The translations under genes were made by a program, and so were the position numbers. From the IMG/VR virus record IMGVR_UViG_3300024955_000001, positions 4,579 through 68,578 of that record: a DNA stretch of 64,000 nt; one strand, 5' to 3'. A model generated the notes under the pieces. That model searched no databases. It worked only from the letters and a program-made list of their open reading frames with translations, and was not told the DNA's origin. Shown here one piece after another: positions 1 through 64,000 of this stretch. Origin of the DNA: a virus. The first letter of the stretch is position 1. Each line of letters opens with the position of its first letter.

Positions 1-228
1 GCGCTCCAGCTCGCGCCGCATGATCTGCTGGCGCATGCGCTTCATCGGCAGCTCGTGCTTGATGTAGCCGTAAATCTGCACTGTCAACCAGGCAGCGGAC
101 AACACGCCCACGGCAAGGTTGACAACGCCAAGGAAGGTGCCAATCCCAAGGAAGGCGGCCAGCCAGTTGACGATGGTCTTGGCCGTCATGGCGTTTTCGG
201 GGTGCAGGATCTGGTCTTTCATGACCAT
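1..228 (-). CDS. putative holin-like small membrane protein (3' end runs off left edge)
   Basis: Own translation from ATG 228 (alt ATG 222): MVMKDQILHPENAMTAKTIVNWLAAFLGIGTFLGVVNLAVGVLSAAWLTVQIYGYIKHELPMKRMRQQIMRRELER... It has a ~35-aa hydrophobic stretch then a highly charged tail. It lies after the tail-fibre cluster, where lysis genes usually sit. No stop before nt 1. Confidence 0.45.
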   Translation of the reverse strand, partial: MVMKDQILHPENAMTAKTIVNWLAAFLGIGTFLGVVNLAVGVLSAAWLTVQIYGYIKHELPMKRMRQQIMRRELER

Positions 229-260
229 GGATCATTCCGGCGCGTCCCCAGTTGTCCCAA

Positions 261-272
261 CCCTATACAGGG
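261..272 (-). repeat. late-region motif copy (minus: CCCTGTATAGGG)
   Basis: Plus strand ccctatacaggg. 33 nt upstream of the holin-like ATG. Confidence 0.6.
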
Positions 273-290
273 CGGACAGAATGAAAGGCG

Positions 291-656
291 CTACGAAGGG
301 GTACCGCTGCTGCGCGAGGTGTAGCGCGGCTGGTTCGGCGGGTGGTACTCGCTCGGGTAGTTCTTGCGGTCGAACTCCTTGGTGTAGGCGTTCTTGCAAT
401 GGTCCGGGCCCTGCCAAAAGAACAGGAGGTTGATGATGGGCATGAACAACTTGCCCAGCACCTTCCCGTCGCGGTGAGCGCGGTACGCGCGCGCAGACAG
501 CGTTTCGTCCGCGTAGCTCACAGTGCCGTCCAGCGGCGGGATCAGGGCATTGACGAGCTGATCCACGCCAATGAACACCTGCTGCCCGTAGGCGAGAGCC
601 AGTGCAGCGATGCGTTTAAGCCGACCGGGCGGCGTCGAACTGGAAACCTGCGTCAT
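291..656 (-). CDS. hypothetical phage protein
   Basis: ORF track, 121 aa, between the fibre-assembly gene and the holin-like gene. It overlaps the upstream ORF by 41 nt, so the start is uncertain. No motif recognised. Confidence 0.45.
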   Translation of the reverse strand: MTQVSSSTPPGRLKRIAALALAYGQQVFIGVDQLVNALIPPLDGTVSYADETLSARAYRAHRDGKVLGKLFMPIINLLFFWQGPDHCKNAYTKEFDRKNYPSEYHPPNQPRYTSRSSGTPS

Positions 657-1221
657 TTGCTTCGTCCTCGATAGATGCGGGCCAACCCCCGCTGTAGTCG
701 TAGCTGCCCGGGTCTGGGCTCGCTTCCATGGTCATCCGGTGGATCTCAGCCGCCATGAAAATGGCTGAGTCGCTGGCCGCCGTGGCCTGCACGATCTGGA
801 TTGCCAGATCACGGGTCATCACCACAAACACGGGTTGGGGGACGAACGTCAGCGTCTTCCACTGCAGCCCGGGCGGAATCACGAGCGTGGCCGAGGTCAG
901 CGCGAGCTGCTGGATGCGGCTCTTCTCGTCGCTGTGGAACCAGTGCGCCCCGACCTTGACGCCCAGGGCAGCGCGGCGGTCGCGCTCGGCTTTGATGGCC
1001 TCCCAGGCTGCGGCGCGGCGCTGCTCGATTGGCGGCGAGACATAGGACGCCTCCACCTCTGCAATCAGTGCCTCGTATGGAGCAGCCTGATCGCCCAGCA
1101 CGGCGCGCAGTTGTCTCATGGCCGAATTGGAGTAGCCGTGGCGCAACTCCCCCTCGGCAGTGCTCCAAACTAGTTCAATGGATGGCGGGTCATCGCTCTT
1201 GAGTACATCAATGAGGATCAT
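616..1221 (-). CDS. tail-fibre assembly / DUF4376-like protein
   Basis: 201 aa. The segment AWEAIKAERDRRAALGVKVGAHWFHSDEKSRIQQLAL resembles the DUF4376 domain of phage fibre-assembly proteins. It lies immediately downstream of the fibre genes. Confidence 0.5.
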   Translation of the reverse strand: MILIDVLKSDDPPSIELVWSTAEGELRHGYSNSAMRQLRAVLGDQAAPYEALIAEVEASYVSPPIEQRRAAAWEAIKAERDRRAALGVKVGAHWFHSDEKSRIQQLALTSATLVIPPGLQWKTLTFVPQPVFVVMTRDLAIQIVQATAASDSAIFMAAEIHRMTMEASPDPGSYDYSGGWPASIEDEANDAGFQFDAARSA

Positions 1222-1223
1222 GG

Positions 1224-1844
1224 TCAGTACCCAGATGCGGTCCCGACAGTGCGGGCAAATGTGTTGCTCAATGCCTCATAGGCGCCATTTGTTGCGTTGA
1301 GCGTCACCTGCTGCGATGTCCACCCCTCCCCGGCACCGGAGCCCATGCTGACCCCGAAGTTCAGAATGCCCGAGCCAACCCCCGACCCTTGCGAGCTAAG
1401 CGGAAAATCGATGGCCGTGCCGTTCTGGATCGATGCCAGTAGGTGCACCTGGTAGGCGAATGAACTGGTGCCATCGGCATTCGGAAAGCGGATGTCAACA
1501 AACGTCTGGCCGTTGGTGCCGTTGTCAACGACGCGCCAAAGATACGGATGCGCGTGACCGTAGTTGTACGAGCCGAGCAGTTCCACTTTGAGGATGCCGG
1601 AGCCGTAAGCAGCGCCCTGCGTGGTTTTTGCAAACGTCACTTTCAGCATCACATGGCGCGTCGGGATGACCAGGTAGAACTCGGCCATGTAGCCAGCGTT
1701 TGAGTTCGACATGGAGCACAGCCGGTACCAATTCCCGGCGAATGGCAGTAGCGTGCCTGTGAGCACTTTGTTGGCCACGAGCACATTCGGGCCAGACATC
1801 ACATAGCCCTTATCGAACGAGAGATTGGCGCCGACGTGCTTCAT
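1224..1844 (-). CDS. tail-fibre distal subunit candidate
   Basis: Start moved to ATG 1844 (MKHVGANLSF...), giving an ATGA stop/start overlap with the upstream fibre gene. 206 aa, beta-rich composition. Confidence 0.5.
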   Translation of the reverse strand: MKHVGANLSFDKGYVMSGPNVLVANKVLTGTLLPFAGNWYRLCSMSNSNAGYMAEFYLVIPTRHVMLKVTFAKTTQGAAYGSGILKVELLGSYNYGHAHPYLWRVVDNGTNGQTFVDIRFPNADGTSSFAYQVHLLASIQNGTAIDFPLSSQGSGVGSGILNFGVSMGSGAGEGWTSQQVTLNATNGAYEALSNTFARTVGTASGY

Positions 1845-2569
1845 CAGGCCACCACAAAGACGCGATATTGACCAACGGTTGGCGCTGTGGAGAAAGTGAG
1901 CTGGATCGTGTTGACCCCATTGGCCACCCAGTCGCACAGCACACCGGCATCGCTACTGACCTCTCGCACGCTCACGGAAACGTCCTTGGTGTTCAGGTTG
2001 TGGGTGACGGTGATGGTCGTGGCGGTGCCGTCACCAACAGTCGCACCCACTTTGCGCGCCACCACCGCAGTGTCGATGGCAATCACGCCGCCAGTGATGG
2101 CGGCAATGCCCAGCCCTGCCGTGTAGCTGGTGCCTCCGCCCACCTGCACCCAGACCAGCGCCGTAGTGCCCAGCGTGATGGGCGCATCGGTGGTCATCTT
2201 GAACTGGGCGTTGCCGTTGGTGGTGCCCTCGGACACGAACACCGTGGCTCCAAGCACCTCGGCGGCAATATCGAAGTCGGTGGCACGGGTCCAGCTGCCC
2301 GAGGCTGCCACGTAGATGCCGTTGGCGGAGCCGCTGGACTGGTCTTTCACCAGCACGCGGTCCCCAGCCACCACGCTCACGCCATCGATGGTCTGGGCGC
2401 CCGACAGGGTGATGTTGGCCGTGGTTGCCGCGCGCACTGGCTCTTTCCACTTGAAGCCCTGGGCCTGGGCATCGAGCTGGGCCTTCGTCACCGCGTCTTG
2501 CGGGTTCACAGCGTCCTGCAAATTCGCCAGGCGGTTGCCGTTGGCGTCAAAGATATTGGTAATTTTCAT
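1844..2569 (-). CDS. tail fibre protein
   Basis: 241 aa. The N-terminus MKITNIFDANGNRLANLQDAVNPQDAVTKAQLD is the classic phage tail-fibre N-terminal motif. The remainder is Gly/Thr/Val-rich. Confidence 0.7.
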   Translation of the reverse strand: MKITNIFDANGNRLANLQDAVNPQDAVTKAQLDAQAQGFKWKEPVRAATTANITLSGAQTIDGVSVVAGDRVLVKDQSSGSANGIYVAASGSWTRATDFDIAAEVLGATVFVSEGTTNGNAQFKMTTDAPITLGTTALVWVQVGGGTSYTAGLGIAAITGGVIAIDTAVVARKVGATVGDGTATTITVTHNLNTKDVSVSVREVSSDAGVLCDWVANGVNTIQLTFSTAPTVGQYRVFVVA

Positions 2570-2580
2570 GGTCTGATTCC

Positions 2581-2931
2581 TCAGTTGCAGTAGGCGTAGC
2601 CGATGTAGGGCGCCCCGTGGGTAACCTGCACGATGTCGGCGTCCACATACAGAACGTCAGCGGCGAGCAGATTGCCCAGGTGGTCAGTGACCGCGACGGA
2701 AGGGCGCCGCGACAAGTTGTGAGCCACTGTCCAGACAGCGGAAGGGATTGCCTGCGTGTGGGTGTATGTGGCACCGCCAGCTGGTCCCGGCGGGCCAGGA
2801 GGTCCTGGGGGGCCCTGCTCTGCAACAGCCACAACCTCCGTAATCTCAACCTCGTCAACGACAGTGCTTTCAACCTCGTCGATGACAACATCGGTCAGCA
2901 CTTCCTCAACGCAAGCGCAGTTAGACGACAT
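2581..2931 (-). CDS. short collagen-like repeat protein (fibre/whisker component?)
   Basis: 116 aa. Acidic V/E-rich N-terminus, then GPPGPPGPPGPAGG (nt 2776-2814). Confidence 0.55.
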   Translation of the reverse strand: MSSNCACVEEVLTDVVIDEVESTVVDEVEITEVVAVAEQGPPGPPGPPGPAGGATYTHTQAIPSAVWTVAHNLSRRPSVAVTDHLGNLLAADVLYVDADIVQVTHGAPYIGYAYCN

Positions 2932-3265
2932 GGGTTGAACCTTCGCGGATGCCTACGCTGCCAGCGGCAAACGGAGTGACATCGCCGCCTGGATGGTCGA
3001 TCAGCAAGTCATAGGTGCCCCGCTCCCAATTGATAGCGCCTGTGACTTCGTCAGGGACAACGAGGTCCACCGTTCCATTCACACCGCCGAGAGTGATGAA
3101 GGCGGTCAAATCGAGCAGCAGTGCGCCTTCATCAGAACGGATCTGCATACGCGCTCCGCACCCTGTCAGGTCCACAGGGGTCCCGCTAGGCGTCTTCCAG
3201 CGCCAGCGCTTTCTGTAAGTGCCGCGCTTGTAGATCGTGAGGTTGCTCTTGATCGGCGTGTTCAT
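2921..3265 (-). CDS. hypothetical virion-associated protein
   Basis: The ORF-track start 3301 is TTG. The first ATG (MNTPIKSNLTIY...) is at 3265, giving 114 aa. That ATG lies inside a 12-bp hairpin. Confidence 0.5.
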   Translation of the reverse strand: MNTPIKSNLTIYKRGTYRKRWRWKTPSGTPVDLTGCGARMQIRSDEGALLLDLTAFITLGGVNGTVDLVVPDEVTGAINWERGTYDLLIDHPGGDVTPFAAGSVGIREGSTHVV

Positions 3266-3294
3266 GCCCTGCAGTTTTCCGGCTGCAGGGCATG
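3263..3294 (-). promoter_or_regulatory. perfect 12-bp hairpin sequestering the start codon of the gene after the giant ORF
   Basis: catgccctgcag-ttttccgg-ctgcagggcatg. On the mRNA, the 3' arm ends in the AUG at 3265. Confidence 0.5.
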
Positions 3295-3302
3295 TGGACA
3301 AA

Positions 3303-3314
3303 CCCTATACCGGG
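3303..3314 (-). repeat. late-region motif copy (minus: CCCGGTATAGGG)
   Basis: Abuts the TAA stop of the giant gene. 37 nt upstream of the next ATG. Confidence 0.6.
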
Positions 3315-6300
3315 TTACCCGTTCTCTCGTGCCATATCCCGCATCTGCTGGCGCAGCGCCTTGGGCGCCGTGTCTGCGATCCGGGCGGTGCGGTCCTTGC
3401 CCATTTCGCGCACGCGCTTCATCACGTCCGGGATCTTCACCACGATGGGCTGGTCTGGGTTGTTGCGGTTCCAGGCCGCCAGGCGGTCGCGCACCCGCTG
3501 CAGGGCATCGTCATCCTTCTCAAAGACAGCCTGCGCCCACTGCGCCTTGATGTCATTGCTGGTCTGGATGTAGAAGCTCTTGGAGCGCTGCATGAAGGAG
3601 TTGGCCTCCTGCACCTCTGCGACGGGCTTGGGCTGGAAGCCGATGGCCTTGGCAATCGCCTCGTCCAAGGTCGTGTCGATGACCTTGTAGCCCTTGGCGT
3701 CCTTGTAGATGCCGCTGGTCCCCATGTCGATGCCTTTGGCCAGGTTGCGCACCGCCGCTGGGGACACCTCCAGCGCCGCGCCGGCTACGTCGCCAGTCAG
3801 CAGCTTGCGCGCCCCAGTGAAGCCGCGCGCCACCAAGTCGCCCGCTGGGCCGGCCACCTCCAGCAGATCCCGCTCGCGGTTCTGCTTGGACAGCAGCAGG
3901 CCGGTACCGGGGATCAGGTTGCCCATGCCCAGGCGGCCCGACACGTCGATGGGGGCGCCAGGCAAGCCGGACACGCCCTGCTCCATGAAGTCGGCCAGCT
4001 CCTTGCCCACCACATCGCGCAGCGCCTGCTTGCGCCAGTGCTTGGTGCTGATGTTGTAGCCCATGAGCTGGCCGGCGCCGTCGATCAGATCCTCGGCGTC
4101 TTCCATGAACGGTAGGCCACCAGCACCACCCATCAGCAGCAGCATGGCCACTGCCCATCCCACAGCACGCTTGCCCTCGGGGCCTCCCTGTGTCCACATG
4201 CGGTGCATCAGCTCCAGATAGCTGACCGAATAGGTCTTGAAGGTGAACAGCGTTCCGCCGATGGTGCCGCGCGCCCACTTCGGCTTGTTGGCCTTGGAAT
4301 ACACGAACTGCGTTTCCTGCACGGCGCGCTCGGCAAACTTCGCCGGATCGGCCATGCCCTGCTCCTTGGCGATGCGATAGGCGGCAATGAAGGTGCTGCG
4401 GCGGTTGAACTGCTCGGCCAGGGCGAAGGGCTGGCCCCATGCCACCTTGACGCGCTCCCAGTTGTTGGCCGCCGCAGCGCGGGCGTCGCCCAGCTTGGTA
4501 CCGTCACCGGTGCGCAGCGAACCCGCGCCCCGGGCCTGCGCCATCAGCTGGTGGATTTCCTGGGGCGACACGATGCCCTCGGCCTCGGCCGTTTGCAGCG
4601 CCTTGGCCAGGTCTGGCTCGTAGCCGCTGCGGCGGGTCATGTCGCGCACTGCAGCAGCCAGGTGCGAGGCGGCGCTGCGCATGCCCCCGAACTGGGACAG
4701 CCAGGGCATGGTGATCTGGAATGGCTGGGTCATGTTGACCATGGCCGAAGCTACAGAGCCGCCCAGGTATTGCGCGAACAACATGCCGCGTACGGCTTGG
4801 CCTTCCTCCTGGGGATCTTGGATGTAACTGCGCAGGCCCATGGCCACGTCGCGCAGCTCGCCCTGCTCCTTCGGGATGCCCTCGATGGCGGTTTCCAGCG
4901 TGCCCGCGTTCAGCCCCCCGGCCGCCAGGCGGGCATTGGAGTACACGAAGCTGGCCAGCACCCGGCCCACGTCCTCGCTGTATCCGCTGATGCCCTTGCG
5001 GTGGATCAGGCGCTTGAGCGCGCTGTGGTTGTTCTTGGCCAGCTGCAGGTAGGCCTGGAATGCCTTGTCCTTCGGGTCCGTGCCCTCACCGCTCAGGCCC
5101 AGCATTTGGCCGAAGTGCTCAAGGCTTTCCGGGGTGATGCCCTGGAACAGCTTGAATGCCTCGTCGCTCATGGTGCCCTGGGTGACTGTCGCGCCAGGGA
5201 ATTCCTTCTCCATGGCGGCCTTCATCTTGTTGGACTCGTACATCGACTCAAACATGCCGAAATACTCGCGCGTGCCGTCCTTGCCCACCACGTCCACGGT
5301 GTAGCGGCCGAAGCGCGACAGCGGCGCGTAGCCGGCCTCCATCAGCGCCCGGGCGCGCTCGTAGCTCTTCACCACGGCGTTGTTCAGGCTCAGGATGCGG
5401 TCGGCCTGGTCGGGGGACTCGCGGGCTTCGGCCTGCAGCGTGTCCGTGATGAGCACCATCGCGTCTTCCACGGTGGCCTGGGCCAGGACCGCCTCGCGCA
5501 GATCGGCATAGCCGGCGCCCATGGCGCGCAGCATGTCGGCACGTGCGGTCATGTCCAGCGAGCGATCAATCGCGGCCCGCGCTTCCTGGTACAGGCTCAC
5601 CTGCTGGGCGTTCAGGCTGAACAAATCTTTCAGCTCTTTTTCACTCCAGATCACGCCCGGCTTGAGGATAGTGCTATCAAATTTGTTATTGATGATGGTG
5701 TTGTACTGATCCACCGGCAGGCCGCGCCACGCCTTGAGCATCTGCTCCTGGATCTTGCCGGTGCGCAGCAGGATCTGCGCCTTCTCATCAGGCGTGGTGT
5801 TGCGGTACTTCGCATTCAGGGCCTCGGTGGTCACGGGCGTGCCGTCCACATCGCGCGCCCACAGCAGCGTGCCCTCAAACAATGGCTTGGCCACAGCCTG
5901 GTTGTCGGCAGCGGTGATGGGCTTTTTCTTGAGGTCGGCCAGCGTCTCCACCCGGGGCAGCAGGCGCGGCGCGCGGTCGGCGGCGTCGTTGCCCAGCATG
6001 GACACGTCATCAATGAAACGCTGCGCCGCTTCGTACACCGGCTTGAACACCGGCGAGCGCTCGGCCAGGTTGCGCATGGTGCCCACGGTCTTGTCCCACA
6101 GAGACACCTTGCCAGGATGGGTCAGCGTCTGGTGGATCTGCGCCAGTGCACTGTCTTTCAGGTCGGCCGTGCTGGAACGGCTGAAACGGATATCCGGGTC
6201 AGCGCTGCCAGCGTCGCTTGCACGGCTCATCACCGGCTGGCCACCACGCGGCCCCCCGCCCGGCCCGCCGCGCACCACCCAGCCGCGTGCCGGCAGGATG

Positions 6301-9300
6301 TACGCTTGAATGATGTCGTTGTCCGTCAGGCGCAGACTTTGGAAGCCTGGCACGTGCTGGCGCAGGAAGTTGCGAATGGCGGAAATCGCCCGTTGCACAA
6401 AGGGCAGTTGGGGGGTCTTCTCGGCCATTTCTGCCAGAACTTCCTCAGCCGCTTCGCGCACGCTCAGGCTGTTCACCCCGCGCAGGCCGTATTCCCGCAT
6501 CTTGGCGGCAACCTCGGCTTTGCGCATGGTAGCAAGCTGGTTCAGCACCTGATCCAGGTCGCGGCCGAACTTGCCGCGCAGCCCGTGGTGGCCCAGCACC
6601 TCGTGGTACAGCACGCGCGCCGCGTCGTTGGGCGTGTTCAGGCGAGAGGCCATCAGGTAAGCCTTGCCACGGTAGTAGAAGCCCTCTGGCGCTCCGCGCG
6701 CACCGCCGCTGCGCTGGCGCAGGTCAGCATTTCGTGCAGCTTCGGGGATTCGCTGGTCCTGCATGTCGAAGGCCACCACCACCTCGGGCGCATTCGGGCC
6801 CCATGCGGCGCGGATGGCGTCCACTGTGCCGGACACTGAGGCGACAGCTTGGCGACGCGCGGCGTCGGAGTACACCGATGGTTGATCCATGGCCGCGAGG
6901 TAGGAGGCCATATCAAAATCGTCAGCCTGCGCAACACCAGCGGGAGCCTCGCGTCGGAATGCAGGCGCATCGCCCGCAGTTCCATCGCCCGCCTCGGATT
7001 CCTCGGGGGTCGTCGGGGCGGCACTTTGGGCCTTGCCTTCCAGCAGGCCCACCAGCTCACGCAGGCGCTCACGCTTGGCGGTCAGCTCCCCAGCCTTGGG
7101 GAACGTCTGGTTCAGCTGTTGGCGCAGCGCGGGCAGTTCTGCCTTCGCCCGCGCAAGCTGGCGCTCCAGGTAGTCAGTGCTGCTGTTGGCCAGGCGGCCA
7201 ATGTCATCGAACAGGTCTGTGACCAGGTTGCGCACGTTGGCCGGCACAACGGACTGGTTGACCGCGAACGAATTCAATCCCCGGCTGGTCACGGTGGCGC
7301 CGTCAGCGTCCACCAGCGACACCGAGGCGTCAATCTGGCCGCCACCCTTGCCGGTTTCGCGGGCCTGCGCGTCCAGCACCAGGTCATAGCCCAGCATGCT
7401 GCCCACGGTCGCGGTGCGCGAGTCGCCGGGCTGAATGCCCTTGGTCAGCTCGTTGAACTTGGCGGCCAGCTCACGCGCAGCAACGGTGTGCTGGGCGATC
7501 AGGCGCCCGTCAATGGTCACATCGAACAAGGATGAGTCACCAAGGGCAGCGCCAATCGCGGTGTCGATGCCGTCCTTGTTGGTCAGGCGCGCACCATCCA
7601 CAGAGATAGAGTACCGGGCCGTAGGCTTGCCGCCCTGCTGCTGCTCGATGGCCTCGTTCACGGCGGTCATCGCATCGCGCAGGTTGTCGTACTCCTTGCC
7701 CTCGATGGTCACACGGCGCTCTGCCTTGCGGGCGTCGGCCGCCTCCATGGCGGCGTTGGCCTTTTCCTTCTTGGCGCGCTCGTCGGCAATGCGGCCGGGA
7801 TTGCGCTCGATGGCGCGCTCCGCGCTCTCCACGGCATCCTCGATACCGAACATGCGGCGGCGGAATGCACGCTCCTGCAGCTCCAGCGTGGTGATCTCGG
7901 ATTCCGTCTTGACGCGCTCCAGCAGCAGGGGGTTGCCGGATGCCAGGGCCGCCATTTCGGCCATGCCCACGGCTTCCTCGTCATCGAACTCCATGGAAAA
8001 CGCGCCGTCGTACTTGCGAATGCCGTTGATGGTGCGCAGCTTGGTCGCGTTCAAGTCCCACATCTTGGCGTCCACCGTGCGCTCGGTGGCGTAGGCCAGG
8101 ATTTCCACCTCAAAGTCCGCGCGGAACATCGGGTTGGGCTTTTCAGCCGTTGGGGGCGTGCTGAACAGGTTACCTTGTCGGATCACCCGGCCCTCGCGCT
8201 GCTCGATGTCGCTGGGCTTCCAGGTCACGTCAACGTGGTGCAGAGCCACGGCACGCTGCTGCACGTTGGTACCTGCCCCCATGCGCGGGGTGGAGCCAAT
8301 CAGGACACGCACCTTGCCGCCGTTCACGCTGTCAAAGAGCGCGGCTTTCTGCTCATCGTTGTTGGCCTCCTGCACGAAGCGGATCTCGTTGGCCGGGATG
8401 CCAGTGGCGATCAGGTTGTCCTTGATCTGCTGGTAGGCGCTCCAGGGCGAGGTCTGCGCCTGGCGCAGCTCTGCAATCTCCCGGGGGTCGTAGCGGTCCA
8501 GGGCTTCCTGGGCTTCGTCAAAAGCCTCCTGGTCATCAGCGCGCAGCGCGGCGTCGCGCTTGGCCACCAAGTCGTCATAGGCCTTGATGATGGCGTCATC
8601 GCCCTTGGACTTCGGCACGGAACGGTCGAGGAACACCAGCTGCGTGCCCTGGTCGGCATCCCACTTGTCGTAGATGCGCTTGATGTTCTCGCTCACTACC
8701 TGCAGCTTCCCGCCTTCCTCGGTGCTGGTGCTGCGAGGGTCAACGGCGCGGATGTCCAGGGACAGCTTGCGCGCCCGGTCCATCAGGCGCAGGCGCTCGG
8801 CGTTGCGCTCATAGGGGTCTTCGATGCCGTCCAGGCCATCGAAGCCTTCCATCACATCTTTGAGGCCCTGCTCCTGGGCGGGGGTGGGCTTGATCGCCAC
8901 CAGGTTGCGGTCTTTGCCCCCTGCCACCTTCGGCACTGGGAACTCGCGGCCTGGATTGTCCTCGGCGTAGAAGCGCTTGATGTCATCCAGGCTCACCGCA
9001 TCGGTGACTTGGTAATACAAGTCCATCAGCGAACGCATGTTCGACCAGGTGCGGCCCAAGCGCGTGACCTGCTTGAGGCGGCCCGATTCGGTAGGCTCAA
9101 ACGCTGGCGTTGCCTCCACGAACTGCGCGCGGAAGGCATCGAAGTGGGACAGGCCCATGTCATCCAGCGAGTCGGCTGCCAGGTAGCGCAGCATCGTGAA
9201 CATTTCCACGGCGCTGTTGCTGATGGGCGTGCCCGTCAGGAAGGTGACGCTGCCCGTAGGCTGCTCGCGCAGCACGCGCACCTTGTTGTAAAGGTCGTTG

Positions 9301-12300
9301 GCCTTGCGCGATCCGGTCTTGTCGCCCATGCCACGCACACCCGTCAGGTTGGACGAGTAGTAGAGGTTCTTGAACTCGTGGGCTTCGTCCACGGTCAGGT
9401 CATCCACGCCCAGCTGCTCAAAGGTCAGCAGGCGGTCGCGCACGCCCTCTGCCAGGCGATCCATGCGGGCCTGAATCTTCTCGGCCAGGCGCTCGGCCTC
9501 CTTCACATTGAAGGGCTTGCGGCGCCCGTTGTCGGTACCGTCCTCGCGGGCCTGCTCCCAGGCGTCCTCGATGGCTGCCTGTGCCTGAGCCATTTCCAGC
9601 TCCAGGTAGCGGCTTTCCGTCTCCGGCGCAATGCCGATGAAGCCGAAGGACGAATGGGGCACGATCACGATGTCCCAGTCGCCCGTGGCGATCTTGCCGA
9701 ACAGGCGGCGGCGGCGCTTGGCCTCGAAATCCTTCTTGCCAGCGGCCAGCACCTTGGCGCCAGGGTACAGGCGGTACACATCGGCCGCCCACTGCTCCAC
9801 CAGGTGGTTGGGCACAGCCACCATGGGCTTGCGGGACAGGCCCATGCGGCGGCGCTCCATCGCGCGGGCGATGGCCGTGAAGGTCTTGCCGGCCCCCACG
9901 GCATGATCGACCAGCATGAAGCGCTCGTAGATGCCGCGCCAGATGGCATTCATTTGGTGGCGGCGCATCTTGAGGATGGCGTCCGGCACCTTACCGGGCA
10001 GCTGCAGGTGCTGGCCGTTGAACTGGCGCACCACGCGGGTGTTGAACTTCTCGTTGAACACGTCCACCAGGCGCTGGCGGCGCTCGCCGTTCTTGAAAAC
10101 CCAGTCGCCAAACTCGGCCTCGATCTCGCGCGCCTTGAGCCCGGCCAGGGCGGTGCGCTCCTTGTCGATGTAGGTGTTGCCGTCCGCGTCGCGGGCGGTG
10201 ACGGTCACGGCCTTGCTGTTCAGGATGCGGGTGATGATGTAGTCAGCTGGCGCACCCTCGCTGCTCCAGTTGGACATGCTGGTGCGCTCGGCGCCATCCA
10301 CGCTGACACTGAAACTGTTGGTCAGGGCCGAAAAGCTCACCCGCGCCTTGCCCCCCACCAGATGGCGCACGAAATCTGCATAGATCTCAGGGGGCACCCA
10401 GGTGGCGCCCATGGTCACGGCCACGTTCTCTGCGGTCCAGTCTGCGGGAATGATCTTTTCCAACGCCTCGGCGTTCTTGGTCATGCCAGCGGCGCGCGCT
10501 GCGTTCAGCTTGCGCTTGACCATGCCCGACAGGTAGGCGTCGGCCGTTTCCCACTGCCCCGTTTCAGGGTCTTTGAACACCAGCGGGTCGGCACCCTGCT
10601 GCAGCTGCTCGCCGGCCTGCTCTGGGCTGACGCCCAGCAGGTTGGCGATGCGCTCCATGTCCACGCGCCCAGATTCCGCCAGGGTGATTGCCAGGGCATC
10701 CGATGGAGTGGCGGCCTTGGTCGCTGGCTCATATTTGGGCACCACGCGCTCACGCAGGATAGGCGCTGGCGTGGCCTTCTCCTTCTGCGCCTCCAGCCCG
10801 GAGCGCGCGGCCTGCTCTGCAGTGCGCTCGGGTTGATAGTCCACCTCCAGCGCGGCTATCAGGCCGCCGTCCGGCATGGTCATCGCCAACTTCATGTTGG
10901 TGGAGCGCCCCACCGGTCCGTTGGCCTTCACGAATGCCTCGTAGGCAGCGGCCAGGCTCTTGCGGTTGCCCTCCATCACGGCGGGCACGGCGTCGGCGGT
11001 TTCCAGCACCAGCTGGCGTTTGAGCAGATCGCGCAGGCCGACCAGCCCGTTCAGGCGCTTCATGCCCAGCTTGCCAAGGCGCAGCTTTTCGGGCACGTCC
11101 TCGGGCTTGGCGTATACCTTGCGCTCGTACAGGTTCTTGCGCGTGGCCTCGCCCTTGGCGTTGGTCGCCTTGACGTTCTTGCCCTGCTCGTCCAGCACGG
11201 GCTCCAGAGAGTACCACTGGCCCTCCGCGTTCTGGCTCAGGGACTCGTGCCATGGGCTGTTCTCGTCAACATCCTGGTAGGCAAACTCGAAATCGCCCTC
11301 GGGTGTTTCGCGCTCAATCACGCGCTGCAGCTTCCCGTCAGGGGTAGCCTTGATGTGGCCGGCTTCCTCGTTGGCCACGGCAATGCGCAGCGCATCGCTC
11401 ATGGACTTATGGCGGGATGCAGTGGCGTCCAGCACATCCTGCTGGAAGTTCTGGATGCCCTCGGGCAGGCGCTGCACTGCCTCGCTCAGTAGCTTGCCCA
11501 GCTCGGCCGGGTTGTCCAGGCGCACGGTAATGTCGGCACCATGCTGCATGGAGCCGGAGCGCTCCATGACGCCCAGGACGTTCGCCGGGTTCTCCGCGAA
11601 ATAGGCGTTCACGTTCATGGGCTCGCCGCCCAGCGGATCGGGCACCTTGACCGTTTCGACCCAGGACGGCACCAGCGCGGCGGCGGCGGCGTCCGCGTCC
11701 TTCTTGTTGGCCTTGAGCTTGTTGTATTCCGTGATCGCGGCTTGCATCGCAGCCTGCTCGCCCGCATCCATTTTCTGGAAGATCAGGATGTCAGTCACCA
11801 CCTCCGTTCGGGCGTTCTCCTTGAATGCCGTATCTGGCAGGCGGATTGCGGCCACCAGGCGCGCCTGTGCGGCCAGCGCCAAGCGGCTGCTCTTGTCCTG
11901 CGCGTCCATCAGGAAGCGCGATACCACCATGGCCTGAATGCCGCCAGGGCGCAGCGCATCCATCCCGGCCCGGAAAAACTGGTTGTGGATCGACACGCCC
12001 TGCAGCTCGGGCTTGAACTGGAAGCGCAGAGACTCGCTGCCGAACGGCGGGTTGCCGATGTTCAGCATGAAAGCGTTGTCGGCCACCGGCACCTTCTGGA
12101 AGCCGGAATGCAGGACCGTCGCCTGCGGATACAGGGCCTGCCCGATGCGCGCGGTCAGGCTGTCGTATTCGACACCCACGAACCGATTGGGCATGTCCTT
12201 TGGCGCCAGGCCCAGGAAGTTGCCGGAGCCCATCGAGGACTCCAGCACGAGTCCTCCACGGTAGCCCAGGCGGCGCACCATGTCCCACATGGCCGACACC

Positions 12301-15300
12301 ACCGTCTGCGAGGTGTAGTGCGCGTTGCGGGTCGAACGACGCGCGGCGGTGTATTCCTCTTTGGTCAGCAGCTCGCGCAGTTCCTCACCGCGCGCCGTCC
12401 ACTTGTCCTTGAACTGGCCGGATGCGGGGTCGGGGAAAGCGTTGGCCAGGCCGCCCCAGCCCACATAGCGGGCCAGCATTGCCTGTTCTTCCGGTGTGGC
12501 GCGACGATTGGCCGCCTCGATGGCCTTGAGGGCGCGGATCGCGGCCAGGTTGTCATTGAACTTCTGAACCTCGCCACCCTTGCCCAGGCCCACCTCGTCG
12601 GTGATCTGGAAGTCGGCGGCGGGGATGTTAGGGGCGCTGGCCTCGCCCCCAGGGACAGCTACGCGCCCATCTGCTTGCGGTACTGGCTCTCCAGTTGCGC
12701 GAGTTCCTTGCGCTCCCACGGCTCCAGCTCGGCCTCGGGCTCGGGTTTTAGGAGCACGTACTGGCTCAGGGCCACTTCCTCCGCTTCGTGCTGGCGAAAG
12801 CCCTGCTCCATCAGCGACAGCACTTCCTGCTGCGCCTGCTTGCCCGCTGTCTGCAGCGCCTGCTCCAGCTCCCCGCTCGCCTTCAGCGCGGCTACCTTCT
12901 TGGGCAGCCACTGCGTCCAGTGCTTGCGGGCTCTCGCTTCGTACAGTTGTGCGCTCATCGCTGGGGTTCTCCTGCTGTGCATTATCGGCCTCGGCCTGGT
13001 CGGCAGCAACAACCGCCTCGTGTTGTTCAATCTCGGCCTTCGTCTCCACGTCGATGACCGCGCGCTTGGTATCCGCGCCCGTCTTGCCCCCCGCCATTGC
13101 GATGTAGGCGCCCTGCAGGTGATCCAGCGTCAGCGCATCGGCCGCGTCGTCGCCCAGGTTTGCGCGGATCTGATCCAAGGCGAACTTGGCCGAATCCTTG
13201 AACTTGTGGTATCCCAGGCGGAATGCGGCATCCAGCACGCGTGTGAGCACTGGCAGCAGCTTTTGCTCCTGCTCGGGCACGATGTTCATGCGGGTGCCCT
13301 TGCCAAGGATGTCGCCCAGGTCGGCCAGGGCGTTCATCAGATCGGCCTGCGCGCGCACCTGATCGGCGCTGGGCTTCTTGGCAGTAGCAGGGGCCTTATT
13401 TGCTACTGAATTGGTAGCTACTGGAGCTTCTTTGGTGCTGGTACCGGCCTGATTCTCATCAGAAACATTGATGGCTTTTTCTGCGGCTGGCGCTGGGCTG
13501 GCAGCAGGCTTGGCCGCCTCGCTCTCGGCCGCCGTCATGAACTCGGGTTTCAGCTCGCCGCGCGACACCTGCATGCCCTGGCGCGTGGGGCGCAGGGACA
13601 CGGTTTCCTCGATGCGCACGCCGCCCTGGGCGTACCAGCGCACGCCGTTCTTGTCCTGGCGGATCATCACGCCGTCAGCGCGGCGGCCGACGATGGTGTT
13701 TCCGTCCTTGTCCGCTTCTGAATTAATAGCTGCTGGAGCAATAACGGCGCCGGTATTGGGCTGTTCCTTCTCTTTGTCCTGGCGGGTTACGGCGGCGGGG
13801 GCTGCGGTGGGCACAGCTTCGCCCGTAGGTGCCGTGTTGGCGGGGAGAAAAGAACGTTCGCCATTCGCCTTCTCGGCGGTCACAACGCCATCGCGCTCCA
13901 TGCGATCCATCAGCGCATTGACTTCGCCAAAGCCGATGCCCAGCGCAGCCTGAATAGCAGGGCGATTCACAGCGCCGGCGCTGCGCACCAACTCCACAGC
14001 CTTTGTGTAGGTCGCATCGTCCTTAGCGCCGGGCTCCATCGCAACCGCCAGCTTGCGCTGCACATCGCGGTTCAGGTCAGCCCACGCTGCGCGGTGGACG
14101 TTCTTGCGCACGATGGGCTTGAGATCCGCGCGCTGGGCCAGGGCCTGGCGTTCGGCCGTGGGCATGCGCGTCCAAGCATCGCCAGTGCTGGCTACGCGCT
14201 GAGCAGGGCCTTCTGCTTGCGGCGCAGCTTGCGCGCTTGGCGCTGGCGCCGTTTGCGCTCCAGGGTTCGCAGTCGGGGCGCCATCGGTCAGGCCTGCAGC
14301 GGCTGCTTGCTGCGCGCCATTCGCGCCTGGGCGTCCTTGAGCATCTGGTGCTCCACGTGCGACTGCTGGCGCTGCTCCGACTTGCGACGGTTGCGCGCTA
14401 CCTTGCTGGGCTTGGGCGGCTTGAGGGCCATTGCGGTTTCCTTCTGTGGTTGCGGGAATGGTCAGATCAGCCGGCACTGGACCAGCGTCTTCGGTGAGGG
14501 AGGCAAAAGCGGCATCGGCGCGCTCTGCGCCGGGCACGCTGGCGCGCTGCTCTGCATCCAGCTCGGCCTGCAGCTCCTGCTGCTCACGCAGCGCACGGCG
14601 GCGGCCCAGCTCCTGGGCCAGTTGCATGCGGACCTCGCGCGACTGAGCGCCGCGGAAGGTGTTGGACAACTGGGCATCGCTCCAGCTCTCCATGGGCGAG
14701 CCCGGCGAAATTTCGCCAGTTTCCTGGTTTACGCCTTGCTGCGTGAGCGCTGGCTGCTCTTGTTTTTGATTGCCTTGGGCAGTTTTTTTGCCTTGCTTTT
14801 GCGCTACCTCGGCAGCCTGGGCCAGCGCAGCGGCCTGCTGCACTTGGTCTGAGGCGCCGGTATCGACAGCCAGCGCGGCACTGGCCGACAGTGGGCCGGC
14901 AGCAGGGTCCAAGCCCATGGCCACGGAGCGCGGCACGGTCGCACCGGTGGACTGGTAAATCTCATCGTCAGGGCTTTGCACGGCGCGCGAGGCATCCATG
15001 GCAGCCTGGCGCTGCTCGGCGGCCTGGGCCTGCTGCTGCGCCAGCGCTGCCGCGCCATCGGGAGGCGCGGTCTGGGGCACGTTGGGATCGCCTTGCTCCT
15101 GCTGCTGCAGCGCCGCCAGTTGGGCGGCAAATGCCTGCTGGATACGCTCCATGCCGAGGTTGGGCGGCGCGGCGCCGGCGTCAGTGGGTGCGGCACCAGG
15201 TTGCTCGGAAGGCGACGCACCTGGTTCCGCTTTCGGCTGCTTGAAGCCGTGATAGCCGGAAGCTGCGCCACCCATGGCGCCGCCCGACAGCACGCCCATG

Positions 15301-16220
15301 ACCGCTGCGGAATCCACATCCGTCAGCCAGTCCTTGCCAAGCGCCACGTTCTGGAAGATTTGCTCGGCCACGGACTGCGGCAGCTCTTCCAGGAAACCCT
15401 CGGAGATCGCGCCCTCAATCACGCGGCGCGGAATGCTCTTGGCAGCCGCTTGCTGCACCAGAGGATTGACGGCGGCGGTAGCGGCATCGTCAGCGTTCTG
15501 CTTCGCCATGCCCTTGGTGCCCTGGGCCAGCATGGTTTCGGCGTCACCGATACCCAACTTGTTGGCCACGCGGCCGCCCAGCACGCCGAAGCCCGCCGTG
15601 GCCACGCCGGTTGCCGCTGCGAGCGCGGCCTGGGTGGGGGTCAGCAGCCCATCGGGAGTTTCCTGGCGGATCTGCTCGGCTGCGGAACCAGCTGCGGTGA
15701 TGCCTTCGCCGGCCGCGCCCGCCAATGCAGCACCAGCGGCGCCCATCTGGCCCAGCTTTGTCGCGGCCATGAGTCCTCGCGCAGCGACGCCCCCAGCGCC
15801 CATGCTGGGCAACGACTCACCAACGGCCGTCGCAATGAGGCTGGGGTTCTGAACGGCTGTAACGGCCTTGTCCACGATGCCATTGGCATCCTGAAACTTG
15901 CGTTGCGCCTCCTTGGTAGCGTCGGAGTGCCAGTCGTTGGCGATTTCCTTGGCCTGCTTGGGGCGAAAGCCCACAGAGCCACCCTCGTTCTCCAGGAACT
16001 TGCCCACCTCGCCGCCCGTGGGAATGTCGGCAATACCAACCAGGGCCTCGGGCACGCCAATGGCGCCCTTGACAGCTGTGGCAGCAACGTCCTTGATGGT
16101 GCCGCTCAGCGTACGCTTCGGCGAATCCGCTGCACCATCGAACTGGTCAAAGTAGTTCTTTCCTTTGCCACCCGGGCCGGCAGTTGAGGGGTCGAATTGA
16201 TCAAAGAAGTTGGAGCTCAT
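3315..16220 (-). CDS. giant polyvalent virion protein (DarB-like: N6-adenine methyltransferase + SNF2/DEAH helicase + zincin-like motif + PLxRFG membrane module)
   Basis: Single 4301-codon ORF. Motifs read directly: RYVGWGG (aa 1250), NPPFG (aa 1390), GAGKT (aa 2109), DEAH (aa 2278), QREGRVIRQGN (aa 2674), LYHEVLGHHG (aa 3204), APLSRFG (aa 3632). N- and C-terminal regions are Gly/Ala-rich and hydrophobic. Confidence 0.85.
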   Translation of the reverse strand: MSSNFFDQFDPSTAGPGGKGKNYFDQFDGAADSPKRTLSGTIKDVAATAVKGAIGVPEALVGIADIPTGGEVGKFLENEGGSVGFRPKQAKEIANDWHSDATKEAQRKFQDANGIVDKAVTAVQNPSLIATAVGESLPSMGAGGVAARGLMAATKLGQMGAAGAALAGAAGEGITAAGSAAEQIRQETPDGLLTPTQAALAAATGVATAGFGVLGGRVANKLGIGDAETMLAQGTKGMAKQNADDAATAAVNPLVQQAAAKSIPRRVIEGAISEGFLEELPQSVAEQIFQNVALGKDWLTDVDSAAVMGVLSGGAMGGAASGYHGFKQPKAEPGASPSEQPGAAPTDAGAAPPNLGMERIQQAFAAQLAALQQQEQGDPNVPQTAPPDGAAALAQQQAQAAEQRQAAMDASRAVQSPDDEIYQSTGATVPRSVAMGLDPAAGPLSASAALAVDTGASDQVQQAAALAQAAEVAQKQGKKTAQGNQKQEQPALTQQGVNQETGEISPGSPMESWSDAQLSNTFRGAQSREVRMQLAQELGRRRALREQQELQAELDAEQRASVPGAERADAAFASLTEDAGPVPADLTIPATTEGNRNGPQAAQAQQGSAQPSQVGAAPAVARGAPDAQGRPGANGAQQAAAAGLTDGAPTANPGAQTAPAPSAQAAPQAEGPAQRVASTGDAWTRMPTAERQALAQRADLKPIVRKNVHRAAWADLNRDVQRKLAVAMEPGAKDDATYTKAVELVRSAGAVNRPAIQAALGIGFGEVNALMDRMERDGVVTAEKANGERSFLPANTAPTGEAVPTAAPAAVTRQDKEKEQPNTGAVIAPAAINSEADKDGNTIVGRRADGVMIRQDKNGVRWYAQGGVRIEETVSLRPTRQGMQVSRGELKPEFMTAAESEAAKPAASPAPAAEKAINVSDENQAGTSTKEAPVATNSVANKAPATAKKPSADQVRAQADLMNALADLGDILGKGTRMNIVPEQEQKLLPVLTRVLDAAFRLGYHKFKDSAKFALDQIRANLGDDAADALTLDHLQGAYIAMAGGKTGADTKRAVIDVETKAEIEQHEAVVAADQAEADNAQQENPSDERTTVRSESPQALDAVAAQEGSRAEGERGAGAGAADSGQAGAAGSAVADGAGLSPARSGGSGPEPVRAPKTRARGRAGAVGAQGTRATGEPVPQADGRVAVPGGEASAPNIPAADFQITDEVGLGKGGEVQKFNDNLAAIRALKAIEAANRRATPEEQAMLARYVGWGGLANAFPDPASGQFKDKWTARGEELRELLTKEEYTAARRSTRNAHYTSQTVVSAMWDMVRRLGYRGGLVLESSMGSGNFLGLAPKDMPNRFVGVEYDSLTARIGQALYPQATVLHSGFQKVPVADNAFMLNIGNPPFGSESLRFQFKPELQGVSIHNQFFRAGMDALRPGGIQAMVVSRFLMDAQDKSSRLALAAQARLVAAIRLPDTAFKENARTEVVTDILIFQKMDAGEQAAMQAAITEYNKLKANKKDADAAAAALVPSWVETVKVPDPLGGEPMNVNAYFAENPANVLGVMERSGSMQHGADITVRLDNPAELGKLLSEAVQRLPEGIQNFQQDVLDATASRHKSMSDALRIAVANEEAGHIKATPDGKLQRVIERETPEGDFEFAYQDVDENSPWHESLSQNAEGQWYSLEPVLDEQGKNVKATNAKGEATRKNLYERKVYAKPEDVPEKLRLGKLGMKRLNGLVGLRDLLKRQLVLETADAVPAVMEGNRKSLAAAYEAFVKANGPVGRSTNMKLAMTMPDGGLIAALEVDYQPERTAEQAARSGLEAQKEKATPAPILRERVVPKYEPATKAATPSDALAITLAESGRVDMERIANLLGVSPEQAGEQLQQGADPLVFKDPETGQWETADAYLSGMVKRKLNAARAAGMTKNAEALEKIIPADWTAENVAVTMGATWVPPEIYADFVRHLVGGKARVSFSALTNSFSVSVDGAERTSMSNWSSEGAPADYIITRILNSKAVTVTARDADGNTYIDKERTALAGLKAREIEAEFGDWVFKNGERRQRLVDVFNEKFNTRVVRQFNGQHLQLPGKVPDAILKMRRHQMNAIWRGIYERFMLVDHAVGAGKTFTAIARAMERRRMGLSRKPMVAVPNHLVEQWAADVYRLYPGAKVLAAGKKDFEAKRRRRLFGKIATGDWDIVIVPHSSFGFIGIAPETESRYLELEMAQAQAAIEDAWEQAREDGTDNGRRKPFNVKEAERLAEKIQARMDRLAEGVRDRLLTFEQLGVDDLTVDEAHEFKNLYYSSNLTGVRGMGDKTGSRKANDLYNKVRVLREQPTGSVTFLTGTPISNSAVEMFTMLRYLAADSLDDMGLSHFDAFRAQFVEATPAFEPTESGRLKQVTRLGRTWSNMRSLMDLYYQVTDAVSLDDIKRFYAEDNPGREFPVPKVAGGKDRNLVAIKPTPAQEQGLKDVMEGFDGLDGIEDPYERNAERLRLMDRARKLSLDIRAVDPRSTSTEEGGKLQVVSENIKRIYDKWDADQGTQLVFLDRSVPKSKGDDAIIKAYDDLVAKRDAALRADDQEAFDEAQEALDRYDPREIAELRQAQTSPWSAYQQIKDNLIATGIPANEIRFVQEANNDEQKAALFDSVNGGKVRVLIGSTPRMGAGTNVQQRAVALHHVDVTWKPSDIEQREGRVIRQGNLFSTPPTAEKPNPMFRADFEVEILAYATERTVDAKMWDLNATKLRTINGIRKYDGAFSMEFDDEEAVGMAEMAALASGNPLLLERVKTESEITTLELQERAFRRRMFGIEDAVESAERAIERNPGRIADERAKKEKANAAMEAADARKAERRVTIEGKEYDNLRDAMTAVNEAIEQQQGGKPTARYSISVDGARLTNKDGIDTAIGAALGDSSLFDVTIDGRLIAQHTVAARELAAKFNELTKGIQPGDSRTATVGSMLGYDLVLDAQARETGKGGGQIDASVSLVDADGATVTSRGLNSFAVNQSVVPANVRNLVTDLFDDIGRLANSSTDYLERQLARAKAELPALRQQLNQTFPKAGELTAKRERLRELVGLLEGKAQSAAPTTPEESEAGDGTAGDAPAFRREAPAGVAQADDFDMASYLAAMDQPSVYSDAARRQAVASVSGTVDAIRAAWGPNAPEVVVAFDMQDQRIPEAARNADLRQRSGGARGAPEGFYYRGKAYLMASRLNTPNDAARVLYHEVLGHHGLRGKFGRDLDQVLNQLATMRKAEVAAKMREYGLRGVNSLSVREAAEEVLAEMAEKTPQLPFVQRAISAIRNFLRQHVPGFQSLRLTDNDIIQAYILPARGWVVRGGPGGGPRGGQPVMSRASDAGSADPDIRFSRSSTADLKDSALAQIHQTLTHPGKVSLWDKTVGTMRNLAERSPVFKPVYEAAQRFIDDVSMLGNDAADRAPRLLPRVETLADLKKKPITAADNQAVAKPLFEGTLLWARDVDGTPVTTEALNAKYRNTTPDEKAQILLRTGKIQEQMLKAWRGLPVDQYNTIINNKFDSTILKPGVIWSEKELKDLFSLNAQQVSLYQEARAAIDRSLDMTARADMLRAMGAGYADLREAVLAQATVEDAMVLITDTLQAEARESPDQADRILSLNNAVVKSYERARALMEAGYAPLSRFGRYTVDVVGKDGTREYFGMFESMYESNKMKAAMEKEFPGATVTQGTMSDEAFKLFQGITPESLEHFGQMLGLSGEGTDPKDKAFQAYLQLAKNNHSALKRLIHRKGISGYSEDVGRVLASFVYSNARLAAGGLNAGTLETAIEGIPKEQGELRDVAMGLRSYIQDPQEEGQAVRGMLFAQYLGGSVASAMVNMTQPFQITMPWLSQFGGMRSAASHLAAAVRDMTRRSGYEPDLAKALQTAEAEGIVSPQEIHQLMAQARGAGSLRTGDGTKLGDARAAAANNWERVKVAWGQPFALAEQFNRRSTFIAAYRIAKEQGMADPAKFAERAVQETQFVYSKANKPKWARGTIGGTLFTFKTYSVSYLELMHRMWTQGGPEGKRAVGWAVAMLLLMGGAGGLPFMEDAEDLIDGAGQLMGYNISTKHWRKQALRDVVGKELADFMEQGVSGLPGAPIDVSGRLGMGNLIPGTGLLLSKQNRERDLLEVAGPAGDLVARGFTGARKLLTGDVAGAALEVSPAAVRNLAKGIDMGTSGIYKDAKGYKVIDTTLDEAIAKAIGFQPKPVAEVQEANSFMQRSKSFYIQTSNDIKAQWAQAVFEKDDDALQRVRDRLAAWNRNNPDQPIVVKIPDVMKRVREMGKDRTARIADTAPKALRQQMRDMARENG
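3318..6300 (-). other. C-terminal PLxRFG-type module with transmembrane segments
   Basis: APLSRFG at nt 5307-5324. Hydrophobic helices (e.g. AVGWAVAMLLLMGGAGGLPF) lie near the C-terminus, typical of ejected internal virion proteins. Confidence 0.5.
8150..9970 (-). other. SF2 (SNF2/DEAH) helicase module of giant protein
   Basis: Walker A GAGKT (nt 9882-9896), DEAH (nt 9378-9389), TGTPISNS, and motif VI QREGRVIRQGN (top nt 8201). Confidence 0.8.
11540..12650 (-). other. N6-adenine DNA methyltransferase module of giant protein
   Basis: ADFQITDEVGLGKGG...RYVGWGGLANAFPD...LESSMGSGNFLG (motif I-like)...NIGNPPFG (motif IV, nt 12039-12053). Confidence 0.8.
12659..12958 (-). CDS. embedded 99-codon ORF in +1 frame of the giant gene (hypothetical small protein)
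   Basis: ATG 12958 with AGGAG 10 nt upstream. MSAQLYEARARKHWTQWLPKKVAALKASGELEQ...QYRKQMGA has K/E/Q/W-rich, protein-like composition. My hand count gives GC3 ~86% in this frame versus ~37% for the giant frame over the same 300 nt. Confidence 0.45.
   Translation of the reverse strand: MSAQLYEARARKHWTQWLPKKVAALKASGELEQALQTAGKQAQQEVLSLMEQGFRQHEAEEVALSQYVLLKPEPEAELEPWERKELAQLESQYRKQMGA
13866..14009 (-). other. winged-helix segment of giant protein (FtsK-gamma-like)
   Basis: aa ~738-785, YTKAVELVRSAGAVNRPAIQAALGIGFGEVNALMDRMERDGVVT, resembles the FtsK gamma / wHTH DNA-binding fold. By-eye resemblance only. Confidence 0.3.
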
Positions 16221-16256
16221 CCACCCACTGTCCAGCAGCGTGAGGAATGGGCAAAA

Positions 16257-16268
16257 CCCTATGCCGGG
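16257..16268 (-). repeat. late-region motif copy (minus: CCCGGCATAGGG)
   Basis: 36 nt upstream of the giant-gene ATG. Confidence 0.6.
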
Positions 16269-16349
16269 CGATGAACGATTGGAGCTTTCGAATCTGCAGC
16301 GCCACTCTGATTGCGTACCCTGCTACATTCCTCACAGGAGGGAGAATCC

Positions 16350-17153
16350 ATGGAAGCCACTCAGGACAATCAGCCATCAACGCCCCTGCGCTTTGCCCGC
16401 CACATCGTTGGAATGATGATCTTGGCGCTGGCTTCACCCTACATCTGGTACAGCTCAGATAGCGTTGCAACCTGGGCCTCAACGTGGGTCACACCGCTGC
16501 TGATCGCGGGCGTAGCATTTGGGCTGTACCTACTGTTCTTCACCAAGCGTGCCAAGGAAGCATGGCCCGGTCGATTCTTTATGCTGGCCTGGGTGATGCT
16601 GGCCCTTGCGGTGGCCGGACCCTATCTAGAGAAGTTCAACCGGGAGCGAGCACAGTCAGCCGCATCGAATTCGCTATCAACACCGCCACAAACAGCAGTT
16701 GCACAGCCTCCCCTGAATCACTTTGACCAGTTCGACACAGCGAGTGCATCATCAAGGCAAGCATATGTGTCTCGTGTCAATGACCTGCGCCTCGCTGGCA
16801 AAAATGGATCCATACCAATATTGGATATACAAGCGCCTTCGGACGCTGACAAAGCTCTCAAGCCATGGTCGCCCCAGGATGTTGCTGCCGTGGAAAACAC
16901 TCAAACGTGGTGGGTGGACGGCGAGGCGGTTTGGATGCACATCATGAATCGCTCCATCGCAAAGATCGACGCACTGCAATTTACATACGCGGCAGGAAAT
17001 TGCGGTGCAGCACCGCCCTCTGATCAGGCTTCCTACTTCGTGCGTCTGCAGCGCTCAGTAGAGCCTGGAGCTGAGGCTCTAGTGCGTTTCGCTGCAGTTA
17101 GTGAGTTCAAACCTGCGAATGGATGTCTGACTATTGTGAAGGTGCTCGGCTAG
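16350..17153 (+). CDS. three-TM membrane protein, moron (candidate superinfection-exclusion factor)
   Basis: ATG 16350 preceded by GGAGGGAG; 267 aa. Three hydrophobic helices plus a ~150-aa soluble domain. It is the only plus-strand gene inside the late operon and has visibly lower GC. Contains NHFDQFD. Confidence 0.7.
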   Translation: MEATQDNQPSTPLRFARHIVGMMILALASPYIWYSSDSVATWASTWVTPLLIAGVAFGLYLLFFTKRAKEAWPGRFFMLAWVMLALAVAGPYLEKFNRERAQSAASNSLSTPPQTAVAQPPLNHFDQFDTASASSRQAYVSRVNDLRLAGKNGSIPILDIQAPSDADKALKPWSPQDVAAVENTQTWWVDGEAVWMHIMNRSIAKIDALQFTYAAGNCGAAPPSDQASYFVRLQRSVEPGAEALVRFAAVSEFKPANGCLTIVKVLG

Positions 17154-19105
17154 CCAAGCACCTTCTTGGCGGCCCCAGGGCCGAACTTTGCGTCAAATTC
17201 TGCAGCCTTCTTCGGGTCTGATTTCAGAGCAGAAATGTGGCCCGCCTGCGGCGCAGGCCATTGCCCCCCCTGCCCCGCATCCACACGCTCAACCGCACCC
17301 GTCTGGGTGTTGTAGCGCATCACACTACCCTCGGTAGTGGACCCATCAGCATTCTTCGTGGTCGGCGTCACCTGGAGCTTCCATGGCGATTCCGTCTTCT
17401 TGCCGGACAGGTCGCGGATCTGCTGTGCGATAGCGGCCTTTTCCTCGGGAGTCTTCGCAGCGTCGTAGCGCTCGCTCAGTTTCTCTTGGCGGTAACCCTG
17501 GCGAATGTCAAAGCCACGTGCCTCCGCCTCGGTTGCGGCGCGCTTTTCCTCGACGGCCGCTCGGCGGTTGTCGATCTGAAAACCGCGTGCCGAACGCTGG
17601 TCAGCACCGGACTGCTGCATGCCTTCTCGCTGGAGCGCAGAGTTCTCGCGCATGGCGGCCAGGTCCATGCCGGGCTGGGCCAGCTGCAGCGCCTGGTCAT
17701 TTTTGAGCGCTGCTTGAAAGGCCAGGTTGTCAGGGCTGATCGCTGCGGCACGTGCGCCAATGCGCGACGGATCGTTGGTGATCGAGCTGGCGGACACTTG
17801 CGCGCTGCGAAGCGCGTTGCGTGCAGCCCAGTCATTGGTGGAGTTGCGCACCACAGGGGCCGTCACCTGGGCAGTAGGAGCCGGTGAGGCCAAGCCAGGC
17901 GCGAAGCCAACCGAACGGGGCGCAGAGAGCGCTTCCGCTGCCGCGTTGTTCTGCGCAGTAATTGGGCCGGTACTGAGAGGCTGTGCGGCGGGCGTGGCGG
18001 TGGGCTCCCCTACCGGTGCTGTGGCCGCAGTAGGAGGCTGCACCTGTGCAGGAGAGGCCGAAGGCATGGGCGGGGAAGCCGGCTTGACAGTAGCGGCGGC
18101 GGCTGGCGCCTGTGCCATGGACGTGCCTGCAGCCCCAAAGAACTGCTTGCCGGCATCTACGACCGTAGGCGCAACAGCACGGAGCGCGCCGCCCACCACG
18201 TCATCAACAACAGCCGGCGCGTAGGCCAGTGCAGCGCGTGCGGTTTCCCCAGCGGCTGCGCCATACCGCCCTTGCTTGGCAAGATCACCGATGGCCTTGC
18301 CGGACTCGTTGAACACGGCGCGCGTGCCAGGCATGAAGCCAGCGGCGGCTGGTGCGGGGGTGGGTGTAATCTGGCTGGTGGTAGCCGCCTGCGGTGGGCT
18401 GGGAGGCATCGCTGGGCGAGTGGCAGCCGACTCCTGCGCGCCGCGCACGTACATGGCCGTCTGGTTGGCCATGCGCTGCTTTTCTTCATCCTGCACCAGC
18501 CCGCCATTGGCAAAGAACTGGCGCGGCTCTTCCGGCTGGGCTTGGGGCGCAAAGCCGCGCACCGGCTTGTGGGTTGCATCACGCATCACAGTCAGCACAG
18601 ACTCACCCAGCGCCTGCACCTGTTCTGGTGGCAGCTCGAATTCCCCATTGCTCAGGCGCACCGGCACCGATTCCCCCTGCTCTTCCATCGCGCTATCGCC
18701 CACCTCGCCAAGCTCTTCCAGAGCCTCCGGGCCAATGGCCTGCGTGCTATCGGCGGGCATGATGAAGGTACCAGGGCGCTTTGCGGTTTCAATGGAATCA
18801 CTGGTGCCAGTGCCGGGTCCACGGATCAGGCCCCCCGCCTTGAACCCGCGCGGCTTGACCGTACCACCATCTTTCAGACCTGCAGCCTTCTCGCGGCGCG
18901 CCATTGCGCCCATGCCCATGTAGTCGCTCACGGCCGGAGCGGGCGCCGGTGCTGGAGCGGCCTGCTGCTTCTGGGCAGCTTCCTGCGCGGCTTGGGCGCG
19001 GTAAGCGGCAACGCGCGCATTGCGCTCTTCGTCCATGCCAAAGGCACGCTTGAGGCCTTGTACCAAGCCGCCGTCTGCAAATTTTTGGGGTTGAAAGCCT
19101 CGCAT
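17150..19105 (-). CDS. internal virion / DNA-ejection protein candidate
   Basis: Start set to ATG 19105 (MRGFQPQKF) with AAGGAG 6 nt upstream (ORF-track start is TTG 19159). 651 aa, A/P/Q-rich, with repeated GG(L/T)V motifs and GPGTGTSDS. Confidence 0.55.
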   Translation of the reverse strand: MRGFQPQKFADGGLVQGLKRAFGMDEERNARVAAYRAQAAQEAAQKQQAAPAPAPAPAVSDYMGMGAMARREKAAGLKDGGTVKPRGFKAGGLIRGPGTGTSDSIETAKRPGTFIMPADSTQAIGPEALEELGEVGDSAMEEQGESVPVRLSNGEFELPPEQVQALGESVLTVMRDATHKPVRGFAPQAQPEEPRQFFANGGLVQDEEKQRMANQTAMYVRGAQESAATRPAMPPSPPQAATTSQITPTPAPAAAGFMPGTRAVFNESGKAIGDLAKQGRYGAAAGETARAALAYAPAVVDDVVGGALRAVAPTVVDAGKQFFGAAGTSMAQAPAAAATVKPASPPMPSASPAQVQPPTAATAPVGEPTATPAAQPLSTGPITAQNNAAAEALSAPRSVGFAPGLASPAPTAQVTAPVVRNSTNDWAARNALRSAQVSASSITNDPSRIGARAAAISPDNLAFQAALKNDQALQLAQPGMDLAAMRENSALQREGMQQSGADQRSARGFQIDNRRAAVEEKRAATEAEARGFDIRQGYRQEKLSERYDAAKTPEEKAAIAQQIRDLSGKKTESPWKLQVTPTTKNADGSTTEGSVMRYNTQTGAVERVDAGQGGQWPAPQAGHISALKSDPKKAAEFDAKFGPGAAKKVLG

Positions 19106-19161
19106 GGGGACTCCTTTATTCATCTGGCCGGATTGTTGACACCAGCCAGGGGCCCGCAAAG

Positions 19162-19173
19162 CCCTATGCAGGG
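19162..19173 (-). repeat. late-region motif copy (minus: CCCTGCATAGGG)
   Basis: Embedded in the hairpin ccgcaaa...tttgcgg. 56 nt upstream of ATG 19105. Confidence 0.6.
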
Positions 19174-19207
19174 TTTGCGGTTGCTGGAAAACAAGTGCCT
19201 GGCTCCT

Positions 19208-21055
19208 TTAGCCCGGCGAAGAGATCGCCGGTACCGTACCGGTCACATCGCCGCTGTAGCTGTAACTCACCCCCATGGACGCGCTGCCGCTGATGCCGGC
19301 ATTCGCGTGCATCATGCTGTAGGCACTCGACGTGAGCTGTGCGTACACCTGCGTGCCGGCCTTGGCCGCATCGAGGCGCGCATTGTTGGTCTGGATGGCC
19401 GCGTCGTTGTTGATCTTGGCGGCCTGCATCGCCACCTGAACGCCCGCCTCGTACTGCTTCATGTTGGATTCCCAGACCTTGGTCTGCAGCTCGGCCTGCG
19501 CGCTGAGCGCCTGGGTTTGTGCACGGAAGCCATCGAGCAGCGCCCCGGATTGCTTGCCCAGCGCCTCGATGCGGGTGCTTTCGGCCAGCACGCGGGCACG
19601 GTAGCCTTCCCACTCCCCCGTCTTGGCAGAAATCAGGGCCTGGTAGCGCGAGATCAGCGCGCGCGAGTGCTCGGCCTGCGCCCCCACCCGGATGCCGTAC
19701 ACCTGCGCCTTGGTCTTCCAAATGTCGATCTTGGTTGCCTCGGCCTGCACGCTGGCCTTGTACGCTTCGACCTTGGAGGTTTCGGCGTTGACCTGGGCCA
19801 CGTAGGCACGGATCTGCTCGCCCGCCGCGCCGATCTTGGCCTGCTCCAACTCCACCAGGGTCTTGGCCGCGCCCACCTGGGCCTCGTAAATCTTGACCTG
19901 CGACATGCCGGCCTCGATCTGGGCCTTGTACTGCTCCACCAGTACCTTGTTGATCTCGGCCTTGGCCAGCTCACCCTGCAGCTGCGCCTTGAACACCTCC
20001 ACCTTGGCCAGCTGGCCGTCGATGATGGTCTTGTAGACGCTGGCGTAGGTCTGGTAGCCCTGCAGCAGCCCCTTGAATTGCTCAATGGCCGCGTTGTGGA
20101 TCTGGATGGCGTTGTCGGCCAGGGCTTTGGAGGCCTCGAAAGACAGCTGCTCCATCTGGTAGGAGTAGGTAATCAGCTGCTGCTCCAGCTGCATGCCGGC
20201 CGCGATGGCGGATTTCAGGTTCTCCTGCTCCAGGTCCGCCTGCTTGATTGCAATGTCGCGGGACAGGCCAGACAGCTTGTCGTAGTAGTCCCGCTGGGCA
20301 TCGCGCAGCTGGGCCGCCAGCACACCCGCGGGCAGGGAGAAACCGAAAGATTCACTGGTGCGCATCACCTCAGCCACGTTGGCCAAGGCAATCTGCGTCT
20401 CGCGGCCGCGCGCGCGGTCCCAGATGGCCAGCTCCACCGCAGGGTCCAAGCCGGTGCCACCGCTCATGCGGGCATCAAGCACCGCTTTCAGCTTGTCCAG
20501 CAGCTCGGAGGCGTACTCAGGCCCGCGCGCGTAGGAATACGGAGTGGGCGCGGCCAGCTCCAGCGTAGGCCGGTCGCCCAGGCTGTCGAGCCATTCGTCG
20601 TGCAGGTCGATGCCGCCGAAGGGCACGGCATTGATGCTCACGTAGGTGGGCACGGCAGGCATGCTCACCGTGGGCGCATCTGGGACCGCCACCGTCCCAA
20701 TAGAGGGCACGGCCGGGATGTCTCCATAGCTGATGGCCGGGGCGGTGGGCAGGCTCAGGTCCGGCGCCACATCCGTGAAGTCGGAGATCGCCAAGTTCGG
20801 CGCGGCCTCGTTGAACAGGCTCGGCGCGTTGCCCAGAATGCCCGGATCAAAATTGATGGTGGGCATCGTCGGCGCCGTGGGCATGGCTGCGAGCGTGGGC
20901 GCCCCCAGCGTTGTCCATGTGACGCTCAGGGTGGGCGGGGTGTAGATCGCGTTTTTCAGGCGATCCGAGAACGACACCAAACTCTGCTGCGCGCTCTGCG
21001 CATAGCCCTGGGCGAGGGCGAAGGTGTTGTTGACAAGTTCTGCTGCGCTGGCCAT
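19208..21055 (-). CDS. internal virion / ejection protein candidate (long coiled coil)
   Basis: 615 aa. Pro/Ala-rich N-terminal third, then heptad-like A/Q/E/K-rich sequence. Lies between tail and ejection genes. Confidence 0.5.
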   Translation of the reverse strand: MASAAELVNNTFALAQGYAQSAQQSLVSFSDRLKNAIYTPPTLSVTWTTLGAPTLAAMPTAPTMPTINFDPGILGNAPSLFNEAAPNLAISDFTDVAPDLSLPTAPAISYGDIPAVPSIGTVAVPDAPTVSMPAVPTYVSINAVPFGGIDLHDEWLDSLGDRPTLELAAPTPYSYARGPEYASELLDKLKAVLDARMSGGTGLDPAVELAIWDRARGRETQIALANVAEVMRTSESFGFSLPAGVLAAQLRDAQRDYYDKLSGLSRDIAIKQADLEQENLKSAIAAGMQLEQQLITYSYQMEQLSFEASKALADNAIQIHNAAIEQFKGLLQGYQTYASVYKTIIDGQLAKVEVFKAQLQGELAKAEINKVLVEQYKAQIEAGMSQVKIYEAQVGAAKTLVELEQAKIGAAGEQIRAYVAQVNAETSKVEAYKASVQAEATKIDIWKTKAQVYGIRVGAQAEHSRALISRYQALISAKTGEWEGYRARVLAESTRIEALGKQSGALLDGFRAQTQALSAQAELQTKVWESNMKQYEAGVQVAMQAAKINNDAAIQTNNARLDAAKAGTQVYAQLTSSAYSMMHANAGISGSASMGVSYSYSGDVTGTVPAISSPG

Positions 21056-21490
21056 TTAGAGCCTCCGGGATTTGGTTTTGATGGAAGGGATCTCCATGCG
21101 GTCGATGCGGAAGAAGGCACCGGCCACGTTCTTGTAGGAGAACCCCAGGTAGTTCTCGCGGATGCCACGCCCAGGCACGCCACGCGAAACGCCATCTGGC
21201 AGGGACTGCACCGGGTAGGAATAGGTATCGCTGGGTGTGTGCACCTGCAGCACCCCGTTACCCGCGCTCTGCATGGCGAAATAGACGCCCGACATCAGGC
21301 TCTTGGTGGTTTCGCCCCACACCCGCTTGGGCGTGGTGATCGTGGCGTCAATGGGTTGCCCGGCGTCTGTATCGCCGCCGAGGGCGTAGAGCGCCACCGC
21401 AGAACCGGCGTGGGTCGGCGTGATGGACTGGAAATCCCAGTCGTATTCACTCACCGCGCCGGTGAGGGTGTTCATGACGATGGTGGTCAT
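21056..21490 (-). CDS. virion structural protein (hypothetical)
   Basis: 144 aa, tightly packed (stop/start adjacency) within the structural operon. Confidence 0.55.
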   Translation of the reverse strand: MTTIVMNTLTGAVSEYDWDFQSITPTHAGSAVALYALGGDTDAGQPIDATITTPKRVWGETTKSLMSGVYFAMQSAGNGVLQVHTPSDTYSYPVQSLPDGVSRGVPGRGIRENYLGFSYKNVAGAFFRIDRMEIPSIKTKSRRL

Positions 21491-21493
21491 GGT

Positions 21494-23581
21494 TCAAACC
21501 TTCTTGGTGATGTCCAGCGCGTGGGCAACCAGCGGCGGAATGTTGAGACTGCCATCCCACTCCTGCGCCAGCAGCTCGCGGATGATCTTGAGGTCGCCAC
21601 TCCACAGCGGCGGCGACAGGACGCCATTGGCGATGGGGAAAGCGGTTGGCGGCAGGCCCTCGAAAATGACCACGGCGAACGGGTTGTTGCCCGTGCCCGC
21701 CAACACTTCCTTGTCCCATACCCCCTCGTCCTTGAGCTTCTTGGGGTCCACCAGCTCGGGGACGCTCCAGGTCATGTCAGGCTTGCGCCGCAGCGTCTGC
21801 ACCTTGCGCACGCGCACACGGCGCGGCCGGTCGGCACCATCGGGCGGCACAGGCGCGGGCGGCATGGTGTACCGGCCCAGGCTGGCGATCCATAGCGAAT
21901 CGAAGCGGCGGATGTCAAAGCACGGCGTCCAGATCCACAGCCCCGTGAACAGATCGAAAACCTCGTATTCCAGGTGCACCACAGTGAGCCGCGTGCCTGG
22001 CGGCACATACCCATCAGAGTTCACCCGGGCGTCGTTGGTGGTGGCGCGCACCACGCCCGCAGCCAGGAACTGGTCATATTGCGAGCGCACGTCAAACGCC
22101 ATCGTGCTCAGATCGTGGGGGCGCACCTCGGGCGGCTCTGCGTTGTGGAACGCGCGGTAGGCGGCAAACCGCTGATAGGTGCCGTTCGCCACCCAGCCGA
22201 ACAGGCACTTCGGCATGGCGAAGTCGCGCCCCAGGGGGTGTGGTGCGTCGTGCCCAAACTGGGCCTCGTCAATCGGGTTGTCCGTGATCGGGTCAGGCAC
22301 TATCGCCTGGCGATCAGCGCCCGTCACCGTGAAATCGAGATACCGGTCGATGTCATCGCCGTTCGGGCCCGATGCCGTCACCTCGCCCAGGGCAGGCAAG
22401 GTGCTTGCGGGCTTGGTCGCAATATTCCAGGGGAACTCCAGCATGCGCGCGGCCAGGTGCGGGCTGCTCTGCACACCACCGTCCAGCCATTTGCGCAGCG
22501 CAGTCAGCTGGATTGCCCGCTGCTCGGCACGCAGCTCGGCCATGCCCGGGTACGGGCCCAGTGGTGGGTACATATCGTCAATGGCCTGGCAGGCATCGAG
22601 CCACGCCTGGTAGGTGGTGGCCAGCCACTCTTCGTGCGCAATGCCCCAGGCCTCCACAGCAGCCAAGTAGGCCGCCTCGTAGGTTGCATTCAGGGCTGCG
22701 GCGGCGGCCTCCTGCGACTGGTATTCAGTCCACAGCGCGGCATTCACCGACACGGCAATCCCGGTCGCTCCGCCGGGCACGAAATCCTTGTACTGCGTTG
22801 CGCCAGAAAATGCGTTCGACCCTGTGCGGATGAAGAAATAGACGTTGGAATAAGGCCCAAGGTTTTCCCCTGGTGTGAAGTCGTCCGGGTTGGCGCCTGC
22901 GTTGTTGTATTCCGCGCTGTAGAACTTGTCCGGGTTCTCAGGGTCGGGCAACGCCATGGGCACGAGCGGCGCATTCACCAGGTCGAACAGGATGGAGCTG
23001 GTCCAGGTGAGCGAGCCATCCAGCGAATAGGTCTCTTCGCCGCCTGCGGTGATGGTGGAGCGATAGGTGATGTTCCGAAAGAAGCTGCCCGGCGCCTCGG
23101 GGAAAGACACCACCGCCCCGTATTCCTGGCTGAACCGTACGCGCACGATGGGCGCGAACTGCCGCACCGGGAACGGGAGGTCGAACTCGGGCTCTTCGGG
23201 GTACGGCGGCTTTTCATCACCGCTCAGGTCGATGACGGGGCGATCAAAGATCGGCGCGAACCCCAGGTTCACGTAGGCCGGCACGGCAATGAAGGCCTTC
23301 CCACCACCGGCCACCGTTGCGGCAGGCCACACCATCACCCGGTCCTTGCCCTGAATGGACTCCATGAACACGCGCGTACCGTCCGCAAGCACACGGTTCT
23401 CGGTCAAGTGCTCACAAATGGAAGTCGTCTTGCGCTGGCAGAAGGTGGTGTACTCATGGATCACCAGCGCATGCTGTCGGTCGGTCATCACGCCCTCAAC
23501 CACGATCAGGCGCGGCGGGGTGGCGCCAGTCACGGGCGCGCCCTCCAGCGTCATCCAGTTGTTGGGCGTGAGCTGGCTCAT
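21494..23581 (-). CDS. large virion structural protein (tail tube/nozzle candidate)
   Basis: 695 aa. ATGA-type overlap with the upstream gene. Position is analogous to tail tubular protein B of podoviruses. No motif proof. Confidence 0.45.
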   Translation of the reverse strand: MSQLTPNNWMTLEGAPVTGATPPRLIVVEGVMTDRQHALVIHEYTTFCQRKTTSICEHLTENRVLADGTRVFMESIQGKDRVMVWPAATVAGGGKAFIAVPAYVNLGFAPIFDRPVIDLSGDEKPPYPEEPEFDLPFPVRQFAPIVRVRFSQEYGAVVSFPEAPGSFFRNITYRSTITAGGEETYSLDGSLTWTSSILFDLVNAPLVPMALPDPENPDKFYSAEYNNAGANPDDFTPGENLGPYSNVYFFIRTGSNAFSGATQYKDFVPGGATGIAVSVNAALWTEYQSQEAAAAALNATYEAAYLAAVEAWGIAHEEWLATTYQAWLDACQAIDDMYPPLGPYPGMAELRAEQRAIQLTALRKWLDGGVQSSPHLAARMLEFPWNIATKPASTLPALGEVTASGPNGDDIDRYLDFTVTGADRQAIVPDPITDNPIDEAQFGHDAPHPLGRDFAMPKCLFGWVANGTYQRFAAYRAFHNAEPPEVRPHDLSTMAFDVRSQYDQFLAAGVVRATTNDARVNSDGYVPPGTRLTVVHLEYEVFDLFTGLWIWTPCFDIRRFDSLWIASLGRYTMPPAPVPPDGADRPRRVRVRKVQTLRRKPDMTWSVPELVDPKKLKDEGVWDKEVLAGTGNNPFAVVIFEGLPPTAFPIANGVLSPPLWSGDLKIIRELLAQEWDGSLNIPPLVAHALDITKKV

Positions 23582-24750
23582 TGCTGGGCCACCGCGATGT
23601 ACTGGGGAATCCCATTGACCTTGCGGAAGGTGGCGGCTACCTCCCGCACGTCCGTGGTGTACCGATTGGCGCTCAGGTGCGACAGGCTGCCGCCATCGAA
23701 GCCCGCGACGATCTCGCCGCCTGCAATGCAGATCATGGCCCGGCCAGCACCTGCGCCGTCGCCCGCCTTGACCTGATCGCCGCTCACCGGCACGCCGGAA
23801 CCCAGCACCACGCGGCCATCCATGACCTTGTCGTAGGCCAGGGAGTCGAAGTCCACACCGCCCAGGAAAGCCAGCTCAGTGCCCGTCCCCACGTAGATCC
23901 CGCTCTTGACCGGCTCCACCAGGGTGATGTCGGAGCTGAACTGCTTGAAGTCCTTGCGGGGGTCGAACAATTCCCACTGGTGGGGGCGCGAGGCATAGAG
24001 CACCTTGCCCACCGCGATGAGGGCCCGGCCGCGCCAGAAGGCCAGGCAGATTCCCGCAGGTGCAGGCACTAACCCGTCCGTGGCATATGGGGTCACGAGC
24101 GCATCATTGGCGCCCAGATAGCTGAAACTGTTGGTCAGCGTGCTGCCCGCCAGGTGTGCGGATGTGCCATTGGCACCGGTCAGGTACACGTTGATCTTGT
24201 AGCCCTCCCGCTGTGGCAGGTTCATCAACAGCAGGCCGCCATCGGGCAATTGCACCGGCGCGCTCCACAGGCCCGCGCCTTCGAGGCCATCGAGCAGGCG
24301 CACATAGGTAAGGACGTAGCGATACTCGCCGGGGTGCAATGCGCCGGCCACGGGCGATGCGGCACCTGCCCTATCAGGCTCTGGCACACCCCACTCGGTC
24401 GCCACCTTGCCATCGGTGAGCCCGCGGATCAGGCCGTTGGAAAACGCCGTGCGCCCATCGGGAAAATTGCAGTACCAGACCCGCGCACTGCCCAGGGCTG
24501 GGTGAAGGACTGTCTTGGCACTATCGGGCGCAATGCCCACCAAGGCACCTTCTGCGGTGGCCAGCTTAAAGCCAACGCCTTCGTGCAAGTTCTTGTGGCA
24601 CCCATCGGCCGCCACCGAATACCCGCCGCGCCGCCACACCTCGCCCGTGAGCCCAATGTCCACGTTCGTTGCCACGGTCAAATCCGTGGTGTCCAGCCGC
24701 TCCTGAGGTACCACGTTGTTGATGCCCGAAAACTTCTCCAGCGTCAGCAT
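23578..24750 (-). CDS. virion structural protein (tail tubular A-like candidate)
   Basis: 390 aa, overlapping its neighbours. Call rests on position only. Confidence 0.45.
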   Translation of the reverse strand: MLTLEKFSGINNVVPQERLDTTDLTVATNVDIGLTGEVWRRGGYSVAADGCHKNLHEGVGFKLATAEGALVGIAPDSAKTVLHPALGSARVWYCNFPDGRTAFSNGLIRGLTDGKVATEWGVPEPDRAGAASPVAGALHPGEYRYVLTYVRLLDGLEGAGLWSAPVQLPDGGLLLMNLPQREGYKINVYLTGANGTSAHLAGSTLTNSFSYLGANDALVTPYATDGLVPAPAGICLAFWRGRALIAVGKVLYASRPHQWELFDPRKDFKQFSSDITLVEPVKSGIYVGTGTELAFLGGVDFDSLAYDKVMDGRVVLGSGVPVSGDQVKAGDGAGAGRAMICIAGGEIVAGFDGGSLSHLSANRYTTDVREVAATFRKVNGIPQYIAVAQQ

Positions 24751-25934
24751 GGAAGGCTCCCCAGAACAATGCGGCCAAAGCGGCCGCGTCCGACGACAGG
24801 AAATGCGCGATAGGTCCAGCGCCCAGTCACAGCGCCCAGCTGACCACCACCAAACCCGCTGACCTCGTGCGATGAGCTGGCAAAGGCCCGTGGCTTGCCC
24901 AATGCACCGCCAGAGAACCCCGCTACGGGCTGGATCAGGACGGCGGTAGGCCGCCCCACGGCACCACGGTGCACGGGCTTGACGGCGCCCGCCATCGCCA
25001 GGCCGACAACACCAAAGGCGCCCGCCTGCAGTCCCTGCACTGGCAGGATCTGCGCAACCCGCACGGGGCCGAACGAGCCACTGCGCAGGCCTGTGACTTC
25101 GGGCTCTACCACGGCCGACATAGCCACAGCGCCAAAAGCACTGCCACGAATTCCCGCCACATAGCCCGCCTGGTTGGTGGGTCCGGTCACGCCACCGGGG
25201 ACCGAGATCCAGCCGAAGCGGCCAGTCTTGAATCCCCGCACATTGGCGCCCTGGTTGGTGCGCAGCACCACGCGGCCAAATGCTGATGCGGCCTGCAGCC
25301 CAGACACATCGCCCTTTTGCACCAGGCGCGGGCTGCCAAAGCTGGCCGACTTGAACCCTGAAATGATGGGCGGATAGTCAATGGTCGGCGTGCCCAGGGC
25401 CGCGCTCTTGAAGCCCGTCACCAGCAGCACCGGGTCAGACGATCCGAAGCCCGCTTCATAGCCTGCGGGAACCGTGCCCACAAAGGCCGATCCGCCAAAA
25501 TTGGCAGTGATCTGCACCGGACCGGATGCGTCCACCTGAGCGATGCACGGCCCCCAAGCTGGCGGCAGGCCCGGGTCGCGGGCCACGCTGGTCAGCGTTT
25601 TCCACACCGTGCCATTGCGAGTCACTACCAGGGTGCCGGCAGCCACATCAAAAGCAAAGCCCAGCACATCCCCCTCATCGAGGGTGCTGACACTGCCGGA
25701 CCAAAACAGGCCCGACTCGGAGGCCGAATCGGCATCTACGCCGATCTTCAATGTGGAGCCCGAGGGGAACAGGTCGAGCGTGTATTGCCAATAGAACAGC
25801 CCATCATCCCTACCCGCCACGGTGCGAACACCGTTGGCGTAGTAGTTGGAGGTCGAGTAGATCAGCCCACCGCCTGAGATAGCGGCATTCGGGCCTGCGC
25901 CGCTGGCGTCCCAGGTGGTCGGGGTCAAGGGCAT
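24744..25934 (-). CDS. structural protein with SPRY/ConA-like N-domain and degenerate G-x-(K/R)-S-x-x-F-G repeats
   Basis: 396 aa. The N-terminal ~170 aa looks like a B30.2/SPRY-type beta sandwich. About 8 repeats follow (TGFKSAALG, SGFKSASFG, RGFKTGRFG, GIRGSAFG, GLRSGSFG, GLQAGAFG, GFSGGALG, GFGGGQLG). Confidence 0.45.
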   Translation of the reverse strand: MPLTPTTWDASGAGPNAAISGGGLIYSTSNYYANGVRTVAGRDDGLFYWQYTLDLFPSGSTLKIGVDADSASESGLFWSGSVSTLDEGDVLGFAFDVAAGTLVVTRNGTVWKTLTSVARDPGLPPAWGPCIAQVDASGPVQITANFGGSAFVGTVPAGYEAGFGSSDPVLLVTGFKSAALGTPTIDYPPIISGFKSASFGSPRLVQKGDVSGLQAASAFGRVVLRTNQGANVRGFKTGRFGWISVPGGVTGPTNQAGYVAGIRGSAFGAVAMSAVVEPEVTGLRSGSFGPVRVAQILPVQGLQAGAFGVVGLAMAGAVKPVHRGAVGRPTAVLIQPVAGFSGGALGKPRAFASSSHEVSGFGGGQLGAVTGRWTYRAFPVVGRGRFGRIVLGSLPC

Positions 25935-25944
25935 GGCCGCCCTC

Positions 25945-26349
25945 TTAAAGCGAGTAGATCTTCAACGGGCCGTTGTCAAACTGGGGCGAAATGTCGCCGC
26001 CGTTGGTGGACAGCGGGAAGCCCGTCACCTCATCGATGTAGAAGATGAGGGGCGACGTGCCCGCCACGCCGGTGTCTTTGTAGATCACCAGTGCCTTGGC
26101 GGTGCTGCCCGCAGCGATGGAGGCCCACACAGGGTCATCTGCATCGAAGGTGCCATTGGCCACCACTTTGTTTGCAAGCGTCTGGTTGGTGCCGATAGTG
26201 TTGGCGCCCAGGTCCGAAAGGAACTCGTGCACATCCAAAGATGGGGCGTAACCAATGCCGACCAGAGCAACCTTGAAGGGATCAGTTGCGAAATTGATTT
26301 GGGCCGTGAGGATGCGGTTCTTCCCCTTGGTGTAAACGTCGTTGGCCAT
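25945..26349 (-). CDS. hypothetical virion protein
   Basis: 134 aa, in the structural operon. Confidence 0.5.
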   Translation of the reverse strand: MANDVYTKGKNRILTAQINFATDPFKVALVGIGYAPSLDVHEFLSDLGANTIGTNQTLANKVVANGTFDADDPVWASIAAGSTAKALVIYKDTGVAGTSPLIFYIDEVTGFPLSTNGGDISPQFDNGPLKIYSL

Positions 26350-26405
26350 GGTGCTTCCTCCGATGGAAATAATGGATAGATGTGTCAGTCAGCCGCGCGC
26401 AGGGC

Positions 26406-27101
26406 TCACGGCAGAATCGCCTCGTTGTGGTGCGGGACATCCTCACGAGTGACGCGGCGCATGTCGCTGTCCGGCATCGGGCCAAAGTACGCGGTGAACG
26501 CGCGCTCGGCCTTCTCCGCGCGCACTGGGTCGTACACCTCGGAATCGGGTACGCTGAAAGCCCGGTGCAGAGCCCACTGAATCAGGTGCTCGTGGTGCGC
26601 GGCATGGATCTCGGGGGAAGCGGTATCGTTGTCGGCGGTCAGCTTCTTGAGAGGAAGGCGGTAGGCCTCAATGGTCAGCGTGCCGTCCTCACCTGGCACC
26701 GGCACGATGCGCACCGAAGTGTCGTTTTGCACCAGGTAGCGCTGCTCATCCCGGGTGTACTGCCAGTCGTCAGCATCGCGCCACTCCGGGTAGTTGGCGT
26801 CCAGCCACTCCCGCGACTTGAGCGAGAACTTGCAAGGGCGCCCACCTGCAGCGGCGGGACGGAAGCCGGTACGCACCAGCTCGTACACCGTGGGGTGCAG
26901 CTTGTAGGTATGGCGGCCAGCTACGACCGCCACCTCACAAATGGCCGGGTTTGCATCCTCCACCAGCAGGCGGCCACGCACGGCGGCTTGGGCCTGGGCA
27001 TCGTTCAGCCAGTCCGTGATGTCTTCGTCAGACCACAGGTACGGCTTCACTTTGTCTTCCGCCAGAACGCGGAAGCGGCGGATCAAATCGGCCAGCGTCA
27101 T
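26406..27101 (-). CDS. head-tail adaptor/connector candidate
   Basis: 231 aa. Lies downstream of the capsid/decoration genes. ATGA overlap with the upstream gene. Confidence 0.4.
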   Translation of the reverse strand: MTLADLIRRFRVLAEDKVKPYLWSDEDITDWLNDAQAQAAVRGRLLVEDANPAICEVAVVAGRHTYKLHPTVYELVRTGFRPAAAGGRPCKFSLKSREWLDANYPEWRDADDWQYTRDEQRYLVQNDTSVRIVPVPGEDGTLTIEAYRLPLKKLTADNDTASPEIHAAHHEHLIQWALHRAFSVPDSEVYDPVRAEKAERAFTAYFGPMPDSDMRRVTREDVPHHNEAILP

Positions 27102-27565
27102 CAGTTGAGCCCGCCCTGCACCAGCGCTGTGACCTGGTTGCGCAGGTCATCGGCCTTGTCCTTCATGTCCAGCTTCACGCCGTAGTTCGCCTTGGCGAAG
27201 TCCGACAAGGCGTTCTTGGTCATGTGCGACACCTCCAGCAGCGTCGCCTCGATCTGCTCGCTGGCCTGCTTCTCGCGCAGCAGCTGCTCGGTGGTTGCCT
27301 TTTGGGCCTGGGCCAGTGCAGCAGCGTTGTCGTCCTTGCTGTCATCGGTCTTAGAGGTCGGCTCCGTGCCCGCCTTGTCGGACTTCTCAGCCTTGGCGGC
27401 CTTCTTGGCGACAGCGGGCACGCGCTTGAACTCCAGGTAGCGCATCAGCAACTTGGCATCCACCTCGGACACCAGCTTTTCCTCGCCCGGCTCCCAAGCG
27501 TTACGCATGGGGGTACGGTCGGTGTACGGGGATGTGCCCTCGTAGCGGATCAACTCAAATTTCAT
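27101..27565 (-). CDS. hypothetical head-associated protein
   Basis: 154 aa with a central K/A/D-rich linker. Confidence 0.5.
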   Translation of the reverse strand: MKFELIRYEGTSPYTDRTPMRNAWEPGEEKLVSEVDAKLLMRYLEFKRVPAVAKKAAKAEKSDKAGTEPTSKTDDSKDDNAAALAQAQKATTEQLLREKQASEQIEATLLEVSHMTKNALSDFAKANYGVKLDMKDKADDLRNQVTALVQGGLN

Positions 27566-27574
27566 TGGAGCCTC

Positions 27575-27604
27575 CAGAAAAGGAGACAGGCCGGTTTCCC
27601 GGCC
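27575..27604 (-). terminator. attenuator-like hairpin after decoration gene
   Basis: GGCCGG-GAAA-CCGGCC (27589-27604) followed by UGUCUCCUUUUCUGG on the minus strand. Confidence 0.35.
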
Positions 27605-27613
27605 CGCCGTTCC

Positions 27614-28093
27614 TTACTTCACGCCTTCGGCAATGCCGTAGATCACGACTTCGATTTCCGAAGCCTTGTCGTTGCCCACCGTCTTGACGGTCAGCAGCAG
27701 ATTGGCATCCTTCGGCAGGACGATGCTGGGGTTGGTGGTCGCATTGCGCAGACGGGCTGCGGTGGCGATAGCCAGGCCGGCGCCGAAGTAGTCCGCGTCC
27801 TGCGGCACAGCGGCGTCATCCACTCCGTCCTTGTAGGCAAAGCCCAAGTCGCCGGTGGCAGTGGCCTTCATGCCCGTCACCACAGTGACCTGGCTGTCAA
27901 TGAAACGGAAACCGGAGGGCAGATGGCCCAGGTTCACGATGTCATTGGCAGCAATGGCCGCAGTGGAGTCGGAGTTGATGACGGCGCCAGTAGCGCCGGT
28001 TTTGACGACATAGCGCAGCGCCGTGAGATTGCCCCAGGGCGTATTGCCCAGGTGTACGCCGTAGCCGACGCTCTTGACTTTGATGGTTGCCAT
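27614..28093 (-). CDS. head decoration / minor capsid protein candidate
   Basis: 159 aa, beta-rich, immediately after the major capsid gene and followed by an attenuator-like hairpin. Confidence 0.45.
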   Translation of the reverse strand: MATIKVKSVGYGVHLGNTPWGNLTALRYVVKTGATGAVINSDSTAAIAANDIVNLGHLPSGFRFIDSQVTVVTGMKATATGDLGFAYKDGVDDAAVPQDADYFGAGLAIATAARLRNATTNPSIVLPKDANLLLTVKTVGNDKASEIEVVIYGIAEGVK

Positions 28094-28128
28094 GGGTGGC
28101 CTCCGTTCTTGAATTGAGGGGGATGGGG

Positions 28129-28151
28129 GCGGGGCGCACGTGGCGCCCCGC
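28129..28151 (-). other. 9-bp GC hairpin immediately downstream of major capsid gene
   Basis: gcggggcgc-acgtg-gcgccccgc with no U tract. Possible mRNA stabiliser or processing site. Confidence 0.35.
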
Positions 28152-28159
28152 GTGGCCTA

Positions 28160-29455
28160 TCAGCGTTCGCCCGGGATGAGCTTCACCACGGTGTCGATGG
28201 CCATAGGGCCGATGTCGGTCCAGTGCTTGGTACCGTCGCCCTGGTCCACCGCAAAGCGCACCTTCTGCAGGCCCTGGATCACGCCGATCATCAGTTCGCG
28301 CTTGTCCTTGTGGTCGAAGGTTTCTTCGTTCCAGAAGAACGGCATGCCCGACAGGCCAGAGGCCGCGAAGGCTTGCATCAGCGACTGACCGCCCAGCAGG
28401 ATCGCGCGGTCCACCGCGTGGGTGTTGGTGAACGACGCAGGCACCACGCACGAGCTTTCAGCTTCCGAGGTGAAGCTGTTGGCGTAGCGGATGGTGTTGC
28501 CCGCATAGAAGCGCACCGGCTTGGGCTGCTTGAGCAGCAGAATGCCGTTCCACAGACCAGCCTCGCCCAGGAACAGGGGGTGACGCTTCGCGTTCGATGC
28601 GCGGTTGAGGGCCGCCACCTGGAACTTGCGGAAAGCATCGTCCTGCGAGAAGGCGTGGTACTGCGCTGGGGACAGCAGCAGAGCGCGCAGAGGCTCATCC
28701 TCGGCAGCCACGTCGCCGGGAATCTTCACGGCGGGAGGTGGCATCGCAATGGACTCGATGAGCGTGCGGATCGCGTCCACCACGGTCATGTTCAGGTCGT
28801 CAGTGGTTGCCAGCGATGCCTCGCCAGCGTTCACGGTGAAGGCCTTGACGCCGTTGGTGCCGTCCGCCATGTAGTGGCGGTTCTTGGTGGGAACCTTGAC
28901 CGGGTTCACCAGCAGCTCAGCGAACTCGGGATCTTCCTCGGTGGGCAGGCGCCACTCGATGTTGTCGTGGAAACCACGAGCACCGGCCAAGTGGGTCAGG
29001 ATCGACTGGTCGAGGTAGGCGTTGGCATCGGCCTGCGCCACTGGGCGTGCCAGCTTGGTGAAGTCCACAGCCGAACGCAGGTTCGTCATGGTGTCGCCCA
29101 GCTTCACGGGGATACGCGCCTGGTCAACGCGGGTGCGGGCCTTGTCGTACGCGAAGCCCTTGCCCTTACCCTCGGCCATGCGCGAGCCCATGATGGGGCG
29201 GCGCTTCGACGGCTGAACGAAGTGGAATTCCACCTCGTCACCCATGCCGCGAGACAAATCCATGCACTTCACGATGGGGAAATCGGAGCTGGACTGCTTG
29301 CGGATCATTTCCGCGACCTTGCCCTCGCCCTTGGGCAGAGGACCGGAGAGTTGGCCAAGGCGCGACAGGCGGTTTTCGGCCAGGGCAAACATGCCGGCAG
29401 ACTGGACAAACTGCGCCTTATCGGAACCGGCCGGTACGTGGCTGTTCATGGTCAT
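28160..29455 (-). CDS. major capsid protein (DUF4043 / N4-gp56-like by recollection)
   Basis: Start set to ATG 29455 (MTMNSHVPAG), 5 nt after AAGGAGG (ORF-track start is TTG 29470). 431 aa. Follows the scaffold gene, and a strong GC hairpin lies downstream. Confidence 0.7.
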   Translation of the reverse strand: MTMNSHVPAGSDKAQFVQSAGMFALAENRLSRLGQLSGPLPKGEGKVAEMIRKQSSSDFPIVKCMDLSRGMGDEVEFHFVQPSKRRPIMGSRMAEGKGKGFAYDKARTRVDQARIPVKLGDTMTNLRSAVDFTKLARPVAQADANAYLDQSILTHLAGARGFHDNIEWRLPTEEDPEFAELLVNPVKVPTKNRHYMADGTNGVKAFTVNAGEASLATTDDLNMTVVDAIRTLIESIAMPPPAVKIPGDVAAEDEPLRALLLSPAQYHAFSQDDAFRKFQVAALNRASNAKRHPLFLGEAGLWNGILLLKQPKPVRFYAGNTIRYANSFTSEAESSCVVPASFTNTHAVDRAILLGGQSLMQAFAASGLSGMPFFWNEETFDHKDKRELMIGVIQGLQKVRFAVDQGDGTKHWTDIGPMAIDTVVKLIPGER

Positions 29456-29512
29456 AGTGACCTCCTTCAATGGGACGGGGGCGGCTCATCACGAGCGGCC
29501 CGGTTTCAAAAA

Positions 29513-30556
29513 CTAAACGGCGTTCATCACGCGCTCGATCTGCTCGGGCGACATGTCTTGCATGCGCTCCAGGAGCGCATTGGGGTTGGTACCGGCCGAA
29601 GCCAGAACCTGTTGGGCGATGTCCTGGTGCTGCTCACCCGCGATCTCCGACAGCGAGTTGGGGACGCGGCGTTGCACCTCCGGTGCCTTGCCCTTGTCCT
29701 GAGCGGCAGGCGCTGCGGCCATACCGGTCTGCGCCTTGAACGTGTCAAAAACTTCGATAACTTGCGCAGCAGTGCCGCCCGTTTCCGGGTGGAGCACCGC
29801 ATCCACGGCGCCGCGCTGGAAGCCCGGCAAGCCGTTGACCCAGGCCTTGAACTCAACCGACTGCACGATCTCGTTGGCATCGGGATGCTTTTCGTAGATC
29901 GCGCCGTAGTGCTCGTCCTTGACCTCCTTGGCCTCGCGGTCCTTGATAGGCTTCAACTCGCGGGCGGCTTCTTCGCGCAGCTCGGCGCGAAGTTCCTCAC
30001 GCAGCTCCTCGCGGGTGCGCCCCATCAGGGCGGCGATGCCCTTGGCGATGCCTTCCTCCGAGAAGTCACCGAACAGGGATGCATCCACACCCTGCCCCAT
30101 GGCGGTCTTCGCGGCTTCAAGGTTCTGGTCGGCCTGGGTCTGCGCCTTCCCGGCATCCGCTCGGGCTTGGGCTTTGTCCTCGGCCTGTTCCAGGTTCGCC
30201 TGCTGCTTGGCGTTCAGCTCAGCCAGCTGTGCGCGCAGGGACTCGTTTTCACCTTCCAGAGACTTCACGCGCTCGCGTGACTGCTCCAACTTCTCGTAGG
30301 GAATGGTGTAAGCGCCAGACTTGCTGGCAATCGGCGCGCCCTTGGGCTCGTCGTCTTCGGTGGTACCAGCGCCGCCCGTGGCCTTGCCCTGGTCAGCCGC
30401 GCCGGTCTTGGCAGCATCCGCTGCGCCTTCGGCGTTGTTGTCCTTGGGGTCTTCCTGGGTGGTCGTGGTGGTGGTCGTACCTTCGCCAGCGCCATCGTCA
30501 TCCAACGACTCGCCGCTGAGGGCCTTTTCAAGAAGTTCGGCAGGTGTGAGTGCCAT
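29513..30556 (-). CDS. scaffolding protein
   Basis: 347 aa, very acidic, A/E/K/Q-rich and helical. Lies directly upstream of the capsid gene. Confidence 0.65.
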   Translation of the reverse strand: MALTPAELLEKALSGESLDDDGAGEGTTTTTTTQEDPKDNNAEGAADAAKTGAADQGKATGGAGTTEDDEPKGAPIASKSGAYTIPYEKLEQSRERVKSLEGENESLRAQLAELNAKQQANLEQAEDKAQARADAGKAQTQADQNLEAAKTAMGQGVDASLFGDFSEEGIAKGIAALMGRTREELREELRAELREEAARELKPIKDREAKEVKDEHYGAIYEKHPDANEIVQSVEFKAWVNGLPGFQRGAVDAVLHPETGGTAAQVIEVFDTFKAQTGMAAAPAAQDKGKAPEVQRRVPNSLSEIAGEQHQDIAQQVLASAGTNPNALLERMQDMSPEQIERVMNAV

Positions 30557-30750
30557 TTGCTGCGTGCTCCATCCCAGCTATCCGGCTGGGCCTGACTGGG
30601 CATGCGGTCGAGGGTTGGCCAGGGCCATCGCCCCGGCTTTCCGCTCTCCTGCTGCGGGATATGCGCCGCTTCACAGCGGTGCGGTTTCGCCCGGCGCTTC
30701 ACAGCGGGGGGCTTGGAACAAGTATTCCCAGGTGTGGCAAAAACCCTCTG

Positions 30751-30762
30751 CCCTATGCTGGG
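30751..30762 (-). repeat. late-region motif copy (minus: CCCAGCATAGGG)
   Basis: Just downstream of the internal terminator, at the head of the ~195-nt scaffold leader. Confidence 0.6.
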
Positions 30763-30768
30763 TAGGCG

Positions 30769-30794
30769 CAAAAAAGCCGCCTCAGTGGGCGGCT
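30769..30794 (-). terminator. intrinsic terminator inside late operon (before scaffold leader)
   Basis: Minus-strand RNA AGCCGCC-CACUGA-GGCGGCU + U6. Lies 23 nt after the stop of the 96-aa membrane-protein gene. Confidence 0.65.
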
Positions 30795-30816
30795 TTCTGG
30801 GGTTCGCGGTGGGCGC

Positions 30817-31107
30817 TTATGTGGACGGGCACATACGCCACAGCGGGGTCACGTTTGGGCGCTCGCGTTTGGCCATGCGCATGATGAAGGCCTTGGCCGC
30901 CACCAGCTTCACGCGCGGCTTGTCCTGGCTCGGGCTTGCCCGCTGCACTTCCACACTCATGCGGAAGCCATCGAGCACGAAGTCCCAGGCGCGGTGCACG
31001 GCGGCCACCACGTAGTCGCGAGAGGCAACGGCAGCCGAAACGAAGGCACCGGCTGCGGCTACGCAGGCAATGGCGGCGATGGCGAAAAGGCGAGAAGTGC
31101 GGGACAT
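30817..31107 (-). CDS. small membrane/secreted protein
   Basis: Start set to ATG 31107 (MSRTSRLFAIAAIACVAAAGAFVSAAVA...) with AGGAG 8 nt upstream. 96 aa. Followed by an intrinsic terminator. Confidence 0.5.
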   Translation of the reverse strand: MSRTSRLFAIAAIACVAAAGAFVSAAVASRDYVVAAVHRAWDFVLDGFRMSVEVQRASPSQDKPRVKLVAAKAFIMRMAKRERPNVTPLWRMCPST

Positions 31108-31201
31108 AGCTGGAACTCCTGTGATGGTGCCGTGGCTGCGGCGAAACCCTGACCGTTGCGGGTAGGGCCTCATGGTCAAGCCACGGCGCCGGATCGCTGC
31201 G

Positions 31202-31213
31202 CCCTATGCCGGG
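31202..31213 (-). repeat. late-region motif copy (minus: CCCGGCATAGGG)
   Basis: Contains the TAG stop of the 77-aa gene. Confidence 0.6.
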
Positions 31214-31437
31214 CGGCGACCACAGATGCGCAGCGGGTACACATCCACAGTGACCTGCACATCGTTGTGGTCACGCACGTGGCAGATTGCGCGGCCTGGC
31301 TGAATGGTCCCTGCGCGGAAGTCCATGCGGTTGACCAGCTCCTGCAGCGCGTCATTGACGAATGGAGCGACGTGCGCCCCCTCGGTGCTACCGGTCACTG
31401 TCACGTCAATGCTCAGACGCAGTTCGGGGCCCATCAC
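31204..31437 (-). CDS. hypothetical protein
   Basis: 77 aa. ATGA overlap with the upstream gene. The stop TAG lies inside a CATAGGG motif copy. Confidence 0.5.
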   Translation of the reverse strand: MMGPELRLSIDVTVTGSTEGAHVAPFVNDALQELVNRMDFRAGTIQPGRAICHVRDHNDVQVTVDVYPLRICGRRPA

Positions 31438-31973
31438 TTTGCGCTCCCAGCCTTGCGGGCGGTCTTCGCAGCGGGCGTTACTTCCTTCTTGCCCGAAACG
31501 AGTGTCAGCACGGCGGGCGGTACCGCGACGGTGATGATTTCCGAGTAGGAATGCTCCATGAAGCGCTCGTACACACAGACCATGAGGCCATCGTCATCCA
31601 GCCCGGCTGCCACCATGTCTTGCTTGCCGCCAACGATGCGCACGGGCTTGCCCACCAAATCCACAAACTGCTGCGCGTCCTGGTCGTTCACCTTGGCGAG
31701 AATGGAGCGCAGGGCACCAACTTCTTCTTTCAGCTCGGCTACGAATTGCAGAGAGCCCGCCTCTACGTTGGCTGCGTTGCGCTCCAGGTCATCAATACGA
31801 CGCTCGACGCCTTTCACGCGCTCCGACAGGGCATCGGCAGACTTGATCGCACCCTGGTACGACTGAACCAGTCTGTCGCGCTCGCTGATGGCGCGACTCA
31901 TGGCGGCATTGATGACGCTGTTCACCTTCTCCTCGATAGCTTCGAGGCTGGGCGTTTGTGGATTGGGTGGCAT
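31434..31973 (-). CDS. coiled-coil hypothetical protein
   Basis: ATG 31973 (MPPNPQTPSLE) with AGGAG 5 nt upstream. 179 aa. Confidence 0.55.
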   Translation of the reverse strand: MPPNPQTPSLEAIEEKVNSVINAAMSRAISERDRLVQSYQGAIKSADALSERVKGVERRIDDLERNAANVEAGSLQFVAELKEEVGALRSILAKVNDQDAQQFVDLVGKPVRIVGGKQDMVAAGLDDDGLMVCVYERFMEHSYSEIITVAVPPAVLTLVSGKKEVTPAAKTARKAGSAK

Positions 31974-32030
31974 GAACACTCCTGGGTTGATGAGGGTTCG
32001 ATGCTCAGTGCCACCCTAGGAATGCCATAG

Positions 32031-32042
32031 CCCTATGCCGGT
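32031..32042 (-). repeat. late-region motif copy (minus: ACCGGCATAGGG)
   Basis: Starts 6 nt after the portal stop. 58 nt upstream of ATG 31973. Confidence 0.55.
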
Positions 32043-32047
32043 CGGAC

Positions 32048-34336
32048 TCACTGCGGCAGATTGTCGGCAAGGGCGGGTGTCTCGATCCCCTGCATGCCCT
32101 GCCCTGCCTCTTGTGGCACGGGCGGGAATTCCGGGCTGGTGTTCTCGCGCACGGCTGGCGCACCCTGCGCCTCGGCCTCTGGCGAAGCCGCAGCACCGCC
32201 ACCGCCCTGGATGTATGGGCTCTTGATGTTCATGGCGGCCGTAACGTCCGGGGTAGGGAAATTCGGGTCCACGCCACCGGGGTTGGGCGGCTGGTATCCA
32301 GCGCCCTGCATCACCTTGTCCGCTATGGGCGCGATCATTGGCATCTGCGCCACTTGCGCTCCTGCTTGCATAGCAGAGAACGCAGCTTGCACGCCGGTTT
32401 GCACCGCTTGGGCCATCAGCTGCTTAATGCGCGCATCGCTCTCGGCCTCCTTCATGGCCACCTCGCGCTCCTTGAGGTCGTGCATCAGCTCCTGCTTGAC
32501 CTGGTTACGGATGGCCTCGGGATCGGCTTGGCCCTGGGCGTTGCGGATGGCCTCCACCACTTCCTTCTTGCGGGGCAAGTCCATCAGGTCGATCATGAAC
32601 GGCATCACAACCTGCTGGATCTCGGGCGTGGCGGCCTTGATCGACTCGGACAGCGCGTTGAGCTGCTGGGCGCGGAAGCTGGAGGAGCTGGGCACATCCT
32701 CCAATGCAACCTTGAGGCGCGTGCGCTGTACGTCATTGCTCAGGAGCACGATGTTGGTGTGCGGGTCCACCTCGGGGCTGTTGAGCACCACCGTGCGCGG
32801 TGGGTTGAGCACGTCGCCCTCGATCACCACCACCGTTTCCTCCTTGCCGATGTCTTCAATGATGAGGGCCGTCAGCATTTCGCCCACCAGCGCACGGGAG
32901 TCCTTGAAGTTGTCCATGAGGTCGGCCAGCGACACCTGGGACTGCTCCACCTGGGTCTGCTCCTGCACGCCGCTGGTGGCCGTGCCTTGCTGGCCCTGGA
33001 ACGACGGTGTGACGCCCGACACACCAGCAGCAGCCGCGCGCGAGTCCTGCATGAGCTGGAAGTGCTGCGCGTTGAGCTGGAAGTCGCGGTTGCGCTCGAA
33101 CTTCGCCCCTGGCTGCCCCATGTGGTCGGCGTCGAGCACAAAGTCTGCATCCACCCGGGATGCCATCTGCCGGAATTGCGCATCCGGCATTTTCACGGCG
33201 CCCTTGGTGCGGATCGTCTCCACCGCCGACATGCCCCAGCGCAGCTTGGAAATCGTGCTGTTGAGGTTGTCCTGCGGGAAAAGCATGTCGCGCACCAGCC
33301 CGAAGGGGATGCCGGTCAGGTCTTCCTGGGCGGCGATGACGCGCACATAGGGGAAGTGCGGATGTGGGTACGGGCTCGGGCCATCGAACAGGCAATGCGG
33401 GCCCATCCAGTAGCTGCGGCGCACCACGGGCAGCAGTTCCTCCACCAGCTTGCCACGGCCCAGCGACAGGGCTGCTTGGTGCAGCTGATTGGCCGGGTCG
33501 TACTTCACCGCGCGCCCGTCCTTCATCTTGAGCATCACGGTCGTCACCCAGCGCCGGTACCACAGCTCCGTGATACAGACGGTCTTGTTTTCCTCGTTGT
33601 AGTAGGCGTCCTCCACCGTGGTCCACGCCCGGTGTGCCTCGGCGGCAGCGTGCAGGCCGGTGGACTGTCCGCCCTCCAGCTCCTGGATGCCGAACTCCGC
33701 GATCCACTTGTCCGCCCCGTTCATGATGATCGTGGCGTGATCGCGGAACATGCGCGCGGCGCGGGTGCGGCTGATCCAGCGGCGGCGGAAGAGCCAGCGA
33801 GCGTCCGACAGATCGGGCTCGATGGCCTTCATGTCCCACCAAATCTCGTTGCGGTGGATGTAGCGGCACTTGTAGGGGAACTCCAGCGAGTTGCTGGCGC
33901 GCGCAACCTCGACCCAGCCGATGCCCACAGCGCAGGCAGGCTTGAACGCAGCCGACAACGCGCGATCCGCCTTGGAGTGGCGCTCGGCCTGGTTCAGCTT
34001 GAAGTTCAGCGCATCGGCCACGTCCTGGCCGCCCGGGTCGCCGTCCGGCGTCACGCGCCAGTCGGTGCGCGTCTTGGCCTCCATGCCGCACACGGCGCGG
34101 ATGGCGGGGCCAATGATGTTTTCCTTGGCGGGCGGGATGCCCATGTCCTTCAGCTTGCGCAGCAGCTCAGTGCTCAGCTGGTTGCCATCGGCGTAGTCAG
34201 CCTCCTTGTCGGCCTGGGCGCGCCATGGCGGCTGGGCCAGGCTCTCGCGCACGATGGAGGCGAACTCATCACGGGTGATGGGCTCGTCCCGGCCGTCCTG
34301 CAGCTCGTAGTTTGTGAGGGGTTGGGTAGCGTTCAT
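32048..34336 (-). CDS. portal protein
   Basis: Start set to ATG 34336 (MNATQPLTNYEL), 10 nt after the terL stop. 762 aa. Canonical position after terL, with a Gly/Ala/Pro-rich C-terminal tail. Confidence 0.75.
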   Translation of the reverse strand: MNATQPLTNYELQDGRDEPITRDEFASIVRESLAQPPWRAQADKEADYADGNQLSTELLRKLKDMGIPPAKENIIGPAIRAVCGMEAKTRTDWRVTPDGDPGGQDVADALNFKLNQAERHSKADRALSAAFKPACAVGIGWVEVARASNSLEFPYKCRYIHRNEIWWDMKAIEPDLSDARWLFRRRWISRTRAARMFRDHATIIMNGADKWIAEFGIQELEGGQSTGLHAAAEAHRAWTTVEDAYYNEENKTVCITELWYRRWVTTVMLKMKDGRAVKYDPANQLHQAALSLGRGKLVEELLPVVRRSYWMGPHCLFDGPSPYPHPHFPYVRVIAAQEDLTGIPFGLVRDMLFPQDNLNSTISKLRWGMSAVETIRTKGAVKMPDAQFRQMASRVDADFVLDADHMGQPGAKFERNRDFQLNAQHFQLMQDSRAAAAGVSGVTPSFQGQQGTATSGVQEQTQVEQSQVSLADLMDNFKDSRALVGEMLTALIIEDIGKEETVVVIEGDVLNPPRTVVLNSPEVDPHTNIVLLSNDVQRTRLKVALEDVPSSSSFRAQQLNALSESIKAATPEIQQVVMPFMIDLMDLPRKKEVVEAIRNAQGQADPEAIRNQVKQELMHDLKEREVAMKEAESDARIKQLMAQAVQTGVQAAFSAMQAGAQVAQMPMIAPIADKVMQGAGYQPPNPGGVDPNFPTPDVTAAMNIKSPYIQGGGGAAASPEAEAQGAPAVRENTSPEFPPVPQEAGQGMQGIETPALADNLPQ

Positions 34337-34346
34337 GGTCGTCGCC

Positions 34347-36086
34347 TCATGTGCGCCAGTCGGGTGCTGGCGGCATTTCAAATTCGTCATCGGTGCCGTA
34401 TCCGTCTTCGGATGGCTGGTACAGGCCGGACTCCTTGGCCTGGGCCCACTGGCGCAGGGCGTCAGCGCCCTCGGTGCAGCCGTTGGACTTGTCGGGTTCG
34501 TCCAGGAACTTGGCCAGGGCATGGCTGTATTTCTTGCGATACCCGCGCAGGCGCTCCAGGCCGAACGCGCATGCGTCCTTGTCGAACCAGGCCCCGCGCA
34601 TGTGCTTGCGCAGGGTGTTCACGCCGGTGATGAGCTGGGTGACGCGCGGCACGATCACGAACTTGTGCCCCGGCATTAGCTGCTGAAGCTGCTGCTTGGT
34701 GCTGCGGTTCGTATCACCCAGACGCTTGTGGTCCGCGTCGTGCGGCAGGTAGTGCTTGCCGAAGACATAGCCCAGGCTCTGCAGGTGCCGCACGTAGTGC
34801 CGCAGGTCTTCGTCGTGCTCTTCGTAGTAGTTGATGAACCGGTCCTCGCCGCGCAGCTGCTGGGCAAACCAGATGGCGCACCCGTCGCTGTTGCCGATGT
34901 CCCAGAACGTGTAAACGGGCAGGTCCAGCACTGGCACAGCGGTGATGCCGCCGCGCTTGGTCAGCTCGGTGATCGCCTTGGTGAGGTAGTGGCCCTCGGT
35001 GGACTGCTGGAAGGCCTCGCGCGGGGTTGAGGGGTACTCCTGCCACATGCGCTCTTCCCGCCCCGGGAAGTCGGCAGCCTGGGTCGCCGCGTACCAAGCC
35101 CGCTGTTCCATGTCCAGCGTGGTACCGGCCTCCACCTCGATGTCATCGAAGTATTTATGCAGGGCATCCGGCACCACCACCGCGCTCGCGTCCATGCGAT
35201 AACTGGGCTCCTGCCACCACGCATAGAAGTGGAAACGGTAGTCCCGCTCCGTGAGTCTCTGGTGGGCGTGGTGCAAGGCCTCGGCCCGCGTGCACAGCTC
35301 GTAGAACTCCCCGTTCGCCCCTTCGGCGGTGGACTCGATCACCAGGACGCCAGACAGCGGCACAGCCGGGATGGAGCCGGTCATCACCTCCTTGGCCTTG
35401 TGCGGGAACTTGGCGCAGATCTTCCCGAACTCGGACACGTGCAGCCGGTGGATCGTGCCGCCCCGCACGCTGGTGGCCACGCGCATGCTGCTGTTGTTGT
35501 GCGCGAAGCGGATTTCCTTCGTGCTCGCGCGGGCCAGGGGGAAGCGCTCGCGGATTTCCTCCGGCAGGTGGTCGTAGGCAAAGATCACCTTGTCCCGGAA
35601 GATGGATTCAGCCGTCTCCCGGTCCTGGGCGATCATCCCGCAGCGCTTATTCCCATTGAACAGGGCCTCATCCAGCCACAGGATGGCAATCAGGGTCGTG
35701 AAGCCCAGTTGGCGGGCCTTGAGGATGATGTTGCGGTGCCACAGGCGCTTGATGAATCGGCGCTGCGCACGATTGGGGATGAACGGCTTGACGAACGACT
35801 CGCCCTCGTCAATGACCTCGCCCTTCTCGTTCTTTACCGGGTCGCCCTTGACGATGATCTGGTACAGCGCACCACTGAACAGGCGCCACTCCGGGTCGGC
35901 AAGGCAGCGCTCCAGCTCTTCCGCGTCGGCGGGCATGCGCACCGCTGGTTGCACGCGCACGCGCTTGAGGTCGCGCGGCTCGTGCGGCCAAATCTTGGTG
36001 TCCAGGCTAGACGCCTCATCGCCTGGGCCTGCAACCCATACGTTGTCGTCCTCTTCCTCGCGCTGAACCTGGGGAGCCTTTGCCAT
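34347..36086 (-). CDS. terL: terminase large subunit
   Basis: Start ATG 36086 (MAKAPQVQ), adjacent to the terS stop. 579 aa. ATPase-like NIILKARQLGFTT and nuclease-like WDIGNSDGCAIWF motifs. Confidence 0.85.
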   Translation of the reverse strand: MAKAPQVQREEEDDNVWVAGPGDEASSLDTKIWPHEPRDLKRVRVQPAVRMPADAEELERCLADPEWRLFSGALYQIIVKGDPVKNEKGEVIDEGESFVKPFIPNRAQRRFIKRLWHRNIILKARQLGFTTLIAILWLDEALFNGNKRCGMIAQDRETAESIFRDKVIFAYDHLPEEIRERFPLARASTKEIRFAHNNSSMRVATSVRGGTIHRLHVSEFGKICAKFPHKAKEVMTGSIPAVPLSGVLVIESTAEGANGEFYELCTRAEALHHAHQRLTERDYRFHFYAWWQEPSYRMDASAVVVPDALHKYFDDIEVEAGTTLDMEQRAWYAATQAADFPGREERMWQEYPSTPREAFQQSTEGHYLTKAITELTKRGGITAVPVLDLPVYTFWDIGNSDGCAIWFAQQLRGEDRFINYYEEHDEDLRHYVRHLQSLGYVFGKHYLPHDADHKRLGDTNRSTKQQLQQLMPGHKFVIVPRVTQLITGVNTLRKHMRGAWFDKDACAFGLERLRGYRKKYSHALAKFLDEPDKSNGCTEGADALRQWAQAKESGLYQPSEDGYGTDDEFEMPPAPDWRT

Positions 36087-36087
36087 G

Positions 36088-37095
36088 TCAGCTCCCGTCG
36101 TCGGGCTCGTCGGGCTCGTCGGGCCGCATAGGCATGCTGGACGCTGGGCGCTCAGGGTCATCCGCAACGGGCTTGAACCCATTGCCACTGCCCGATGCAA
36201 TGCGCTGCAGCAGGGATGCGAGCGGATCGGTCTTCTGGTCGTTGTCCTTCTCGTAGAGGCCCAGATGGCGGAAGAGCTTTTCCGCATAGGGCGACTTGTC
36301 GTGCGTCTTCACCTCGATGCCGAACTGCGTCTGCTTGGCTCCTGCGTAGAGCGCAGCGCCCTTCTCGCTCAGGTAGCGGGTGTCCTTGAGCACCACGCGC
36401 GCATGGCCGTCGCCGCCGCACTCGGGGCACTCGGCGTGTGGGGCGCGCAGGGGGTTGAATCCGATGCCGCCTTGCTCATCGAACTCGGCGGGGTTGTTGC
36501 CCTTCTCCACCCACTTCTCGCGGTCGCGGTTCATTTCGCCCACGGTGCGCTGCCACTTGTGGCCCTCGCCGTAGCAGCAGCGGCAGCAGCCGGTTTTGAG
36601 CTCCACCAGCTCGCGGGTGTCAGCCGTGACGATGTTCCACGCCTCACGCAGGACGCCATCGGCGGTGATCTGGGTGCGCTCCTGCTGCTCCTTGCGGGCG
36701 GCGTTCAGGGCGCGCTGGATACTAAGTTTTGCTAAGAGCTGGGAGCCCTGCTCATTGGCCGTGTGCGGGCTGTACCCGGCACGAATGGCGGCCTGGGTGG
36801 CGTTCATGTCCACCATGTACTCATCGACAAAGCGCTGCTGCTTGTCGGTCAGTACGGTTTCGGTGGGGGTGATGGTGGGCGCCGGTTCCGGCTGGGGTGT
36901 GGCTTGCGCCTTGGCCTTCGCCTTCGGAGGTGGTGGTGCCTTGGCGGGTTTGGCGCTTGCTGCGGGCGCCTTCTTGGCCGGTGCTGCCTTGCGCGCAGGC
37001 GTGACTGAGCCTGCGGCCTTCTTGGGGGCTGCAGGCTTGGTGGGGGTCTTCTTACTGGGGGGTGCGGACTTCTTGCCCGCTGGGGGTTTGGCCAT
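36088..37095 (-). CDS. terS: terminase small subunit (Terminase_2-like) with K/A/P-rich N-terminal tail and Cys cluster
   Basis: LTDKQQRFVDEYMVDMNATQAAIRAGYSPHTANEQGSQLL is the classic small-terminase HTH. aa 1-78 are KPAA-type low complexity. CCRCC...CPECGGDGH lies C-terminal. Confidence 0.8.
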   Translation of the reverse strand: MAKPPAGKKSAPPSKKTPTKPAAPKKAAGSVTPARKAAPAKKAPAASAKPAKAPPPPKAKAKAQATPQPEPAPTITPTETVLTDKQQRFVDEYMVDMNATQAAIRAGYSPHTANEQGSQLLAKLSIQRALNAARKEQQERTQITADGVLREAWNIVTADTRELVELKTGCCRCCYGEGHKWQRTVGEMNRDREKWVEKGNNPAEFDEQGGIGFNPLRAPHAECPECGGDGHARVVLKDTRYLSEKGAALYAGAKQTQFGIEVKTHDKSPYAEKLFRHLGLYEKDNDQKTDPLASLLQRIASGSGNGFKPVADDPERPASSMPMRPDEPDEPDDGS

Positions 37096-37119
37096 GCCCG
37101 GGAGTCTTCCGGGGCATGG
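37092..37119 (-). promoter_or_regulatory. hairpin sequestering terS start codon
   Basis: ccatgccc(gg)...(cc)gggcatgg, 8+2 bp. The AUG at 37095 is in the 3' arm. Uses the same CAUGCCC/GGGCAUG arms as the 3263 hairpin. Confidence 0.45.
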
Positions 37120-37132
37120 GGGATTGGCCTAA

Positions 37133-37144
37133 CCCTATGCTGGG
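37133..37144 (-). repeat. late-region motif copy (minus: CCCAGCATAGGG)
   Basis: 38 nt upstream of the terS ATG. Confidence 0.6.
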
Positions 37145-37176
37145 CCGCGCAGTGGGCGGCCTGGGGGTGGTGTGGG

Positions 37177-37362
37177 TTACTGGTCTGGTAGCTCGTCCAG
37201 CTTGGTACGCACCCACTCGGCGCCGCCCAGGGCTTTGAGCTTTGCCTTGTGCGCTGGGCTCAGGCGTAGTGGCACAACAACCTTGAGCTCTTCGGCGGGC
37301 TTGGGCTTTCGGCCCTGGCCTCGGTCGTTGGGTGGGCGCTTGGGTTTGCTCTCGGTCGTCAT
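37177..37362 (-). CDS. small basic hypothetical protein
   Basis: 61 aa, K/R/P-rich N-terminus. Confidence 0.4.
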   Translation of the reverse strand: MTTESKPKRPPNDRGQGRKPKPAEELKVVVPLRLSPAHKAKLKALGGAEWVRTKLDELPDQ

Positions 37363-37386
37363 GGGCGCAATCCTACTGGGTGGCAG

Positions 37387-37884
37387 TCATTCCTGGATGG
37401 GCGTGGCGCTCCACACCACGGCGCCGATGAAGATTTCGGCGCTGTACGGATCATCTGGGTCCACGTTGCGGATGGCGCGCAACTCGGTCTTGAACCCCTC
37501 GGCGGCTTGGTCGTGGTTCTCGGCGGTCAGCAGCAACAGGGTGTCCTCATCGTCGCCGCGCAGGCGGCCGGTCACGGCGTAGTGGCGCTGGCCGGTGGGT
37601 TGGGCTTGCTCCAGGGTGCGCTCGGCTCTATCGGCGCGGTCCTGCTCGCTCTGGAATGCGGCCAGCATGCCCGGCCCAGTCTCCAGGGCTTCGGTGCTGA
37701 TTCCCTCGCAAGCGTTCCAGCACGCGGCCAAGCGGCGCAGGTTGGCCTGCTGGCGGGCTTCCATCTGTCTGCCGTTCACCAGCATGCTCATGAACCACTC
37801 GCCCTGGTCGTCCAGCAGGGTGTAGCTGTTGGCATTGCCGTTGGCGCGATGCGTGAGGCGTGTGGATGTGTGGGTGATGGTCAT
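37387..37884 (-). CDS. hypothetical protein
   Basis: Start set to ATG 37884 (MTITHTSTRL) with GGAG ~9 nt upstream. 165 aa. Confidence 0.5.
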   Translation of the reverse strand: MTITHTSTRLTHRANGNANSYTLLDDQGEWFMSMLVNGRQMEARQQANLRRLAACWNACEGISTEALETGPGMLAAFQSEQDRADRAERTLEQAQPTGQRHYAVTGRLRGDDEDTLLLLTAENHDQAAEGFKTELRAIRNVDPDDPYSAEIFIGAVVWSATPIQE

Positions 37885-37888
37885 GGTG

Positions 37889-38203
37889 TCAAGCTCCAAT
37901 GGCGTCAAGGTGGGCGCGCAGCTCGTCGGCCAGTTTGTCCCGGCCTTGCTGGTCCCCGGTGGTCATGGCGTTGCGGGCCTTGGGGTCCAACATGATGTTC
38001 TCCAGGGCAGCACAGGCCACGCTCGCAAGATCAAGCGTCTTGGTCACGGCGGCGATTTCCTGCTCGATGCGGGACCGCTCCAGCTCGGCGGATTCCAGGT
38101 CTTCCTGGGTGTAAAAGTTGTGCCGGTCATCGCGGATGTTCTGGATGCGCTCCGCGATCTGCTCGCGGGCGGCGTTGAACAGGTTTGAGAAGTCGATAGG
38201 CAT
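37889..38203 (-). CDS. hypothetical protein
   Basis: Start set to ATG 38203 (MPIDFSNLF), preceded by AAGGAG (ORF-track start is GTG 38218). 104 aa. Confidence 0.5.
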   Translation of the reverse strand: MPIDFSNLFNAAREQIAERIQNIRDDRHNFYTQEDLESAELERSRIEQEIAAVTKTLDLASVACAALENIMLDPKARNAMTTGDQQGRDKLADELRAHLDAIGA

Positions 38204-38214
38204 GGCGGGCTCCT

Positions 38215-38478
38215 TCACTCCGCGGCTGCGTCGAGATCATCGGTGTCCAGGTCGGTGAACTCGGTGATACCGCTGATGATGTTTTCCATGAGGTCGATGG
38301 CGGCTTGGGCCTTCTGACCCTTCTCCCCCTCCTGCAGGCTCTCTGGCATGTTGTCCAGGTAGTCCTGTTCCTCGTTGAGAACATCCTGCAGGTCGGTCAT
38401 GAGCGTGCTGGCTTGATCCTGCAGCTCGCTCATGCGGTCGCGCAGCTCGGCCAGTTTGGTGCGGCGTTGTTTGTTCAT
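38215..38478 (-). CDS. acidic coiled-coil hypothetical protein
   Basis: 87 aa. ATGA-type overlap with the upstream gene. Confidence 0.5.
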   Translation of the reverse strand: MNKQRRTKLAELRDRMSELQDQASTLMTDLQDVLNEEQDYLDNMPESLQEGEKGQKAQAAIDLMENIISGITEFTDLDTDDLDAAAE

Positions 38479-38798
38479 GCTGCGGCGCCTTCCTTGGCCG
38501 CGTAGTGGGCGCGCGCGGCGGCCAGGGTTTCCTCGATCTTGCTCAGGGCCAACTGGTGCAGCTCGCGCACCGTCTTTTCAGTGCAGCGCGCGCCCTTGTA
38601 GACCGTGCGGGCGCTGTAGTCGCCAAACATATCCCAGGTCAGGAACCCGTCTTTGTTGTCGGTGTTGACCACTGCGCGCGTGACCATTCCGCCATTCGTC
38701 TTGCCAGTGCTCACGATCAGCACGCGGTTTGCCGCTCCCATTTCGATAGCGGTCTTTGCTTCCCAGCCGTCGCGGCCCTTGCCAATTTGCATTTCCAT
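38475..38798 (-). CDS. hypothetical protein (first gene after sigma70-like promoter)
   Basis: ATG 38798 (MEMQIGKG), 8 nt after AAGGAG. 107 aa. Confidence 0.5.
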   Translation of the reverse strand: MEMQIGKGRDGWEAKTAIEMGAANRVLIVSTGKTNGGMVTRAVVNTDNKDGFLTWDMFGDYSARTVYKGARCTEKTVRELHQLALSKIEETLAAARAHYAAKEGAAA

Positions 38799-38829
38799 TT
38801 CAATCACTCCTTGGGGTTGGTGTGATTGA

Positions 38830-38859
38830 ATTATGTATTACCCAAATCAACTCAGTCAA
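38830..38859 (-). promoter_or_regulatory. sigma70-like promoter upstream of small-gene/terS block
   Basis: Minus strand TTGACT (38854-59), 18 nt, CATAAT (38830-35), in the only AT-rich 73-bp gap of the leftward genes. Confidence 0.45.
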
Positions 38860-38880
38860 CTGTTTTCCGTATTTCTTTTT

Positions 38881-39597
38881 TCAAACGCTCGCACGCGGCG
38901 CTTGGGAGAACAGATCAGCATGGCGCTCCACAAACCGGCGCAGGAACTCTAGGCCCCGCCCGGTCACGCGCGCCACGCGGCTGAGCTGGCGCCCGCGCGT
39001 GTTCGTGTCGAAGGTGTGCAGCGATTCCTTGAAGTAGCCTTGGGCCACGTAGCGCGCGGCCGGGGCGTTGTCGGGCAGGATCACGCCCTTCTGGCGCAAA
39101 GCCTTCTCCAGCTTGCGCACGGGCACGCCGATGGTTTTGGCCGCGTCACGGACCAGCACCGTGCCGTCCGAGTTCAGCATGGCGTCGGCGTACACCACCT
39201 TCGGGCGGGCTGCCTCCAGCGCGGCCTGCTGCAGTTCAATCTGCTCCTGCTGCTCGGCAGCCAGGCGCAGGGCCTGGGCGAAGGTCTTGGGGACGCCCTG
39301 CCCATCCTCCAGCTCCTGCCAGCGAGCAATGATGCGGCTGCGCAGCTGCAGGCTGTAGCCGGACACCAGCACCAGCGTTTCGTGCTTGGGCAGCGCCAGG
39401 ATGGGGTAAAGCTGTCCGTTCTGGATGTCACGGTGGGTCTGCTCAAATTTGAGCACCCCCCGGGGGCCGTGAAGTTCCACCAGCATGGCGCGCGCATCGC
39501 GCAGCACGTTGCGGTGCTCCTTGCCCGTGAGCGCGGCGATCTCCCGCGTGCTCATCGTCAGTGGCTGGCCTGCGGCCATGGTCATCAGCGTGTTCAT
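38881..39597 (-). CDS. Rha-family regulator / antirepressor (Rha N-domain + KilAC-like C-domain)
   Basis: MSTREIAALTGKEHRNVLRDARAMLVEL matches the phage pRha motif. The C-terminal ADAMLNSDGTVLVRDAAKTIGV... is ANT/KilAC-like. Confidence 0.65.
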   Translation of the reverse strand: MNTLMTMAAGQPLTMSTREIAALTGKEHRNVLRDARAMLVELHGPRGVLKFEQTHRDIQNGQLYPILALPKHETLVLVSGYSLQLRSRIIARWQELEDGQGVPKTFAQALRLAAEQQEQIELQQAALEAARPKVVYADAMLNSDGTVLVRDAAKTIGVPVRKLEKALRQKGVILPDNAPAARYVAQGYFKESLHTFDTNTRGRQLSRVARVTGRGLEFLRRFVERHADLFSQAPRASV

Positions 39598-40196
39598 GCC
39601 TTGGTCCCTTCACGAAAAACGGCGTCTTCGGGGCCGGTGAAGCCCAACAGATCCTGCTGGCGCGCGTCCAGCTTCCCTTGCAGCAAATCGCGCATGGATT
39701 TCAGCTCGCGGCCCTGCGCCTCCACCTTGGCCGCCAGCTCGGTCGCCAGATAGAGGTGCTGGTTGGTGCTGTTGATGAGGATGGCCTGCCCCGCAGAGCC
39801 CACGGACAGCATGGACAGGGCACGGTCCTCGTCCGGCGTCAGGTGGAGCACGACATCGGGGACGCCCTTGCGGCCCGTGATTTCGATCATCACGTAGCCG
39901 CTATCCAGGATCGTCTTGCTGATGTTGCGCTTTGGCGGGTAAGTCTCCACCAGCTCGTAAATGCCACGCAGCAGGCGCTTGAGGCGGTTGTCATCGACCA
40001 GCGCGCGCAGGCGGTCGTCCACGATGGACAGTTTCAGCCCGGTGAGCTCGGCCACCGTCTCGCGCGTGGCGATCTGATCCACACTCCGCAGGTCGCGCAC
40101 CGCGCAGTACACGCGCTCCGTGCTCGGGATCGGCTTCGTGGGCTCGATGGGCTCAGCCCCTGGGGTGGCAATCTGTTGCTGGGTGGTTTCGGTCAT
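39594..40196 (-). CDS. hypothetical DNA-binding protein (wHTH-like)
   Basis: Start ATG 40196 (MTETTQQQ), ATGA overlap with the upstream stop. 200 aa. Confidence 0.45.
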   Translation of the reverse strand: MTETTQQQIATPGAEPIEPTKPIPSTERVYCAVRDLRSVDQIATRETVAELTGLKLSIVDDRLRALVDDNRLKRLLRGIYELVETYPPKRNISKTILDSGYVMIEITGRKGVPDVVLHLTPDEDRALSMLSVGSAGQAILINSTNQHLYLATELAAKVEAQGRELKSMRDLLQGKLDARQQDLLGFTGPEDAVFREGTKA

Positions 40197-40723
40197 GCTT
40201 CCTCGTCTTCGGTGAACTGCGGGATTCCTGCGGGCCAAAGGCCCATGGTGTTGAGCTGGTGGCGGGTCTGGGCAGCCATGGCGCGGCCCAGTGCCACATG
40301 CGCCTCACGGCCACCGGTCACCAGGCGGTACTGGTCGAAAGCAACGTGGCAGCCCTCGATGCCGGGGCGGGTGCAGCACAGGGGCATGGCGCGGCGGTCG
40401 TCCACCTTCTGGCCTTTGCCCTTGCCCGCGTTCTCGTGGGCGTGCTGGCTGTAGCCTGCGACCTGGCAGTGCGCGCACGGCAGGCTGGCCACGGCGCGGC
40501 GGTATTTCTCGCTGCGCAGCGGGGTGTCTTTGAGCACGGGAGTGGAGCAGGCGACCGCGCAGGCAATCACCGAAGCTCGCGGAGTGGCCGAAGCCATGGC
40601 GCGCGCTGCGCGTTCTTCCAGGCGCTGGTCCCGAAGCATGAAGACCGATGGACCTAGGGAACGGGTCTTGAATATCGTGCGGGCCATGGCCGTGCGCTTG
40701 AGGGGGGTACGACGGGTCAGCAC
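40193..40723 (-). CDS. DUF1364/YbcO-like putative nuclease
   Basis: 176 aa. The Cys/His pattern LPCAHCQVAGYSQHAHENAGKGKGQKVDDRRAMPLCCTRPGIEGCHVAFD is typical of lambdoid nin-region YbcO-like proteins. Confidence 0.45.
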   Translation of the reverse strand: MLTRRTPLKRTAMARTIFKTRSLGPSVFMLRDQRLEERAARAMASATPRASVIACAVACSTPVLKDTPLRSEKYRRAVASLPCAHCQVAGYSQHAHENAGKGKGQKVDDRRAMPLCCTRPGIEGCHVAFDQYRLVTGGREAHVALGRAMAAQTRHQLNTMGLWPAGIPQFTEDEEA

Positions 40724-40974
40724 GGCACACCCCCATCGGACAGGGCATCTGCCTCCAGCTCGCGTTCGGCCAGGGCCACCACGTCACCGGCAATCTGACG
40801 GCGGTACCGCACGGTGGCCGTGAGCAGGTAGCGGCGCTGGGCGGGCGTGAGCGCCTGGGCATCGGGCAGCGCGGCGCGTGCTGCCATGTCCTTGGCGAAG
40901 CGCTTGGTACCGATGCCGGGCTTGAAGCAGCACGCGGCCAGAGCGCGGGCCAGGGTCTTCTCGTTCTCTGTCAC
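40717..40974 (-). CDS. hypothetical protein
   Basis: Start set to GTG 40974 (GTGA overlap with the upstream stop). 85 aa. Confidence 0.4.
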   Translation of the reverse strand: MTENEKTLARALAACCFKPGIGTKRFAKDMAARAALPDAQALTPAQRRYLLTATVRYRRQIAGDVVALAERELEADALSDGGVPC

Positions 40975-41303
40975 CGGGTGGCTCCTTCCAAGCGGCGGTT
41001 GTTGGCGTTCTCGCTGCGCCACACCTCAACACGGAGCTGTGCGGCGGTCAGGCGCCAGCGCAGTGCTTCCTCCACGCGCACGGCCTCGCGCAGGCCTTCG
41101 AGCAGCGCGATGTATTCGGGGTGGCTGTAGGCGTACTGCTCGCGGGCCGCCACGGCTTTTTCCTGGCAGGCGTTCATCAGCAGCGCCTTCTTGCTCTTGC
41201 GGAAGTGCTCCAGGTGCACGCGGTCGGCCTTGGCCTGGGCGTATTTGCGCGAGTGCTCGATGAGGAAATCGACGGCGCGCTGTGGGTCCACGGTTTCGCT
41301 CAT
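40971..41303 (-). CDS. hypothetical protein
   Basis: 110 aa, helical. ATGA overlap with the upstream gene. Confidence 0.5.
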   Translation of the reverse strand: MSETVDPQRAVDFLIEHSRKYAQAKADRVHLEHFRKSKKALLMNACQEKAVAAREQYAYSHPEYIALLEGLREAVRVEEALRWRLTAAQLRVEVWRSENANNRRLEGATR

Positions 41304-41683
41304 CGGCGGCCCCTCCAGTCCTGGCCCGTAACCTTGCGAAGGTGGGCCATGTGGTCTTTGGGATTGAGGCGCGGGGCGCGATACACGAGGGGGCTGATCG
41401 GCTTCAACTCGGTGAAGTGCAATCCGTTCACGAACCCCAACAAATCCCGTTCGCCATCGGTCAGCGCATCGCGGTCGCGCACTTGGAGGACTCGCACCAG
41501 GGCTACCCCGTCCTCGTCACGCGTGAATTCGGCGATGGCAGTACGGTCCACCTCGCGGGCCATGTCCACGGCAAGTTGCGGCGGGATGACCAGAACAAAG
41601 GGCTTACGCGGCGCACGTAGCTCCGCTTCAATGAGTTCCCGCATGTGGTCGATGGCCTCGATGACAGTGAACTCGTCATTCAT
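41300..41683 (-). CDS. hypothetical protein
   Basis: Start set to ATG 41683 (MNDEFTVIEAI). 127 aa. Confidence 0.5.
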   Translation of the reverse strand: MNDEFTVIEAIDHMRELIEAELRAPRKPFVLVIPPQLAVDMAREVDRTAIAEFTRDEDGVALVRVLQVRDRDALTDGERDLLGFVNGLHFTELKPISPLVYRAPRLNPKDHMAHLRKVTGQDWRGRR

Positions 41684-41885
41684 GACCGACCTCCGCGAAC
41701 AGATCCAGGGTCTGCGGGTCCGGGCGGCGAAGGCCCGCGCTCGGACGCCCCAGGCGCAGCACGCCCGACTTCTTGCGCGCCAGCTCCAGCAAGCCAGCCT
41801 TGCGCGCGCAGGTGGGCCCAATGGGCAGAGCGCCGACAAACACAGCGGCGGCCAGCATGGGGCGATTGCAGAAAGCGCACTTCAC
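41676..41885 (-). CDS. small zinc-ribbon-like protein
   Basis: Start set to GTG 41885 with AGGAG 6 nt upstream and a GTGA overlap with the RuvC stop. Contains KCAFCNRPM...GPTCARK. Confidence 0.4.
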   Translation of the reverse strand: MKCAFCNRPMLAAAVFVGALPIGPTCARKAGLLELARKKSGVLRLGRPSAGLRRPDPQTLDLFAEVGHE

Positions 41886-42310
41886 CGGGCGCTCCTGTAT
41901 GGCCACGCCACCATGGCCGCATCGCGCTCATGCTGGTTGCTGCTGTGCGTCCAGCCCGTGTAGACGGCGAAGTTCTCGGCCCCGCGCTTCGGGCCCTTGG
42001 CCGTTGGGCTGATGCCGTGCGCCGGCACACCCAGCTCACTGCACACCTCCGTAATGAGGCGGCACCATGCATCGACCTGCCCCAGGCTGCGCGCGGTGGC
42101 CAGCGCTGCGCCGTAGGCACCCTTGGTGCGCGCGTTCCAGGTGCGAGTCTCCAGGCGCGAGTCCTCAAAGACCACGCGCGCAGGCATCATTTCGCGGATC
42201 GTGCGCTCGATCTCCACTGGCTTGATGGTGTCCAGGTGCACGAGCTGGCCGTCCACAAAATGCGCCACGCCCGTGCTGGCGCCGGGGTCCATGCCAAGAA
42301 TCAGGCTCAT
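41882..42310 (-). CDS. RuvC-like Holliday junction resolvase
   Basis: 142 aa. ILGMDPGASTG (catalytic Asp), FEDSR and NQHERDAAM motifs typical of phage RuvC/RusA-position resolvases. Confidence 0.65.
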   Translation of the reverse strand: MSLILGMDPGASTGVAHFVDGQLVHLDTIKPVEIERTIREMMPARVVFEDSRLETRTWNARTKGAYGAALATARSLGQVDAWCRLITEVCSELGVPAHGISPTAKGPKRGAENFAVYTGWTHSSNQHERDAAMVAWPYRSAR

Positions 42311-42843
42311 GGGCGGCCTCCTGCGATCAGGGCAGAAAACAGCCCGTTGTCCGCACGCACCGCGATGGATTCACCCCGGCGATACTTGCTCAACACCGAA
42401 GTGCTCACCCCCAGTTCCTCGGCCAGCTCAACGCCGGTCTTCTTGCTCGTCTGCACGTACAGGATCTGCTCCGGGTTCAGGAGAGCCCGCTGGCGCCCTA
42501 TCGCCCGATTCGCAAGGATGCGATTTGTCTGCCCCTTCAACTTACCTGTGCGCTGCAGCCAGGCGCCATAGTCGGCCACCTTTGTGCACTTGATGTGTGC
42601 CGGGTTGCAGCAGGCAAGCTCATCGCAGGTACCAAACACGCGATAGCCCTCCGGCACGGCCTGCTCGTTGAGGCAATGCCATACCGCGCGCATGCCGCAC
42701 TGGGTCCGCATTCCTCCATCGGCGCGGGTGTAGTCCGGCGCGTAGATATTGGGGCGGCCGTCATGGCGCAGAGCGCCGCGCCACAGCCAGTGCCCGTCCT
42801 CAGTGATGACGCAGCGGCCCTTGATCTCTTCAATGGTTCTCAC
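42307..42843 (-). CDS. HNH-like DNA-binding protein with C-terminal HTH
   Basis: 178 aa. GHWLWRG...TCDELACCNPAHI (HNH_3-like), then VELAEELGVSTSVLSKY (HTH). Confidence 0.45.
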   Translation of the reverse strand: MRTIEEIKGRCVITEDGHWLWRGALRHDGRPNIYAPDYTRADGGMRTQCGMRAVWHCLNEQAVPEGYRVFGTCDELACCNPAHIKCTKVADYGAWLQRTGKLKGQTNRILANRAIGRQRALLNPEQILYVQTSKKTGVELAEELGVSTSVLSKYRRGESIAVRADNGLFSALIAGGRP

Positions 42844-43169
42844 TGTGCACCGCCCTTCTCGCGGGCGAAGCGCAACTTGCCCAGCACGTTGCGCTCCAGC
42901 TTGCCGTGGCGGATCAGCGCCTGCACGTGGAAGTCGGCCGCACCGTCCGACACCCAGCCGAAGTGCTCACGGATGCACTTGATGGTCGGCAACTGATCGT
43001 TCTCAGCGAAGAATTCGCGTGCGTATGCCAGCACATCCAGGTTGCGAGGCGTTGGCTGGCCGTCCGGCGCACGACGGCCCGGTGGCTTGGCCTTGCCTCG
43101 CAACGGGGCCTTACCGCGCAGCGTGGCAGCGATGGCGTTGGCCTCCTGCATGAAATTGCTCACTGCCAT
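42840..43169 (-). CDS. LexA-N-terminal-like winged-helix protein
   Basis: 109 aa. TPRNLDVLAYAREFFAENDQLPTIKCIREHFGWVSDGAADFHVQALIRHGKLE resembles the LexA DNA-binding domain. Confidence 0.45.
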   Translation of the reverse strand: MAVSNFMQEANAIAATLRGKAPLRGKAKPPGRRAPDGQPTPRNLDVLAYAREFFAENDQLPTIKCIREHFGWVSDGAADFHVQALIRHGKLERNVLGKLRFAREKGGAQ

Positions 43170-43630
43170 GCTGCCCGCCCTTCCAGGCCCAGGGCCTGGC
43201 GTGCGCTCTGCAGCGTGAACGGCAGGATCTTGTCTCCGGCCTCGGCGCGCTGAACGATGGTGCGGGCCCAGCCCTTCTCGTCGGCCTTGGGCGCCAGCGC
43301 CTGCTTGAGTTCCAGTTGCTTTGCCACCTGCGCCGACACCACCGCCTCATCCGCCTTGGGCGCGGGCAGCGCCTTGAACACGGGCGGTGGGCACAGGTTG
43401 GCGATCTTCTTGAGCTGGCCCACGTTCGTAGGGCAGCGCTCCGGCAGGTGGCGCAGGGCGTACCGAAGCGGCTCCAGGTTGTTGGCGTAGCCGCTCAGTT
43501 CCTCGGCCCAGTCGGCTTTGACGAATGCCATGTCCATGCCATCCCACTGGCGCAGCCACTCGTGGCCATAGCGCACAGTGAGCTTGTCGAAAATGGCGTC
43601 GATGACGACCATGAATTCAGGGCTTGTCAT
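43160..43630 (-). CDS. replication protein P-like (helicase loader candidate)
   Basis: 156 aa. ATGA overlap with the initiator gene. Layout and the LPERCPTNVGQLKKI segment recall lambda P. No DnaB/DnaC gene in the window. Confidence 0.4.
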   Translation of the reverse strand: MTSPEFMVVIDAIFDKLTVRYGHEWLRQWDGMDMAFVKADWAEELSGYANNLEPLRYALRHLPERCPTNVGQLKKIANLCPPPVFKALPAPKADEAVVSAQVAKQLELKQALAPKADEKGWARTIVQRAEAGDKILPFTLQSARQALGLEGRAAWQ

Positions 43631-44682
43631 GCTGCTGCTCCTTCAATGCGCGGCGCGGCCTCGCGCGCCTGAACGTCGATGACCGGCCCTCCAGCCATGA
43701 AGCGCTGGGCAGCCTCAAAGCCGCTCTCTGCGCCGGGGGCCTTGCGGGCAACGCCCGGGGCGACTTCCTCCATGCGCTGGCGGGCAGCGCGCTGGGCAAA
43801 GGTTTCGGTGGGTGCGTCAGGCGCTGGGGGCCCACCAGCGGTGCCGGTTTGGCACTGGGTTGCCCACTTCTCTGCGTCCGACAGCAGCAGCTTTACGGGG
43901 TGCATCTGCTTGACCACGAAAGGCTCCTGCACCTTGGCGACGTAGTGGTAAGCCACGCGGGGGGCGCGCTCGACGCCCACGCGGTCGATGAACTGGCTCA
44001 CCTGACCGGCCACGGTGGCATTCCACACGGGCCATGCGCCGTAGCGGGTGTGGTACGCGATGGCGTAGGCGCACCATGCGTCGTGGGTTTTGGTCTTGCT
44101 GCCGGGGTAGCGCAGATCGGCAGGGATTTCATGGACGACACCCTTCTTGTCCGTCACCCGCATCGGCTCGACCACGGCGTCAGCCTTGGTCGTAATATTC
44201 TTTGTAGTAGTCTTTGTAGTAGTCTTTGTATCTATACAGTCATCGGTGCAATTTGCACTGATCGATTGGTGCAACTTGCCCTGTTCCATCGGTGCAGATT
44301 GCCCTGTTCCATTGGTGCAATTTGCACCGATGCATTGGTGCAAATTGCCCGCTTCCATCAGTGCAATTTGCGCGTAGTCGATGGTGTAGTAGTTGGTCCG
44401 GTCGCGGCCGACTTCGGACAGCTTTTCGACCTTCACCAGCCCCTTGGATTTGAGGGCGGCAAGCGTGCGCTTGATCGTGTCTTGCGACCAAAATGGGAAC
44501 TGCTCGTGCCAGCGCTCCAGGGAGTTGAAAACCCAGCGGCTACCGGCGTGCTCAACCCCGCCACCCTTCTTCTTGATCCAGTAGTGGATCTGCTGGAGCA
44601 CGATGGCCTCATTCAAGCCGATGAGGGCCGCGAGCTTGCGGTTCACCAGCAGGATTTCGTCTTTGCTGAACAAAAGGCTCAT
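43627..44682 (-). CDS. replication initiator (O-like / DnaD-like wHTH) containing the origin iterons
   Basis: 351 aa. The N-terminal wHTH (LNEAIVLQQIHYWIKKK...TIKRTLAALKSKGLV) is followed by a region encoded by six 23-bp iterons. Confidence 0.65.
   Translation of the reverse strand: MSLLFSKDEILLVNRKLAALIGLNEAIVLQQIHYWIKKKGGGVEHAGSRWVFNSLERWHEQFPFWSQDTIKRTLAALKSKGLVKVEKLSEVGRDRTNYYTIDYAQIALMEAGNLHQCIGANCTNGTGQSAPMEQGKLHQSISANCTDDCIDTKTTTKTTTKNITTKADAVVEPMRVTDKKGVVHEIPADLRYPGSKTKTHDAWCAYAIAYHTRYGAWPVWNATVAGQVSQFIDRVGVERAPRVAYHYVAKVQEPFVVKQMHPVKLLLSDAEKWATQCQTGTAGGPPAPDAPTETFAQRAARQRMEEVAPGVARKAPGAESGFEAAQRFMAGGPVIDVQAREAAPRIEGAAA
44199..44230. repeat. tandem 12-mer (tctttgtagtag x2.7), AT-rich, flanking the iterons
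   Basis: Read directly. Encodes KTTTKTTTK in the initiator. Candidate DNA-unwinding element. Confidence 0.6.
44245..44382. repeat. origin iterons: six direct repeats with exact 23-bp period
   Basis: Units start at 44245, 44268, 44291, 44314, 44337 and 44360. The core is (G/A)GTGCAAnTTGC (palindromic TGCAA/TTGCA). They lie inside the initiator gene, as in lambda ori. Confidence 0.8.
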
Positions 44683-44688
44683 CAGTCC

Positions 44689-44880
44689 CTACCCCCGCAC
44701 CACGGCGCGGCGTCCGCCCTGGCGGCTCACAGCCAGCTCGCGCCCGTGCTGTGCAGCCTGCAGAGCACGCGCCGCGTGGTGCTCCGGCGTGTCAGCCAGC
44801 GCGGAATGTGTGTTGGTGTGCCCTACGCGGCGAAAGCCGGGCGGTTGATTCAAGGGCTTTGCGCGGTTCCAGAGGCTCAT
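44689..44880 (-). CDS. small hypothetical protein
   Basis: 63 aa. ATGA overlap with the upstream gene suggests translational coupling. Composition is only weakly protein-like. Confidence 0.3.
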   Translation of the reverse strand: MSLWNRAKPLNQPPGFRRVGHTNTHSALADTPEHHAARALQAAQHGRELAVSRQGGRRAVVRG

Positions 44881-45296
44881 CAGCGCCCTCCGATTTCGCG
44901 GCCCGCAAATGGCACTGCCATCTGCTCACGAATGTCCATAGCATCAGCGTCATGCAATGCTTTTTCAGCCGCCATCAACGTGTAGGTTTTGCCATGCACC
45001 CATGCGTAGGCGCAGTCGCGCAGCGCTGCGGAGGCCTCCTGGTGGCGCATGGCCGCCTTGCGGGAGAACAGCTCTGCGGTGCCTTCGTCCAGCCAGGTCT
45101 TGATGGGGGTGTCCAGCTTGCCCATGGGGCCGTGGGGGCGTCCACGGGCAAACACTGGCCCATCTTGGGCTTCGGCGTCGAGGTGTTCCTCAACGTCCGC
45201 GAGAACGCGAGTCACGCCATCGGGGGGGAGCTGGGCCAGCAGTGCGCGGATCTGGTCCGCAATGTCCTGCTCTTGGCGGTTCAAGGAGTCGGCCAT
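44880..45296 (-). CDS. hypothetical early protein (cII position)
   Basis: 138 aa, immediately after the cro-like gene. No motif recognised. Confidence 0.5.
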   Translation of the reverse strand: MADSLNRQEQDIADQIRALLAQLPPDGVTRVLADVEEHLDAEAQDGPVFARGRPHGPMGKLDTPIKTWLDEGTAELFSRKAAMRHQEASAALRDCAYAWVHGKTYTLMAAEKALHDADAMDIREQMAVPFAGREIGGR

Positions 45297-45569
45297 TTAC
45301 GCGGCCTCCTTCGCTTGTGTGGCGGCTCCGTTGCGCAAGTACGCCCAATCGACATCAGGGTGCAAGCGCTCGCACTGAACTCCGGTCAGGCGCTCAATGA
45401 ACGGGCACATTTCTGCTGGCGCTCGCTGATCGCGGTTGACCCAGTTCCAAACCCGAGCCTGGGAAACCGGGCTGGGCGCCAGTGCTGACAGCTTTTCGGC
45501 CAGCGCAGATTGACCGCCAGCGAGCTTCACCGCTTCGATCAATGCATCAACAGGTGTTGTGTTACTCAT
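45297..45569 (-). CDS. cro: Cro-like / YdaS-family HTH regulator
   Basis: 90 aa. GGQSALAEKLSALAPSPVSQARVWNWVNR HTH. Divergent from the cI-like gene across an operator-rich 69-bp spacer. Confidence 0.7.
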   Translation of the reverse strand: MSNTTPVDALIEAVKLAGGQSALAEKLSALAPSPVSQARVWNWVNRDQRAPAEMCPFIERLTGVQCERLHPDVDWAYLRNGAATQAKEAA

Positions 45570-45626
45570 CCCTTGAGAATAACACTTGTTGATTTAGGCA
45601 TCAACCCTTGTTTTCAACATTTGTTT
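45548..45626. promoter_or_regulatory. right-operator-like cluster: four CAACA-NN-TGTTG sites between/over cro and cI starts
   Basis: caacaggtgttg 45548-59 (perfect palindrome, inside cro codons 4-8), taacacttgttg 45580-91, caacccttgttt 45602-13, caacatttgttt 45615-26. Confidence 0.6.
45576..45604 (-). promoter_or_regulatory. PR-like promoter for cro operon
   Basis: On the minus strand TTGATG (45599-45604), 17 nt, TATTCT (45576-45581). Colinear with the PL-like promoter sequence. The -10 ends 6 nt before the cro ATG. Confidence 0.5.
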
Positions 45627-45638
45627 TAGGCTAGAGCA

Positions 45639-46397
45639 ATGAAATTCGGAGAGCGGCTGGATGCAGCCTTAAAACACTTGGGTTGGGGCCCTTCTGACCT
45701 TGCGGGCCGCACCTCCGTTGCTATGCCGACGATCAGCGCGATAACTACGCGCGGCAGTGACAGGACAAACTACAAGGAGGATCTGATTCGCGGCTTCCCT
45801 GCGGACAAGATCAGCCATGAATGGCTGCGCTCAGAGTTGGGCAGCATGATCCCCGCTGCCGCGCTGGATTCACAAGGAGTGGCCACCAACATCCTTGCTC
45901 CAGCACCAGCACCTCACGAGGCTCCGTCTGGAGCACCGGGCGCCCCTCCTGATTTGGTCATCGCCGAGTACGATACGGGTGGCGGCATGGACACCACCGG
46001 GCGCCTGATGCTGGACGACCAGCCAGGCATCATCAAGAGTTGGCGCGTGTCTCACGATTGGCTGCGCCTGAATGTTCCATCCCATACTGGCGTTCGCAAC
46101 CTCTGCATCGTTACTGGCTTTGGGCCATCCATGCGGCCCATGTTCAACCCCGGCGACCCGCTGCTGGTGGACATTGGCGTGAAGACCGTGACCCACGAGG
46201 GCGTATATTTCTTCCGCGTCGGTGACGAAGGGTTTATCAAAATGATCCAGCGTGTGCCAGACCCTCATGGGGACGGCGTGATGCTGAATATCATTTCCAA
46301 GAACCCGGACTACCCCCCTTACCCTATGTCACCCAAGAATCCGCATTTCGAGATTTTGGGCAAGGTACTGACGGTGTGGCGCAGCGAACAGTATTGA
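45639..46397 (+). CDS. cI: CI-like repressor (XRE HTH + S24 LexA-type autopeptidase)
   Basis: 252 aa. N-terminal HTH. C-terminal TGFGPSMRPMFNPGDPLLVD...FIKMIQR carries the Ser/Lys dyad pattern of S24 peptidases. Confidence 0.85.
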   Translation: MKFGERLDAALKHLGWGPSDLAGRTSVAMPTISAITTRGSDRTNYKEDLIRGFPADKISHEWLRSELGSMIPAAALDSQGVATNILAPAPAPHEAPSGAPGAPPDLVIAEYDTGGGMDTTGRLMLDDQPGIIKSWRVSHDWLRLNVPSHTGVRNLCIVTGFGPSMRPMFNPGDPLLVDIGVKTVTHEGVYFFRVGDEGFIKMIQRVPDPHGDGVMLNIISKNPDYPPYPMSPKNPHFEILGKVLTVWRSEQY

Positions 46398-46687
46398 GCC
46401 TGGCAAAACCGACACTCATGCTGTTCGCTGTGCTTTGCGCATGGCCACAGATGGCTGGCGCAAGAACAGAGCGCGACCGTTCCCAGGTGCGCGCGTTCCG
46501 CGCCGAGCACCCGTGCCCAGCCACTGGCCGCACGCGCGGCGCCTGTCCGGGGTGGCATGTGGATCATGTGATTGCGCTATGTGCTGGAGGTGCTGACAGG
46601 CCCAACAACATGCAGTGGATCACGAGAGAGGACCACCGCTTTAAGACCTTGGTAGATGTGAGAGAGTGCCGAAAAGACCGCCGATAG
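46376..46687 (+). CDS. small HNH nuclease with N-terminal signal peptide
   Basis: 103 aa (GTG 46376, or ATG 46418). LMLFAVLCAWPQMAGA signal-like sequence, then CPGWHVDHVIALCAGGADRPNNMQWITREDHRFKT (HNH). Overlaps the cI 3' end and shares its terminator. Confidence 0.65.
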   Translation: MAQRTVLSLAKPTLMLFAVLCAWPQMAGARTERDRSQVRAFRAEHPCPATGRTRGACPGWHVDHVIALCAGGADRPNNMQWITREDHRFKTLVDVRECRKDRR

Positions 46688-46721
46688 GCGCCCAGAGGCC
46701 CACAACTCGTTGCCACAACAC

Positions 46722-46747
46722 AACCGCCCGTGAGGCGGTTTTTTGTT
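46722..46747 (+). terminator. intrinsic terminator after cI-HNH unit
   Basis: aaccgcc-cgtga-ggcggtt followed by ttttgtt. Confidence 0.75.
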
Positions 46748-46786
46748 GCCCGTCTGAGCCGATAGTTTCCCGAAATTCAATGAAAT

Positions 46787-46833
46787 CAACGAATGTTAAA
46801 AACACTTGTTGACCGCACAATCAACACTTGTTA
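46787..46833. promoter_or_regulatory. second operator cluster (three CAACA-NN-TGTTG-like sites), mirror image of first
   Basis: caacgaatgtta 46787-98, aaacacttgttg 46800-11, caacacttgtta 46822-33. Spacings are 13 and 22 bp, versus 22 and 13 bp in the cro-cI cluster. Confidence 0.6.
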
Positions 46834-46837
46834 TATT
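46809..46837 (+). promoter_or_regulatory. PL-like sigma70 promoter of rightward early operon
   Basis: TTGACC (46809-14), 17 nt, TATATT (46832-37), both overlapped by operator sites. Predicted TSS ~46844. Confidence 0.6.
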
Positions 46838-47386
46838 TCGCCTACGCCGTCAACAACGGCTCAGGTGGGTGGATCGGCGCACACCGGAGGCTCTTTCAAA
46901 AAATGCACGCCGATGTTGCTGGCCCCACCTGCGGGGCCTTCGTCCGGCGAAAGAGCACCTTCGGGCATGGGCCGAAGCTATGCGCCGCCGAGATCCGAGG
47001 CGGTTCCCAGTCCGCCGAAGCGCGGTAAACGGGATGGGAACCCCGCAAGGGGCTGACACCACGGAAACGGTGCTGCATGTTGATGCAGCGACACGGCTAC
47101 CAGATGCCGGGATGCCCTCGCAAGAGGGCCATCACGCAGGTGGATTGGAGCAATGTGACTCGCCGCAGGATCAAGCGGAAAGAGAGCACCAGCCCACCGT
47201 CGTGATGGCGCCGCCATCAATCCATACGGGCAAAAGCCACTTCACAAACTTTGGACGGTGCGTGAATCCCCCGGCGAGTAGCCCACCCATTCCTCCCTTT
47301 GACAACAGAACCAGTGCATGCCCTGCGGGCAGGTCATGCGCGGGGTTTGTTGCCGCCTGCCCCAGCGGCGTTTGACAAGGAACCAT

Positions 47387-47806
47387 ATGAAGACCTCCCT
47401 GATCGCCTTGGCAGCTGTCGCAGCCATGGCCATGGCCGCGTGCGGCGACAAAGAAGTGCCGTTCGACCGGCTGGAAGAAGCCCGGCAGACGGCCAAGGCC
47501 AATGCCGAGTTCAACGCGGCGCTCTACAAGGCGCAGAACCCGCGTTTCACCTCGGACTTCACCATCGTGAGCCGCAGCGACGACATGCAATCGCCCAACT
47601 GCCCCCAGGGCGACGGCTGGGCAGAGCTGTCCATCATGCGTGTCGAAGGCAAGCAGGTGGACAAGACGGTGCTGATGTGCTCCACGTTCTCGCAAAGCGT
47701 GGGCTGCTACCGCAAGGAAGACTTCGACAAGAACACCAACCTTGCGAAGCAAAACGGAACCTGCAATTCGCAAGCGCCCTTCCCCGTCCCCCGCATCGGC
47801 AAGTAG
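47387..47806 (+). CDS. lipoprotein (moron; possible exclusion/host-modifying factor)
   Basis: ATG 47387 after AAGGAA. MKTSLIALAAVAAMAMAAC|GDK carries a lipobox. 139 aa with 4 further Cys. Confidence 0.7.
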   Translation: MKTSLIALAAVAAMAMAACGDKEVPFDRLEEARQTAKANAEFNAALYKAQNPRFTSDFTIVSRSDDMQSPNCPQGDGWAELSIMRVEGKQVDKTVLMCSTFSQSVGCYRKEDFDKNTNLAKQNGTCNSQAPFPVPRIGK

Positions 47807-47809
47807 CCA

Positions 47810-47920
47810 ATGGCGCTCATCACCACGCTGATAGGCGGTGGGCTGGCCGCCTGGACGGCTGCGATCTTCTACGCGGCCTATCGCCTTGGCCGGTGGGTGG
47901 AGCGCCGCCGCCGCACCTGA
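47810..47920 (+). CDS. 36-aa single-TM micro-ORF
   Basis: Own translation: MALITTLIGGGLAAWTAAIFYAAYRLGRWVERRRRT. Starts 4 nt after the lipoprotein stop and is followed by terminators. Confidence 0.35.
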   Translation: MALITTLIGGGLAAWTAAIFYAAYRLGRWVERRRRT

Positions 47921-48057
47921 CACAACCATCCATGCCTCGCGTGCGGGGCATTGGTGGGACACGTCCCGAACCTTTCCAACCGCGCCGGGGGTGTCTCCTC
48001 CCTCCCTCCTTTGTGTTCCCCCGGCAGGCCCCGCAAGGGCAGCGGTTTTTTCTCCCC

Positions 48058-48081
48058 AGCCCGCACCACGCGGGCTTTTTT
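48058..48081 (+). terminator. intrinsic terminator after lipoprotein moron
   Basis: agcccgc-accac-gcgggct + TTTTTT. Preceded at 48028-48051 by a weaker hairpin + T6. Confidence 0.75.
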
Positions 48082-48097
48082 ACGCCCAGGAGGCGCA

Positions 48098-48295
48098 ATG
48101 CAAAACGTACACACCACTGTGCAGCCGCTGCTGCGCATCCCTGGCGCACCGCCGCCGATTTCCGAGCAGGAGCTGCAGCGCCTGCGCAGCAAGGCCTGGG
48201 CCGATGTGGCGGCACTGGAGGCCAGCGATCCCCGCTACCACCGCGCGCTGGTCGATCAGGTCCAGCACAACGCGCACATGGGGGTGTGGTCGTGA
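48098..48295 (+). CDS. hypothetical protein
   Basis: ATG 48098 after AGGAGG. 65 aa (MQNVHTTVQPLL...). Confidence 0.5.
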   Translation: MQNVHTTVQPLLRIPGAPPPISEQELQRLRSKAWADVAALEASDPRYHRALVDQVQHNAHMGVWS

Positions 48296-48531
48296 GCACG
48301 AAGACATTCATCCACGCCGACAACGCACTGGCACGCCTGAAAGCGGAAATGTCGGCCGAAATGCAGCGCGCGGCAGAGCCCGCCATTCAACAGGCAGTAG
48401 CGCAAGCAGAGAAGGCCATCCGCGAGCGGGTTGGAGCCATGTGTATCGCCCTGATCGAAAAGGATTTCTCGGTGCAGAGATACGGCGAGAACCTGCAAAT
48501 CACCGTGCGCGGCTTTGGGAGCGAGAAGTGA
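48292..48531 (+). CDS. hypothetical protein
   Basis: GTG 48292, GTGA overlap. 79 aa with protein-like composition (STKTFIHADNALARLKAEM...). Confidence 0.4.
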   Translation: MSTKTFIHADNALARLKAEMSAEMQRAAEPAIQQAVAQAEKAIRERVGAMCIALIEKDFSVQRYGENLQITVRGFGSEK

Positions 48532-48707
48532 TCGACCCCATCAACTCCCCGCACTTCACCAGCACCAGCCGCGATGCCCTTGCCGCATCCCAGGAAGCAC
48601 AGGCTGAAACCAAGCGCCGCAATGAAGCCGCCACCCAGCGCCAGAGAGAGGCTGCGGCCATTGGCGCGGATCTGGACCCGGACGCACTTGAACAAGGAGA
48701 ACCCTGA
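48528..48707 (+). CDS. hypothetical protein
   Basis: GTG 48528, GTGA overlap. 59 aa. Confidence 0.35.
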   Translation: MIDPINSPHFTSTSRDALAASQEAQAETKRRNEAATQRQREAAAIGADLDPDALEQGEP

Positions 48708-48955
48708 TGCCCCCCTTTGAAAACCTCAAGGCTTTTTTCTGTATCGCCGCAGCAGTTCTGTTGACCTCGTATCTCTTGGGCGGCAGCTACCTGCTGGACG
48801 GCCCCGCAGACTGGGAATCCGAGGCCGACAACGCTGCAAACCTGCGGGATGCACTGGCACAGGCGCAGCAAGAGCGCCCCGACCTTTGGACGCCCGAGCG
48901 CCGCGCTCGCGCTGATGTTGCAGCCGGAATGGTGGCGCGGGGCGTGCAGCCATGA
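48707..48955 (+). CDS. small membrane protein
   Basis: 82 aa with one TM helix (FFCIAAAVLLTSYLLGGSYLL). Confidence 0.5.
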   Translation: MPPFENLKAFFCIAAAVLLTSYLLGGSYLLDGPADWESEADNAANLRDALAQAQQERPDLWTPERRARADVAAGMVARGVQP

Positions 48956-49536
48956 AAGAGCGCCCCCTTCCCTTCAAAGTGCCAATGGTGCGCGCCACGC
49001 TGAGCGACATCAAGTTGATGACGCGGCGGATCGTGAAAGGCGCAGCCCTGGACTGGCTTGAACGCGATGGCTTCACGCCTGAGTTCGTGGCGCTGCCCGA
49101 AAATGCAATGTGCCCCTACGGCGTCCCCGGCGACCGCTTACGGGTGCGTGAGGCGTGGCGCACAGTTTCTGCCGTGGATCACCTGCCACCACGCGAGCTG
49201 ACCCCGGCACATCGCATTTGGTACGAGGCCGACGCCCCGCACCAGCCTGGATTCGGGAAGCTGCGCCCGAGCATGTTCATGCCCCGCTGGGTCAGCCGCA
49301 TCACCCTGGAAATCACCCGCGTGCGCGTGGAGCGGCTGCAGGACATCAGCGACGCCGATTGCGTTGACGAGGGCTGTGGCGCACTGCCATCCGCCATCGG
49401 CTGCCCCATGACCAGCGCCCCAGGCGAGACGATCCCGCGCGCCATGTTTCGCGCGCTGTGGGAATCCATCAACGGTCCAGGCAGCTGGGACGCCAACCCC
49501 TGGGTGTGGGTAGTCGAGTTTCGGAGGCTGCCGTGA
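48952..49536 (+). CDS. ASCH/PUA-like domain protein
   Basis: 194 aa. KLMTRRIV...GDRLRVREAW...MFMPRWVSRITLEITRVRVERLQDISDAD pattern, common in phage ASCH-domain proteins. Confidence 0.4.
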   Translation: MKERPLPFKVPMVRATLSDIKLMTRRIVKGAALDWLERDGFTPEFVALPENAMCPYGVPGDRLRVREAWRTVSAVDHLPPRELTPAHRIWYEADAPHQPGFGKLRPSMFMPRWVSRITLEITRVRVERLQDISDADCVDEGCGALPSAIGCPMTSAPGETIPRAMFRALWESINGPGSWDANPWVWVVEFRRLP

Positions 49537-49718
49537 AGGTCATCAAGCAAGGCAAGCTGCCAGACGAGCAGATTCACCGCGAAACCTGCGGCCACTGCAA
49601 GAGCGAGCTGGAATTCAAGCACTCCGAGGTGCAGTGGTCACCAGATCCACGCGATGGCGCCCGTTGGTTCGTCATCTGCCCGGTGTGCACACGGCATGTC
49701 TGGGGTAGCTCCAAATGA
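49533..49718 (+). CDS. zinc-ribbon protein
   Basis: GTG 49533 after GGAGG. 61 aa. CGHCKSE...CPVCTRH. Confidence 0.45.
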   Translation: MKVIKQGKLPDEQIHRETCGHCKSELEFKHSEVQWSPDPRDGARWFVICPVCTRHVWGSSK

Positions 49719-49936
49719 TCCAGCTCGCCCTCGCATTCTTCGGGCTGACCGCCCTCTACATGGCCACGGGAAACAACGCGCGAGCCCGGCGCTGGGCGCC
49801 CATCGTAGGCCTGTGCGGGCAGCCTTTCTGGATCACCTTTGCGCTGCAGTCATCGGCCTGGGGCCTGCTGGCCCTATCCGTCGCCTACAGCGCTGTCTAT
49901 CTGCGTGGCGCCTGGGTGCAGTGGAAGAAGCCATGA
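49715..49936 (+). CDS. small membrane protein
   Basis: 73 aa with 2-3 hydrophobic helices. Confidence 0.5.
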   Translation: MIQLALAFFGLTALYMATGNNARARRWAPIVGLCGQPFWITFALQSSAWGLLALSVAYSAVYLRGAWVQWKKP

Positions 49937-50031
49937 AAACAGTCCTGCTCCTGGCCGCCGCCCTGTTCTTTTTCCACGCCGCTGCCCTGGCCTTCTACAT
50001 GGCCTGGGTTCACCAACCATTCATTCCGTGA
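49933..50031 (+). CDS. 32-aa single-TM micro-ORF
   Basis: MKTVLLLAAALFFFHAAALAFYMAWVHQPFIP. ATGA overlap with the upstream gene. Confidence 0.35.
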   Translation: MKTVLLLAAALFFFHAAALAFYMAWVHQPFIP

Positions 50032-50038
50032 GGTTCAC

Positions 50039-50878
50039 ATGAACGATGCCGCAACTGCAACCGCCGATGGGCTGACATTGACGCCCCTTGAAACGCATCC
50101 GACCCCCGTGCAGCAACGCTCCACCGAGGTGACCCGCTCTGATTCTTCGGCGCTGACGCAGGCCATCATTTCCGCAGCACACGACCCCAGTGTGAACATA
50201 GAGAAGATGGAGAGGCTGCTCGGAATGCACGAGCACATCGCAGCTCGGGATGCTGAGCAGCAATTCAACGCGGCCATGGCCGCAGCCCAAAGCCGCATGG
50301 GCCGTGTGTCTGCAGATGCCGTCAACCCGCAGACCCGCAGCCTTTACGCCTCCTATGCACAGCTGGACCGCCACATCCGGCCGATCTACACAAGCCATGG
50401 GTTTGCCTTGAGCTTTGACCAGGCCGATGGAGCGCCTGACGGTCATATCCGGGTGCTTTGCTATGTGTCGCACATCGCCGGTCATACCCGCACTTACCGG
50501 TGCGACATACCTGCAGATGGCAAGGGAGCCAAGGGCGGCGACGTGATGACCAAAACGCACGCCGTGGGCTCAGGCAAGACCTACGCCAAACGCTACTTGC
50601 TCAAAGACATCTTCAACGTGGCCGTTGGCGAGGACGACGACGACGGGAACAGCGCTGGCAACGGCCAGGGGCCCGAAAAAACGATGCTGGAGCAGTGGAC
50701 CGAGAAGGTCAAATCCACCAAGACGCGCGCAGTGCTCACCGACGTGATGCGCCAAGCCCGAAAGACCTTCCAGGATGCGAAGGACTTTGAGGGCTACCAG
50801 TCGCTGATGCAAATCATCACCCAGCACGGCAACAGCCTGCCCGCTGACCCGCAACAGACGCGACGTGCCCATGCGTGA
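50039..50878 (+). CDS. ERF-family single-strand annealing protein
   Basis: 279 aa. LYASYAQLDRHIRPIYTSHGFAL...SGKTYAKRYLLKDIFNVAVGEDDDDGN matches the ERF superfamily signature. Confidence 0.65.
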   Translation: MNDAATATADGLTLTPLETHPTPVQQRSTEVTRSDSSALTQAIISAAHDPSVNIEKMERLLGMHEHIAARDAEQQFNAAMAAAQSRMGRVSADAVNPQTRSLYASYAQLDRHIRPIYTSHGFALSFDQADGAPDGHIRVLCYVSHIAGHTRTYRCDIPADGKGAKGGDVMTKTHAVGSGKTYAKRYLLKDIFNVAVGEDDDDGNSAGNGQGPEKTMLEQWTEKVKSTKTRAVLTDVMRQARKTFQDAKDFEGYQSLMQIITQHGNSLPADPQQTRRAHA

Positions 50879-51605
50879 CATTCGTTTCCGCTGCTCCAGC
50901 CTGGGTCACCTGATGACGGAGCCGCGCACCAGGGCCGAGGGCGATCTGTCCATGGGCGCGCGCTCCTACATCCGCCAGCTGGTCAAGGAAGAACTGTTCA
51001 GCGTGGAGTTTGAGGTGTCCAGCAAGGAAACCGACAAGGGCATTGCGGTGGAGAACACCGCCATCGCCCTGCTGAACAAGGTGCGCGGCCTGAATCTGGC
51101 GAAGAACACCGAGCGCCGCCGCAACGAGTGGATCACCGGCGAGTGCGACCTGTTCGACGCTCCCCGGCGCCGTGGGCACGACATCAAAGCACCATGGTCC
51201 CTCAAGACCTTCCCGGCATGGACCGTTGACGCCATCGACCCGCTCTACGACTGGCAAATGCGCGGCTACATGATGCTCTGGGATGCCGACGAGTGGGAAG
51301 TGAACTACGTGATGGTGAACACCCCGCACGAGCTGATCCGCAACGAGCCCATGGATCAGCACCTGGTTGACCACATCCCGCCACAGCACCGATTGACCAC
51401 CTGGGTCATTGAACGCGACTTCCAGAAGGAATCGCTCATCCGCCACCGCTGTGAGGCTGCCAGCGCGTACTACGAGCAGCTGATCCGCGAGTTTGACGAC
51501 ACACACCGCATGGACGTGATCGACGTTCAGGCCAAGGTTGTCACCCCACCCCCACAACTTTCCAGCACAGCCGCCTCGCGCGTGCTGCTGCCAACCCTTT
51601 TCTGA
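50871..51605 (+). CDS. PD-(D/E)xK recombination exonuclease (YqaJ/lambda Exo-like)
   Basis: ATG 50871 (MRDIRF). 244 aa. RCSSLGHLMT...GIAVEN...GHDIKAPWS motifs. Partner of ERF. Confidence 0.55.
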   Translation: MRDIRFRCSSLGHLMTEPRTRAEGDLSMGARSYIRQLVKEELFSVEFEVSSKETDKGIAVENTAIALLNKVRGLNLAKNTERRRNEWITGECDLFDAPRRRGHDIKAPWSLKTFPAWTVDAIDPLYDWQMRGYMMLWDADEWEVNYVMVNTPHELIRNEPMDQHLVDHIPPQHRLTTWVIERDFQKESLIRHRCEAASAYYEQLIREFDDTHRMDVIDVQAKVVTPPPQLSSTAASRVLLPTLF

Positions 51606-51614
51606 GGAGATTTC

Positions 51615-52724
51615 ATGACTGAAACCGCAACCCCCACCACCGCCGTGGCGCAACAGCAGGCCACCAACATCGCGGCCAAGCCTATGTCCATCAAGGACAC
51701 GGTGCTGGCCCAGTTCAAGGACACCGAGGCAGGGCTGACCGCCATGGCGGAGAAGTACCGCGACGTGGTTTACAGCGTAGCCGACTCAAAGGGCATGGCC
51801 GACGCTAAGGCGGCCCGCGCGGATCTGCGCGACAACGGCCGGCGCATGCTGACCCGCACCGAGGCCTCCGTGAAAGCGGACGTGAACGAACTCAAGAAGG
51901 TGATGGGCGACGAAGTGGAGCGCCTGATCGCCATCGTGAAGCCGGTCGAAGATGCCATTGATGCCCAGATCAAGGCCGAGGAAAAGCGCAAGGCCGATGA
52001 GAAGGCCGAGCGCGACCGCGAGGAGGCCGAGCGTGTCGGCGCCCATCGCGCCAACATCGAACAGCTCAAGGCCTACGTGGAGCAGGCCGAGGGCCAGCCG
52101 GTGGAAGTGATCGAGAACGCCATTGCCACCCTGGGCGCAATGACCTTTGGCGAGGAATGGGAGGAATTCGCCAAGGAAGCCGAGGCAGCATGCCTCGCCA
52201 CCGTGCAGCGCCTGCTGGCCATGGTCGAGAGCGAAAAGACCCGTATCGAAAACGCCCGCCTGCAAAAAGAACTTGAAGAAGCCCGCGCCAAGCTGGCCGC
52301 CCAGGCACCCGCGCCAGCCCCTGCCCCGGTGGAGCCACCCGCAGCAGCACCAGCCGCGGATTACACGGCGTTCGAGGTAGAGCCATGGGGTGGGCCCACC
52401 GCAGATCAGATAGTGCAGCCTGCGGCCGAGCAAGTTGACCCGCTCGCCCCGGCCCGCCAGCGCGTGAGCAGTTGGGCCGCCGCCCGCAACGCCCCCGCGC
52501 CCGCGCCTGTTCAGGAAGCAGCAGCTCCCGGCCTCAAGCTGGGCACGATCAATGAGCGCCTGGGCGGCGCCATCACCACCAGCGCCGAGGGCTTGCGCAT
52601 CCTGGGCTTTGAACCTGCTGGCAAGGTGGGCGCCCATGGCGTGTACCGCGAGGCCGATTTCCCTCTGATCCTGGCCGCCATGGTGCGCCACATCGAGGCC
52701 GTGCAGGCTAAGGCAGCCGCGTAA
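51615..52724 (+). CDS. coiled-coil hypothetical protein
   Basis: 369 aa. GAGGAG RBS. Long K/E/A-rich helix. Confidence 0.55.
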   Translation: MTETATPTTAVAQQQATNIAAKPMSIKDTVLAQFKDTEAGLTAMAEKYRDVVYSVADSKGMADAKAARADLRDNGRRMLTRTEASVKADVNELKKVMGDEVERLIAIVKPVEDAIDAQIKAEEKRKADEKAERDREEAERVGAHRANIEQLKAYVEQAEGQPVEVIENAIATLGAMTFGEEWEEFAKEAEAACLATVQRLLAMVESEKTRIENARLQKELEEARAKLAAQAPAPAPAPVEPPAAAPAADYTAFEVEPWGGPTADQIVQPAAEQVDPLAPARQRVSSWAAARNAPAPAPVQEAAAPGLKLGTINERLGGAITTSAEGLRILGFEPAGKVGAHGVYREADFPLILAAMVRHIEAVQAKAAA

Positions 52725-52774
52725 CTATCCCGGGACCGATCCAGACCTTTCACTCCAGCACCCAACACCACCAA

Positions 52775-52797
52775 AGCCCGCCGCGTGCGGGCTTTCT
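52775..52797 (+). terminator. terminator-like hairpin (weak T tract)
   Basis: agcccgc-cgcgt-gcgggct then ttct. Same stem as the 48058 terminator. Confidence 0.45.
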
Positions 52798-52816
52798 CAT
52801 GCCCCAAGGAGCATCC

Positions 52817-53101
52817 ATGAGCGACACGACTGACCCGAACAAGCCCGGTGTGCACCGCGCTACCAAAGAAATCAAGACTGGCGGCGCAGGCGATCTGGCT
52901 GACAAGGTCATTGACCTGATGAACGAGTGCTCTGACGCACATGGCGTATTCACCGCTCTCTACGGCGTGCTGTATGCCGCTGGCTCTGCAATGGCTTGCG
53001 CTGGTGTAGCCCTGGATGAGCGGATAGACCTGCGCCAGCAGTTGAACCCTTTGTTCTCTGGTTACGACGACCAGCGCGCAAGCCGGGCCAAGAAACACTG
53101 A
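52817..53101 (+). CDS. hypothetical protein
   Basis: ATG 52817 after AAGGAG. 94 aa. Confidence 0.5.
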   Translation: MSDTTDPNKPGVHRATKEIKTGGAGDLADKVIDLMNECSDAHGVFTALYGVLYAAGSAMACAGVALDERIDLRQQLNPLFSGYDDQRASRAKKH

Positions 53102-53116
53102 TCTCACCACCCCACC

Positions 53117-53142
53117 GGCCCGCCCTCTGCGGGTCTTTTTTT
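53117..53142 (+). terminator. intrinsic terminator
   Basis: ggcccgc-cctct-gcgggtc + T7. Confidence 0.7.
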
Positions 53143-53164
53143 GCCTATCTCAAGGAGAACCTCA

Positions 53165-53656
53165 ATGTCCGCAACCTCTACCCGCCCTCCCATGAGCGCC
53201 ATGCTGGCAGCCCTGCTGCTGGCAGACATCATCGCCTCCATTCCCGACACCGCCCCTGGTGCCGATGGTCTTCCCCCTGGCCTCAAGGAACTGCTGTCAG
53301 CCAAGTGCGATGACCCCACCTGCGACGCCTGCCACCCGACCACGGCGGGCGAGCAGAAGGTGAATGCCGCCGCTGAAGCGGCAGAAGAAACCGAGCACCG
53401 ACACGTCAGCGCCGCTGTCGAGATCCCGCCCGATGTGGCCGAGCTGGTGGGCATGGCCAAGCCCGGCTTCGACCCTGACAGCCTGGAAGGCCACACCCGC
53501 CTGCTGGCAGCCGCTTTCATCATCAACGTGCGCAAGTTGGGCGAGCAGCCGGTGAACACCTTCCCCAAGGCCGCCGCCACCATGAGCGGCATCCGCTACG
53601 TGGAGAACACCGTTCTCGCCGCGCTGTCCACCTTCGCCACCCTGGCAGGCAAGTAA
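53165..53656 (+). CDS. hypothetical protein
   Basis: ATG 53165 after AAGGAG. 163 aa. Confidence 0.5.
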   Translation: MSATSTRPPMSAMLAALLLADIIASIPDTAPGADGLPPGLKELLSAKCDDPTCDACHPTTAGEQKVNAAAEAAEETEHRHVSAAVEIPPDVAELVGMAKPGFDPDSLEGHTRLLAAAFIINVRKLGEQPVNTFPKAAATMSGIRYVENTVLAALSTFATLAGK

Positions 53657-53685
53657 GCCCTCGCCGCCGCCCCATTCCCGCAACC

Positions 53686-53713
53686 GGCCCGCCACTGTGC
53701 GGGCCATTTTTTT
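53686..53713 (+). terminator. intrinsic terminator
   Basis: ggcccgc-cactgt-gcgggcc + aTTTTTTT. Confidence 0.7.
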
Positions 53714-53723
53714 GGAGTGACCC

Positions 53724-54140
53724 ATGAGTACCACACTCAAATCGCCCACGCTGCAGACCAAGCGCAAGCCGTTCACCGACTTCTTCAAGCAGCTGGATTT
53801 CGGCAACCTGGAGCAGGAAGCCACCGACGCGCTGCAGGACATCGTGCACGCGGCCACGCAGACCGGCAAAGCTGGTGAGCTGACCATCAAAGTCAAGCTG
53901 AAACCCATCGGCACCACCGGCCAGGTGGAGCTGGAGGCCGATGTGAAGGCCAAAGTACCGCAGCCCACGCGCGGCAAGACCCTCATGTTCGCCACGCCTG
54001 ACAACAACCTGCAGCGCGAGAACCCCCGCCAAACCACGCTGGACGGCCTGCGCACCGCCGACCAGGAAGCCGCCGCTCGAACCGAGCTGCGCACGGCGCC
54101 CGCCGCCGACGACGCGCAACCCCTGCGCGCCGTCCACTGA
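53724..54140 (+). CDS. hypothetical protein
   Basis: 138 aa. GGAG RBS. Confidence 0.5.
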   Translation: MSTTLKSPTLQTKRKPFTDFFKQLDFGNLEQEATDALQDIVHAATQTGKAGELTIKVKLKPIGTTGQVELEADVKAKVPQPTRGKTLMFATPDNNLQRENPRQTTLDGLRTADQEAAARTELRTAPAADDAQPLRAVH

Positions 54141-54179
54141 TCCCCATTCCATCAACCCGTTCCAACCAGGAGAAAACCC

Positions 54180-54986
54180 ATGGGACAACAAGAGAAAACT
54201 GAAACCGAAGCCCGCGACGAGCTGGCCGCGTGCAATCAGGGCGGCTACCAGTTTGCTGGCACCCCCGGATTCATCCTGCCCGAGGGCTATGAATTCAAGG
54301 AGCTGTCTCACCTGCTCCCAGCGCCGACCCGCAAAAAGGGCACCACCACGCTGAACGACGCAGAGAGCTTCATCGCCGTGGTCAACGACCAAAAGGCGGA
54401 AAGCAGAACGCGCCTGTTCAGCACCATCGACCCGCCAACCTTCACCGCCGTGTTCAACCACATCGGCGCCGAAGCCGGTTGGGGCGACCACCGTGCGCGC
54501 TACAACGCGCCGCTGTCGCCCGAGTGGAAGGCATGGAACGGCATGAACGGCGTTCACAAGTCCCAGGTGGAGCTGGCCCAGTTCATCGAAAACAACCTGG
54601 TGGACGTGGTGAACCCGGACGGCGCCACCCTGCTGGAAATCTGCCGCACCCTGGAAGCCAAGAAGAAGGTGAACTTCGCCAGCGCCATCCGCCTGTCGGA
54701 CGGCTCGCACCAGTTCACCTACGAGGAAGACGTTCAGGGCACCGCGCAGAAGGGTCAGCTCAAGGTGCCCGAGGAATTCATCATCGGCATCCCGGTGTTT
54801 GAAAACGGCGCCAAGTGGCAGCTGAATGTGCGCCTGCGCTACCGCATTCAAGACGGTGGCCGCCTGACCATGTGGATCGAACTGATCCGCCCGCACAAGA
54901 CCATCGAGGCCGCCGTGGCAGAGCTGCGCAAGCAGATCGCTGACGAAACCAAGCTGCCGATCCTCAACGGCACCCCCAACACCTAA
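54180..54986 (+). CDS. DUF2303 (YfdQ-like) protein
   Basis: 268 aa. Overall pattern (FILPEGYEFKEL...FTAVFNH...WGDHRA...SPEWKAW) matches prophage YfdQ-family proteins that accompany recombination modules. Confidence 0.5.
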   Translation: MGQQEKTETEARDELAACNQGGYQFAGTPGFILPEGYEFKELSHLLPAPTRKKGTTTLNDAESFIAVVNDQKAESRTRLFSTIDPPTFTAVFNHIGAEAGWGDHRARYNAPLSPEWKAWNGMNGVHKSQVELAQFIENNLVDVVNPDGATLLEICRTLEAKKKVNFASAIRLSDGSHQFTYEEDVQGTAQKGQLKVPEEFIIGIPVFENGAKWQLNVRLRYRIQDGGRLTMWIELIRPHKTIEAAVAELRKQIADETKLPILNGTPNT

Positions 54987-55072
54987 ACCCCAAGCCCCGC
55001 CCGCCACCCGCGGGCAGGCCGGGCCATGAGCACAGGGCGCGCGGCGCTCTGTCCTGATTGCCTGGAGAACCC

Positions 55073-55663
55073 ATGGAACGACGACAGAGAGACATCCACA
55101 CCATGGCCGAGCAAGCCGGCCTTTCCCCCGTGCGCTACGAGCGCAAAGCCAACCGGGCCACGCTGCTGTGCCTGGCAGAGAACGGCGCGGAGCGCGTTTT
55201 CAGCATCAGCATGGGCACACGCAGCGACGCACGCGGCGACTTGAACGAGCTGAGCGCCATGAAGCGCTTCGCCCGCGAAAACGCCCTGCCATTGCCCGTC
55301 ACCACCAATCGAACCACCCCCAAACCCGACGCCATCACCATGACCAAAACCACCGCCCAAGCCGCGCTCGATCCCGTTGCCTTCTACCGCGCCTGCGAAT
55401 GGCTCAAAGGCCAAAAAATGTCCGCGTTCTCCAGCCTGGAAGGGCTGACGTTGCAGGCCGCGCAGCATGTCGGTACCGCTGTGACCGAGGCAGACATGAA
55501 GCTGGTGATGACCACTCTGAACGTGCAGGAGCCAGCGCTCTGGCACGAACCCAAAGACCCACAGGCCATCCTCGTGCGCGAGCTGTCCACGATCATGAAG
55601 AAGCTGGGCGAGACACCCTCCCCCGCCTTCGACCGATTGGCTGCGAGCCTGCTGCGGGTATGA
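55073..55663 (+). CDS. hypothetical protein
   Basis: ATG 55073, 5 nt after GGAG. 196 aa. Confidence 0.5.
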   Translation: MERRQRDIHTMAEQAGLSPVRYERKANRATLLCLAENGAERVFSISMGTRSDARGDLNELSAMKRFARENALPLPVTTNRTTPKPDAITMTKTTAQAALDPVAFYRACEWLKGQKMSAFSSLEGLTLQAAQHVGTAVTEADMKLVMTTLNVQEPALWHEPKDPQAILVRELSTIMKKLGETPSPAFDRLAASLLRV

Positions 55664-56310
55664 GCCGCCCCGATCACTACGCCACGCTGGGCGTGGCACC
55701 TGATGCCAGCTTGGACGACATCAAGCGGGCATACCGCCGCGCCGCGCGCCACGCACACCCAGACCGTGGCGGAAGCCATGAGCGCATGCAGGCCCTGAAC
55801 GCAGCCAAGGACGTTCTGACCGACCCCGCCCGGCGCGCACGGTACGACGCCGGGGAAGACGGCCAGGCCACAACCGAGGAAGAAGGCGCCCGAGAGCTGA
55901 TCCGCAAACTGTTCGCGGAGGCGGTGGACATCAACAAGGATGACCCTGTGGAAGGTGTGCGCGAAGCGCTGCAGGCCGGCCGCGCCGGTGCCGCTATGAA
56001 GACCTCCATAGCACGCCAGTCCATCAGGCGCCTTGAGGCCCAGCGCGACCGCGTGAAGCCCAAGACCGAGCGCAACGTGTACCTGGACGTGATCGAGTCG
56101 CGCATCGCAGGTGAGCGCGCCCTGATCGCCGCCATGGAAGCCACGGAGCGCACGGCCAAGCTGGCGCTTGAAATTCTGGCCGCCGAATACGAGCGCGGGA
56201 CGGGCGTGGAACGCACTCAGCGCATGTACCCCGACACACCACGCAGTCACTTTGCCGATGCCCTTGGCTACAGCTTCTTGGGCCGCGAACAGACACGGAG
56301 AGGATTCTGA
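55660..56310 (+). CDS. J-domain (DnaJ-like) co-chaperone protein
   Basis: ATG 55660 (ATGA overlap). DHYATLGVAPDASLDDIKRAYRRAARHAHPDRGGSHERMQALNAAKDVLTDPARRARYD contains the HPD tripeptide. 216 aa. Confidence 0.8.
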   Translation: MSRPDHYATLGVAPDASLDDIKRAYRRAARHAHPDRGGSHERMQALNAAKDVLTDPARRARYDAGEDGQATTEEEGARELIRKLFAEAVDINKDDPVEGVREALQAGRAGAAMKTSIARQSIRRLEAQRDRVKPKTERNVYLDVIESRIAGERALIAAMEATERTAKLALEILAAEYERGTGVERTQRMYPDTPRSHFADALGYSFLGREQTRRGF

Positions 56311-57440
56311 TGACCACCACAACGAACCATGATCTGGCCCAGCGCCTGCGCGACGCCTGCACATCGGTGCGCGCCAAGAGCTACCCACTGGCCGACCTGA
56401 TTCCGCTGATGCAGCAGGCGGCCGATGCACTATCGCGGCCAGTGATCAAACTGGGGGCAGCTCCCGACGAACTGCCGGAGCACGTCACCGATGCGGTGGC
56501 GACCGCCCTGGGCGATGCCTACGACTGCACGCGCGTCTGGCAAGCGTGGAGCCACGGCACCATGAGCAGCGATGACTTCCGCCTAGTAGCGGAGGATGGT
56601 GAGCGAGTGGCGGAAATTGCCAAAGCTGCCATCGACGCAGACCGCACAGCGCGGGCAATGCCCAGCGAGGGCGTGGTGCGCGCGCTCTGGATTGCCTATG
56701 GTGGCGAGTTCCATGGCCCGACCATTGAAACAGGCACCATGCCCGAGGCGAAGCTGCTGCCGTTCCTGCAGTCGCTGGCGGCCAACGCGGGCGGTACGAC
56801 CGGGGCCGAGCTGCAGCTGCTGCACACCCTGCTCTATACGGCGCAGCGCTGTACCGGAGAGGTGCAAAAGCAGGCGATCAACGACGCCAGGATCGTACTG
56901 GCGCGCATGCGTGCCGGGCATGGAGGCTCTGCGGTTTGCGCGACCTGCAACGACAACGGCATGATCGGTGGTCCGAGCTACCACCAGCCGGACGAAGGCG
57001 GCGTACCCTGCCCCGAATGCTCCACCCAGGCAGCCCCAACAGAGCAGCAGGCCTACGACATGGGCGCGAAGGGCGCCCCGGCCACGGACGCCGAGCGCCT
57101 GCTTTTTGAGGCATGGATGCGTGGGCACTGCTGGGCTCTGTGCGCAACGTGGGATGGGAAGGGCTATCGGAGCGATGCTGAGCAAGGCGGCAACATCGAC
57201 CCACGGGCAATGAACACGCGCCAACTTTGGGCCGCATGGCGCGACCGTGCAGCGCTCGCCGCCCCACAACAGCCTGCAGTAGCAGCGGGGCGTGAGCAGA
57301 TTGCAGAAGCCGCATTGTGCAAGGTGCTGGCTGCGGTGCAGCGCTACCTGCCACCAGACGGCCCGAATGCCAACGACACGCTGTCCGAAATCATCGAAAT
57401 CGTTGACCCCTGGCCGCTGGGCCCTCTGGAGAAATCATGA
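56310..57440 (+). CDS. hypothetical protein with CxxC...CxxC zinc knuckle
   Basis: 376 aa. TGATG overlap with the J-domain gene. CATCNDNGMIGGPSYHQPDEGGVPCPEC. Confidence 0.55.
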   Translation: MTTTTNHDLAQRLRDACTSVRAKSYPLADLIPLMQQAADALSRPVIKLGAAPDELPEHVTDAVATALGDAYDCTRVWQAWSHGTMSSDDFRLVAEDGERVAEIAKAAIDADRTARAMPSEGVVRALWIAYGGEFHGPTIETGTMPEAKLLPFLQSLAANAGGTTGAELQLLHTLLYTAQRCTGEVQKQAINDARIVLARMRAGHGGSAVCATCNDNGMIGGPSYHQPDEGGVPCPECSTQAAPTEQQAYDMGAKGAPATDAERLLFEAWMRGHCWALCATWDGKGYRSDAEQGGNIDPRAMNTRQLWAAWRDRAALAAPQQPAVAAGREQIAEAALCKVLAAVQRYLPPDGPNANDTLSEIIEIVDPWPLGPLEKS

Positions 57441-57697
57441 GTACCAAGACCATTCCAGCGCAAACCATCAAGACCTGCGACCGCTGCGGCGTCACGATGG
57501 ATCGGGGCAACTCTCGCCAAGAGGGGAAGCTAACGCTCAATGCCCACGCGCTGGACATGCACGGTCATGCCTGCGCCGACGCAACACGCAAGTTCGATCT
57601 GTGTGATTCGTGCCTGTACAGCGTTGCAAAGGCAATCGACTCGGCCATGAAGCCCCTCCCCCCTGCTTCATCTACTGAGGGAGAGCGGAATGGGTGA
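57437..57697 (+). CDS. zinc-ribbon hypothetical protein
   Basis: 86 aa. CDRCG...CDSC. Confidence 0.5.
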   Translation: MSTKTIPAQTIKTCDRCGVTMDRGNSRQEGKLTLNAHALDMHGHACADATRKFDLCDSCLYSVAKAIDSAMKPLPPASSTEGERNG

Positions 57698-57995
57698 ACT
57701 CAAGGACAACGAGAAGGCCTACGACGAAGAAATCGCCCCGGCCCTGCTCGCGCTTGGCAAGCGCTGCGAGGAACTTGGGATGCCGTTTTTAGCTGTCGCT
57801 GAGTGGGCGCCTGGTCAGATCGGGCGCACCGAAGCGTCACCGCCAGAAACAGGCCTCGCTTTCAGAATCATCCAGTACGCAGCCCGCGCGACCCCCAACT
57901 TCGACAGCTTGGCGATCAACCTGATCCGCTACTGCCGCACCAACAACATCGACACCAGCGCGAGCATGTTTCTGTCTCGCTTTTCCAAGGATTGA
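57690..57995 (+). CDS. hypothetical protein
   Basis: 101 aa. Confidence 0.5.
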   Translation: MGELKDNEKAYDEEIAPALLALGKRCEELGMPFLAVAEWAPGQIGRTEASPPETGLAFRIIQYAARATPNFDSLAINLIRYCRTNNIDTSASMFLSRFSKD

Positions 57996-57998
57996 GCC

Positions 57999-58739
57999 AT
58001 GACCAACACCACCGTATCGGCAGAACTGCCGGAAGCGCTGCGACTGGCTGATGCTATTGACCCGTTCGTGCGCAAAGAAAGACCTGACCATCTGACTTCC
58101 AAGGTTGCGGCAGACGAACTGCGCCGCCTCCACGCCCAGGTCGAGGCACTCAGCGCAGCGCAGGCAGGGGTGCCTAGCGATGCGATGGTGGAAGCCTACC
58201 TGCAGGCCCAGCGGCGCGCATGCGAAGAAGCCGACCGTTATTGGGGTGGTCCGAGCATTGGCGCCCTACACACCAACACCGTGCGCGATGCGTGCCGTGC
58301 TGGCCTGAAAGCCGCGCTCGCCGCAGCACCCCAGCCCAGCCCATCCCCTGCGCCAGCCCAGCCGGGGCAGGAGGGGGAGCGCGACTACCCGCCGCTGCCT
58401 GAGCCTGACCTCGGCATGCCATGGCGCGTGAATGCAAAGTCCGATGGCGCTGCGCATTCCTCTGGCTTCACATACACCCAGATGCGCGCCTACGTTGACG
58501 CCGACCGCGCAGCCCGTGCCGCACCACAGCCAGCAACGGCAGATGCGGTGGATGCGCGAATCACTGCAATTGAGCAGGCAATCCGCGACTACCACTATGC
58601 GCTGGACACTCGGCAGCATGGCGGCGTGGCGCAGGATCGGGCGTTCAACGCGATCAGCAACGCCATGGGCATGCACTGGACGCAGGGCGAGGAATCGGCG
58701 CGCCGCGCCCTGTCCGCGCAACCCGGAGGCACGTCATGA
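57999..58739 (+). CDS. hypothetical protein (Ea22/ead-like style)
   Basis: 246 aa. Confidence 0.5.
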   Translation: MTNTTVSAELPEALRLADAIDPFVRKERPDHLTSKVAADELRRLHAQVEALSAAQAGVPSDAMVEAYLQAQRRACEEADRYWGGPSIGALHTNTVRDACRAGLKAALAAAPQPSPSPAPAQPGQEGERDYPPLPEPDLGMPWRVNAKSDGAAHSSGFTYTQMRAYVDADRAARAAPQPATADAVDARITAIEQAIRDYHYALDTRQHGGVAQDRAFNAISNAMGMHWTQGEESARRALSAQPGGTS

Positions 58740-59323
58740 GCGAGCAAGGCGAACTGCTGGAACTGGTGCACACACCGATCCGCCCGCCGCGCGCTGGCAC
58801 ACCAGGAGAGGGTATCTATCTGCAGCTATGGCAGGACTACATGGCCGCCGATCCAAACCGCCTGCACACCATCCTCTGGAGCACGGGCAGTAGTGTTGGC
58901 CAGCGCGAGGCCTCGGTGTGCGCGTCGTTCATGACTTTCATGGGATGCAACTGCGGGAGCGGCTTCACGCACGCTGCCGAGCAGATGCTGACTATCGGCG
59001 TTCAGAGCAGTCCATCGACCAGCGCCGAAGGGCGTTTCCTGATGGCCTGGGCGCTGGAAAACAGGCGCCATCGCGGTGTCGATGGTGGCATCCGCACCAT
59101 CGAGGCAATGCTGGCGAAGTCTGATGCTTTCGTGTCCACGTCCTTTGACCGCCGAGTGGATTGGGATGCGTTCTCTGACATCACCACCACCGACTACGAC
59201 ACCGTGGAATGCATGGTTGCCTGGTGGGCTTGCCGTGACGCCACAGAAATGCGTTCCATCGCCAAGCCAATGATCGAGGCCGAGAACAAACGGATTCAGA
59301 GCCGTCTTTTCAAGCATCAATAA
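58736..59323 (+). CDS. hypothetical protein
   Basis: 195 aa. ATGA overlap. Confidence 0.5.
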   Translation: MSEQGELLELVHTPIRPPRAGTPGEGIYLQLWQDYMAADPNRLHTILWSTGSSVGQREASVCASFMTFMGCNCGSGFTHAAEQMLTIGVQSSPSTSAEGRFLMAWALENRRHRGVDGGIRTIEAMLAKSDAFVSTSFDRRVDWDAFSDITTTDYDTVECMVAWWACRDATEMRSIAKPMIEAENKRIQSRLFKHQ

Positions 59324-59346
59324 ACCGCTCAACACGAGGACCACCA

Positions 59347-59442
59347 ATGTCCATTGAACTTGTGCAAGCAATCGGCACGTACATCGTCAGTCCTATCTGC
59401 GGGCTGGTGGCTCTTGCAATCATCTTTTGGAGTCTCAAATGA
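59347..59442 (+). CDS. 31-aa single-TM micro-ORF
   Basis: MSIELVQAIGTYIVSPICGLVALAIIFWSLK. Its stop overlaps the next ATG (ATGA). Confidence 0.35.
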   Translation: MSIELVQAIGTYIVSPICGLVALAIIFWSLK

Positions 59443-60155
59443 CCGGCCCCAAAAAACCGACCTACGGGGAGTTGGCTGCAATCTACCGCGAGGCAAATGG
59501 CGAACTCACCGGGAAAGCCCAGCCCATCACCACACCGCGCATATTCCGAGCAATGCAGGCGGCCATCACTCGCTGGGGCGAACAGTCCGCTGGGGCAACT
59601 TTCCAGCAGCGCGTGCAGCCGTGGCTGCTGGAGTGCTTCGGCGCCGAGATCGCGGCAGACCGCACAGAGCGCAACCACCGGTTTCTGGAGGAATCTCTGG
59701 AACTGGTGCAGGCCCTGGGGTGCACGGCCAGCGAGGCGCACCAGCTGGTTGACTACGTGTTTGGCCGTCCCGTTGGCGATCCACCGCAGGAAGTCGGAGG
59801 CGTGATGGTCACGCTGGCTGCGCTCTGCCTCGCCAACGGTCTGGACATGCACGATGCCGGGGAGGTGGAGCTGTCGCGCATCAGTGTGCCCGAGCTGGTG
59901 GCCAAGATCCGGGCCAAGCAGGCAGCAAAGCCGAAGCATTCGCCATTGCCTGTCGCGCACCCAAGTAAGCCTACGCCAGTACGGGGGGCGCTGACACCTG
60001 AGCAGACAACTGCAGCCGCCAAGAAGCTGGCCGAGTGCATGGACTACCCGTGGGAGCACATGCCCGAACAGGGGCGCGCAGAAATGCGAAAGCATGCCCA
60101 GTCCGTTATCGAAGCCGCCAACAGCGGGAAGGGGGCGCGCGATGGCAGTCTGTAA
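59439..60155 (+). CDS. MazG-like all-alpha NTP pyrophosphohydrolase candidate
   Basis: ATG 59439 (MTGPKKPTYGEL). 238 aa. ERNHRFLEESLELVQA...EVGGVMVTLAALCLANGLDMHDAGEVEL pattern. Confidence 0.4.
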   Translation: MTGPKKPTYGELAAIYREANGELTGKAQPITTPRIFRAMQAAITRWGEQSAGATFQQRVQPWLLECFGAEIAADRTERNHRFLEESLELVQALGCTASEAHQLVDYVFGRPVGDPPQEVGGVMVTLAALCLANGLDMHDAGEVELSRISVPELVAKIRAKQAAKPKHSPLPVAHPSKPTPVRGALTPEQTTAAAKKLAECMDYPWEHMPEQGRAEMRKHAQSVIEAANSGKGARDGSL

Positions 60156-60354
60156 ACACGGGATGCCTCTCTCGTTCGGTTGCGACGACTGCACGATCTC
60201 AGGCCTCAATGACCAGCGAAAGCAGGATGAGGCACTCATCAAAGACCTGGCCGATGCTCTGGCTTCGTGTAGCTCAGTGCCTCACTGGCCATCGCATCAG
60301 CCCATCCTCGCTGCCGCCCGCACCCGACTGGCCCAGCCGACGCCCGCGCCCTGA
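60142..60354 (+). CDS. hypothetical protein
   Basis: ATG 60142 (MAVCKHGMPLSFGCDDC). 70 aa. Confidence 0.4.
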   Translation: MAVCKHGMPLSFGCDDCTISGLNDQRKQDEALIKDLADALASCSSVPHWPSHQPILAAARTRLAQPTPAP

Positions 60355-60375
60355 CAGGCCCCACCCCACAACACA

Positions 60376-60398
60376 GCCCCGCTCATGCGGGGTTTTTC
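60376..60398 (+). terminator. intrinsic terminator upstream of methyltransferase block
   Basis: ccccgc-tcat-gcgggg + TTTTT. Confidence 0.7.
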
Positions 60399-60413
60399 GT
60401 TTCTGGAGCAACG

Positions 60414-62171
60414 ATGCTTACCCCCCAATTCATCCTGGCGCTTTCCGCCAAGCTGGTGATCGACCTCTTTGCCGGTGGCGGCGGCGCCAGCACCGGCATC
60501 GAACAGGCCATTGGCCGGCATGTCGATGTGGCGATCAACCACGACGCCGACGCCATTGGCATGCACGAGATCAACCACCCGCAGACCCGGCACTACCGGG
60601 AAGACATTCGCCGGGTTGATCCTCTGGCCGTCACGCGCGGTGAGGCCGTGGGTCTGCTGCACGCATCACCGGACTGCACCCACCACAGCCAGGCCCTGGG
60701 CGGCCAGCCGCGCAGCCAGGAGATCCGCTCACTGGCCTGGATGGTGCACCGCTGGGCAGGCAAGACCCGGCCCGATGTCATCACGCTGGAGAACGTCGAG
60801 CAGATGCTGCAGTGGTCCCCGCTGGTGGCAAAGCGCGACCCCGCCACCGGCCGCGTCATCACCCTGGACAAGATCACCTGCGCCAACGGCAAGACCACCT
60901 ACCGCGTGGCCGATCCGGGCGAGGTGGTTCCACGGGGCAATCAATTCCTGGTGCCCGACCCCACGCGCAAGGGCAAGAACTGGAACCATTTTGTGGAGGG
61001 CCTACGGGCCATGGGCTACAAGGTGGAGTGGCGGGTGATCTGCAATGCCAAGGTGGGCTGCCGCAGCACGCGCACCCGGCTCTACATGATCGCCCGGTGC
61101 GATGGCCTGCCCATCGTGTGGCCTGAGCTGACCCACGCCAAGAACCCCACAGGCAAGCAGAAGCCGTACAAGCAGGCCGCCGAGTGCATCGACTGGAGCA
61201 TCCCGGGCACCAGCATCTTCGGCCGCAAAAAGGAGCTGGCCGAGGCCACCATGCGGCGCATTGCCTACGGCATGAAGCGGTTCGTGCTGGAGAGCAAAGA
61301 CCCGTTCATCGTGGAAGGCGCGGCCCACACGCTGGTGCAGACTGGCTATGGTGAGGCAGAGGGCCAGGCCCCGCGCGCCATGGACATTCAATCCGCCATC
61401 GGCACGATGGTGGCGGGCGGCATCAAGCATGCGGTGGCATCTGCCTACCTCGTGCAGGCTGGCCACGGCGAAGGCTCCGGCGACAGCAAGCGCCGCAGCT
61501 ACGGGGTGAACGACGTGCAGGGCCCCGTGGGCACGGTCACTGCCAGCGGCGGCGGCCAGAGCTTGGCAACCGCCTTCATGGTGCAAGCCAACGGCGGACA
61601 TAACACCGTGCACGCCCGCGACCTGCGCAACGGGGTATCGACCATCACCACCAGCGGCAGCCAGCAGCAACTGGCCGTGGCCCACCTCACCACGCTGCGC
61701 AAGCACAGCATCGGCCGCGATGCGCGCGACCCGGTGCCGGTGGTATCAGCAGGCGGCGAACACCACGCCCTGGTGCAGTACGAGCTGGGCAAGGAGGACG
61801 AGGCGGATGCCCTGCGCTGCGCTGCCTTCCTGATGCGCTACCACGCCAGCGGAGGTCAGTGGGCAGACCCGCGCGACCCCATGACCACCATCACCACGCA
61901 CGACCGCCTGGCGCTGGTGACGGTATGGCTCAAGGGCGAGCCCTGGGTGATCGTGGACATCACGCTGCGCATGCTCACCCCGCGCGAGCTTTACAACGCC
62001 CAGGACTTCCCGCCTGACTACGTGATCGACCGCACATCCAGCGGCAAGAAGCTCACGAAGACAGCCCAGGTGCGGATGGCCGGGAACAGCGTCAGCCCAT
62101 TGCCCATGCGGCTGATCGTGGCAGCCAACTACTCCGAGGCGGCCAACGGCGCGATGCGCAAAGCCGCATGA
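60414..62171 (+). CDS. DNA (cytosine-5) methyltransferase
   Basis: 585 aa. DLFAGGGGAS (motif I), HASPDCTHHS (motif IV Pro-Cys), TLENVEQM (motif VI), QDFPPDY, GNSVSP (motif X). Large variable region. Confidence 0.85.
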   Translation: MLTPQFILALSAKLVIDLFAGGGGASTGIEQAIGRHVDVAINHDADAIGMHEINHPQTRHYREDIRRVDPLAVTRGEAVGLLHASPDCTHHSQALGGQPRSQEIRSLAWMVHRWAGKTRPDVITLENVEQMLQWSPLVAKRDPATGRVITLDKITCANGKTTYRVADPGEVVPRGNQFLVPDPTRKGKNWNHFVEGLRAMGYKVEWRVICNAKVGCRSTRTRLYMIARCDGLPIVWPELTHAKNPTGKQKPYKQAAECIDWSIPGTSIFGRKKELAEATMRRIAYGMKRFVLESKDPFIVEGAAHTLVQTGYGEAEGQAPRAMDIQSAIGTMVAGGIKHAVASAYLVQAGHGEGSGDSKRRSYGVNDVQGPVGTVTASGGGQSLATAFMVQANGGHNTVHARDLRNGVSTITTSGSQQQLAVAHLTTLRKHSIGRDARDPVPVVSAGGEHHALVQYELGKEDEADALRCAAFLMRYHASGGQWADPRDPMTTITTHDRLALVTVWLKGEPWVIVDITLRMLTPRELYNAQDFPPDYVIDRTSSGKKLTKTAQVRMAGNSVSPLPMRLIVAANYSEAANGAMRKAA

Positions 62172-62374
62172 CGACAGCCCCCGACTGGAACGCCGCAGAC
62201 AAGGCCTACCAGGCACACCACGCCATCTGCCCCACCTGTCGCGCGGCCGGCGCCAACCCCAACCACCTGCAGCGCTGCCCCACCGGGGCGCCGCTGTGGG
62301 CCACCTATCAAGCAGCGGGGATGCCCCCGCATTTCACCTGGCTGCGGAAGCGGCCAACAGGGAAGAAACCATGA
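62168..62374 (+). CDS. small Cys-containing hypothetical protein
   Basis: 68 aa. ATGA overlaps on both sides. Confidence 0.45.
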   Translation: MTTAPDWNAADKAYQAHHAICPTCRAAGANPNHLQRCPTGAPLWATYQAAGMPPHFTWLRKRPTGKKP

Positions 62375-62892
62375 ATCAAGAATCTGTCCACGTCCTGGAC
62401 CCATGCTGCGGCAGTCGAATGATGTGGTTCGACAAAGCTGATCCCCGGGCAGTCTTTGGCGATCAGCGCCGCGAGACGATCACCGTCACCGACCGCTCGC
62501 ACCGCGATGACGGCACGCGCACCTTGCGCATTGAGCCCGATGTGCTGCTGGACTTCCGGGCTCTGCCCTACCCAGACTGCAGTTTCAAGTTGGTGGCGTT
62601 CGACCCGCCGCATGTGGTGCGCGCAGGCCCCCGCAGCTGGCTGGCCGCGAAGTACGGGAAGCTGGGGCAGGACTGGCGCGACGACATGCGCCAAGGCTTT
62701 GCTGAGTGTTTCCGCGTGCTGGAACCCGGTGGAGTGCTGGTCTTCAAGTGGAACGAAACGCAGGTGAAGCTGGCCGAGGTGCTGGCCACCACGCCCGCGA
62801 GGCCTCTTTTTGGGCAGGTCAGCGGGCGCCGGGGAATGACCCACTGGCTAGTCTTTATGAAGCCCTTTGCGCAGGAAGGCGGTGCAGCATGA
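62371..62892 (+). CDS. small SAM-dependent (probable N6A/N4C DNA) methyltransferase
   Basis: ATG 62371 (MNQESVHVLDPCCGS). 173 aa. LDPCCGS (SAM motif I) and FDPPHV (DPPY-like motif IV). Confidence 0.6.
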   Translation: MNQESVHVLDPCCGSRMMWFDKADPRAVFGDQRRETITVTDRSHRDDGTRTLRIEPDVLLDFRALPYPDCSFKLVAFDPPHVVRAGPRSWLAAKYGKLGQDWRDDMRQGFAECFRVLEPGGVLVFKWNETQVKLAEVLATTPARPLFGQVSGRRGMTHWLVFMKPFAQEGGAA

Positions 62893-63344
62893 AGATGGCA
62901 AAACCCTCCACGCGCGACCTTGACGCTGGCATGTCGCTGCTGGGCGTGCTTGACGCAATAGACGGACGCTTCGGCGGGCCGTGGCCCAACTGCGACTGCC
63001 CGGATCGCATCAACGATCTGGATGGGGACTTCGACTGCGAGGACGTGAACCACCTGCGGGCGCTATACAACAGCCTATCCGACTTGCTGCGCACTGCTCC
63101 GGGATTCGCCGGCCGGGTGATCTTCGGCATGTGCGGCGTCATCTGCTACGACAAGAATCTGTTCTTGAACCCTGGCGTGGACTACCTGGACATGCACCCT
63201 GATGTTCAAGCCGGCCTGCGCCTTCTAGCAGCCCAGCGTGCCGACTTCCTGCCCAAGCTGGAGCGCGAGGCACGCGCGGCGGTGGCCACAGCCATCAATG
63301 CATCCGCCGACCGCCACCTGCGGGAAATGGGTCTGTCGCCATGA
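62889..63344 (+). CDS. hypothetical protein
   Basis: ATG 62889 (ATGA overlap). 151 aa. Confidence 0.5.
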   Translation: MKMAKPSTRDLDAGMSLLGVLDAIDGRFGGPWPNCDCPDRINDLDGDFDCEDVNHLRALYNSLSDLLRTAPGFAGRVIFGMCGVICYDKNLFLNPGVDYLDMHPDVQAGLRLLAAQRADFLPKLEREARAAVATAINASADRHLREMGLSP

Positions 63345-63562
63345 CCACGCGCCCCTCCCTCTCGCCTGCCCAGCGCAACGCGCTATGGCGGGCCACGGTG
63401 GGGCAACAGCCCTCCAAAGACCACCGCACCCTGCAGGCCCTGCACCGCAAGGGCTTGCTCCAAGGAATCGACCACAAGCCGACAGCAGCGGGCGCCGCGT
63501 ATTTCGCCCTGCCCGCCAGTTCGTGCCAACCCCGTGAAATGCAAGGAGCCAGCACAGCATGA
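63341..63562 (+). CDS. hypothetical protein
   Basis: 73 aa. Confidence 0.45.
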   Translation: MTTRPSLSPAQRNALWRATVGQQPSKDHRTLQALHRKGLLQGIDHKPTAAGAAYFALPASSCQPREMQGASTA

Positions 63563-63756
63563 ACACCGCACAACACCAACTCGCCTATCAGATCAACCGT
63601 GCCGCCGAAAAGCTCGATGTCTCCCGCTCGACCATCTACCGGCTGGTCAACGACAAGCACTTGACGCTGGTGAAAGTCGGCAAGCGCGCCAGCCGGATCA
63701 CGGCGAAAAGCATCCACGACTACCTGGCATCCCGGGCAGGCGACAATGCCAAGTAG
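63559..63756 (+). CDS. xis: excisionase-family / AlpA-like HTH protein
   Basis: 65 aa. AAEKLDVSRSTIYRLVNDKHLTLVKVGKRASRI is the HTH_17/excisionase pattern. Last gene before an AT-richer repeat-containing region. Confidence 0.6.
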   Translation: MNTAQHQLAYQINRAAEKLDVSRSTIYRLVNDKHLTLVKVGKRASRITAKSIHDYLASRAGDNAK

Positions 63757-64000
63757 GCCCACGGCGCACGGTTCGCCAAGGGCAATAAATTCGGGTAGCT
63801 AGCTGGGTAGCCAGCCGCAAAAATCCCAACACAACCAACGCAACACGTTGATTCAAAAAAGGTTTTCTCACCAATGCAAATTGCCACCTGGAATTTCAAT
63901 TAGTGTTTCAGAGTGGGTCACAACGTCTCAGTAAGTATCGCAAACCGTTGTTTTCATTGGGTTTTTTGATTCACACTGTCGCACACTGATTCTCATTGGC

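Follow-up and report, generated by a model that had tools for sequence, protein, structure and literature searches.

How a temperate phage might stop rival phages from delivering their contents into its host can be approached from the sequences of its membrane and virion proteins. Here, we show by six-frame translation, homology searches, structure prediction and permutation tests that a small, predicted inner-membrane protein of a temperate phage carries in its tail the same short peptide that opens the giant, presumably injected virion protein of that phage. Because this pairing recurs with at least eight different peptides in related phages, it probably represents a new, decoy-based way for prophages to block infection by rival phages, although exclusion itself is inferred from sequence alone.

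A motif shared by two divergent genes

The DNA analysed, referred to here as the window, is a single stretch of 64 kb. FDQFD occurs exactly three times in its six-frame translation, all within 600 nt, and the looser pattern [FYW]D.[FYW]D adds only one further hit. Two copies lie in the first 28 residues of the 4301-aa giant protein (3315..16220, minus strand), at nt 16191-16205 (residues 6-10) and nt 16137-16151 (residues 24-28), and the third lies in the divergently encoded 267-aa membrane protein (16350..17153, plus strand), at nt 16722-16736 (residues 125-129). In context, the giant copies read NFFDQFD (16191..16211, residues 4-10), which overlaps a second vocabulary item, QFDPSTA, and NYFDQFD (16137..16157, residues 22-28), and the membrane copy reads NHFDQFD (16716..16736, residues 123-129), conserved as NFFDQFD and NYFDQFD in two homologues (P0002 and P0003, respectively). 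The 16-mer ACTTTGACCAGTTCGA occurs twice, at 16138-16153 on the minus strand and 16720-16735 on the plus strand, and 0 of 100 shuffles gave two matches. The observation of the first-pass annotation, a motif shared twice by the giant N-terminus and once by the membrane protein with an identical 16-nt DNA core, is thus confirmed, and its translations match ours. However, once the amino-acid identity is given, the DNA identity is not remarkable: from codon usage we estimate about 0.065 per copy, or about 0.12 for either giant copy. In seven homologous loci (L004, L006, L017, L018, L020, L022 and L028) the copies differ at several synonymous positions while the peptide is kept, indicating that selection acts on the peptide. 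The inference of the annotation that the 16-nt identity points to duplication is therefore not supported.

The giant protein fits the polyvalent class, multidomain proteins with a methylase/helicase-like core that are packaged and injected with the DNA (Iyer, Burroughs, Anand, de Souza & Aravind 2017; PMC5512222). It has a C-terminal PLxRFG/tail-700 domain (NF032893, E=1.9e-238, 793 bits) and weak hits to FtsK_gamma and to SNF2/ResIII/Helicase_C, the latter below the Pfam cut-offs, and its homologues carry precomputed LPD1, LPD3, LPD5, LPD39 and MuF_C domains. Its N-terminal domain is 52-56% identical to the giant proteins of phages F116, H66 and 8P. Virion association is indicated only indirectly, as H66 gp60 is annotated as verified by mass spectrometry as part of the virion and 8P_023 as a structural protein, and delivery into the cell is inferred from class membership. 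The leader (16113..16220, minus strand, residues 1-36) is predicted to be disordered, with an AF2 pLDDT of about 50 for residues 1-30, and contains the internal repeat NFFDQFDPSTAGP / NYFDQFDGAADSP at a spacing of 18 residues, the score of which is reached by 0 of 200 shuffles. It is followed by a conserved, predicted all-alpha domain (15240..16109, minus strand, residues 38-327) with the signature GVPEAxVGxxDIPTGGxVGKFLENEGG and Gly/Ala-rich helices, modelled with a mean pLDDT of 80.7 and without a PDB fold match.

The membrane gene is preceded by a divergent intergenic region (16221..16349) in which the Shine-Dalgarno sequence AGGAGGGAG ends 5 nt upstream of the ATG at 16350. Its product is predicted to consist of a conserved three-helix membrane anchor (16404..16628; TM1 about residues 19-34, TM2 46-64, TM3 75-93, with AF2 helices at 11-28, 39-64 and 75-104, and a cytoplasmic loop TKRAKEAWPGR), a disordered linker (16629..16745; pLDDT below 50 for residues 100-131) that holds the motif, and an accessory C-terminal helix plus beta-sandwich domain ("domain A", 16746..17150; pLDDT 80-92) with two invariant cysteines, C218 and C259. 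Domain A has no significant PDB fold match and is absent from most family members. Mean K+R counts across 13 homologues are 1.9 for the N-terminus and 3.4 for loop 2, against 0.5 for loop 1 and 1.5 for the C-terminal flank, predicting an N-in/C-out topology that places the motif in the periplasm. The protein has no hit in Pfam above cut-off, PHROGs, NCBIfam or PADLOC, and no tblastn hit in 50,697 phage records.

The gene has a moron-like position and composition. It lies on the strand opposite the late operon, its GC (55%) and GC3 (57%) are lower than those of the giant gene (65% and 81%), and it is absent from F116, H66 and 8P, where the upstream gene gpU directly abuts the giant gene. The same site holds ShosTA and HicAB in relatives, indicating a hotspot that includes defence genes, and the window encodes an S24 repressor and an antirepressor, as expected for a temperate phage. 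However, no sigma-70 consensus was found in the intergenic region, no sigma-70-like promoter or terminator was found around the gene, and its 3' end overlaps the gpU stop by 4 nt.

Co-variation across related phages

The window is one case of a family-wide pattern. Giant polyvalent proteins of F116/Bcep22-like phages begin with a disordered leader carrying a short motif twice, about 18 residues apart; 35 of 45 leaders carry a significant tandem motif and at least 14 motif types exist. The 3-TM protein combines its conserved anchor with a variable, predicted periplasmic tail built from those same motifs. In 14 of 17 loci that hold both genes the tail contains the motif type of its own giant, involving eight types: NxFDQFD (window, L004, L006, L017), NPFxDPxYG (L010), FSYEEA (L018, L047, L049), IDxILxxAP (L020), LKPFxGxLD (L022, L045), WWKxGxTP (L028), FDPxTAxPV (L038) and DWEKGA (L040). 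Of the other three, L008 and L023 carry a foreign type and L011 carries none. Permuting the giant/membrane pairings gave an observed score of 434 against 251+-31, with 0 of 100000 permutations reaching it, and strict patterns derived from giants alone hit 54 of 85 membrane tails, against 0.04 expected from shuffles. Some tails carry up to four types, and in all five multi-type loci for which the giant is known the phage's own type is the C-terminal-most. L006 and L010 are 91-92% identical in DNA, yet differ in two separate patches, the giant leader and the membrane tail together with the gpU 3' end. In both proteins the motif cores are conserved while the flanks vary, as expected for a short linear motif in a disordered segment. 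Conservation in homologues of both proteins, which the annotation had set as a condition for its idea, is thus observed. In contrast, cultured F116-like phages have tandem leaders (KPWEEF x2), but neither the H66 nor the 8P sequence scanned, about three-quarters of each genome, holds any other copy of the motif.

gpU (17150..19159, minus strand) is an ejection-protein-like gene of 651-669 aa just upstream of the giant gene in the late operon, with a likely true start at MRGFQP (19105). It matches phrog_11341 (E=5.5e-63), contains a tape-measure-like stretch and aligns with F116 p58, 8P_022 and others. Its C-terminal ~30 residues (17153..17242, minus strand, ..HISALKSDPKKAAEFDAKFGPGAAKKVLG) co-vary with motif type: normalised tail similarity is 0.62 for same-type pairs against 0.15 for different-type pairs, whereas the rest of gpU shows no such difference (0.25 vs 0.24; 0.17 vs 0.17). 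Permutation gave 0/20000, and 5/20000 in the restricted set, and further loci are concordant. This makes the gpU tail the best candidate binding partner of the motif. However, the co-variation could be hitch-hiking, because the gpU 3' end abuts the 3' end of the membrane gene, and in L023 the gpU tail follows the membrane motif (type 9) and not that of the giant (type 6).

Candidate mechanism and alternatives

What could a membrane-tethered copy of the leader motif do? The annotation proposed that FDQFD is a docking motif of the ejected giant protein and that the membrane protein displays it as a decoy giving superinfection exclusion. This interpretation is partly supported: the motif behaviour, the predicted topology, the moron-like character and the hotspot fit it, and the multi-type arrays fit it especially well, whereas the partners it suggested, a host envelope component or the portal, are not indicated by any of our data. 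The explanation we favour, somewhat more likely than not, is superinfection exclusion by motif mimicry. In this view, the leader of an infecting related phage must dock through its motif to a type-specific partner, possibly the gpU tail, while the trans-envelope DNA-delivery conduit is built, and the prophage copy would compete for that partner or mis-anchor it and so abort genome and protein delivery. Multi-type arrays and loci carrying only a foreign type are best explained if the protein is aimed at other phages. The motif sharing, its co-variation over at least eight types, the peptide-level selection, the disorder, the predicted topology, the composition, the hotspot context and the gpU-tail co-variation come from our analysis, while expression from the prophage, binding and its partner, and the exclusion phenotype are inferred. 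The high conservation of the 3-TM anchor suggests that it does more than anchor, which the simple decoy model does not explain.

We consider it unlikely, but possible, that the motifs instead bind a host periplasmic or inner-membrane protein needed for insertion or translocation of the giant, as the annotation suggested and as in colicin TolB/TonB boxes or tape-measure proteins that use PtsG or ManYZ; the outcome would still be superinfection exclusion, with the membrane copies saturating or sequestering a cellular factor. Tail and leader are both expected to meet in the periplasm, and LKPFxGxLD occurs in proteins labelled Acinetobacter, Variovorax and Pseudacidovorax, which would fit a conserved host target. 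However, at least 14 types exist among closely related phages of related hosts, and L006 and L010 differ in type despite being 92% identical, so many different host partners would be needed; a stoichiometric decoy would have to titrate an abundant host protein, and it is the phage-encoded gpU tail that co-varies. Similarly doubtful is a function for the phage itself, in which the membrane protein would work with its own giant during the lytic cycle, using the shared motif to bind the same phage partner, in roles such as membrane-associated assembly or packaging, capsid targeting, control of lysis timing, or protection of the infected cell and its debris from wasteful ejection by progeny. The prevalence and C-terminal position of the own type and the conserved synteny with gpU and the giant gene would fit this, and N-terminal capsid-targeting peptides occur in T4 internal proteins. 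Nonetheless, the tail is predicted to be periplasmic whereas assembly is cytoplasmic, the gene is dispensable in that F116, H66 and 8P lack it despite the same gpU-giant arrangement, foreign-only and multi-type tails make no sense for a purely self-directed role, and its low GC and opposite strand argue against it.

A DNA-level origin is very unlikely and already largely refuted. The two 16-mers form an inverted repeat 566 bp apart, both in frame, which could suggest a recombination or inversion site swapping the N-termini of the two genes in frame, recent duplication or gene conversion, with the peptide identity as a by-product. However, the repeats are not conserved at the DNA level in homologous loci, in several loci the genes are 4-5 kb apart, and no protein with the hybrid junction (3-TM N-terminus fused to the giant domain) appeared among 71 giant N-terminal homologues or about 200 3-TM homologues. 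Coincidence, with acidic/aromatic low-complexity peptides recurring by chance in disordered segments, is refuted as well: although the motifs are short (5-10 residues) and lie in biased, disordered regions, shuffled and reversed tails give about 0 hits against the 54 observed, and the confinement of FDQFD to 600 nt and the pairing permutation exclude a compositional artefact.

Relation to known exclusion systems

The closest parallel is P22 SieA (PMC10883804), a small prophage-encoded inner-membrane protein of a temperate podophage that blocks DNA delivery by interfering with the conduit built from ejection proteins, with specificity mapping to the C-terminal regions of gp16 and gp20; our candidate target is likewise the C-terminal module of an ejection-like protein. 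With the functional class of superinfection-exclusion inner-membrane proteins (SieA, Imm, HK97 gp15) the gene shares its place in a temperate phage as an accessory gene outside the essential modules and, in silico, a location in the cytoplasmic membrane. No sequence relationship to a described Sie family was detected in the family searches above. SieA is not reported to copy a peptide of an ejected protein, whereas here specificity would be written as interchangeable short motifs, sometimes in arrays, on a conserved anchor. Ltp of Streptococcus phage TP-J34 and gp15 of HK97 are prophage-expressed, envelope-anchored proteins that stop genome entry by engaging a protein ejected from the incoming virion. 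They bind that protein, or block its host partner, through folded domains and are not known to mimic its terminal peptide, and their anchors (a lipoprotein or a single TM helix) and hosts differ. Colicins carry short, partly duplicated docking motifs in a disordered N-terminal leader that work in the periplasm, including tandem OmpF-binding sites and TolB/TonB boxes. Their partners are host Tol/Ton proteins, colicin immunity is not known to work by displaying the same motifs, and we found no sequence similarity. For polyvalent proteins, the passages of Iyer et al. (PMC5512222) retrieved by a term search mention neither a tandem N-terminal short motif nor a paired membrane protein, and the leader motif vocabulary and its mirror in a membrane protein are new observations here.

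In conclusion, the 3-TM protein may act as a prophage accessory protein that presents, on a flexible and predicted periplasmic tail, the short address motif of the giant virion protein. If this reading is correct, tails carrying several motif types would exclude several ejection types of phage.

The giant protein and the divergently encoded membrane protein

The window is a temperate phage of 64% GC, with an S24-type CI-like repressor at 45639..46397 and an antirepressor at 38881..39597, and its terminase is about 75% identical in DNA to that of Burkholderia phage BcepMigl. A C-5 cytosine DNA methylase (PF00145, E=4e-24) lies in the early/accessory region, at 60414-62171 (+). ORF 3315..16220(-) encodes a 4301-aa protein that begins MSSNFFDQFDPSTAGPGGKGKNYFDQFDGAAD, and the divergent ORF 16350..17153(+) encodes a 267-aa protein that contains PPLNHFDQFDTASA. 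The first-pass annotation had reported that the peptide FDQFD is shared by these two proteins, twice in the giant and once in the membrane protein, together with an identical 16-nt DNA core. This observation is confirmed: FDQFD occurs exactly three times in the six-frame translation, at the stated coordinates (16191-16205 and 16137-16151 in the giant ORF, 16722-16736 in the membrane-protein ORF), and the 16-mer ACTTTGACCAGTTCGA occurs twice, whereas 0 of 100 shuffles gave two matches.

The giant protein has a C-terminal PLxRFG/tail-700 domain (NF032893, 793 bits) and sub-threshold SNF2, ResIII, Helicase_C and FtsK-gamma hits. The last of these corresponds to an FtsK-gamma-like winged-helix DNA-binding domain at approximately 14022-13852 (-), giant residues 733-790 (E=3.5e-07, just under the Pfam cut-off), and the giant of L010, one of the contigs to which homologues of the membrane protein were traced, also carries a precomputed FtsK_gamma hit. 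The first about 330 residues are 52-56% identical to the giant proteins of Pseudomonas phages F116, H66 and 8P, of which H66 gp60 is annotated as a virion protein verified by mass spectrometry. Homologues carry LPD1, LPD3, LPD5 and MuF_C domains, the hallmarks of the injected "polyvalent proteins" (PMC5512222). An AF2 model built on 35 sequences shows residues 1-35 as disordered and residues 38-327 as a confident, predicted all-alpha domain, for which a Foldseek search of the PDB returned no significant match.

The 267-aa protein matches no family in Pfam, PHROGs, NCBIfam or PADLOC, with only a sub-threshold 7TMR-DISM hit in Pfam, and tblastn against 50,697 phage records gave no hit. AF2 predicts three long helices, a disordered linker (residues 100-131, including FDQFD at 125-129), and a helix plus beta-sandwich domain (133-267, pLDDT 80-92) with two invariant cysteines. 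Although this model, like that of the giant, was good locally, Foldseek again found no significant PDB match for the C-terminal domain. In seven homologues (P0006, P0007, P0172, P0189, P0209, P0213 and P0217) an alternative C-terminal "domain B" (..YAAHPDA[DN]AIF.S..F..WL....Y..) replaces this Cys-containing domain A on the same 3-TM anchor, and most family members have no folded domain at all. Across 13 homologues the mean K+R counts are 1.9 for the N-terminus and 3.4 for loop 2, against 0.5 for loop 1 and 1.5 for the C-flank, which gives an N-in/C-out topology, so that the tail should be periplasmic. The gene has a GC content of 55% and a GC3 of 57%, against 65% and 81% for the giant, and a promoter and terminator scan of 15900-17500 returned nothing credible for it.

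Motif types shared between giant leaders and membrane tails

Is the shared peptide particular to this phage? Homologues of the membrane protein were traced to their contigs (designated L followed by a number), revealing that motif sharing is a rule while the motif itself varies. In the window, L004 (Alicycliphilus), L006 and L017 the giant leader carries N[FY]FDQ[FY]D twice and the membrane tail carries the same motif once. In L010 the leader has NPFSDPAYG and NPFSNPDYG and the tail NPFRDPNYG; in L018, L047 and L049 an FSYEDA-type motif occurs twice in the leader and F[ST]YEEA in the tail; in L020 the leader has IDNILNGAP and IDEILKDAP and the tail IDEILKDAPAYQP; and in L022 and L045 LKPFxGxLD occurs twice in the leader and LKPF[QE]GKLD in the tail. 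L028 combines WWKSGATPV and WWKAGAKEV with EWWKKGSTPLN, L038 combines AFDPKTAKPV with AFDPTTARPV and QFDPSTARPV, and L040 combines DWEKGAL and DWERGAI with DWEKGAL. The giant gene of the viral contig L038 is frameshifted right after its leader (MSNAFDPKTAKPV.., at 3200-4240 (-) of that contig), which is either an assembly error or a sign of a decaying prophage.

In all, 14 of 17 loci that hold both genes contain their own giant's motif type. L008 and L023 carry a different, recognizable type, and L011 carries none. We considered the weak pair in L008 (giant NWNDFKPLEEPP, membrane VNDILKELPP) as an own-type match but rejected it, as the membrane motif belongs to the IDxIL type. When the giant/membrane pairings were permuted using one locus per type, the observed summed best-segment score was 434, against 251+-31 for permutations, and 0 of 100000 permutations reached the observed value. 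L006 and L010 are 91-92% identical in DNA over 9 kb, and differ only in two separate patches, namely about 95 nt of the giant leader, and the membrane tail together with the 3' end of gpU, the ejection-protein-like gene just upstream of the giant.

Selection acts on the peptide and not on the DNA. Codon-by-codon comparison shows several synonymous differences between the membrane copy and the giant copies in L004, L006, L017, L018, L020, L022 and L028. From the codon usage of the window, the chance that two FDQFD-encoding stretches share the 16 nt is about 0.065 per copy, or about 0.12 for either giant copy. The first-pass annotation had inferred a duplication from this DNA identity, which is not supported.

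Among 45 complete giant leaders, 35 contain a significant internal repeat (reached by at most 1% of shuffles), with a median spacing of 18 residues (range 12-31) and the first copy starting at about residue 4. At least 14 motif types are seen: FSYEEA, SEIDDFLxDAP, DFNPxRxVP, DLFDEL, NPFxDPDYG, KPWEEF, DWEKGxF, YLSEDxMGF, LKPFxGxLD, NWxDFxP, FDPSTAK, NPFDQFD, WGxNDK and WLDxxST. F116-like phages have KPWE[ES]F twice, but we found no further PWE[ES]F copies in 8P (first 50 kb) or H66 (15.3-65.3 kb), and no equivalent decoy was found in F116-like phages.

The 3-TM family comprises about 100 clusters, mostly from Comamonadaceae, in which the anchor is conserved while the tails are hypervariable. 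Strict patterns derived only from giant leaders hit 54 of 85 tails, whereas shuffled tails gave 0.04 on average (maximum 1 in 1000 shuffles) and reversed tails gave 0; most of the misses are near-variants of known motifs. Many tails are arrays. The membrane protein P0157 has four motifs in a row, DWEKGAM, FTYEEAVG, GPWVEPPP (seen only in tails and not in the giant vocabulary) and LKPFEGKLD, while P0120 has three types, and P0175 has one type followed by three copies of another. The tail of P0192 (SETWGENDKPAPESGSADWGAGDKELASDPP) reproduces the entire tandem leader of the giant protein P0037 (SETWGENDKPATTSSAADWGAGDKEYRPDAP), linker included, followed by two further motif types, which suggests that whole leaders are captured. 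In all five multi-type loci with a known giant, the own type is the C-terminal-most motif.

The gpU tail as candidate partner, and the accessory gene hotspot

The gene just upstream of the giant in the late operon, gpU (17150..19159 (-)), matches phrog_11341, has a tape-measure-like stretch, and is homologous to F116 p58 and 8P_022. The mechanical ORF starts at TTG 19159, but homologues all begin M[RYFQ]GF.P, which places the likely true start at the ATG of MRGFQP (about 19105). This N-terminus (MRGFQPQK) carries a second short recurring motif, GF[RKQ]P, with related GF.P repeats inside gpU and up to four GF[RQ]P repeats in other loci. The motif also occurs in the giant at residue 84 (VGFRPKQAKE, part of the conserved N-domain; 15969-15980 (-)) and at residue 4194 (IGFQPKP; 3630-3641 (-)), and may be another shared docking peptide.

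The last ~30 residues of gpU fall into classes that track the motif type. Type FDQFD goes with ..AA[ED]FDAK[FY]G.. (4 loci), NPFxDPxYG with ..[AG]FFD[AE]IYG.. (L010, L050), FSYEEA with ..GQ[VI]YQT.RG.ARW[ND]G.. (L018, L047, L049, L032), LKPFxGxLD with ..GKPVYEDA.GKRFI.. (L022, L045), FDPxTA with ..G.VY.DA.GN..RWNG.. (L011, L038), DWEKG with ..VGG.QAVWDGKQWVP.. (L040, L051), and WWKKG with ..[AT]Y[TV]GPDGK.Y[KI]K. (L028, L013, and L023 by its membrane motif). Normalized tail similarity is 0.62 for same-type pairs and 0.15 for different-type pairs, whereas the 120 residues before the tail (0.25 vs 0.24) and the N-terminal 250 residues (0.17 vs 0.17) show no such difference. Label permutation gave 0/20000, and 5/20000 in a set stripped of close relatives. 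The role of the gpU tail as partner is thus supported statistically but not proven: the 3' end of gpU abuts the 3' end of the membrane gene, so that the tail is physically adjacent to the last motif of the membrane gene and hitch-hiking is possible, and in L023 the gpU tail follows the membrane motif and not the giant's. The same type-to-tail pairing holds even where the giants have different N-terminal domains (L018 vs L047, L022 vs L045).

In F116, H66 and 8P, gpU directly abuts the giant with no membrane gene between them, so the gene is dispensable. In relatives the same junction carries other accessory genes. In the Alicycliphilus denitrificans prophage L004, a complete ShosTA anti-phage system (ShosA E=2.7e-93, ShosT E=1.4e-44) lies between the membrane gene and the giant gene (L004:2382-3897), together with a DUF4325 gene and a 359-aa gene, and HicA/HicB, YafO-toxin and Arc-family repressor genes are present in other relatives (L013:2467-2930; L047:8917-9701; L049:8179-9954). 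The site therefore behaves as an accessory/defence hotspot. In L050, a Diaphorobacter nitroreducens contig, the membrane gene and a truncated gpU survive next to a capsid-gene fragment and a recombinase inside ordinary chromosomal genes, with no giant gene present, which looks like a prophage remnant that has kept the candidate exclusion gene.

Possible superinfection exclusion by motif mimicry

What could be the role of a membrane-tethered copy of the leader motif? Two proteins that carry the same disordered peptide are expected to compete for the same reader. The predicted periplasmic tethering, the accessory-gene character, the arrays of several types and the tails that carry only a foreign type argue that the membrane protein is aimed at incoming phages. 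We therefore favour superinfection exclusion by mimicry of the giant's address motif, which we consider somewhat more likely than not, with the gpU C-terminal module as the most likely reader. The motif sharing, its co-variation across at least eight motif types, and the co-variation of the gpU tail with motif type are shown by the sequence comparisons, but exclusion, binding to a reader, and all other functional claims are inferred from sequence. The interpretation in the first-pass annotation, a docking motif of the ejected giant protein displayed by the prophage as a decoy, is partly supported. The proposed mechanism parallels P22 SieA, an inner-membrane protein whose escape mutations lie in the C-terminal regions of ejection proteins gp16 and gp20 (PMC10883804). 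Possibly, a multivalent reader could bridge the tail motif and the leader motif, bringing the incoming giant's conserved N-domain to the conserved 3-TM anchor, which would explain why the anchor is so well conserved.

Alternative explanations appear less likely. The membrane protein might be a decoy for a host factor, or it might serve the phage's own lytic cycle, both of which we regard as unlikely, the latter slightly more so. A DNA-level origin of the shared sequence, by duplication, gene conversion or an inversion site, is rejected on the basis of the synonymous differences between copies in most loci, the unremarkable codon-based probability of the 16-mer in the window, and the absence of 3-TM/giant hybrid proteins among the homologues found. 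Chance is the least likely of all.

As a functional class, prophage membrane proteins that block entry are known. In contrast, our literature searches found no paper that mentions FDQFD in this context, and no description of tandem leader motifs on polyvalent proteins or of exclusion proteins that copy them, so the peptide-mimicry logic, the modular arrays and the three-way co-variation with gpU appear to be new. A more far-reaching reading, which remains tentative, is that these phages use a combinatorial "ejection-type code", in which a C-terminal module on gpU recognizes a short tandem address peptide at the N-terminus of the giant injected protein. Prophages would then keep, on a conserved 3-TM anchor, a heritable and extendable array of such address peptides, with their own type last and those of rivals before it, acting as a protein-level catalogue that excludes every phage whose code it contains. 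This would be a modular, reprogrammable exclusion system and would define compatibility groups among podophages that carry polyvalent proteins.

If the decoy reading is right, it represents a new logic for superinfection exclusion, in which specificity would be written in interchangeable 6-12-residue peptides that copy the leader of an injected protein, so that it can be read from sequence alone and should be easy to re-programme by swapping the peptide. It also gives a first functional handle on how giant polyvalent proteins, which are several thousand residues long, leave the virion, as the data point to a conserved architecture of a tandem address motif followed by a predicted all-alpha domain. 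The roughly 14 motif types would predict which prophages protect against which phages, which is relevant to phage-host range prediction in Comamonadaceae, Pseudomonas (F116-like) and Acinetobacter.

Follow-up and report, generated by a model that had tools for sequence, protein, structure and literature searches.

A conserved, boxA-associated leader RNA behind the early-left promoter of Burkholderiales prophages as a candidate N-independent antitermination element

Introduction

Phages lambda and HK022 carry antitermination sites in both of their early operons. A lambda-type nut site joins boxA to boxB, a short hairpin with a GNRA-like loop a few nt further 3′, and works with an N protein that has an arginine-rich motif and is encoded downstream; HK022 put RNA instead acts without boxA or Nus factors, binding the zinc-binding domain of the RNA polymerase beta-prime subunit and suppressing distant terminators. 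In lambda-type phages boxB and the N protein co-vary from phage to phage, N proteins being highly divergent between phages, and boxA is also the element that protects rRNA transcripts from Rho. Processive antitermination by RNA alone is, to our knowledge, described in detail for one small phage group (HK022 put) and a few Gram-positive leaders. The HK022 put element is a cis-acting RNA of about 70 nt, composed of two stem-loops with internal loops and located just downstream of pL (PMC9378689), while rrn antitermination combines boxA with NusB/NusE, NusA, NusG, SuhB and S4 (PMC6614797, PMC4807359). Our literature search found no paper dealing with nut or boxA elements of phages from Burkholderiales, and no mention of the name "Burkholderiales-2" in the literature searched, under which Rfam holds a 74-nt motif (RF02917) that it types as cis-regulatory. 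We know of no function assigned to RF02917 so far. The motif originates from a comparative-genomics survey (PMC5737381).

Here we analyse a leader in a 64,000-nt stretch of viral DNA from IMG/VR record IMGVR_UViG_3300024955_000001 (the window), for which an antitermination module of N/nut-like or put-like type had been proposed from the letters of the sequence. The 74-nt core of this leader is already known as RF02917; to it our comparisons would add the full extent of the RNA, its probable location on the plus strand and a fixed address behind an early promoter.

Results

Promoter, operator and boxA

In a lambdoid prophage of Burkholderiales, the leader occupies the place that nutL has in lambda. 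The cI gene, with a Peptidase_S24 assignment, occupies 45639-46397 and a cro-like gene 45297-45569, and a plus-strand intrinsic terminator at 46722..46745 (AACCGCCCGTGAGGCGGTT then TTTTGT) ends the transcript of the repressor and accessory genes just 5′ of the early promoter; a plus-strand terminator was also found 1-400 nt 5′ of the RNA in 33 of about 70 related loci. The early-left (pL-like) promoter (46801..46837, plus strand) is a sigma70-like TTGACC-17-TATATT (46809-46837), with the -35 element at 46809-14, the -10 element at 46832-37, 10 of 12 consensus matches, a TG extension and a predicted transcription start near 46844. It is the only sigma70-like promoter that the scan of 46700-64000 returned. 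Two operator half-sites (46801-12 and 46821-32) overlap this promoter, and their motif, AACACTTGTTGA/TCAACACTTGTT, is found again in the cI/cro divergent region at 45546-45625, which bears out the operator-controlled promoter that had been postulated upstream of the leader. Between promoter and boxA, a leader block, CAGGTGGGTGGATCGGCGC (46862..46880, plus strand), is by eye a variant of an xGGG..N..GATCG-type pattern; the pattern itself was matched in 20 of 73 unique upstream regions, the window not being among them.

The boxA-like element of the original prediction, GCTCTTTCAAAA (46890..46901, plus strand, about +46 from the predicted start), is the sole plausible boxA in the prophage regulatory region, with none on the pR side, and it is well supported by relatives: a dodecamer of the GCTCTTTAACAA type stands at a fixed offset of 20-23 nt before CGATG in approximately 62 of 84 related loci, most copies reading GCTCTTTAACAA or GCTCCTTAACAA. 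The boxA of lambda nutL, taken directly from the lambda genome, is CGCTCTTAAAAA and belongs to the same sequence type. About one-quarter of the related copies have no boxA, and the RNA must therefore be able to do its work, whatever that is, without Nus recruitment. A pairing of boxA with GAAAGAGC, which had also been suggested, occurs in 3 of 45 copies (the window, L060 and L063) and was rejected as a feature of the family.

Extent and helices of the conserved RNA

An Rfam scan, which had been proposed as a check, returned a full-length match of window positions 46909-46983 to RF02917 (model positions 1-74 of 74) with 91.1 bits on the minus strand (gathering score 67.9); copies in Bordetella phages score 100.1 bits. 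The conserved RNA is larger than the 74-nt motif, covering 46889-47133 in the window (about 245 nt) and 190-245 nt across copies, so that of the structured leader of about 540 nt originally envisaged the structured RNA is real but the conserved part is less than half as long. Its core is a 5′ module equal to the Rfam footprint (46909..46983; helices P1, P1a, P2 and P2a), extended by P3 and P4 and then followed by a 3′ module, all described here on the plus strand. P1 (46909-12 paired with 46945-48) shows covariation, 43 sequences having GC and 15 having CG as its fourth pair, and this covariation is confined to the 4-bp core; an extended P1 helix (A-U, U·G, G-C) obtained by alignment folding of the first set was dropped after A was found opposite C in 26 of 60 copies. 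P1a (46921-26 with 46933-38) and P2a (46959-64 with 46972-77) each have 5 pairs changed on both sides, and P2 pairs 46955-57 with 46981-83. The closing pair of the P3 hairpin (46984-89 with 46999-47004) appears as CG, UG, UA or AU. P4 comprises P4a (47005-08 with 47031-34) and P4b (47010-15 with 47022-30, loop CGAAGC), in which pair 149-156 is CG in 30 sequences and UA in 6; short-type copies lack P4b and keep P4a with compensatory changes (AGCC/GGCU, GGUC/GACC and AACC/GGUU).

The 3′ module of the window (47035..47133) is a divergent "type B" version, common to L060, the L014-type copies, L173 and L196, and 3′ modules have been exchanged between RNA subtypes. It consists of a variable CCCC-GCAA-GGGG hairpin (47041-52), located at the point where about 110 nt are inserted in L014-type copies, a CACC/GGUG hairpin with loop ACGGAAAC (47057-72), a CUGCAU-GUUG-AUGCAG hairpin (47073-88), a CGGC-UACCAGAU-GCCG hairpin (47094-47109) and a GCCCUC-GCAA-GAGGGC hairpin (47114-29) extended by GAU/AUC. 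Type B relatives also have the GUUG hairpin and the terminal GC-rich hairpin, with compensatory changes; the variants seen were UGCAU/AUGCA, GGCAU/AUGCC and UGAAU/AUUCA in one type B hairpin and CGGC/GCCG and GCUGC/GCAGC in another. All four hairpins initially listed (46921-38, 47041-52, 47073-88 and 47114-29) are present, and the one at 46921-38 is P1a, which covaries among relatives; the emphasis on GCAA tetraloops did not hold, as these loops, although present, sit on variable hairpins and are not a conserved feature.

Most relatives carry a pseudoknot, supported by GC/GU/UA and AU/GC changes, and it replaces the inner two pairs of the alifold "P5a" helix, accounting for the exceptions to them. 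A window counterpart, joining a GCAA loop to UGC at 47070-72, was considered but is not put forward here: a tetraloop is sterically unlikely to pair in this way, and other type B copies give it no support. The Rfam match, P2a (46959-77), P3 (46984-47004), P4 (47005-47034) and the UACCAGAU hairpin (47094-47109) are additions to the structures first noted. No tRNA or tmRNA was found in the window, and the UUGGAAUC loop of relatives, itself missing from the window, bears no more than a superficial likeness to a T-loop.

Covariation and strand

At least 10 helices of the conserved RNA covary. Over 49 pairs, 95.2% of the cells are paired, compared with 31-43% in slid controls, and changes on both sides affect 21 pairs (174 cells) versus 9-14 pairs (20-29 cells) in these controls; 0 of 500 shuffles reached the observed value. 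Substitutions track base-pairing and not codons. Conservation in relatives, named at the outset as one of the tests, was found for the structure of the leader and not for the micro-ORFs. In folding, the conserved part of the window gave z = -2.37 and the stretch 47134-47303 gave z = -1.40.

The plus (operon) strand is indicated by several measures. Pairing falls from 95.2% of cells on the plus strand to 88.9% on the minus strand, alignment folding yields -98.3 versus -88.3 kcal/mol, and plus-strand G·U outnumber A·C by 174 to 40 overall and by 163 to 8 outside the Rfam footprint; inside the 74-nt footprint alone the strand evidence is ambiguous. Because the G·U and A·C counts, boxA and gene direction agree, we place the RNA on the plus strand, and the Rfam motif apparently lies on the wrong one. 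Phages of Alcaligenaceae, Comamonadaceae and Burkholderiaceae share many unpaired nucleotides without variation, which would fit a conserved partner in the host better than a phage protein that evolves fast.

Relatives and genomic address

We collected approximately 130 related copies from Bordetella avium phages, IMG/VR viral contigs and Burkholderiales genomes. True genome matches were restricted to Burkholderiales, in the genera Delftia, Comamonas, Acidovorax, Alcaligenes, Achromobacter, Bordetella, Pandoraea, Kerstersia, Paenalcaligenes, Simplicispira and Giesbergeria. The common order, on one strand, is a cI-type repressor gene, accessory genes, terminator, operator-flanked promoter, boxA, the RNA and early-left genes. 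In 59 viral loci the RNA is preceded on its own strand by a cI/S24 repressor gene, a cro-like gene lies opposite in 29, and 13 of the 15 bacterial-genome loci with enough flank show the cI/S24-repressor address. Bordetella phage IFTN3 is a clear example, with repressor, accessory genes, terminator, operator-flanked promoter and a 650-nt gap containing the RNA ahead of Ea22, HNH, exoVIII and RecT genes. Each of 106 loci has one match, as do the IFTN3 genome and the window, and nhmmer --max detected no second (nutR/putR-like) copy in the window or in the complete IFTN3 genome.

Terminators and downstream genes

No terminator was found inside the RNA in about 72 loci. The four downstream terminators named by position in the original prediction were recovered as strong, intrinsic and on the plus strand, the first of the operon at 48058..48086 and further ones at 53117, 53686 and 60375. 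Beyond the first lie genes for an Erf-like annealing protein (50039-50878) and an exonuclease (50865-51605), and a DNA methyltransferase gene (60414-62171) lies beyond the operon terminators. Relatives often carry terminators on the plus strand between +200 and +2400 (43 of 75 loci) and hardly any on the minus strand; just 8 of 64 loci have a terminator directly 3′ of the RNA. A loose terminator scan gave no overall enrichment (16 found, 16.1 expected).

Discussion

Comparison with described systems

The likeness to lambda nutL is one of address and parts: behind pL/oL, downstream of cI and rex-like genes and before recombination genes, with a boxA of the same type, a short spacer, structured RNA and terminators downstream. 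In contrast to nutL, the prophage RNA has no 15-nt boxB bearing a GNRA-like loop. Its boxA is followed by P1/P1a, with a non-GNRA loop of 6-8 nt, within a multi-helix RNA about 10 times the size of boxB, the GCAA loops come only 150-230 nt further downstream, in hairpins that vary, and neither a conserved N-like protein nor a nutR twin accompanies it. HK022 put is closer in logic, since the prophage RNA also lies just behind pL with no dedicated phage protein evident, and its 5′ module of about 74 nt likewise forms two stem-loops with internal loops, from which the conserved RNA continues to 190-245 nt. However, boxA is present in about 75% of the prophage copies and lacking in HK022 27600-33500, the prophage RNA occurs once where HK022 has putL and putR, and it is approximately three times longer and pseudoknotted. 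The family profile (nhmmer --max) found nothing at E values up to 100 in that HK022 region, which holds nun, pL, cI and cro. The RNA-only, put-like fallback of the original prediction fits better than its N/nut reading, but not as a homologue of put.

As in rrn leaders, an rrn-type boxA, which is GCTCTTTAACAA in most copies, stands at the head of a long, untranslated and structured transcript, and only host factors would be required in the prophage case; the prophage element differs in being phage-borne, behind a repressor-controlled promoter, and in being followed by protein-coding genes and intrinsic terminators. The rrn order is boxB-boxA-boxC; the prophage copies have a conserved block 5′ of boxA in about 20 of 73 cases. 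RF02917 shares the core, matched above the gathering score, and the same Burkholderiales range, whereas its 74-nt model lies on the opposite strand from an RNA that starts at boxA and includes P3, P4 and a 3′ module. The pseudoknot of most copies lies outside the Rfam model, and the Rfam record has no fixed position behind a prophage early promoter.

A possible antitermination mechanism

We estimate a probability of about one-half that the region is a cis-acting antitermination leader needing no N protein, with put-like logic but using boxA and three times larger. The repressor-controlled early-left promoter would transcribe boxA and then the conserved multi-helix RNA, which would fold as it emerges and stay on the transcribing RNA polymerase. 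Host NusB/NusE would bind boxA where it is present, helping to hold the complex together, and the modified polymerase would resist Rho in the untranslated leader and pass the intrinsic terminators ahead of the recombination and other early-left genes, a phage N-type protein not being required. RNA polymerase or Nus binding, and antitermination itself, we infer from the anatomy, conservation, covariation, strand, address and terminator layout observed above.

We favour antitermination because a real, covarying RNA with a conserved boxA holds a fixed address behind the early promoter, on the plus strand, with no terminator within it and strong terminators after it, and we favour independence from N because the loci share no protein family downstream and do not conserve the micro-ORFs. 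The case for antitermination is weakened by the single copy per phage, the quarter of copies without boxA, the small share of loci with a terminator directly behind the RNA and the unenriched loose scan, and the case against a phage partner is weakened by the diversity of N proteins, which could hide one. A size three times that of put and swappable 3′ modules make another function conceivable. More tentatively, these RNAs may form an unrecognised class of protein-independent antiterminator in lambdoid Burkholderiales prophages, about 200 nt and pseudoknotted, that loads on RNA polymerase behind pL and co-opts NusB/NusE through the rrn-type boxA, a put/nut/rrn hybrid with interchangeable 3′ modules.

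Weighing the alternatives

The alternative that we take most seriously, although we think it considerably less probable than antitermination, is a stable, processed RNA that acts in trans or as a decoy for a host protein at induction, with boxA serving only for Rho protection. A pseudoknotted RNA of 190-240 nt with invariant loops and modular 3′ domains exceeds the needs of known antiterminator RNAs, the terminator directly behind 8 of 64 copies would free a separate transcript of about 290 nt, each phage has just one copy, and the C-over-G skew of the distal leader is a possible Rho loading region. On the other side, the RNA invariably follows the early promoter and precedes the first early-left gene, in operon orientation, most loci have neither an adjacent terminator nor an obvious processing signal, and no target or partner was identified. 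The multi-helix junctions, pseudoknot and invariant unpaired bases, together with the cis-regulatory Rfam type and the terminator behind some copies, also bring to mind a riboswitch-like or attenuator leader whose fold senses a ligand or host factor and gates transcription into the early-left genes. We consider this improbable: most copies lack an adjacent terminator or an alternative pairing that overlaps the fold, swapping of 3′ modules between subtypes is unusual for a ligand pocket, and a phage early promoter with boxA is the signature of processive antitermination and not of a local switch.

The reading that the original prediction preferred, a classical nut site at which an unrecognised, fast-evolving N-like protein binds a hairpin with Nus factors on boxA, now appears unlikely, if somewhat less so than a riboswitch. 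A hairpin-containing element does follow boxA by 8-10 nt directly behind pL, as in lambda nutL, and divergent N proteins could escape clustering. Yet no protein family is common to the downstream flanks of about 75 loci, the largest cluster covering 17 loci and being membrane- or lipoprotein-like; the first gene 3′ of the leader in the window is lipoprotein-like without a Pfam or PHROG match; and the annotation of the IFTN3 genome includes no antiterminator. The sequence of the RNA hardly changes between distant phages, unlike co-varying boxB and N, with no GNRA-like loop at the boxB position and no nutR twin, and the proposed Arg-rich ORF is unique to the window. We give hardly any credence to small regulatory peptides encoded by the micro-ORFs 46903-47028 and 47077-47205, although both are open in the window and the second has an Arg/Lys-rich tail. 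An ATG lies near the start of the first in 5 of 71 copies, the second is missing even from L060, the nearest relative, ORFs from the invariant ATG span 7-200 aa in diverging frames, hairpin loop lengths vary by 1-2 nt and so shift the frame, and the pattern of substitution follows pairing. An antisense RNA opposing the early-left leader, the minus-strand transcript as Rfam models it, is only marginally more credible. The Rfam model scores on that strand, where the 74-nt footprint gains a conserved G·U in place of the A opposite C of the plus strand, and the window has a weak minus-strand terminator-like site at 46977-46959; the U-rich tail after the P2a hairpin is specific to the window, no minus-strand promoter was found, boxA is meaningful on the plus strand alone, promoter, upstream terminator and all flanking genes are plus-oriented, and overall pairing, the energy of alignment folding and the G·U counts outside the footprint favour the plus strand.

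If N-independent antitermination is correct, an orphan Rfam motif gains a function, a strand and its full extent, and phages would have a second RNA able to reprogram RNA polymerase, one that is much larger, evolved independently and is tied to the Nus/boxA machinery. It would also mark the early-left operon in Burkholderiales prophages, whose hosts include Bordetella, Achromobacter, Burkholderia and Pandoraea, and, being highly conserved, it would offer structural studies of RNA polymerase-RNA complexes a compact target beyond E. coli.

The distal leader

The remainder of the leader, 47134..47386 on the plus strand, lies outside the conserved RNA and shows the C-over-G skew at approximately 47180-47340 (GC skew of -0.16 to -0.29). 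No relatives were found for 47134-47303, while 47304-47400 is matched at 97% by L063, the sole relative of the distal leader; its last 85 nt or so travel with the downstream lipoprotein-like gene.

A structured leader RNA larger than its Rfam family

When the window was scanned against all Rfam families, the sole significant match was RF02917 (Burkholderiales-2 RNA), found at full length at 46909-46983 with 91.1 bits (gathering score 67.9). The core of the leader is therefore a known RNA, but the strand that scored was the minus strand; the footprint takes in the hairpin at 46921-38 and the GAAAGAGC segment. This motif was reportedly defined in a survey, and we know of no function assigned to it so far; none of the papers in the library searched mentions it.

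Conservation extends beyond Rfam's 74 nt. Across our alignment of 45 sequences (A2), scored against a curated 10-helix structure with 49 pairs, 95.2% of cells formed a standard pair, compared with 31-43% in slid controls, while changes on both sides affected 21 pairs (9-14 in controls) and 174 cells (20-29), values reached by none of 500 shuffles. The RNA is a real structure, larger than the Rfam motif. Copies without the P4b hairpin retain its basal helix through compensatory changes, and with broader sampling the fourth pair of helix P1 covaries (GC in 43, CG in 15); by the same sampling, the first-proposed extension of P1 is not real. For the commonest 3′ module (type A), the P5b loop GAC pairs with a downstream GUC, and the variants GGC/GCC and UGC/GCA identify this pairing as a pseudoknot. 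The pseudoknot accounts for exactly those sequences that did not fit a helix suggested by alignment folding, and it replaces the inner two pairs of that helix.

Pairing counts, boxA, the promoter, and all flanking genes place the RNA on the operon (plus) strand. More A2 cells are paired on plus than on minus (95.2% vs 88.9%), the alignment folding energy is lower (-98.3 vs -88.3 kcal/mol), and G·U cells exceed A·C cells by 174 to 40. Within the Rfam footprint the signal is ambiguous, since minus gains one conserved G·U where plus has A opposite C; from P3 to P6 with the pseudoknot, the counts are 163 G·U and 8 A·C. It appears that Rfam modelled the 5′ third of the real element as its reverse complement.

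Genomic address and the early operon

By blastn, segment 46887-47032 matched nine Bordetella avium phages, and two pattern scans of IMG/VR plus one of bacterial genomes yielded approximately 130 genuine copies, with named genome hosts that are all Burkholderiales (Delftia, Comamonas, Acidovorax, Alcaligenes, Achromobacter, Bordetella, Pandoraea, Kerstersia, and others). The genomic address of the element does not vary: 59 viral loci have a cI-like gene upstream on the element's strand (median start -2020), 29 have a cro-like gene on the opposite strand, and this layout recurs in 13 of the 15 bacterial loci with enough flank. The accessory genes between cI and the element vary (by eye, Fic, HipA-like, DUF3800, TerB-type, and others); in the relatives they are followed by a terminator and then a promoter with palindromic operators. 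Each locus has exactly one copy, as do a complete phage genome and the window.

The window holds a lambdoid prophage immunity region, with a cI-type repressor carrying a Peptidase_S24 domain (45639-46397, plus), a Cro/YdaS-type gene (45297-45569, minus), and operator-like repeats between them. The end of cI is overlapped by a small HNH-like ORF (46376-46687; weak HNH match under the Pfam cut-off), which takes the rex-like accessory slot and has, by eye, a signal-peptide-like N-terminus. Downstream of cI, an intrinsic terminator (46722-46740) precedes TTGACC-17-TATATT (46809-46837), the region's sole good promoter of the sigma70 type. The motif AACACTTGTTGA/TCAACACTTGTT overlaps this promoter (46801-46832) and has three to four further copies between cI and cro (45546-45625), so the original prediction was sound in calling the promoter operator-controlled; from the shared motif, one repressor probably controls both the divergent cI/cro promoters and this early-left promoter, the equivalent of lambda pL. 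Its operon encodes an Erf-like annealing protein, an exonuclease, and a DNA methyltransferase and includes four strong plus-strand terminators (48058, 53117, 53686, and 60375); a promoter scan of the window found no further sigma70-like promoter up to 64000.

boxA and modular architecture

A boxA dodecamer (GCTCTTTAACAA, GCTCCTTAACAA, GGTCTTTAAAAA, GATCTTTAACAA, or CGCTCTTAAACA) stands in operon orientation 20-23 nt ahead of an invariant CGATG in about 62 of 84 loci; roughly one quarter of copies lack it. The window's GCTCTTTCAAAA (46890-46901, plus) is of the same type and the only plausible boxA near its regulatory region, and the boxA-like element proposed earlier is genuine; the pairing proposed between it and GAAAGAGC is present only in the window and two related loci, L060 and L063. 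Read directly, lambda nutL is CGCTCTTAAAAA-TTAA-boxB behind TTGACA-17-GATACT. Further 5′ lies a second conserved leader block, GRTGGGYRCC..GATCGRSC, often after GCAGCA..GTTGCAC (for example in loci L024, L014, L037, and L048). A pattern built for it hit 20 of the 73 unique upstream regions, and 46862-46880 in the window is, by eye, a variant; this block could be a small hairpin at the rrn boxB position.

The 5′ module of the window is standard (P1, P1a, P2, P2a, P3, and P4 over 46909-47034), and its 3′ module is type B, common to L060, the L014 group, and Simplicispira and Giesbergeria prophages. Type B comprises a variable hairpin, here CCCC-GCAA-GGGG (47041-52) and about 110 nt at this place in others, a CACC/GGUG hairpin, a GUUG-loop hairpin (47073-88; variants UGCAU/AUGCA, GGCAU/AUGCC, and UGAAU/AUUCA), a hairpin with conserved loop UACCAGAU (47094-47109), and a terminal GC-rich hairpin (47114-29). 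Three hairpins of the original prediction fall inside these shared modules and are thus genuine conserved elements, but the GCAA loops are incidental. The conserved part stops at 47133, well within the supposed structured leader of about 540 nt; past this point, we found no conservation except 47304-47400, which co-travels with a lipoprotein-like gene in L063.

The RNA appears modular from these comparisons. Four IMG/VR loci (L250, L258, L259, and L213) have the type-A module (pseudoknot and UGGAAU-loop hairpin) fused to unrelated or reduced 5′ parts, and an operator-flanked promoter still precedes the module where upstream sequence is readable.

Coding potential, terminators, and probable role

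Neither micro-ORF proposed earlier recurs as such: ORF1 (46903-47028) has an ATG near its start in just 5 of 71 unique copies, and ORF2 (47077-47205) has no counterpart, even in L060. ORFs read from the invariant ATG within P1 are 7 to 200 aa long; beyond the first 13 residues or so their sequences no longer agree, since the lengths of the hairpin loops vary by 1-2 nt. With a stringent detector applied to the relatives, plus-strand terminators were found within 400 nt before the element in 33 of about 70 loci, inside it in none, and directly after it in 8 of 64; between +200 and +2400 they are common (43 of 75 loci), with hardly any on the minus strand.

Going by sequence, the anatomy is that of a nutL equivalent without N. 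No protein family common to the downstream regions of relatives was found, the genome annotation of Bordetella phage vB_BaM-IFTN3 (IFTN3) includes neither N nor Q, and many unpaired RNA positions are almost invariant across phages of three bacterial families, which suggests that the partner is conserved and host-encoded (RNA polymerase or Nus factors, for example). These points favor a cis-acting antitermination leader independent of phage protein, to which we assign a probability of about one half. Such a leader would be assisted by boxA and NusB-NusE in copies having boxA, and would protect an untranslated region of 240-540 nt whose C-rich distal part would otherwise attract Rho. The logic resembles that of HK022 put, a cis-acting RNA without phage protein (PMC9378689); however, the element has no sequence similarity to the HK022 region searched (27600-33500), which lacks boxA, and differs from put in size and copy number, so homology was rejected. 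Because boxA is missing from one quarter of copies and the 3′ modules are interchangeable, a different role, as a processed trans-acting RNA, decoy, or sensor, stays a serious rival to the antitermination leader. The original prediction is accordingly confirmed in part as an observation and supported in part as an interpretation: the element belongs to a known Rfam family, for which the present analysis newly defines how far it extends, on which strand and at which genomic address it lies, and what it probably does. The element would, if the antitermination mechanism holds, add a new variant to processive-antitermination leaders.

Additional features of the window and of IFTN3

Within the distal leader, the stretch 47180-47340 is C-over-G skewed (GC skew to -0.29) and weakly structured, and could be a Rho loading region. 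Positions 47387-48086 contain the lipoprotein-like gene, whose 139-aa product matched nothing in Pfam or PHROG, and a 36-aa hydrophobic ORF, then a strong terminator; the gene's 5′ flank (47304-47386) is 97% identical to L063. This stretch resembles a moron cassette that was inserted downstream of the leader RNA, ahead of the recombination genes. The O-like replication gene (43627-44682, minus) contains at least four iterons of 23-nt period (CATYGGTGCAAWTTGC...) and 12-nt repeats (44241-44371 and 44192-44235), a lambda-style origin inside its own initiator gene, and one ORF of 4301 aa spans 3315-16220 (minus). In IFTN3 (6492-6692), the Rha/Ant antirepressor genes of this early-left operon are preceded by an Rfam C4 antisense RNA; a match to its a1/b1 target adjoins the RNA just under that family's cut-off (44.7 vs 46.7 bits), and this region reads as a P1/P7-type immI module in a lambdoid layout.
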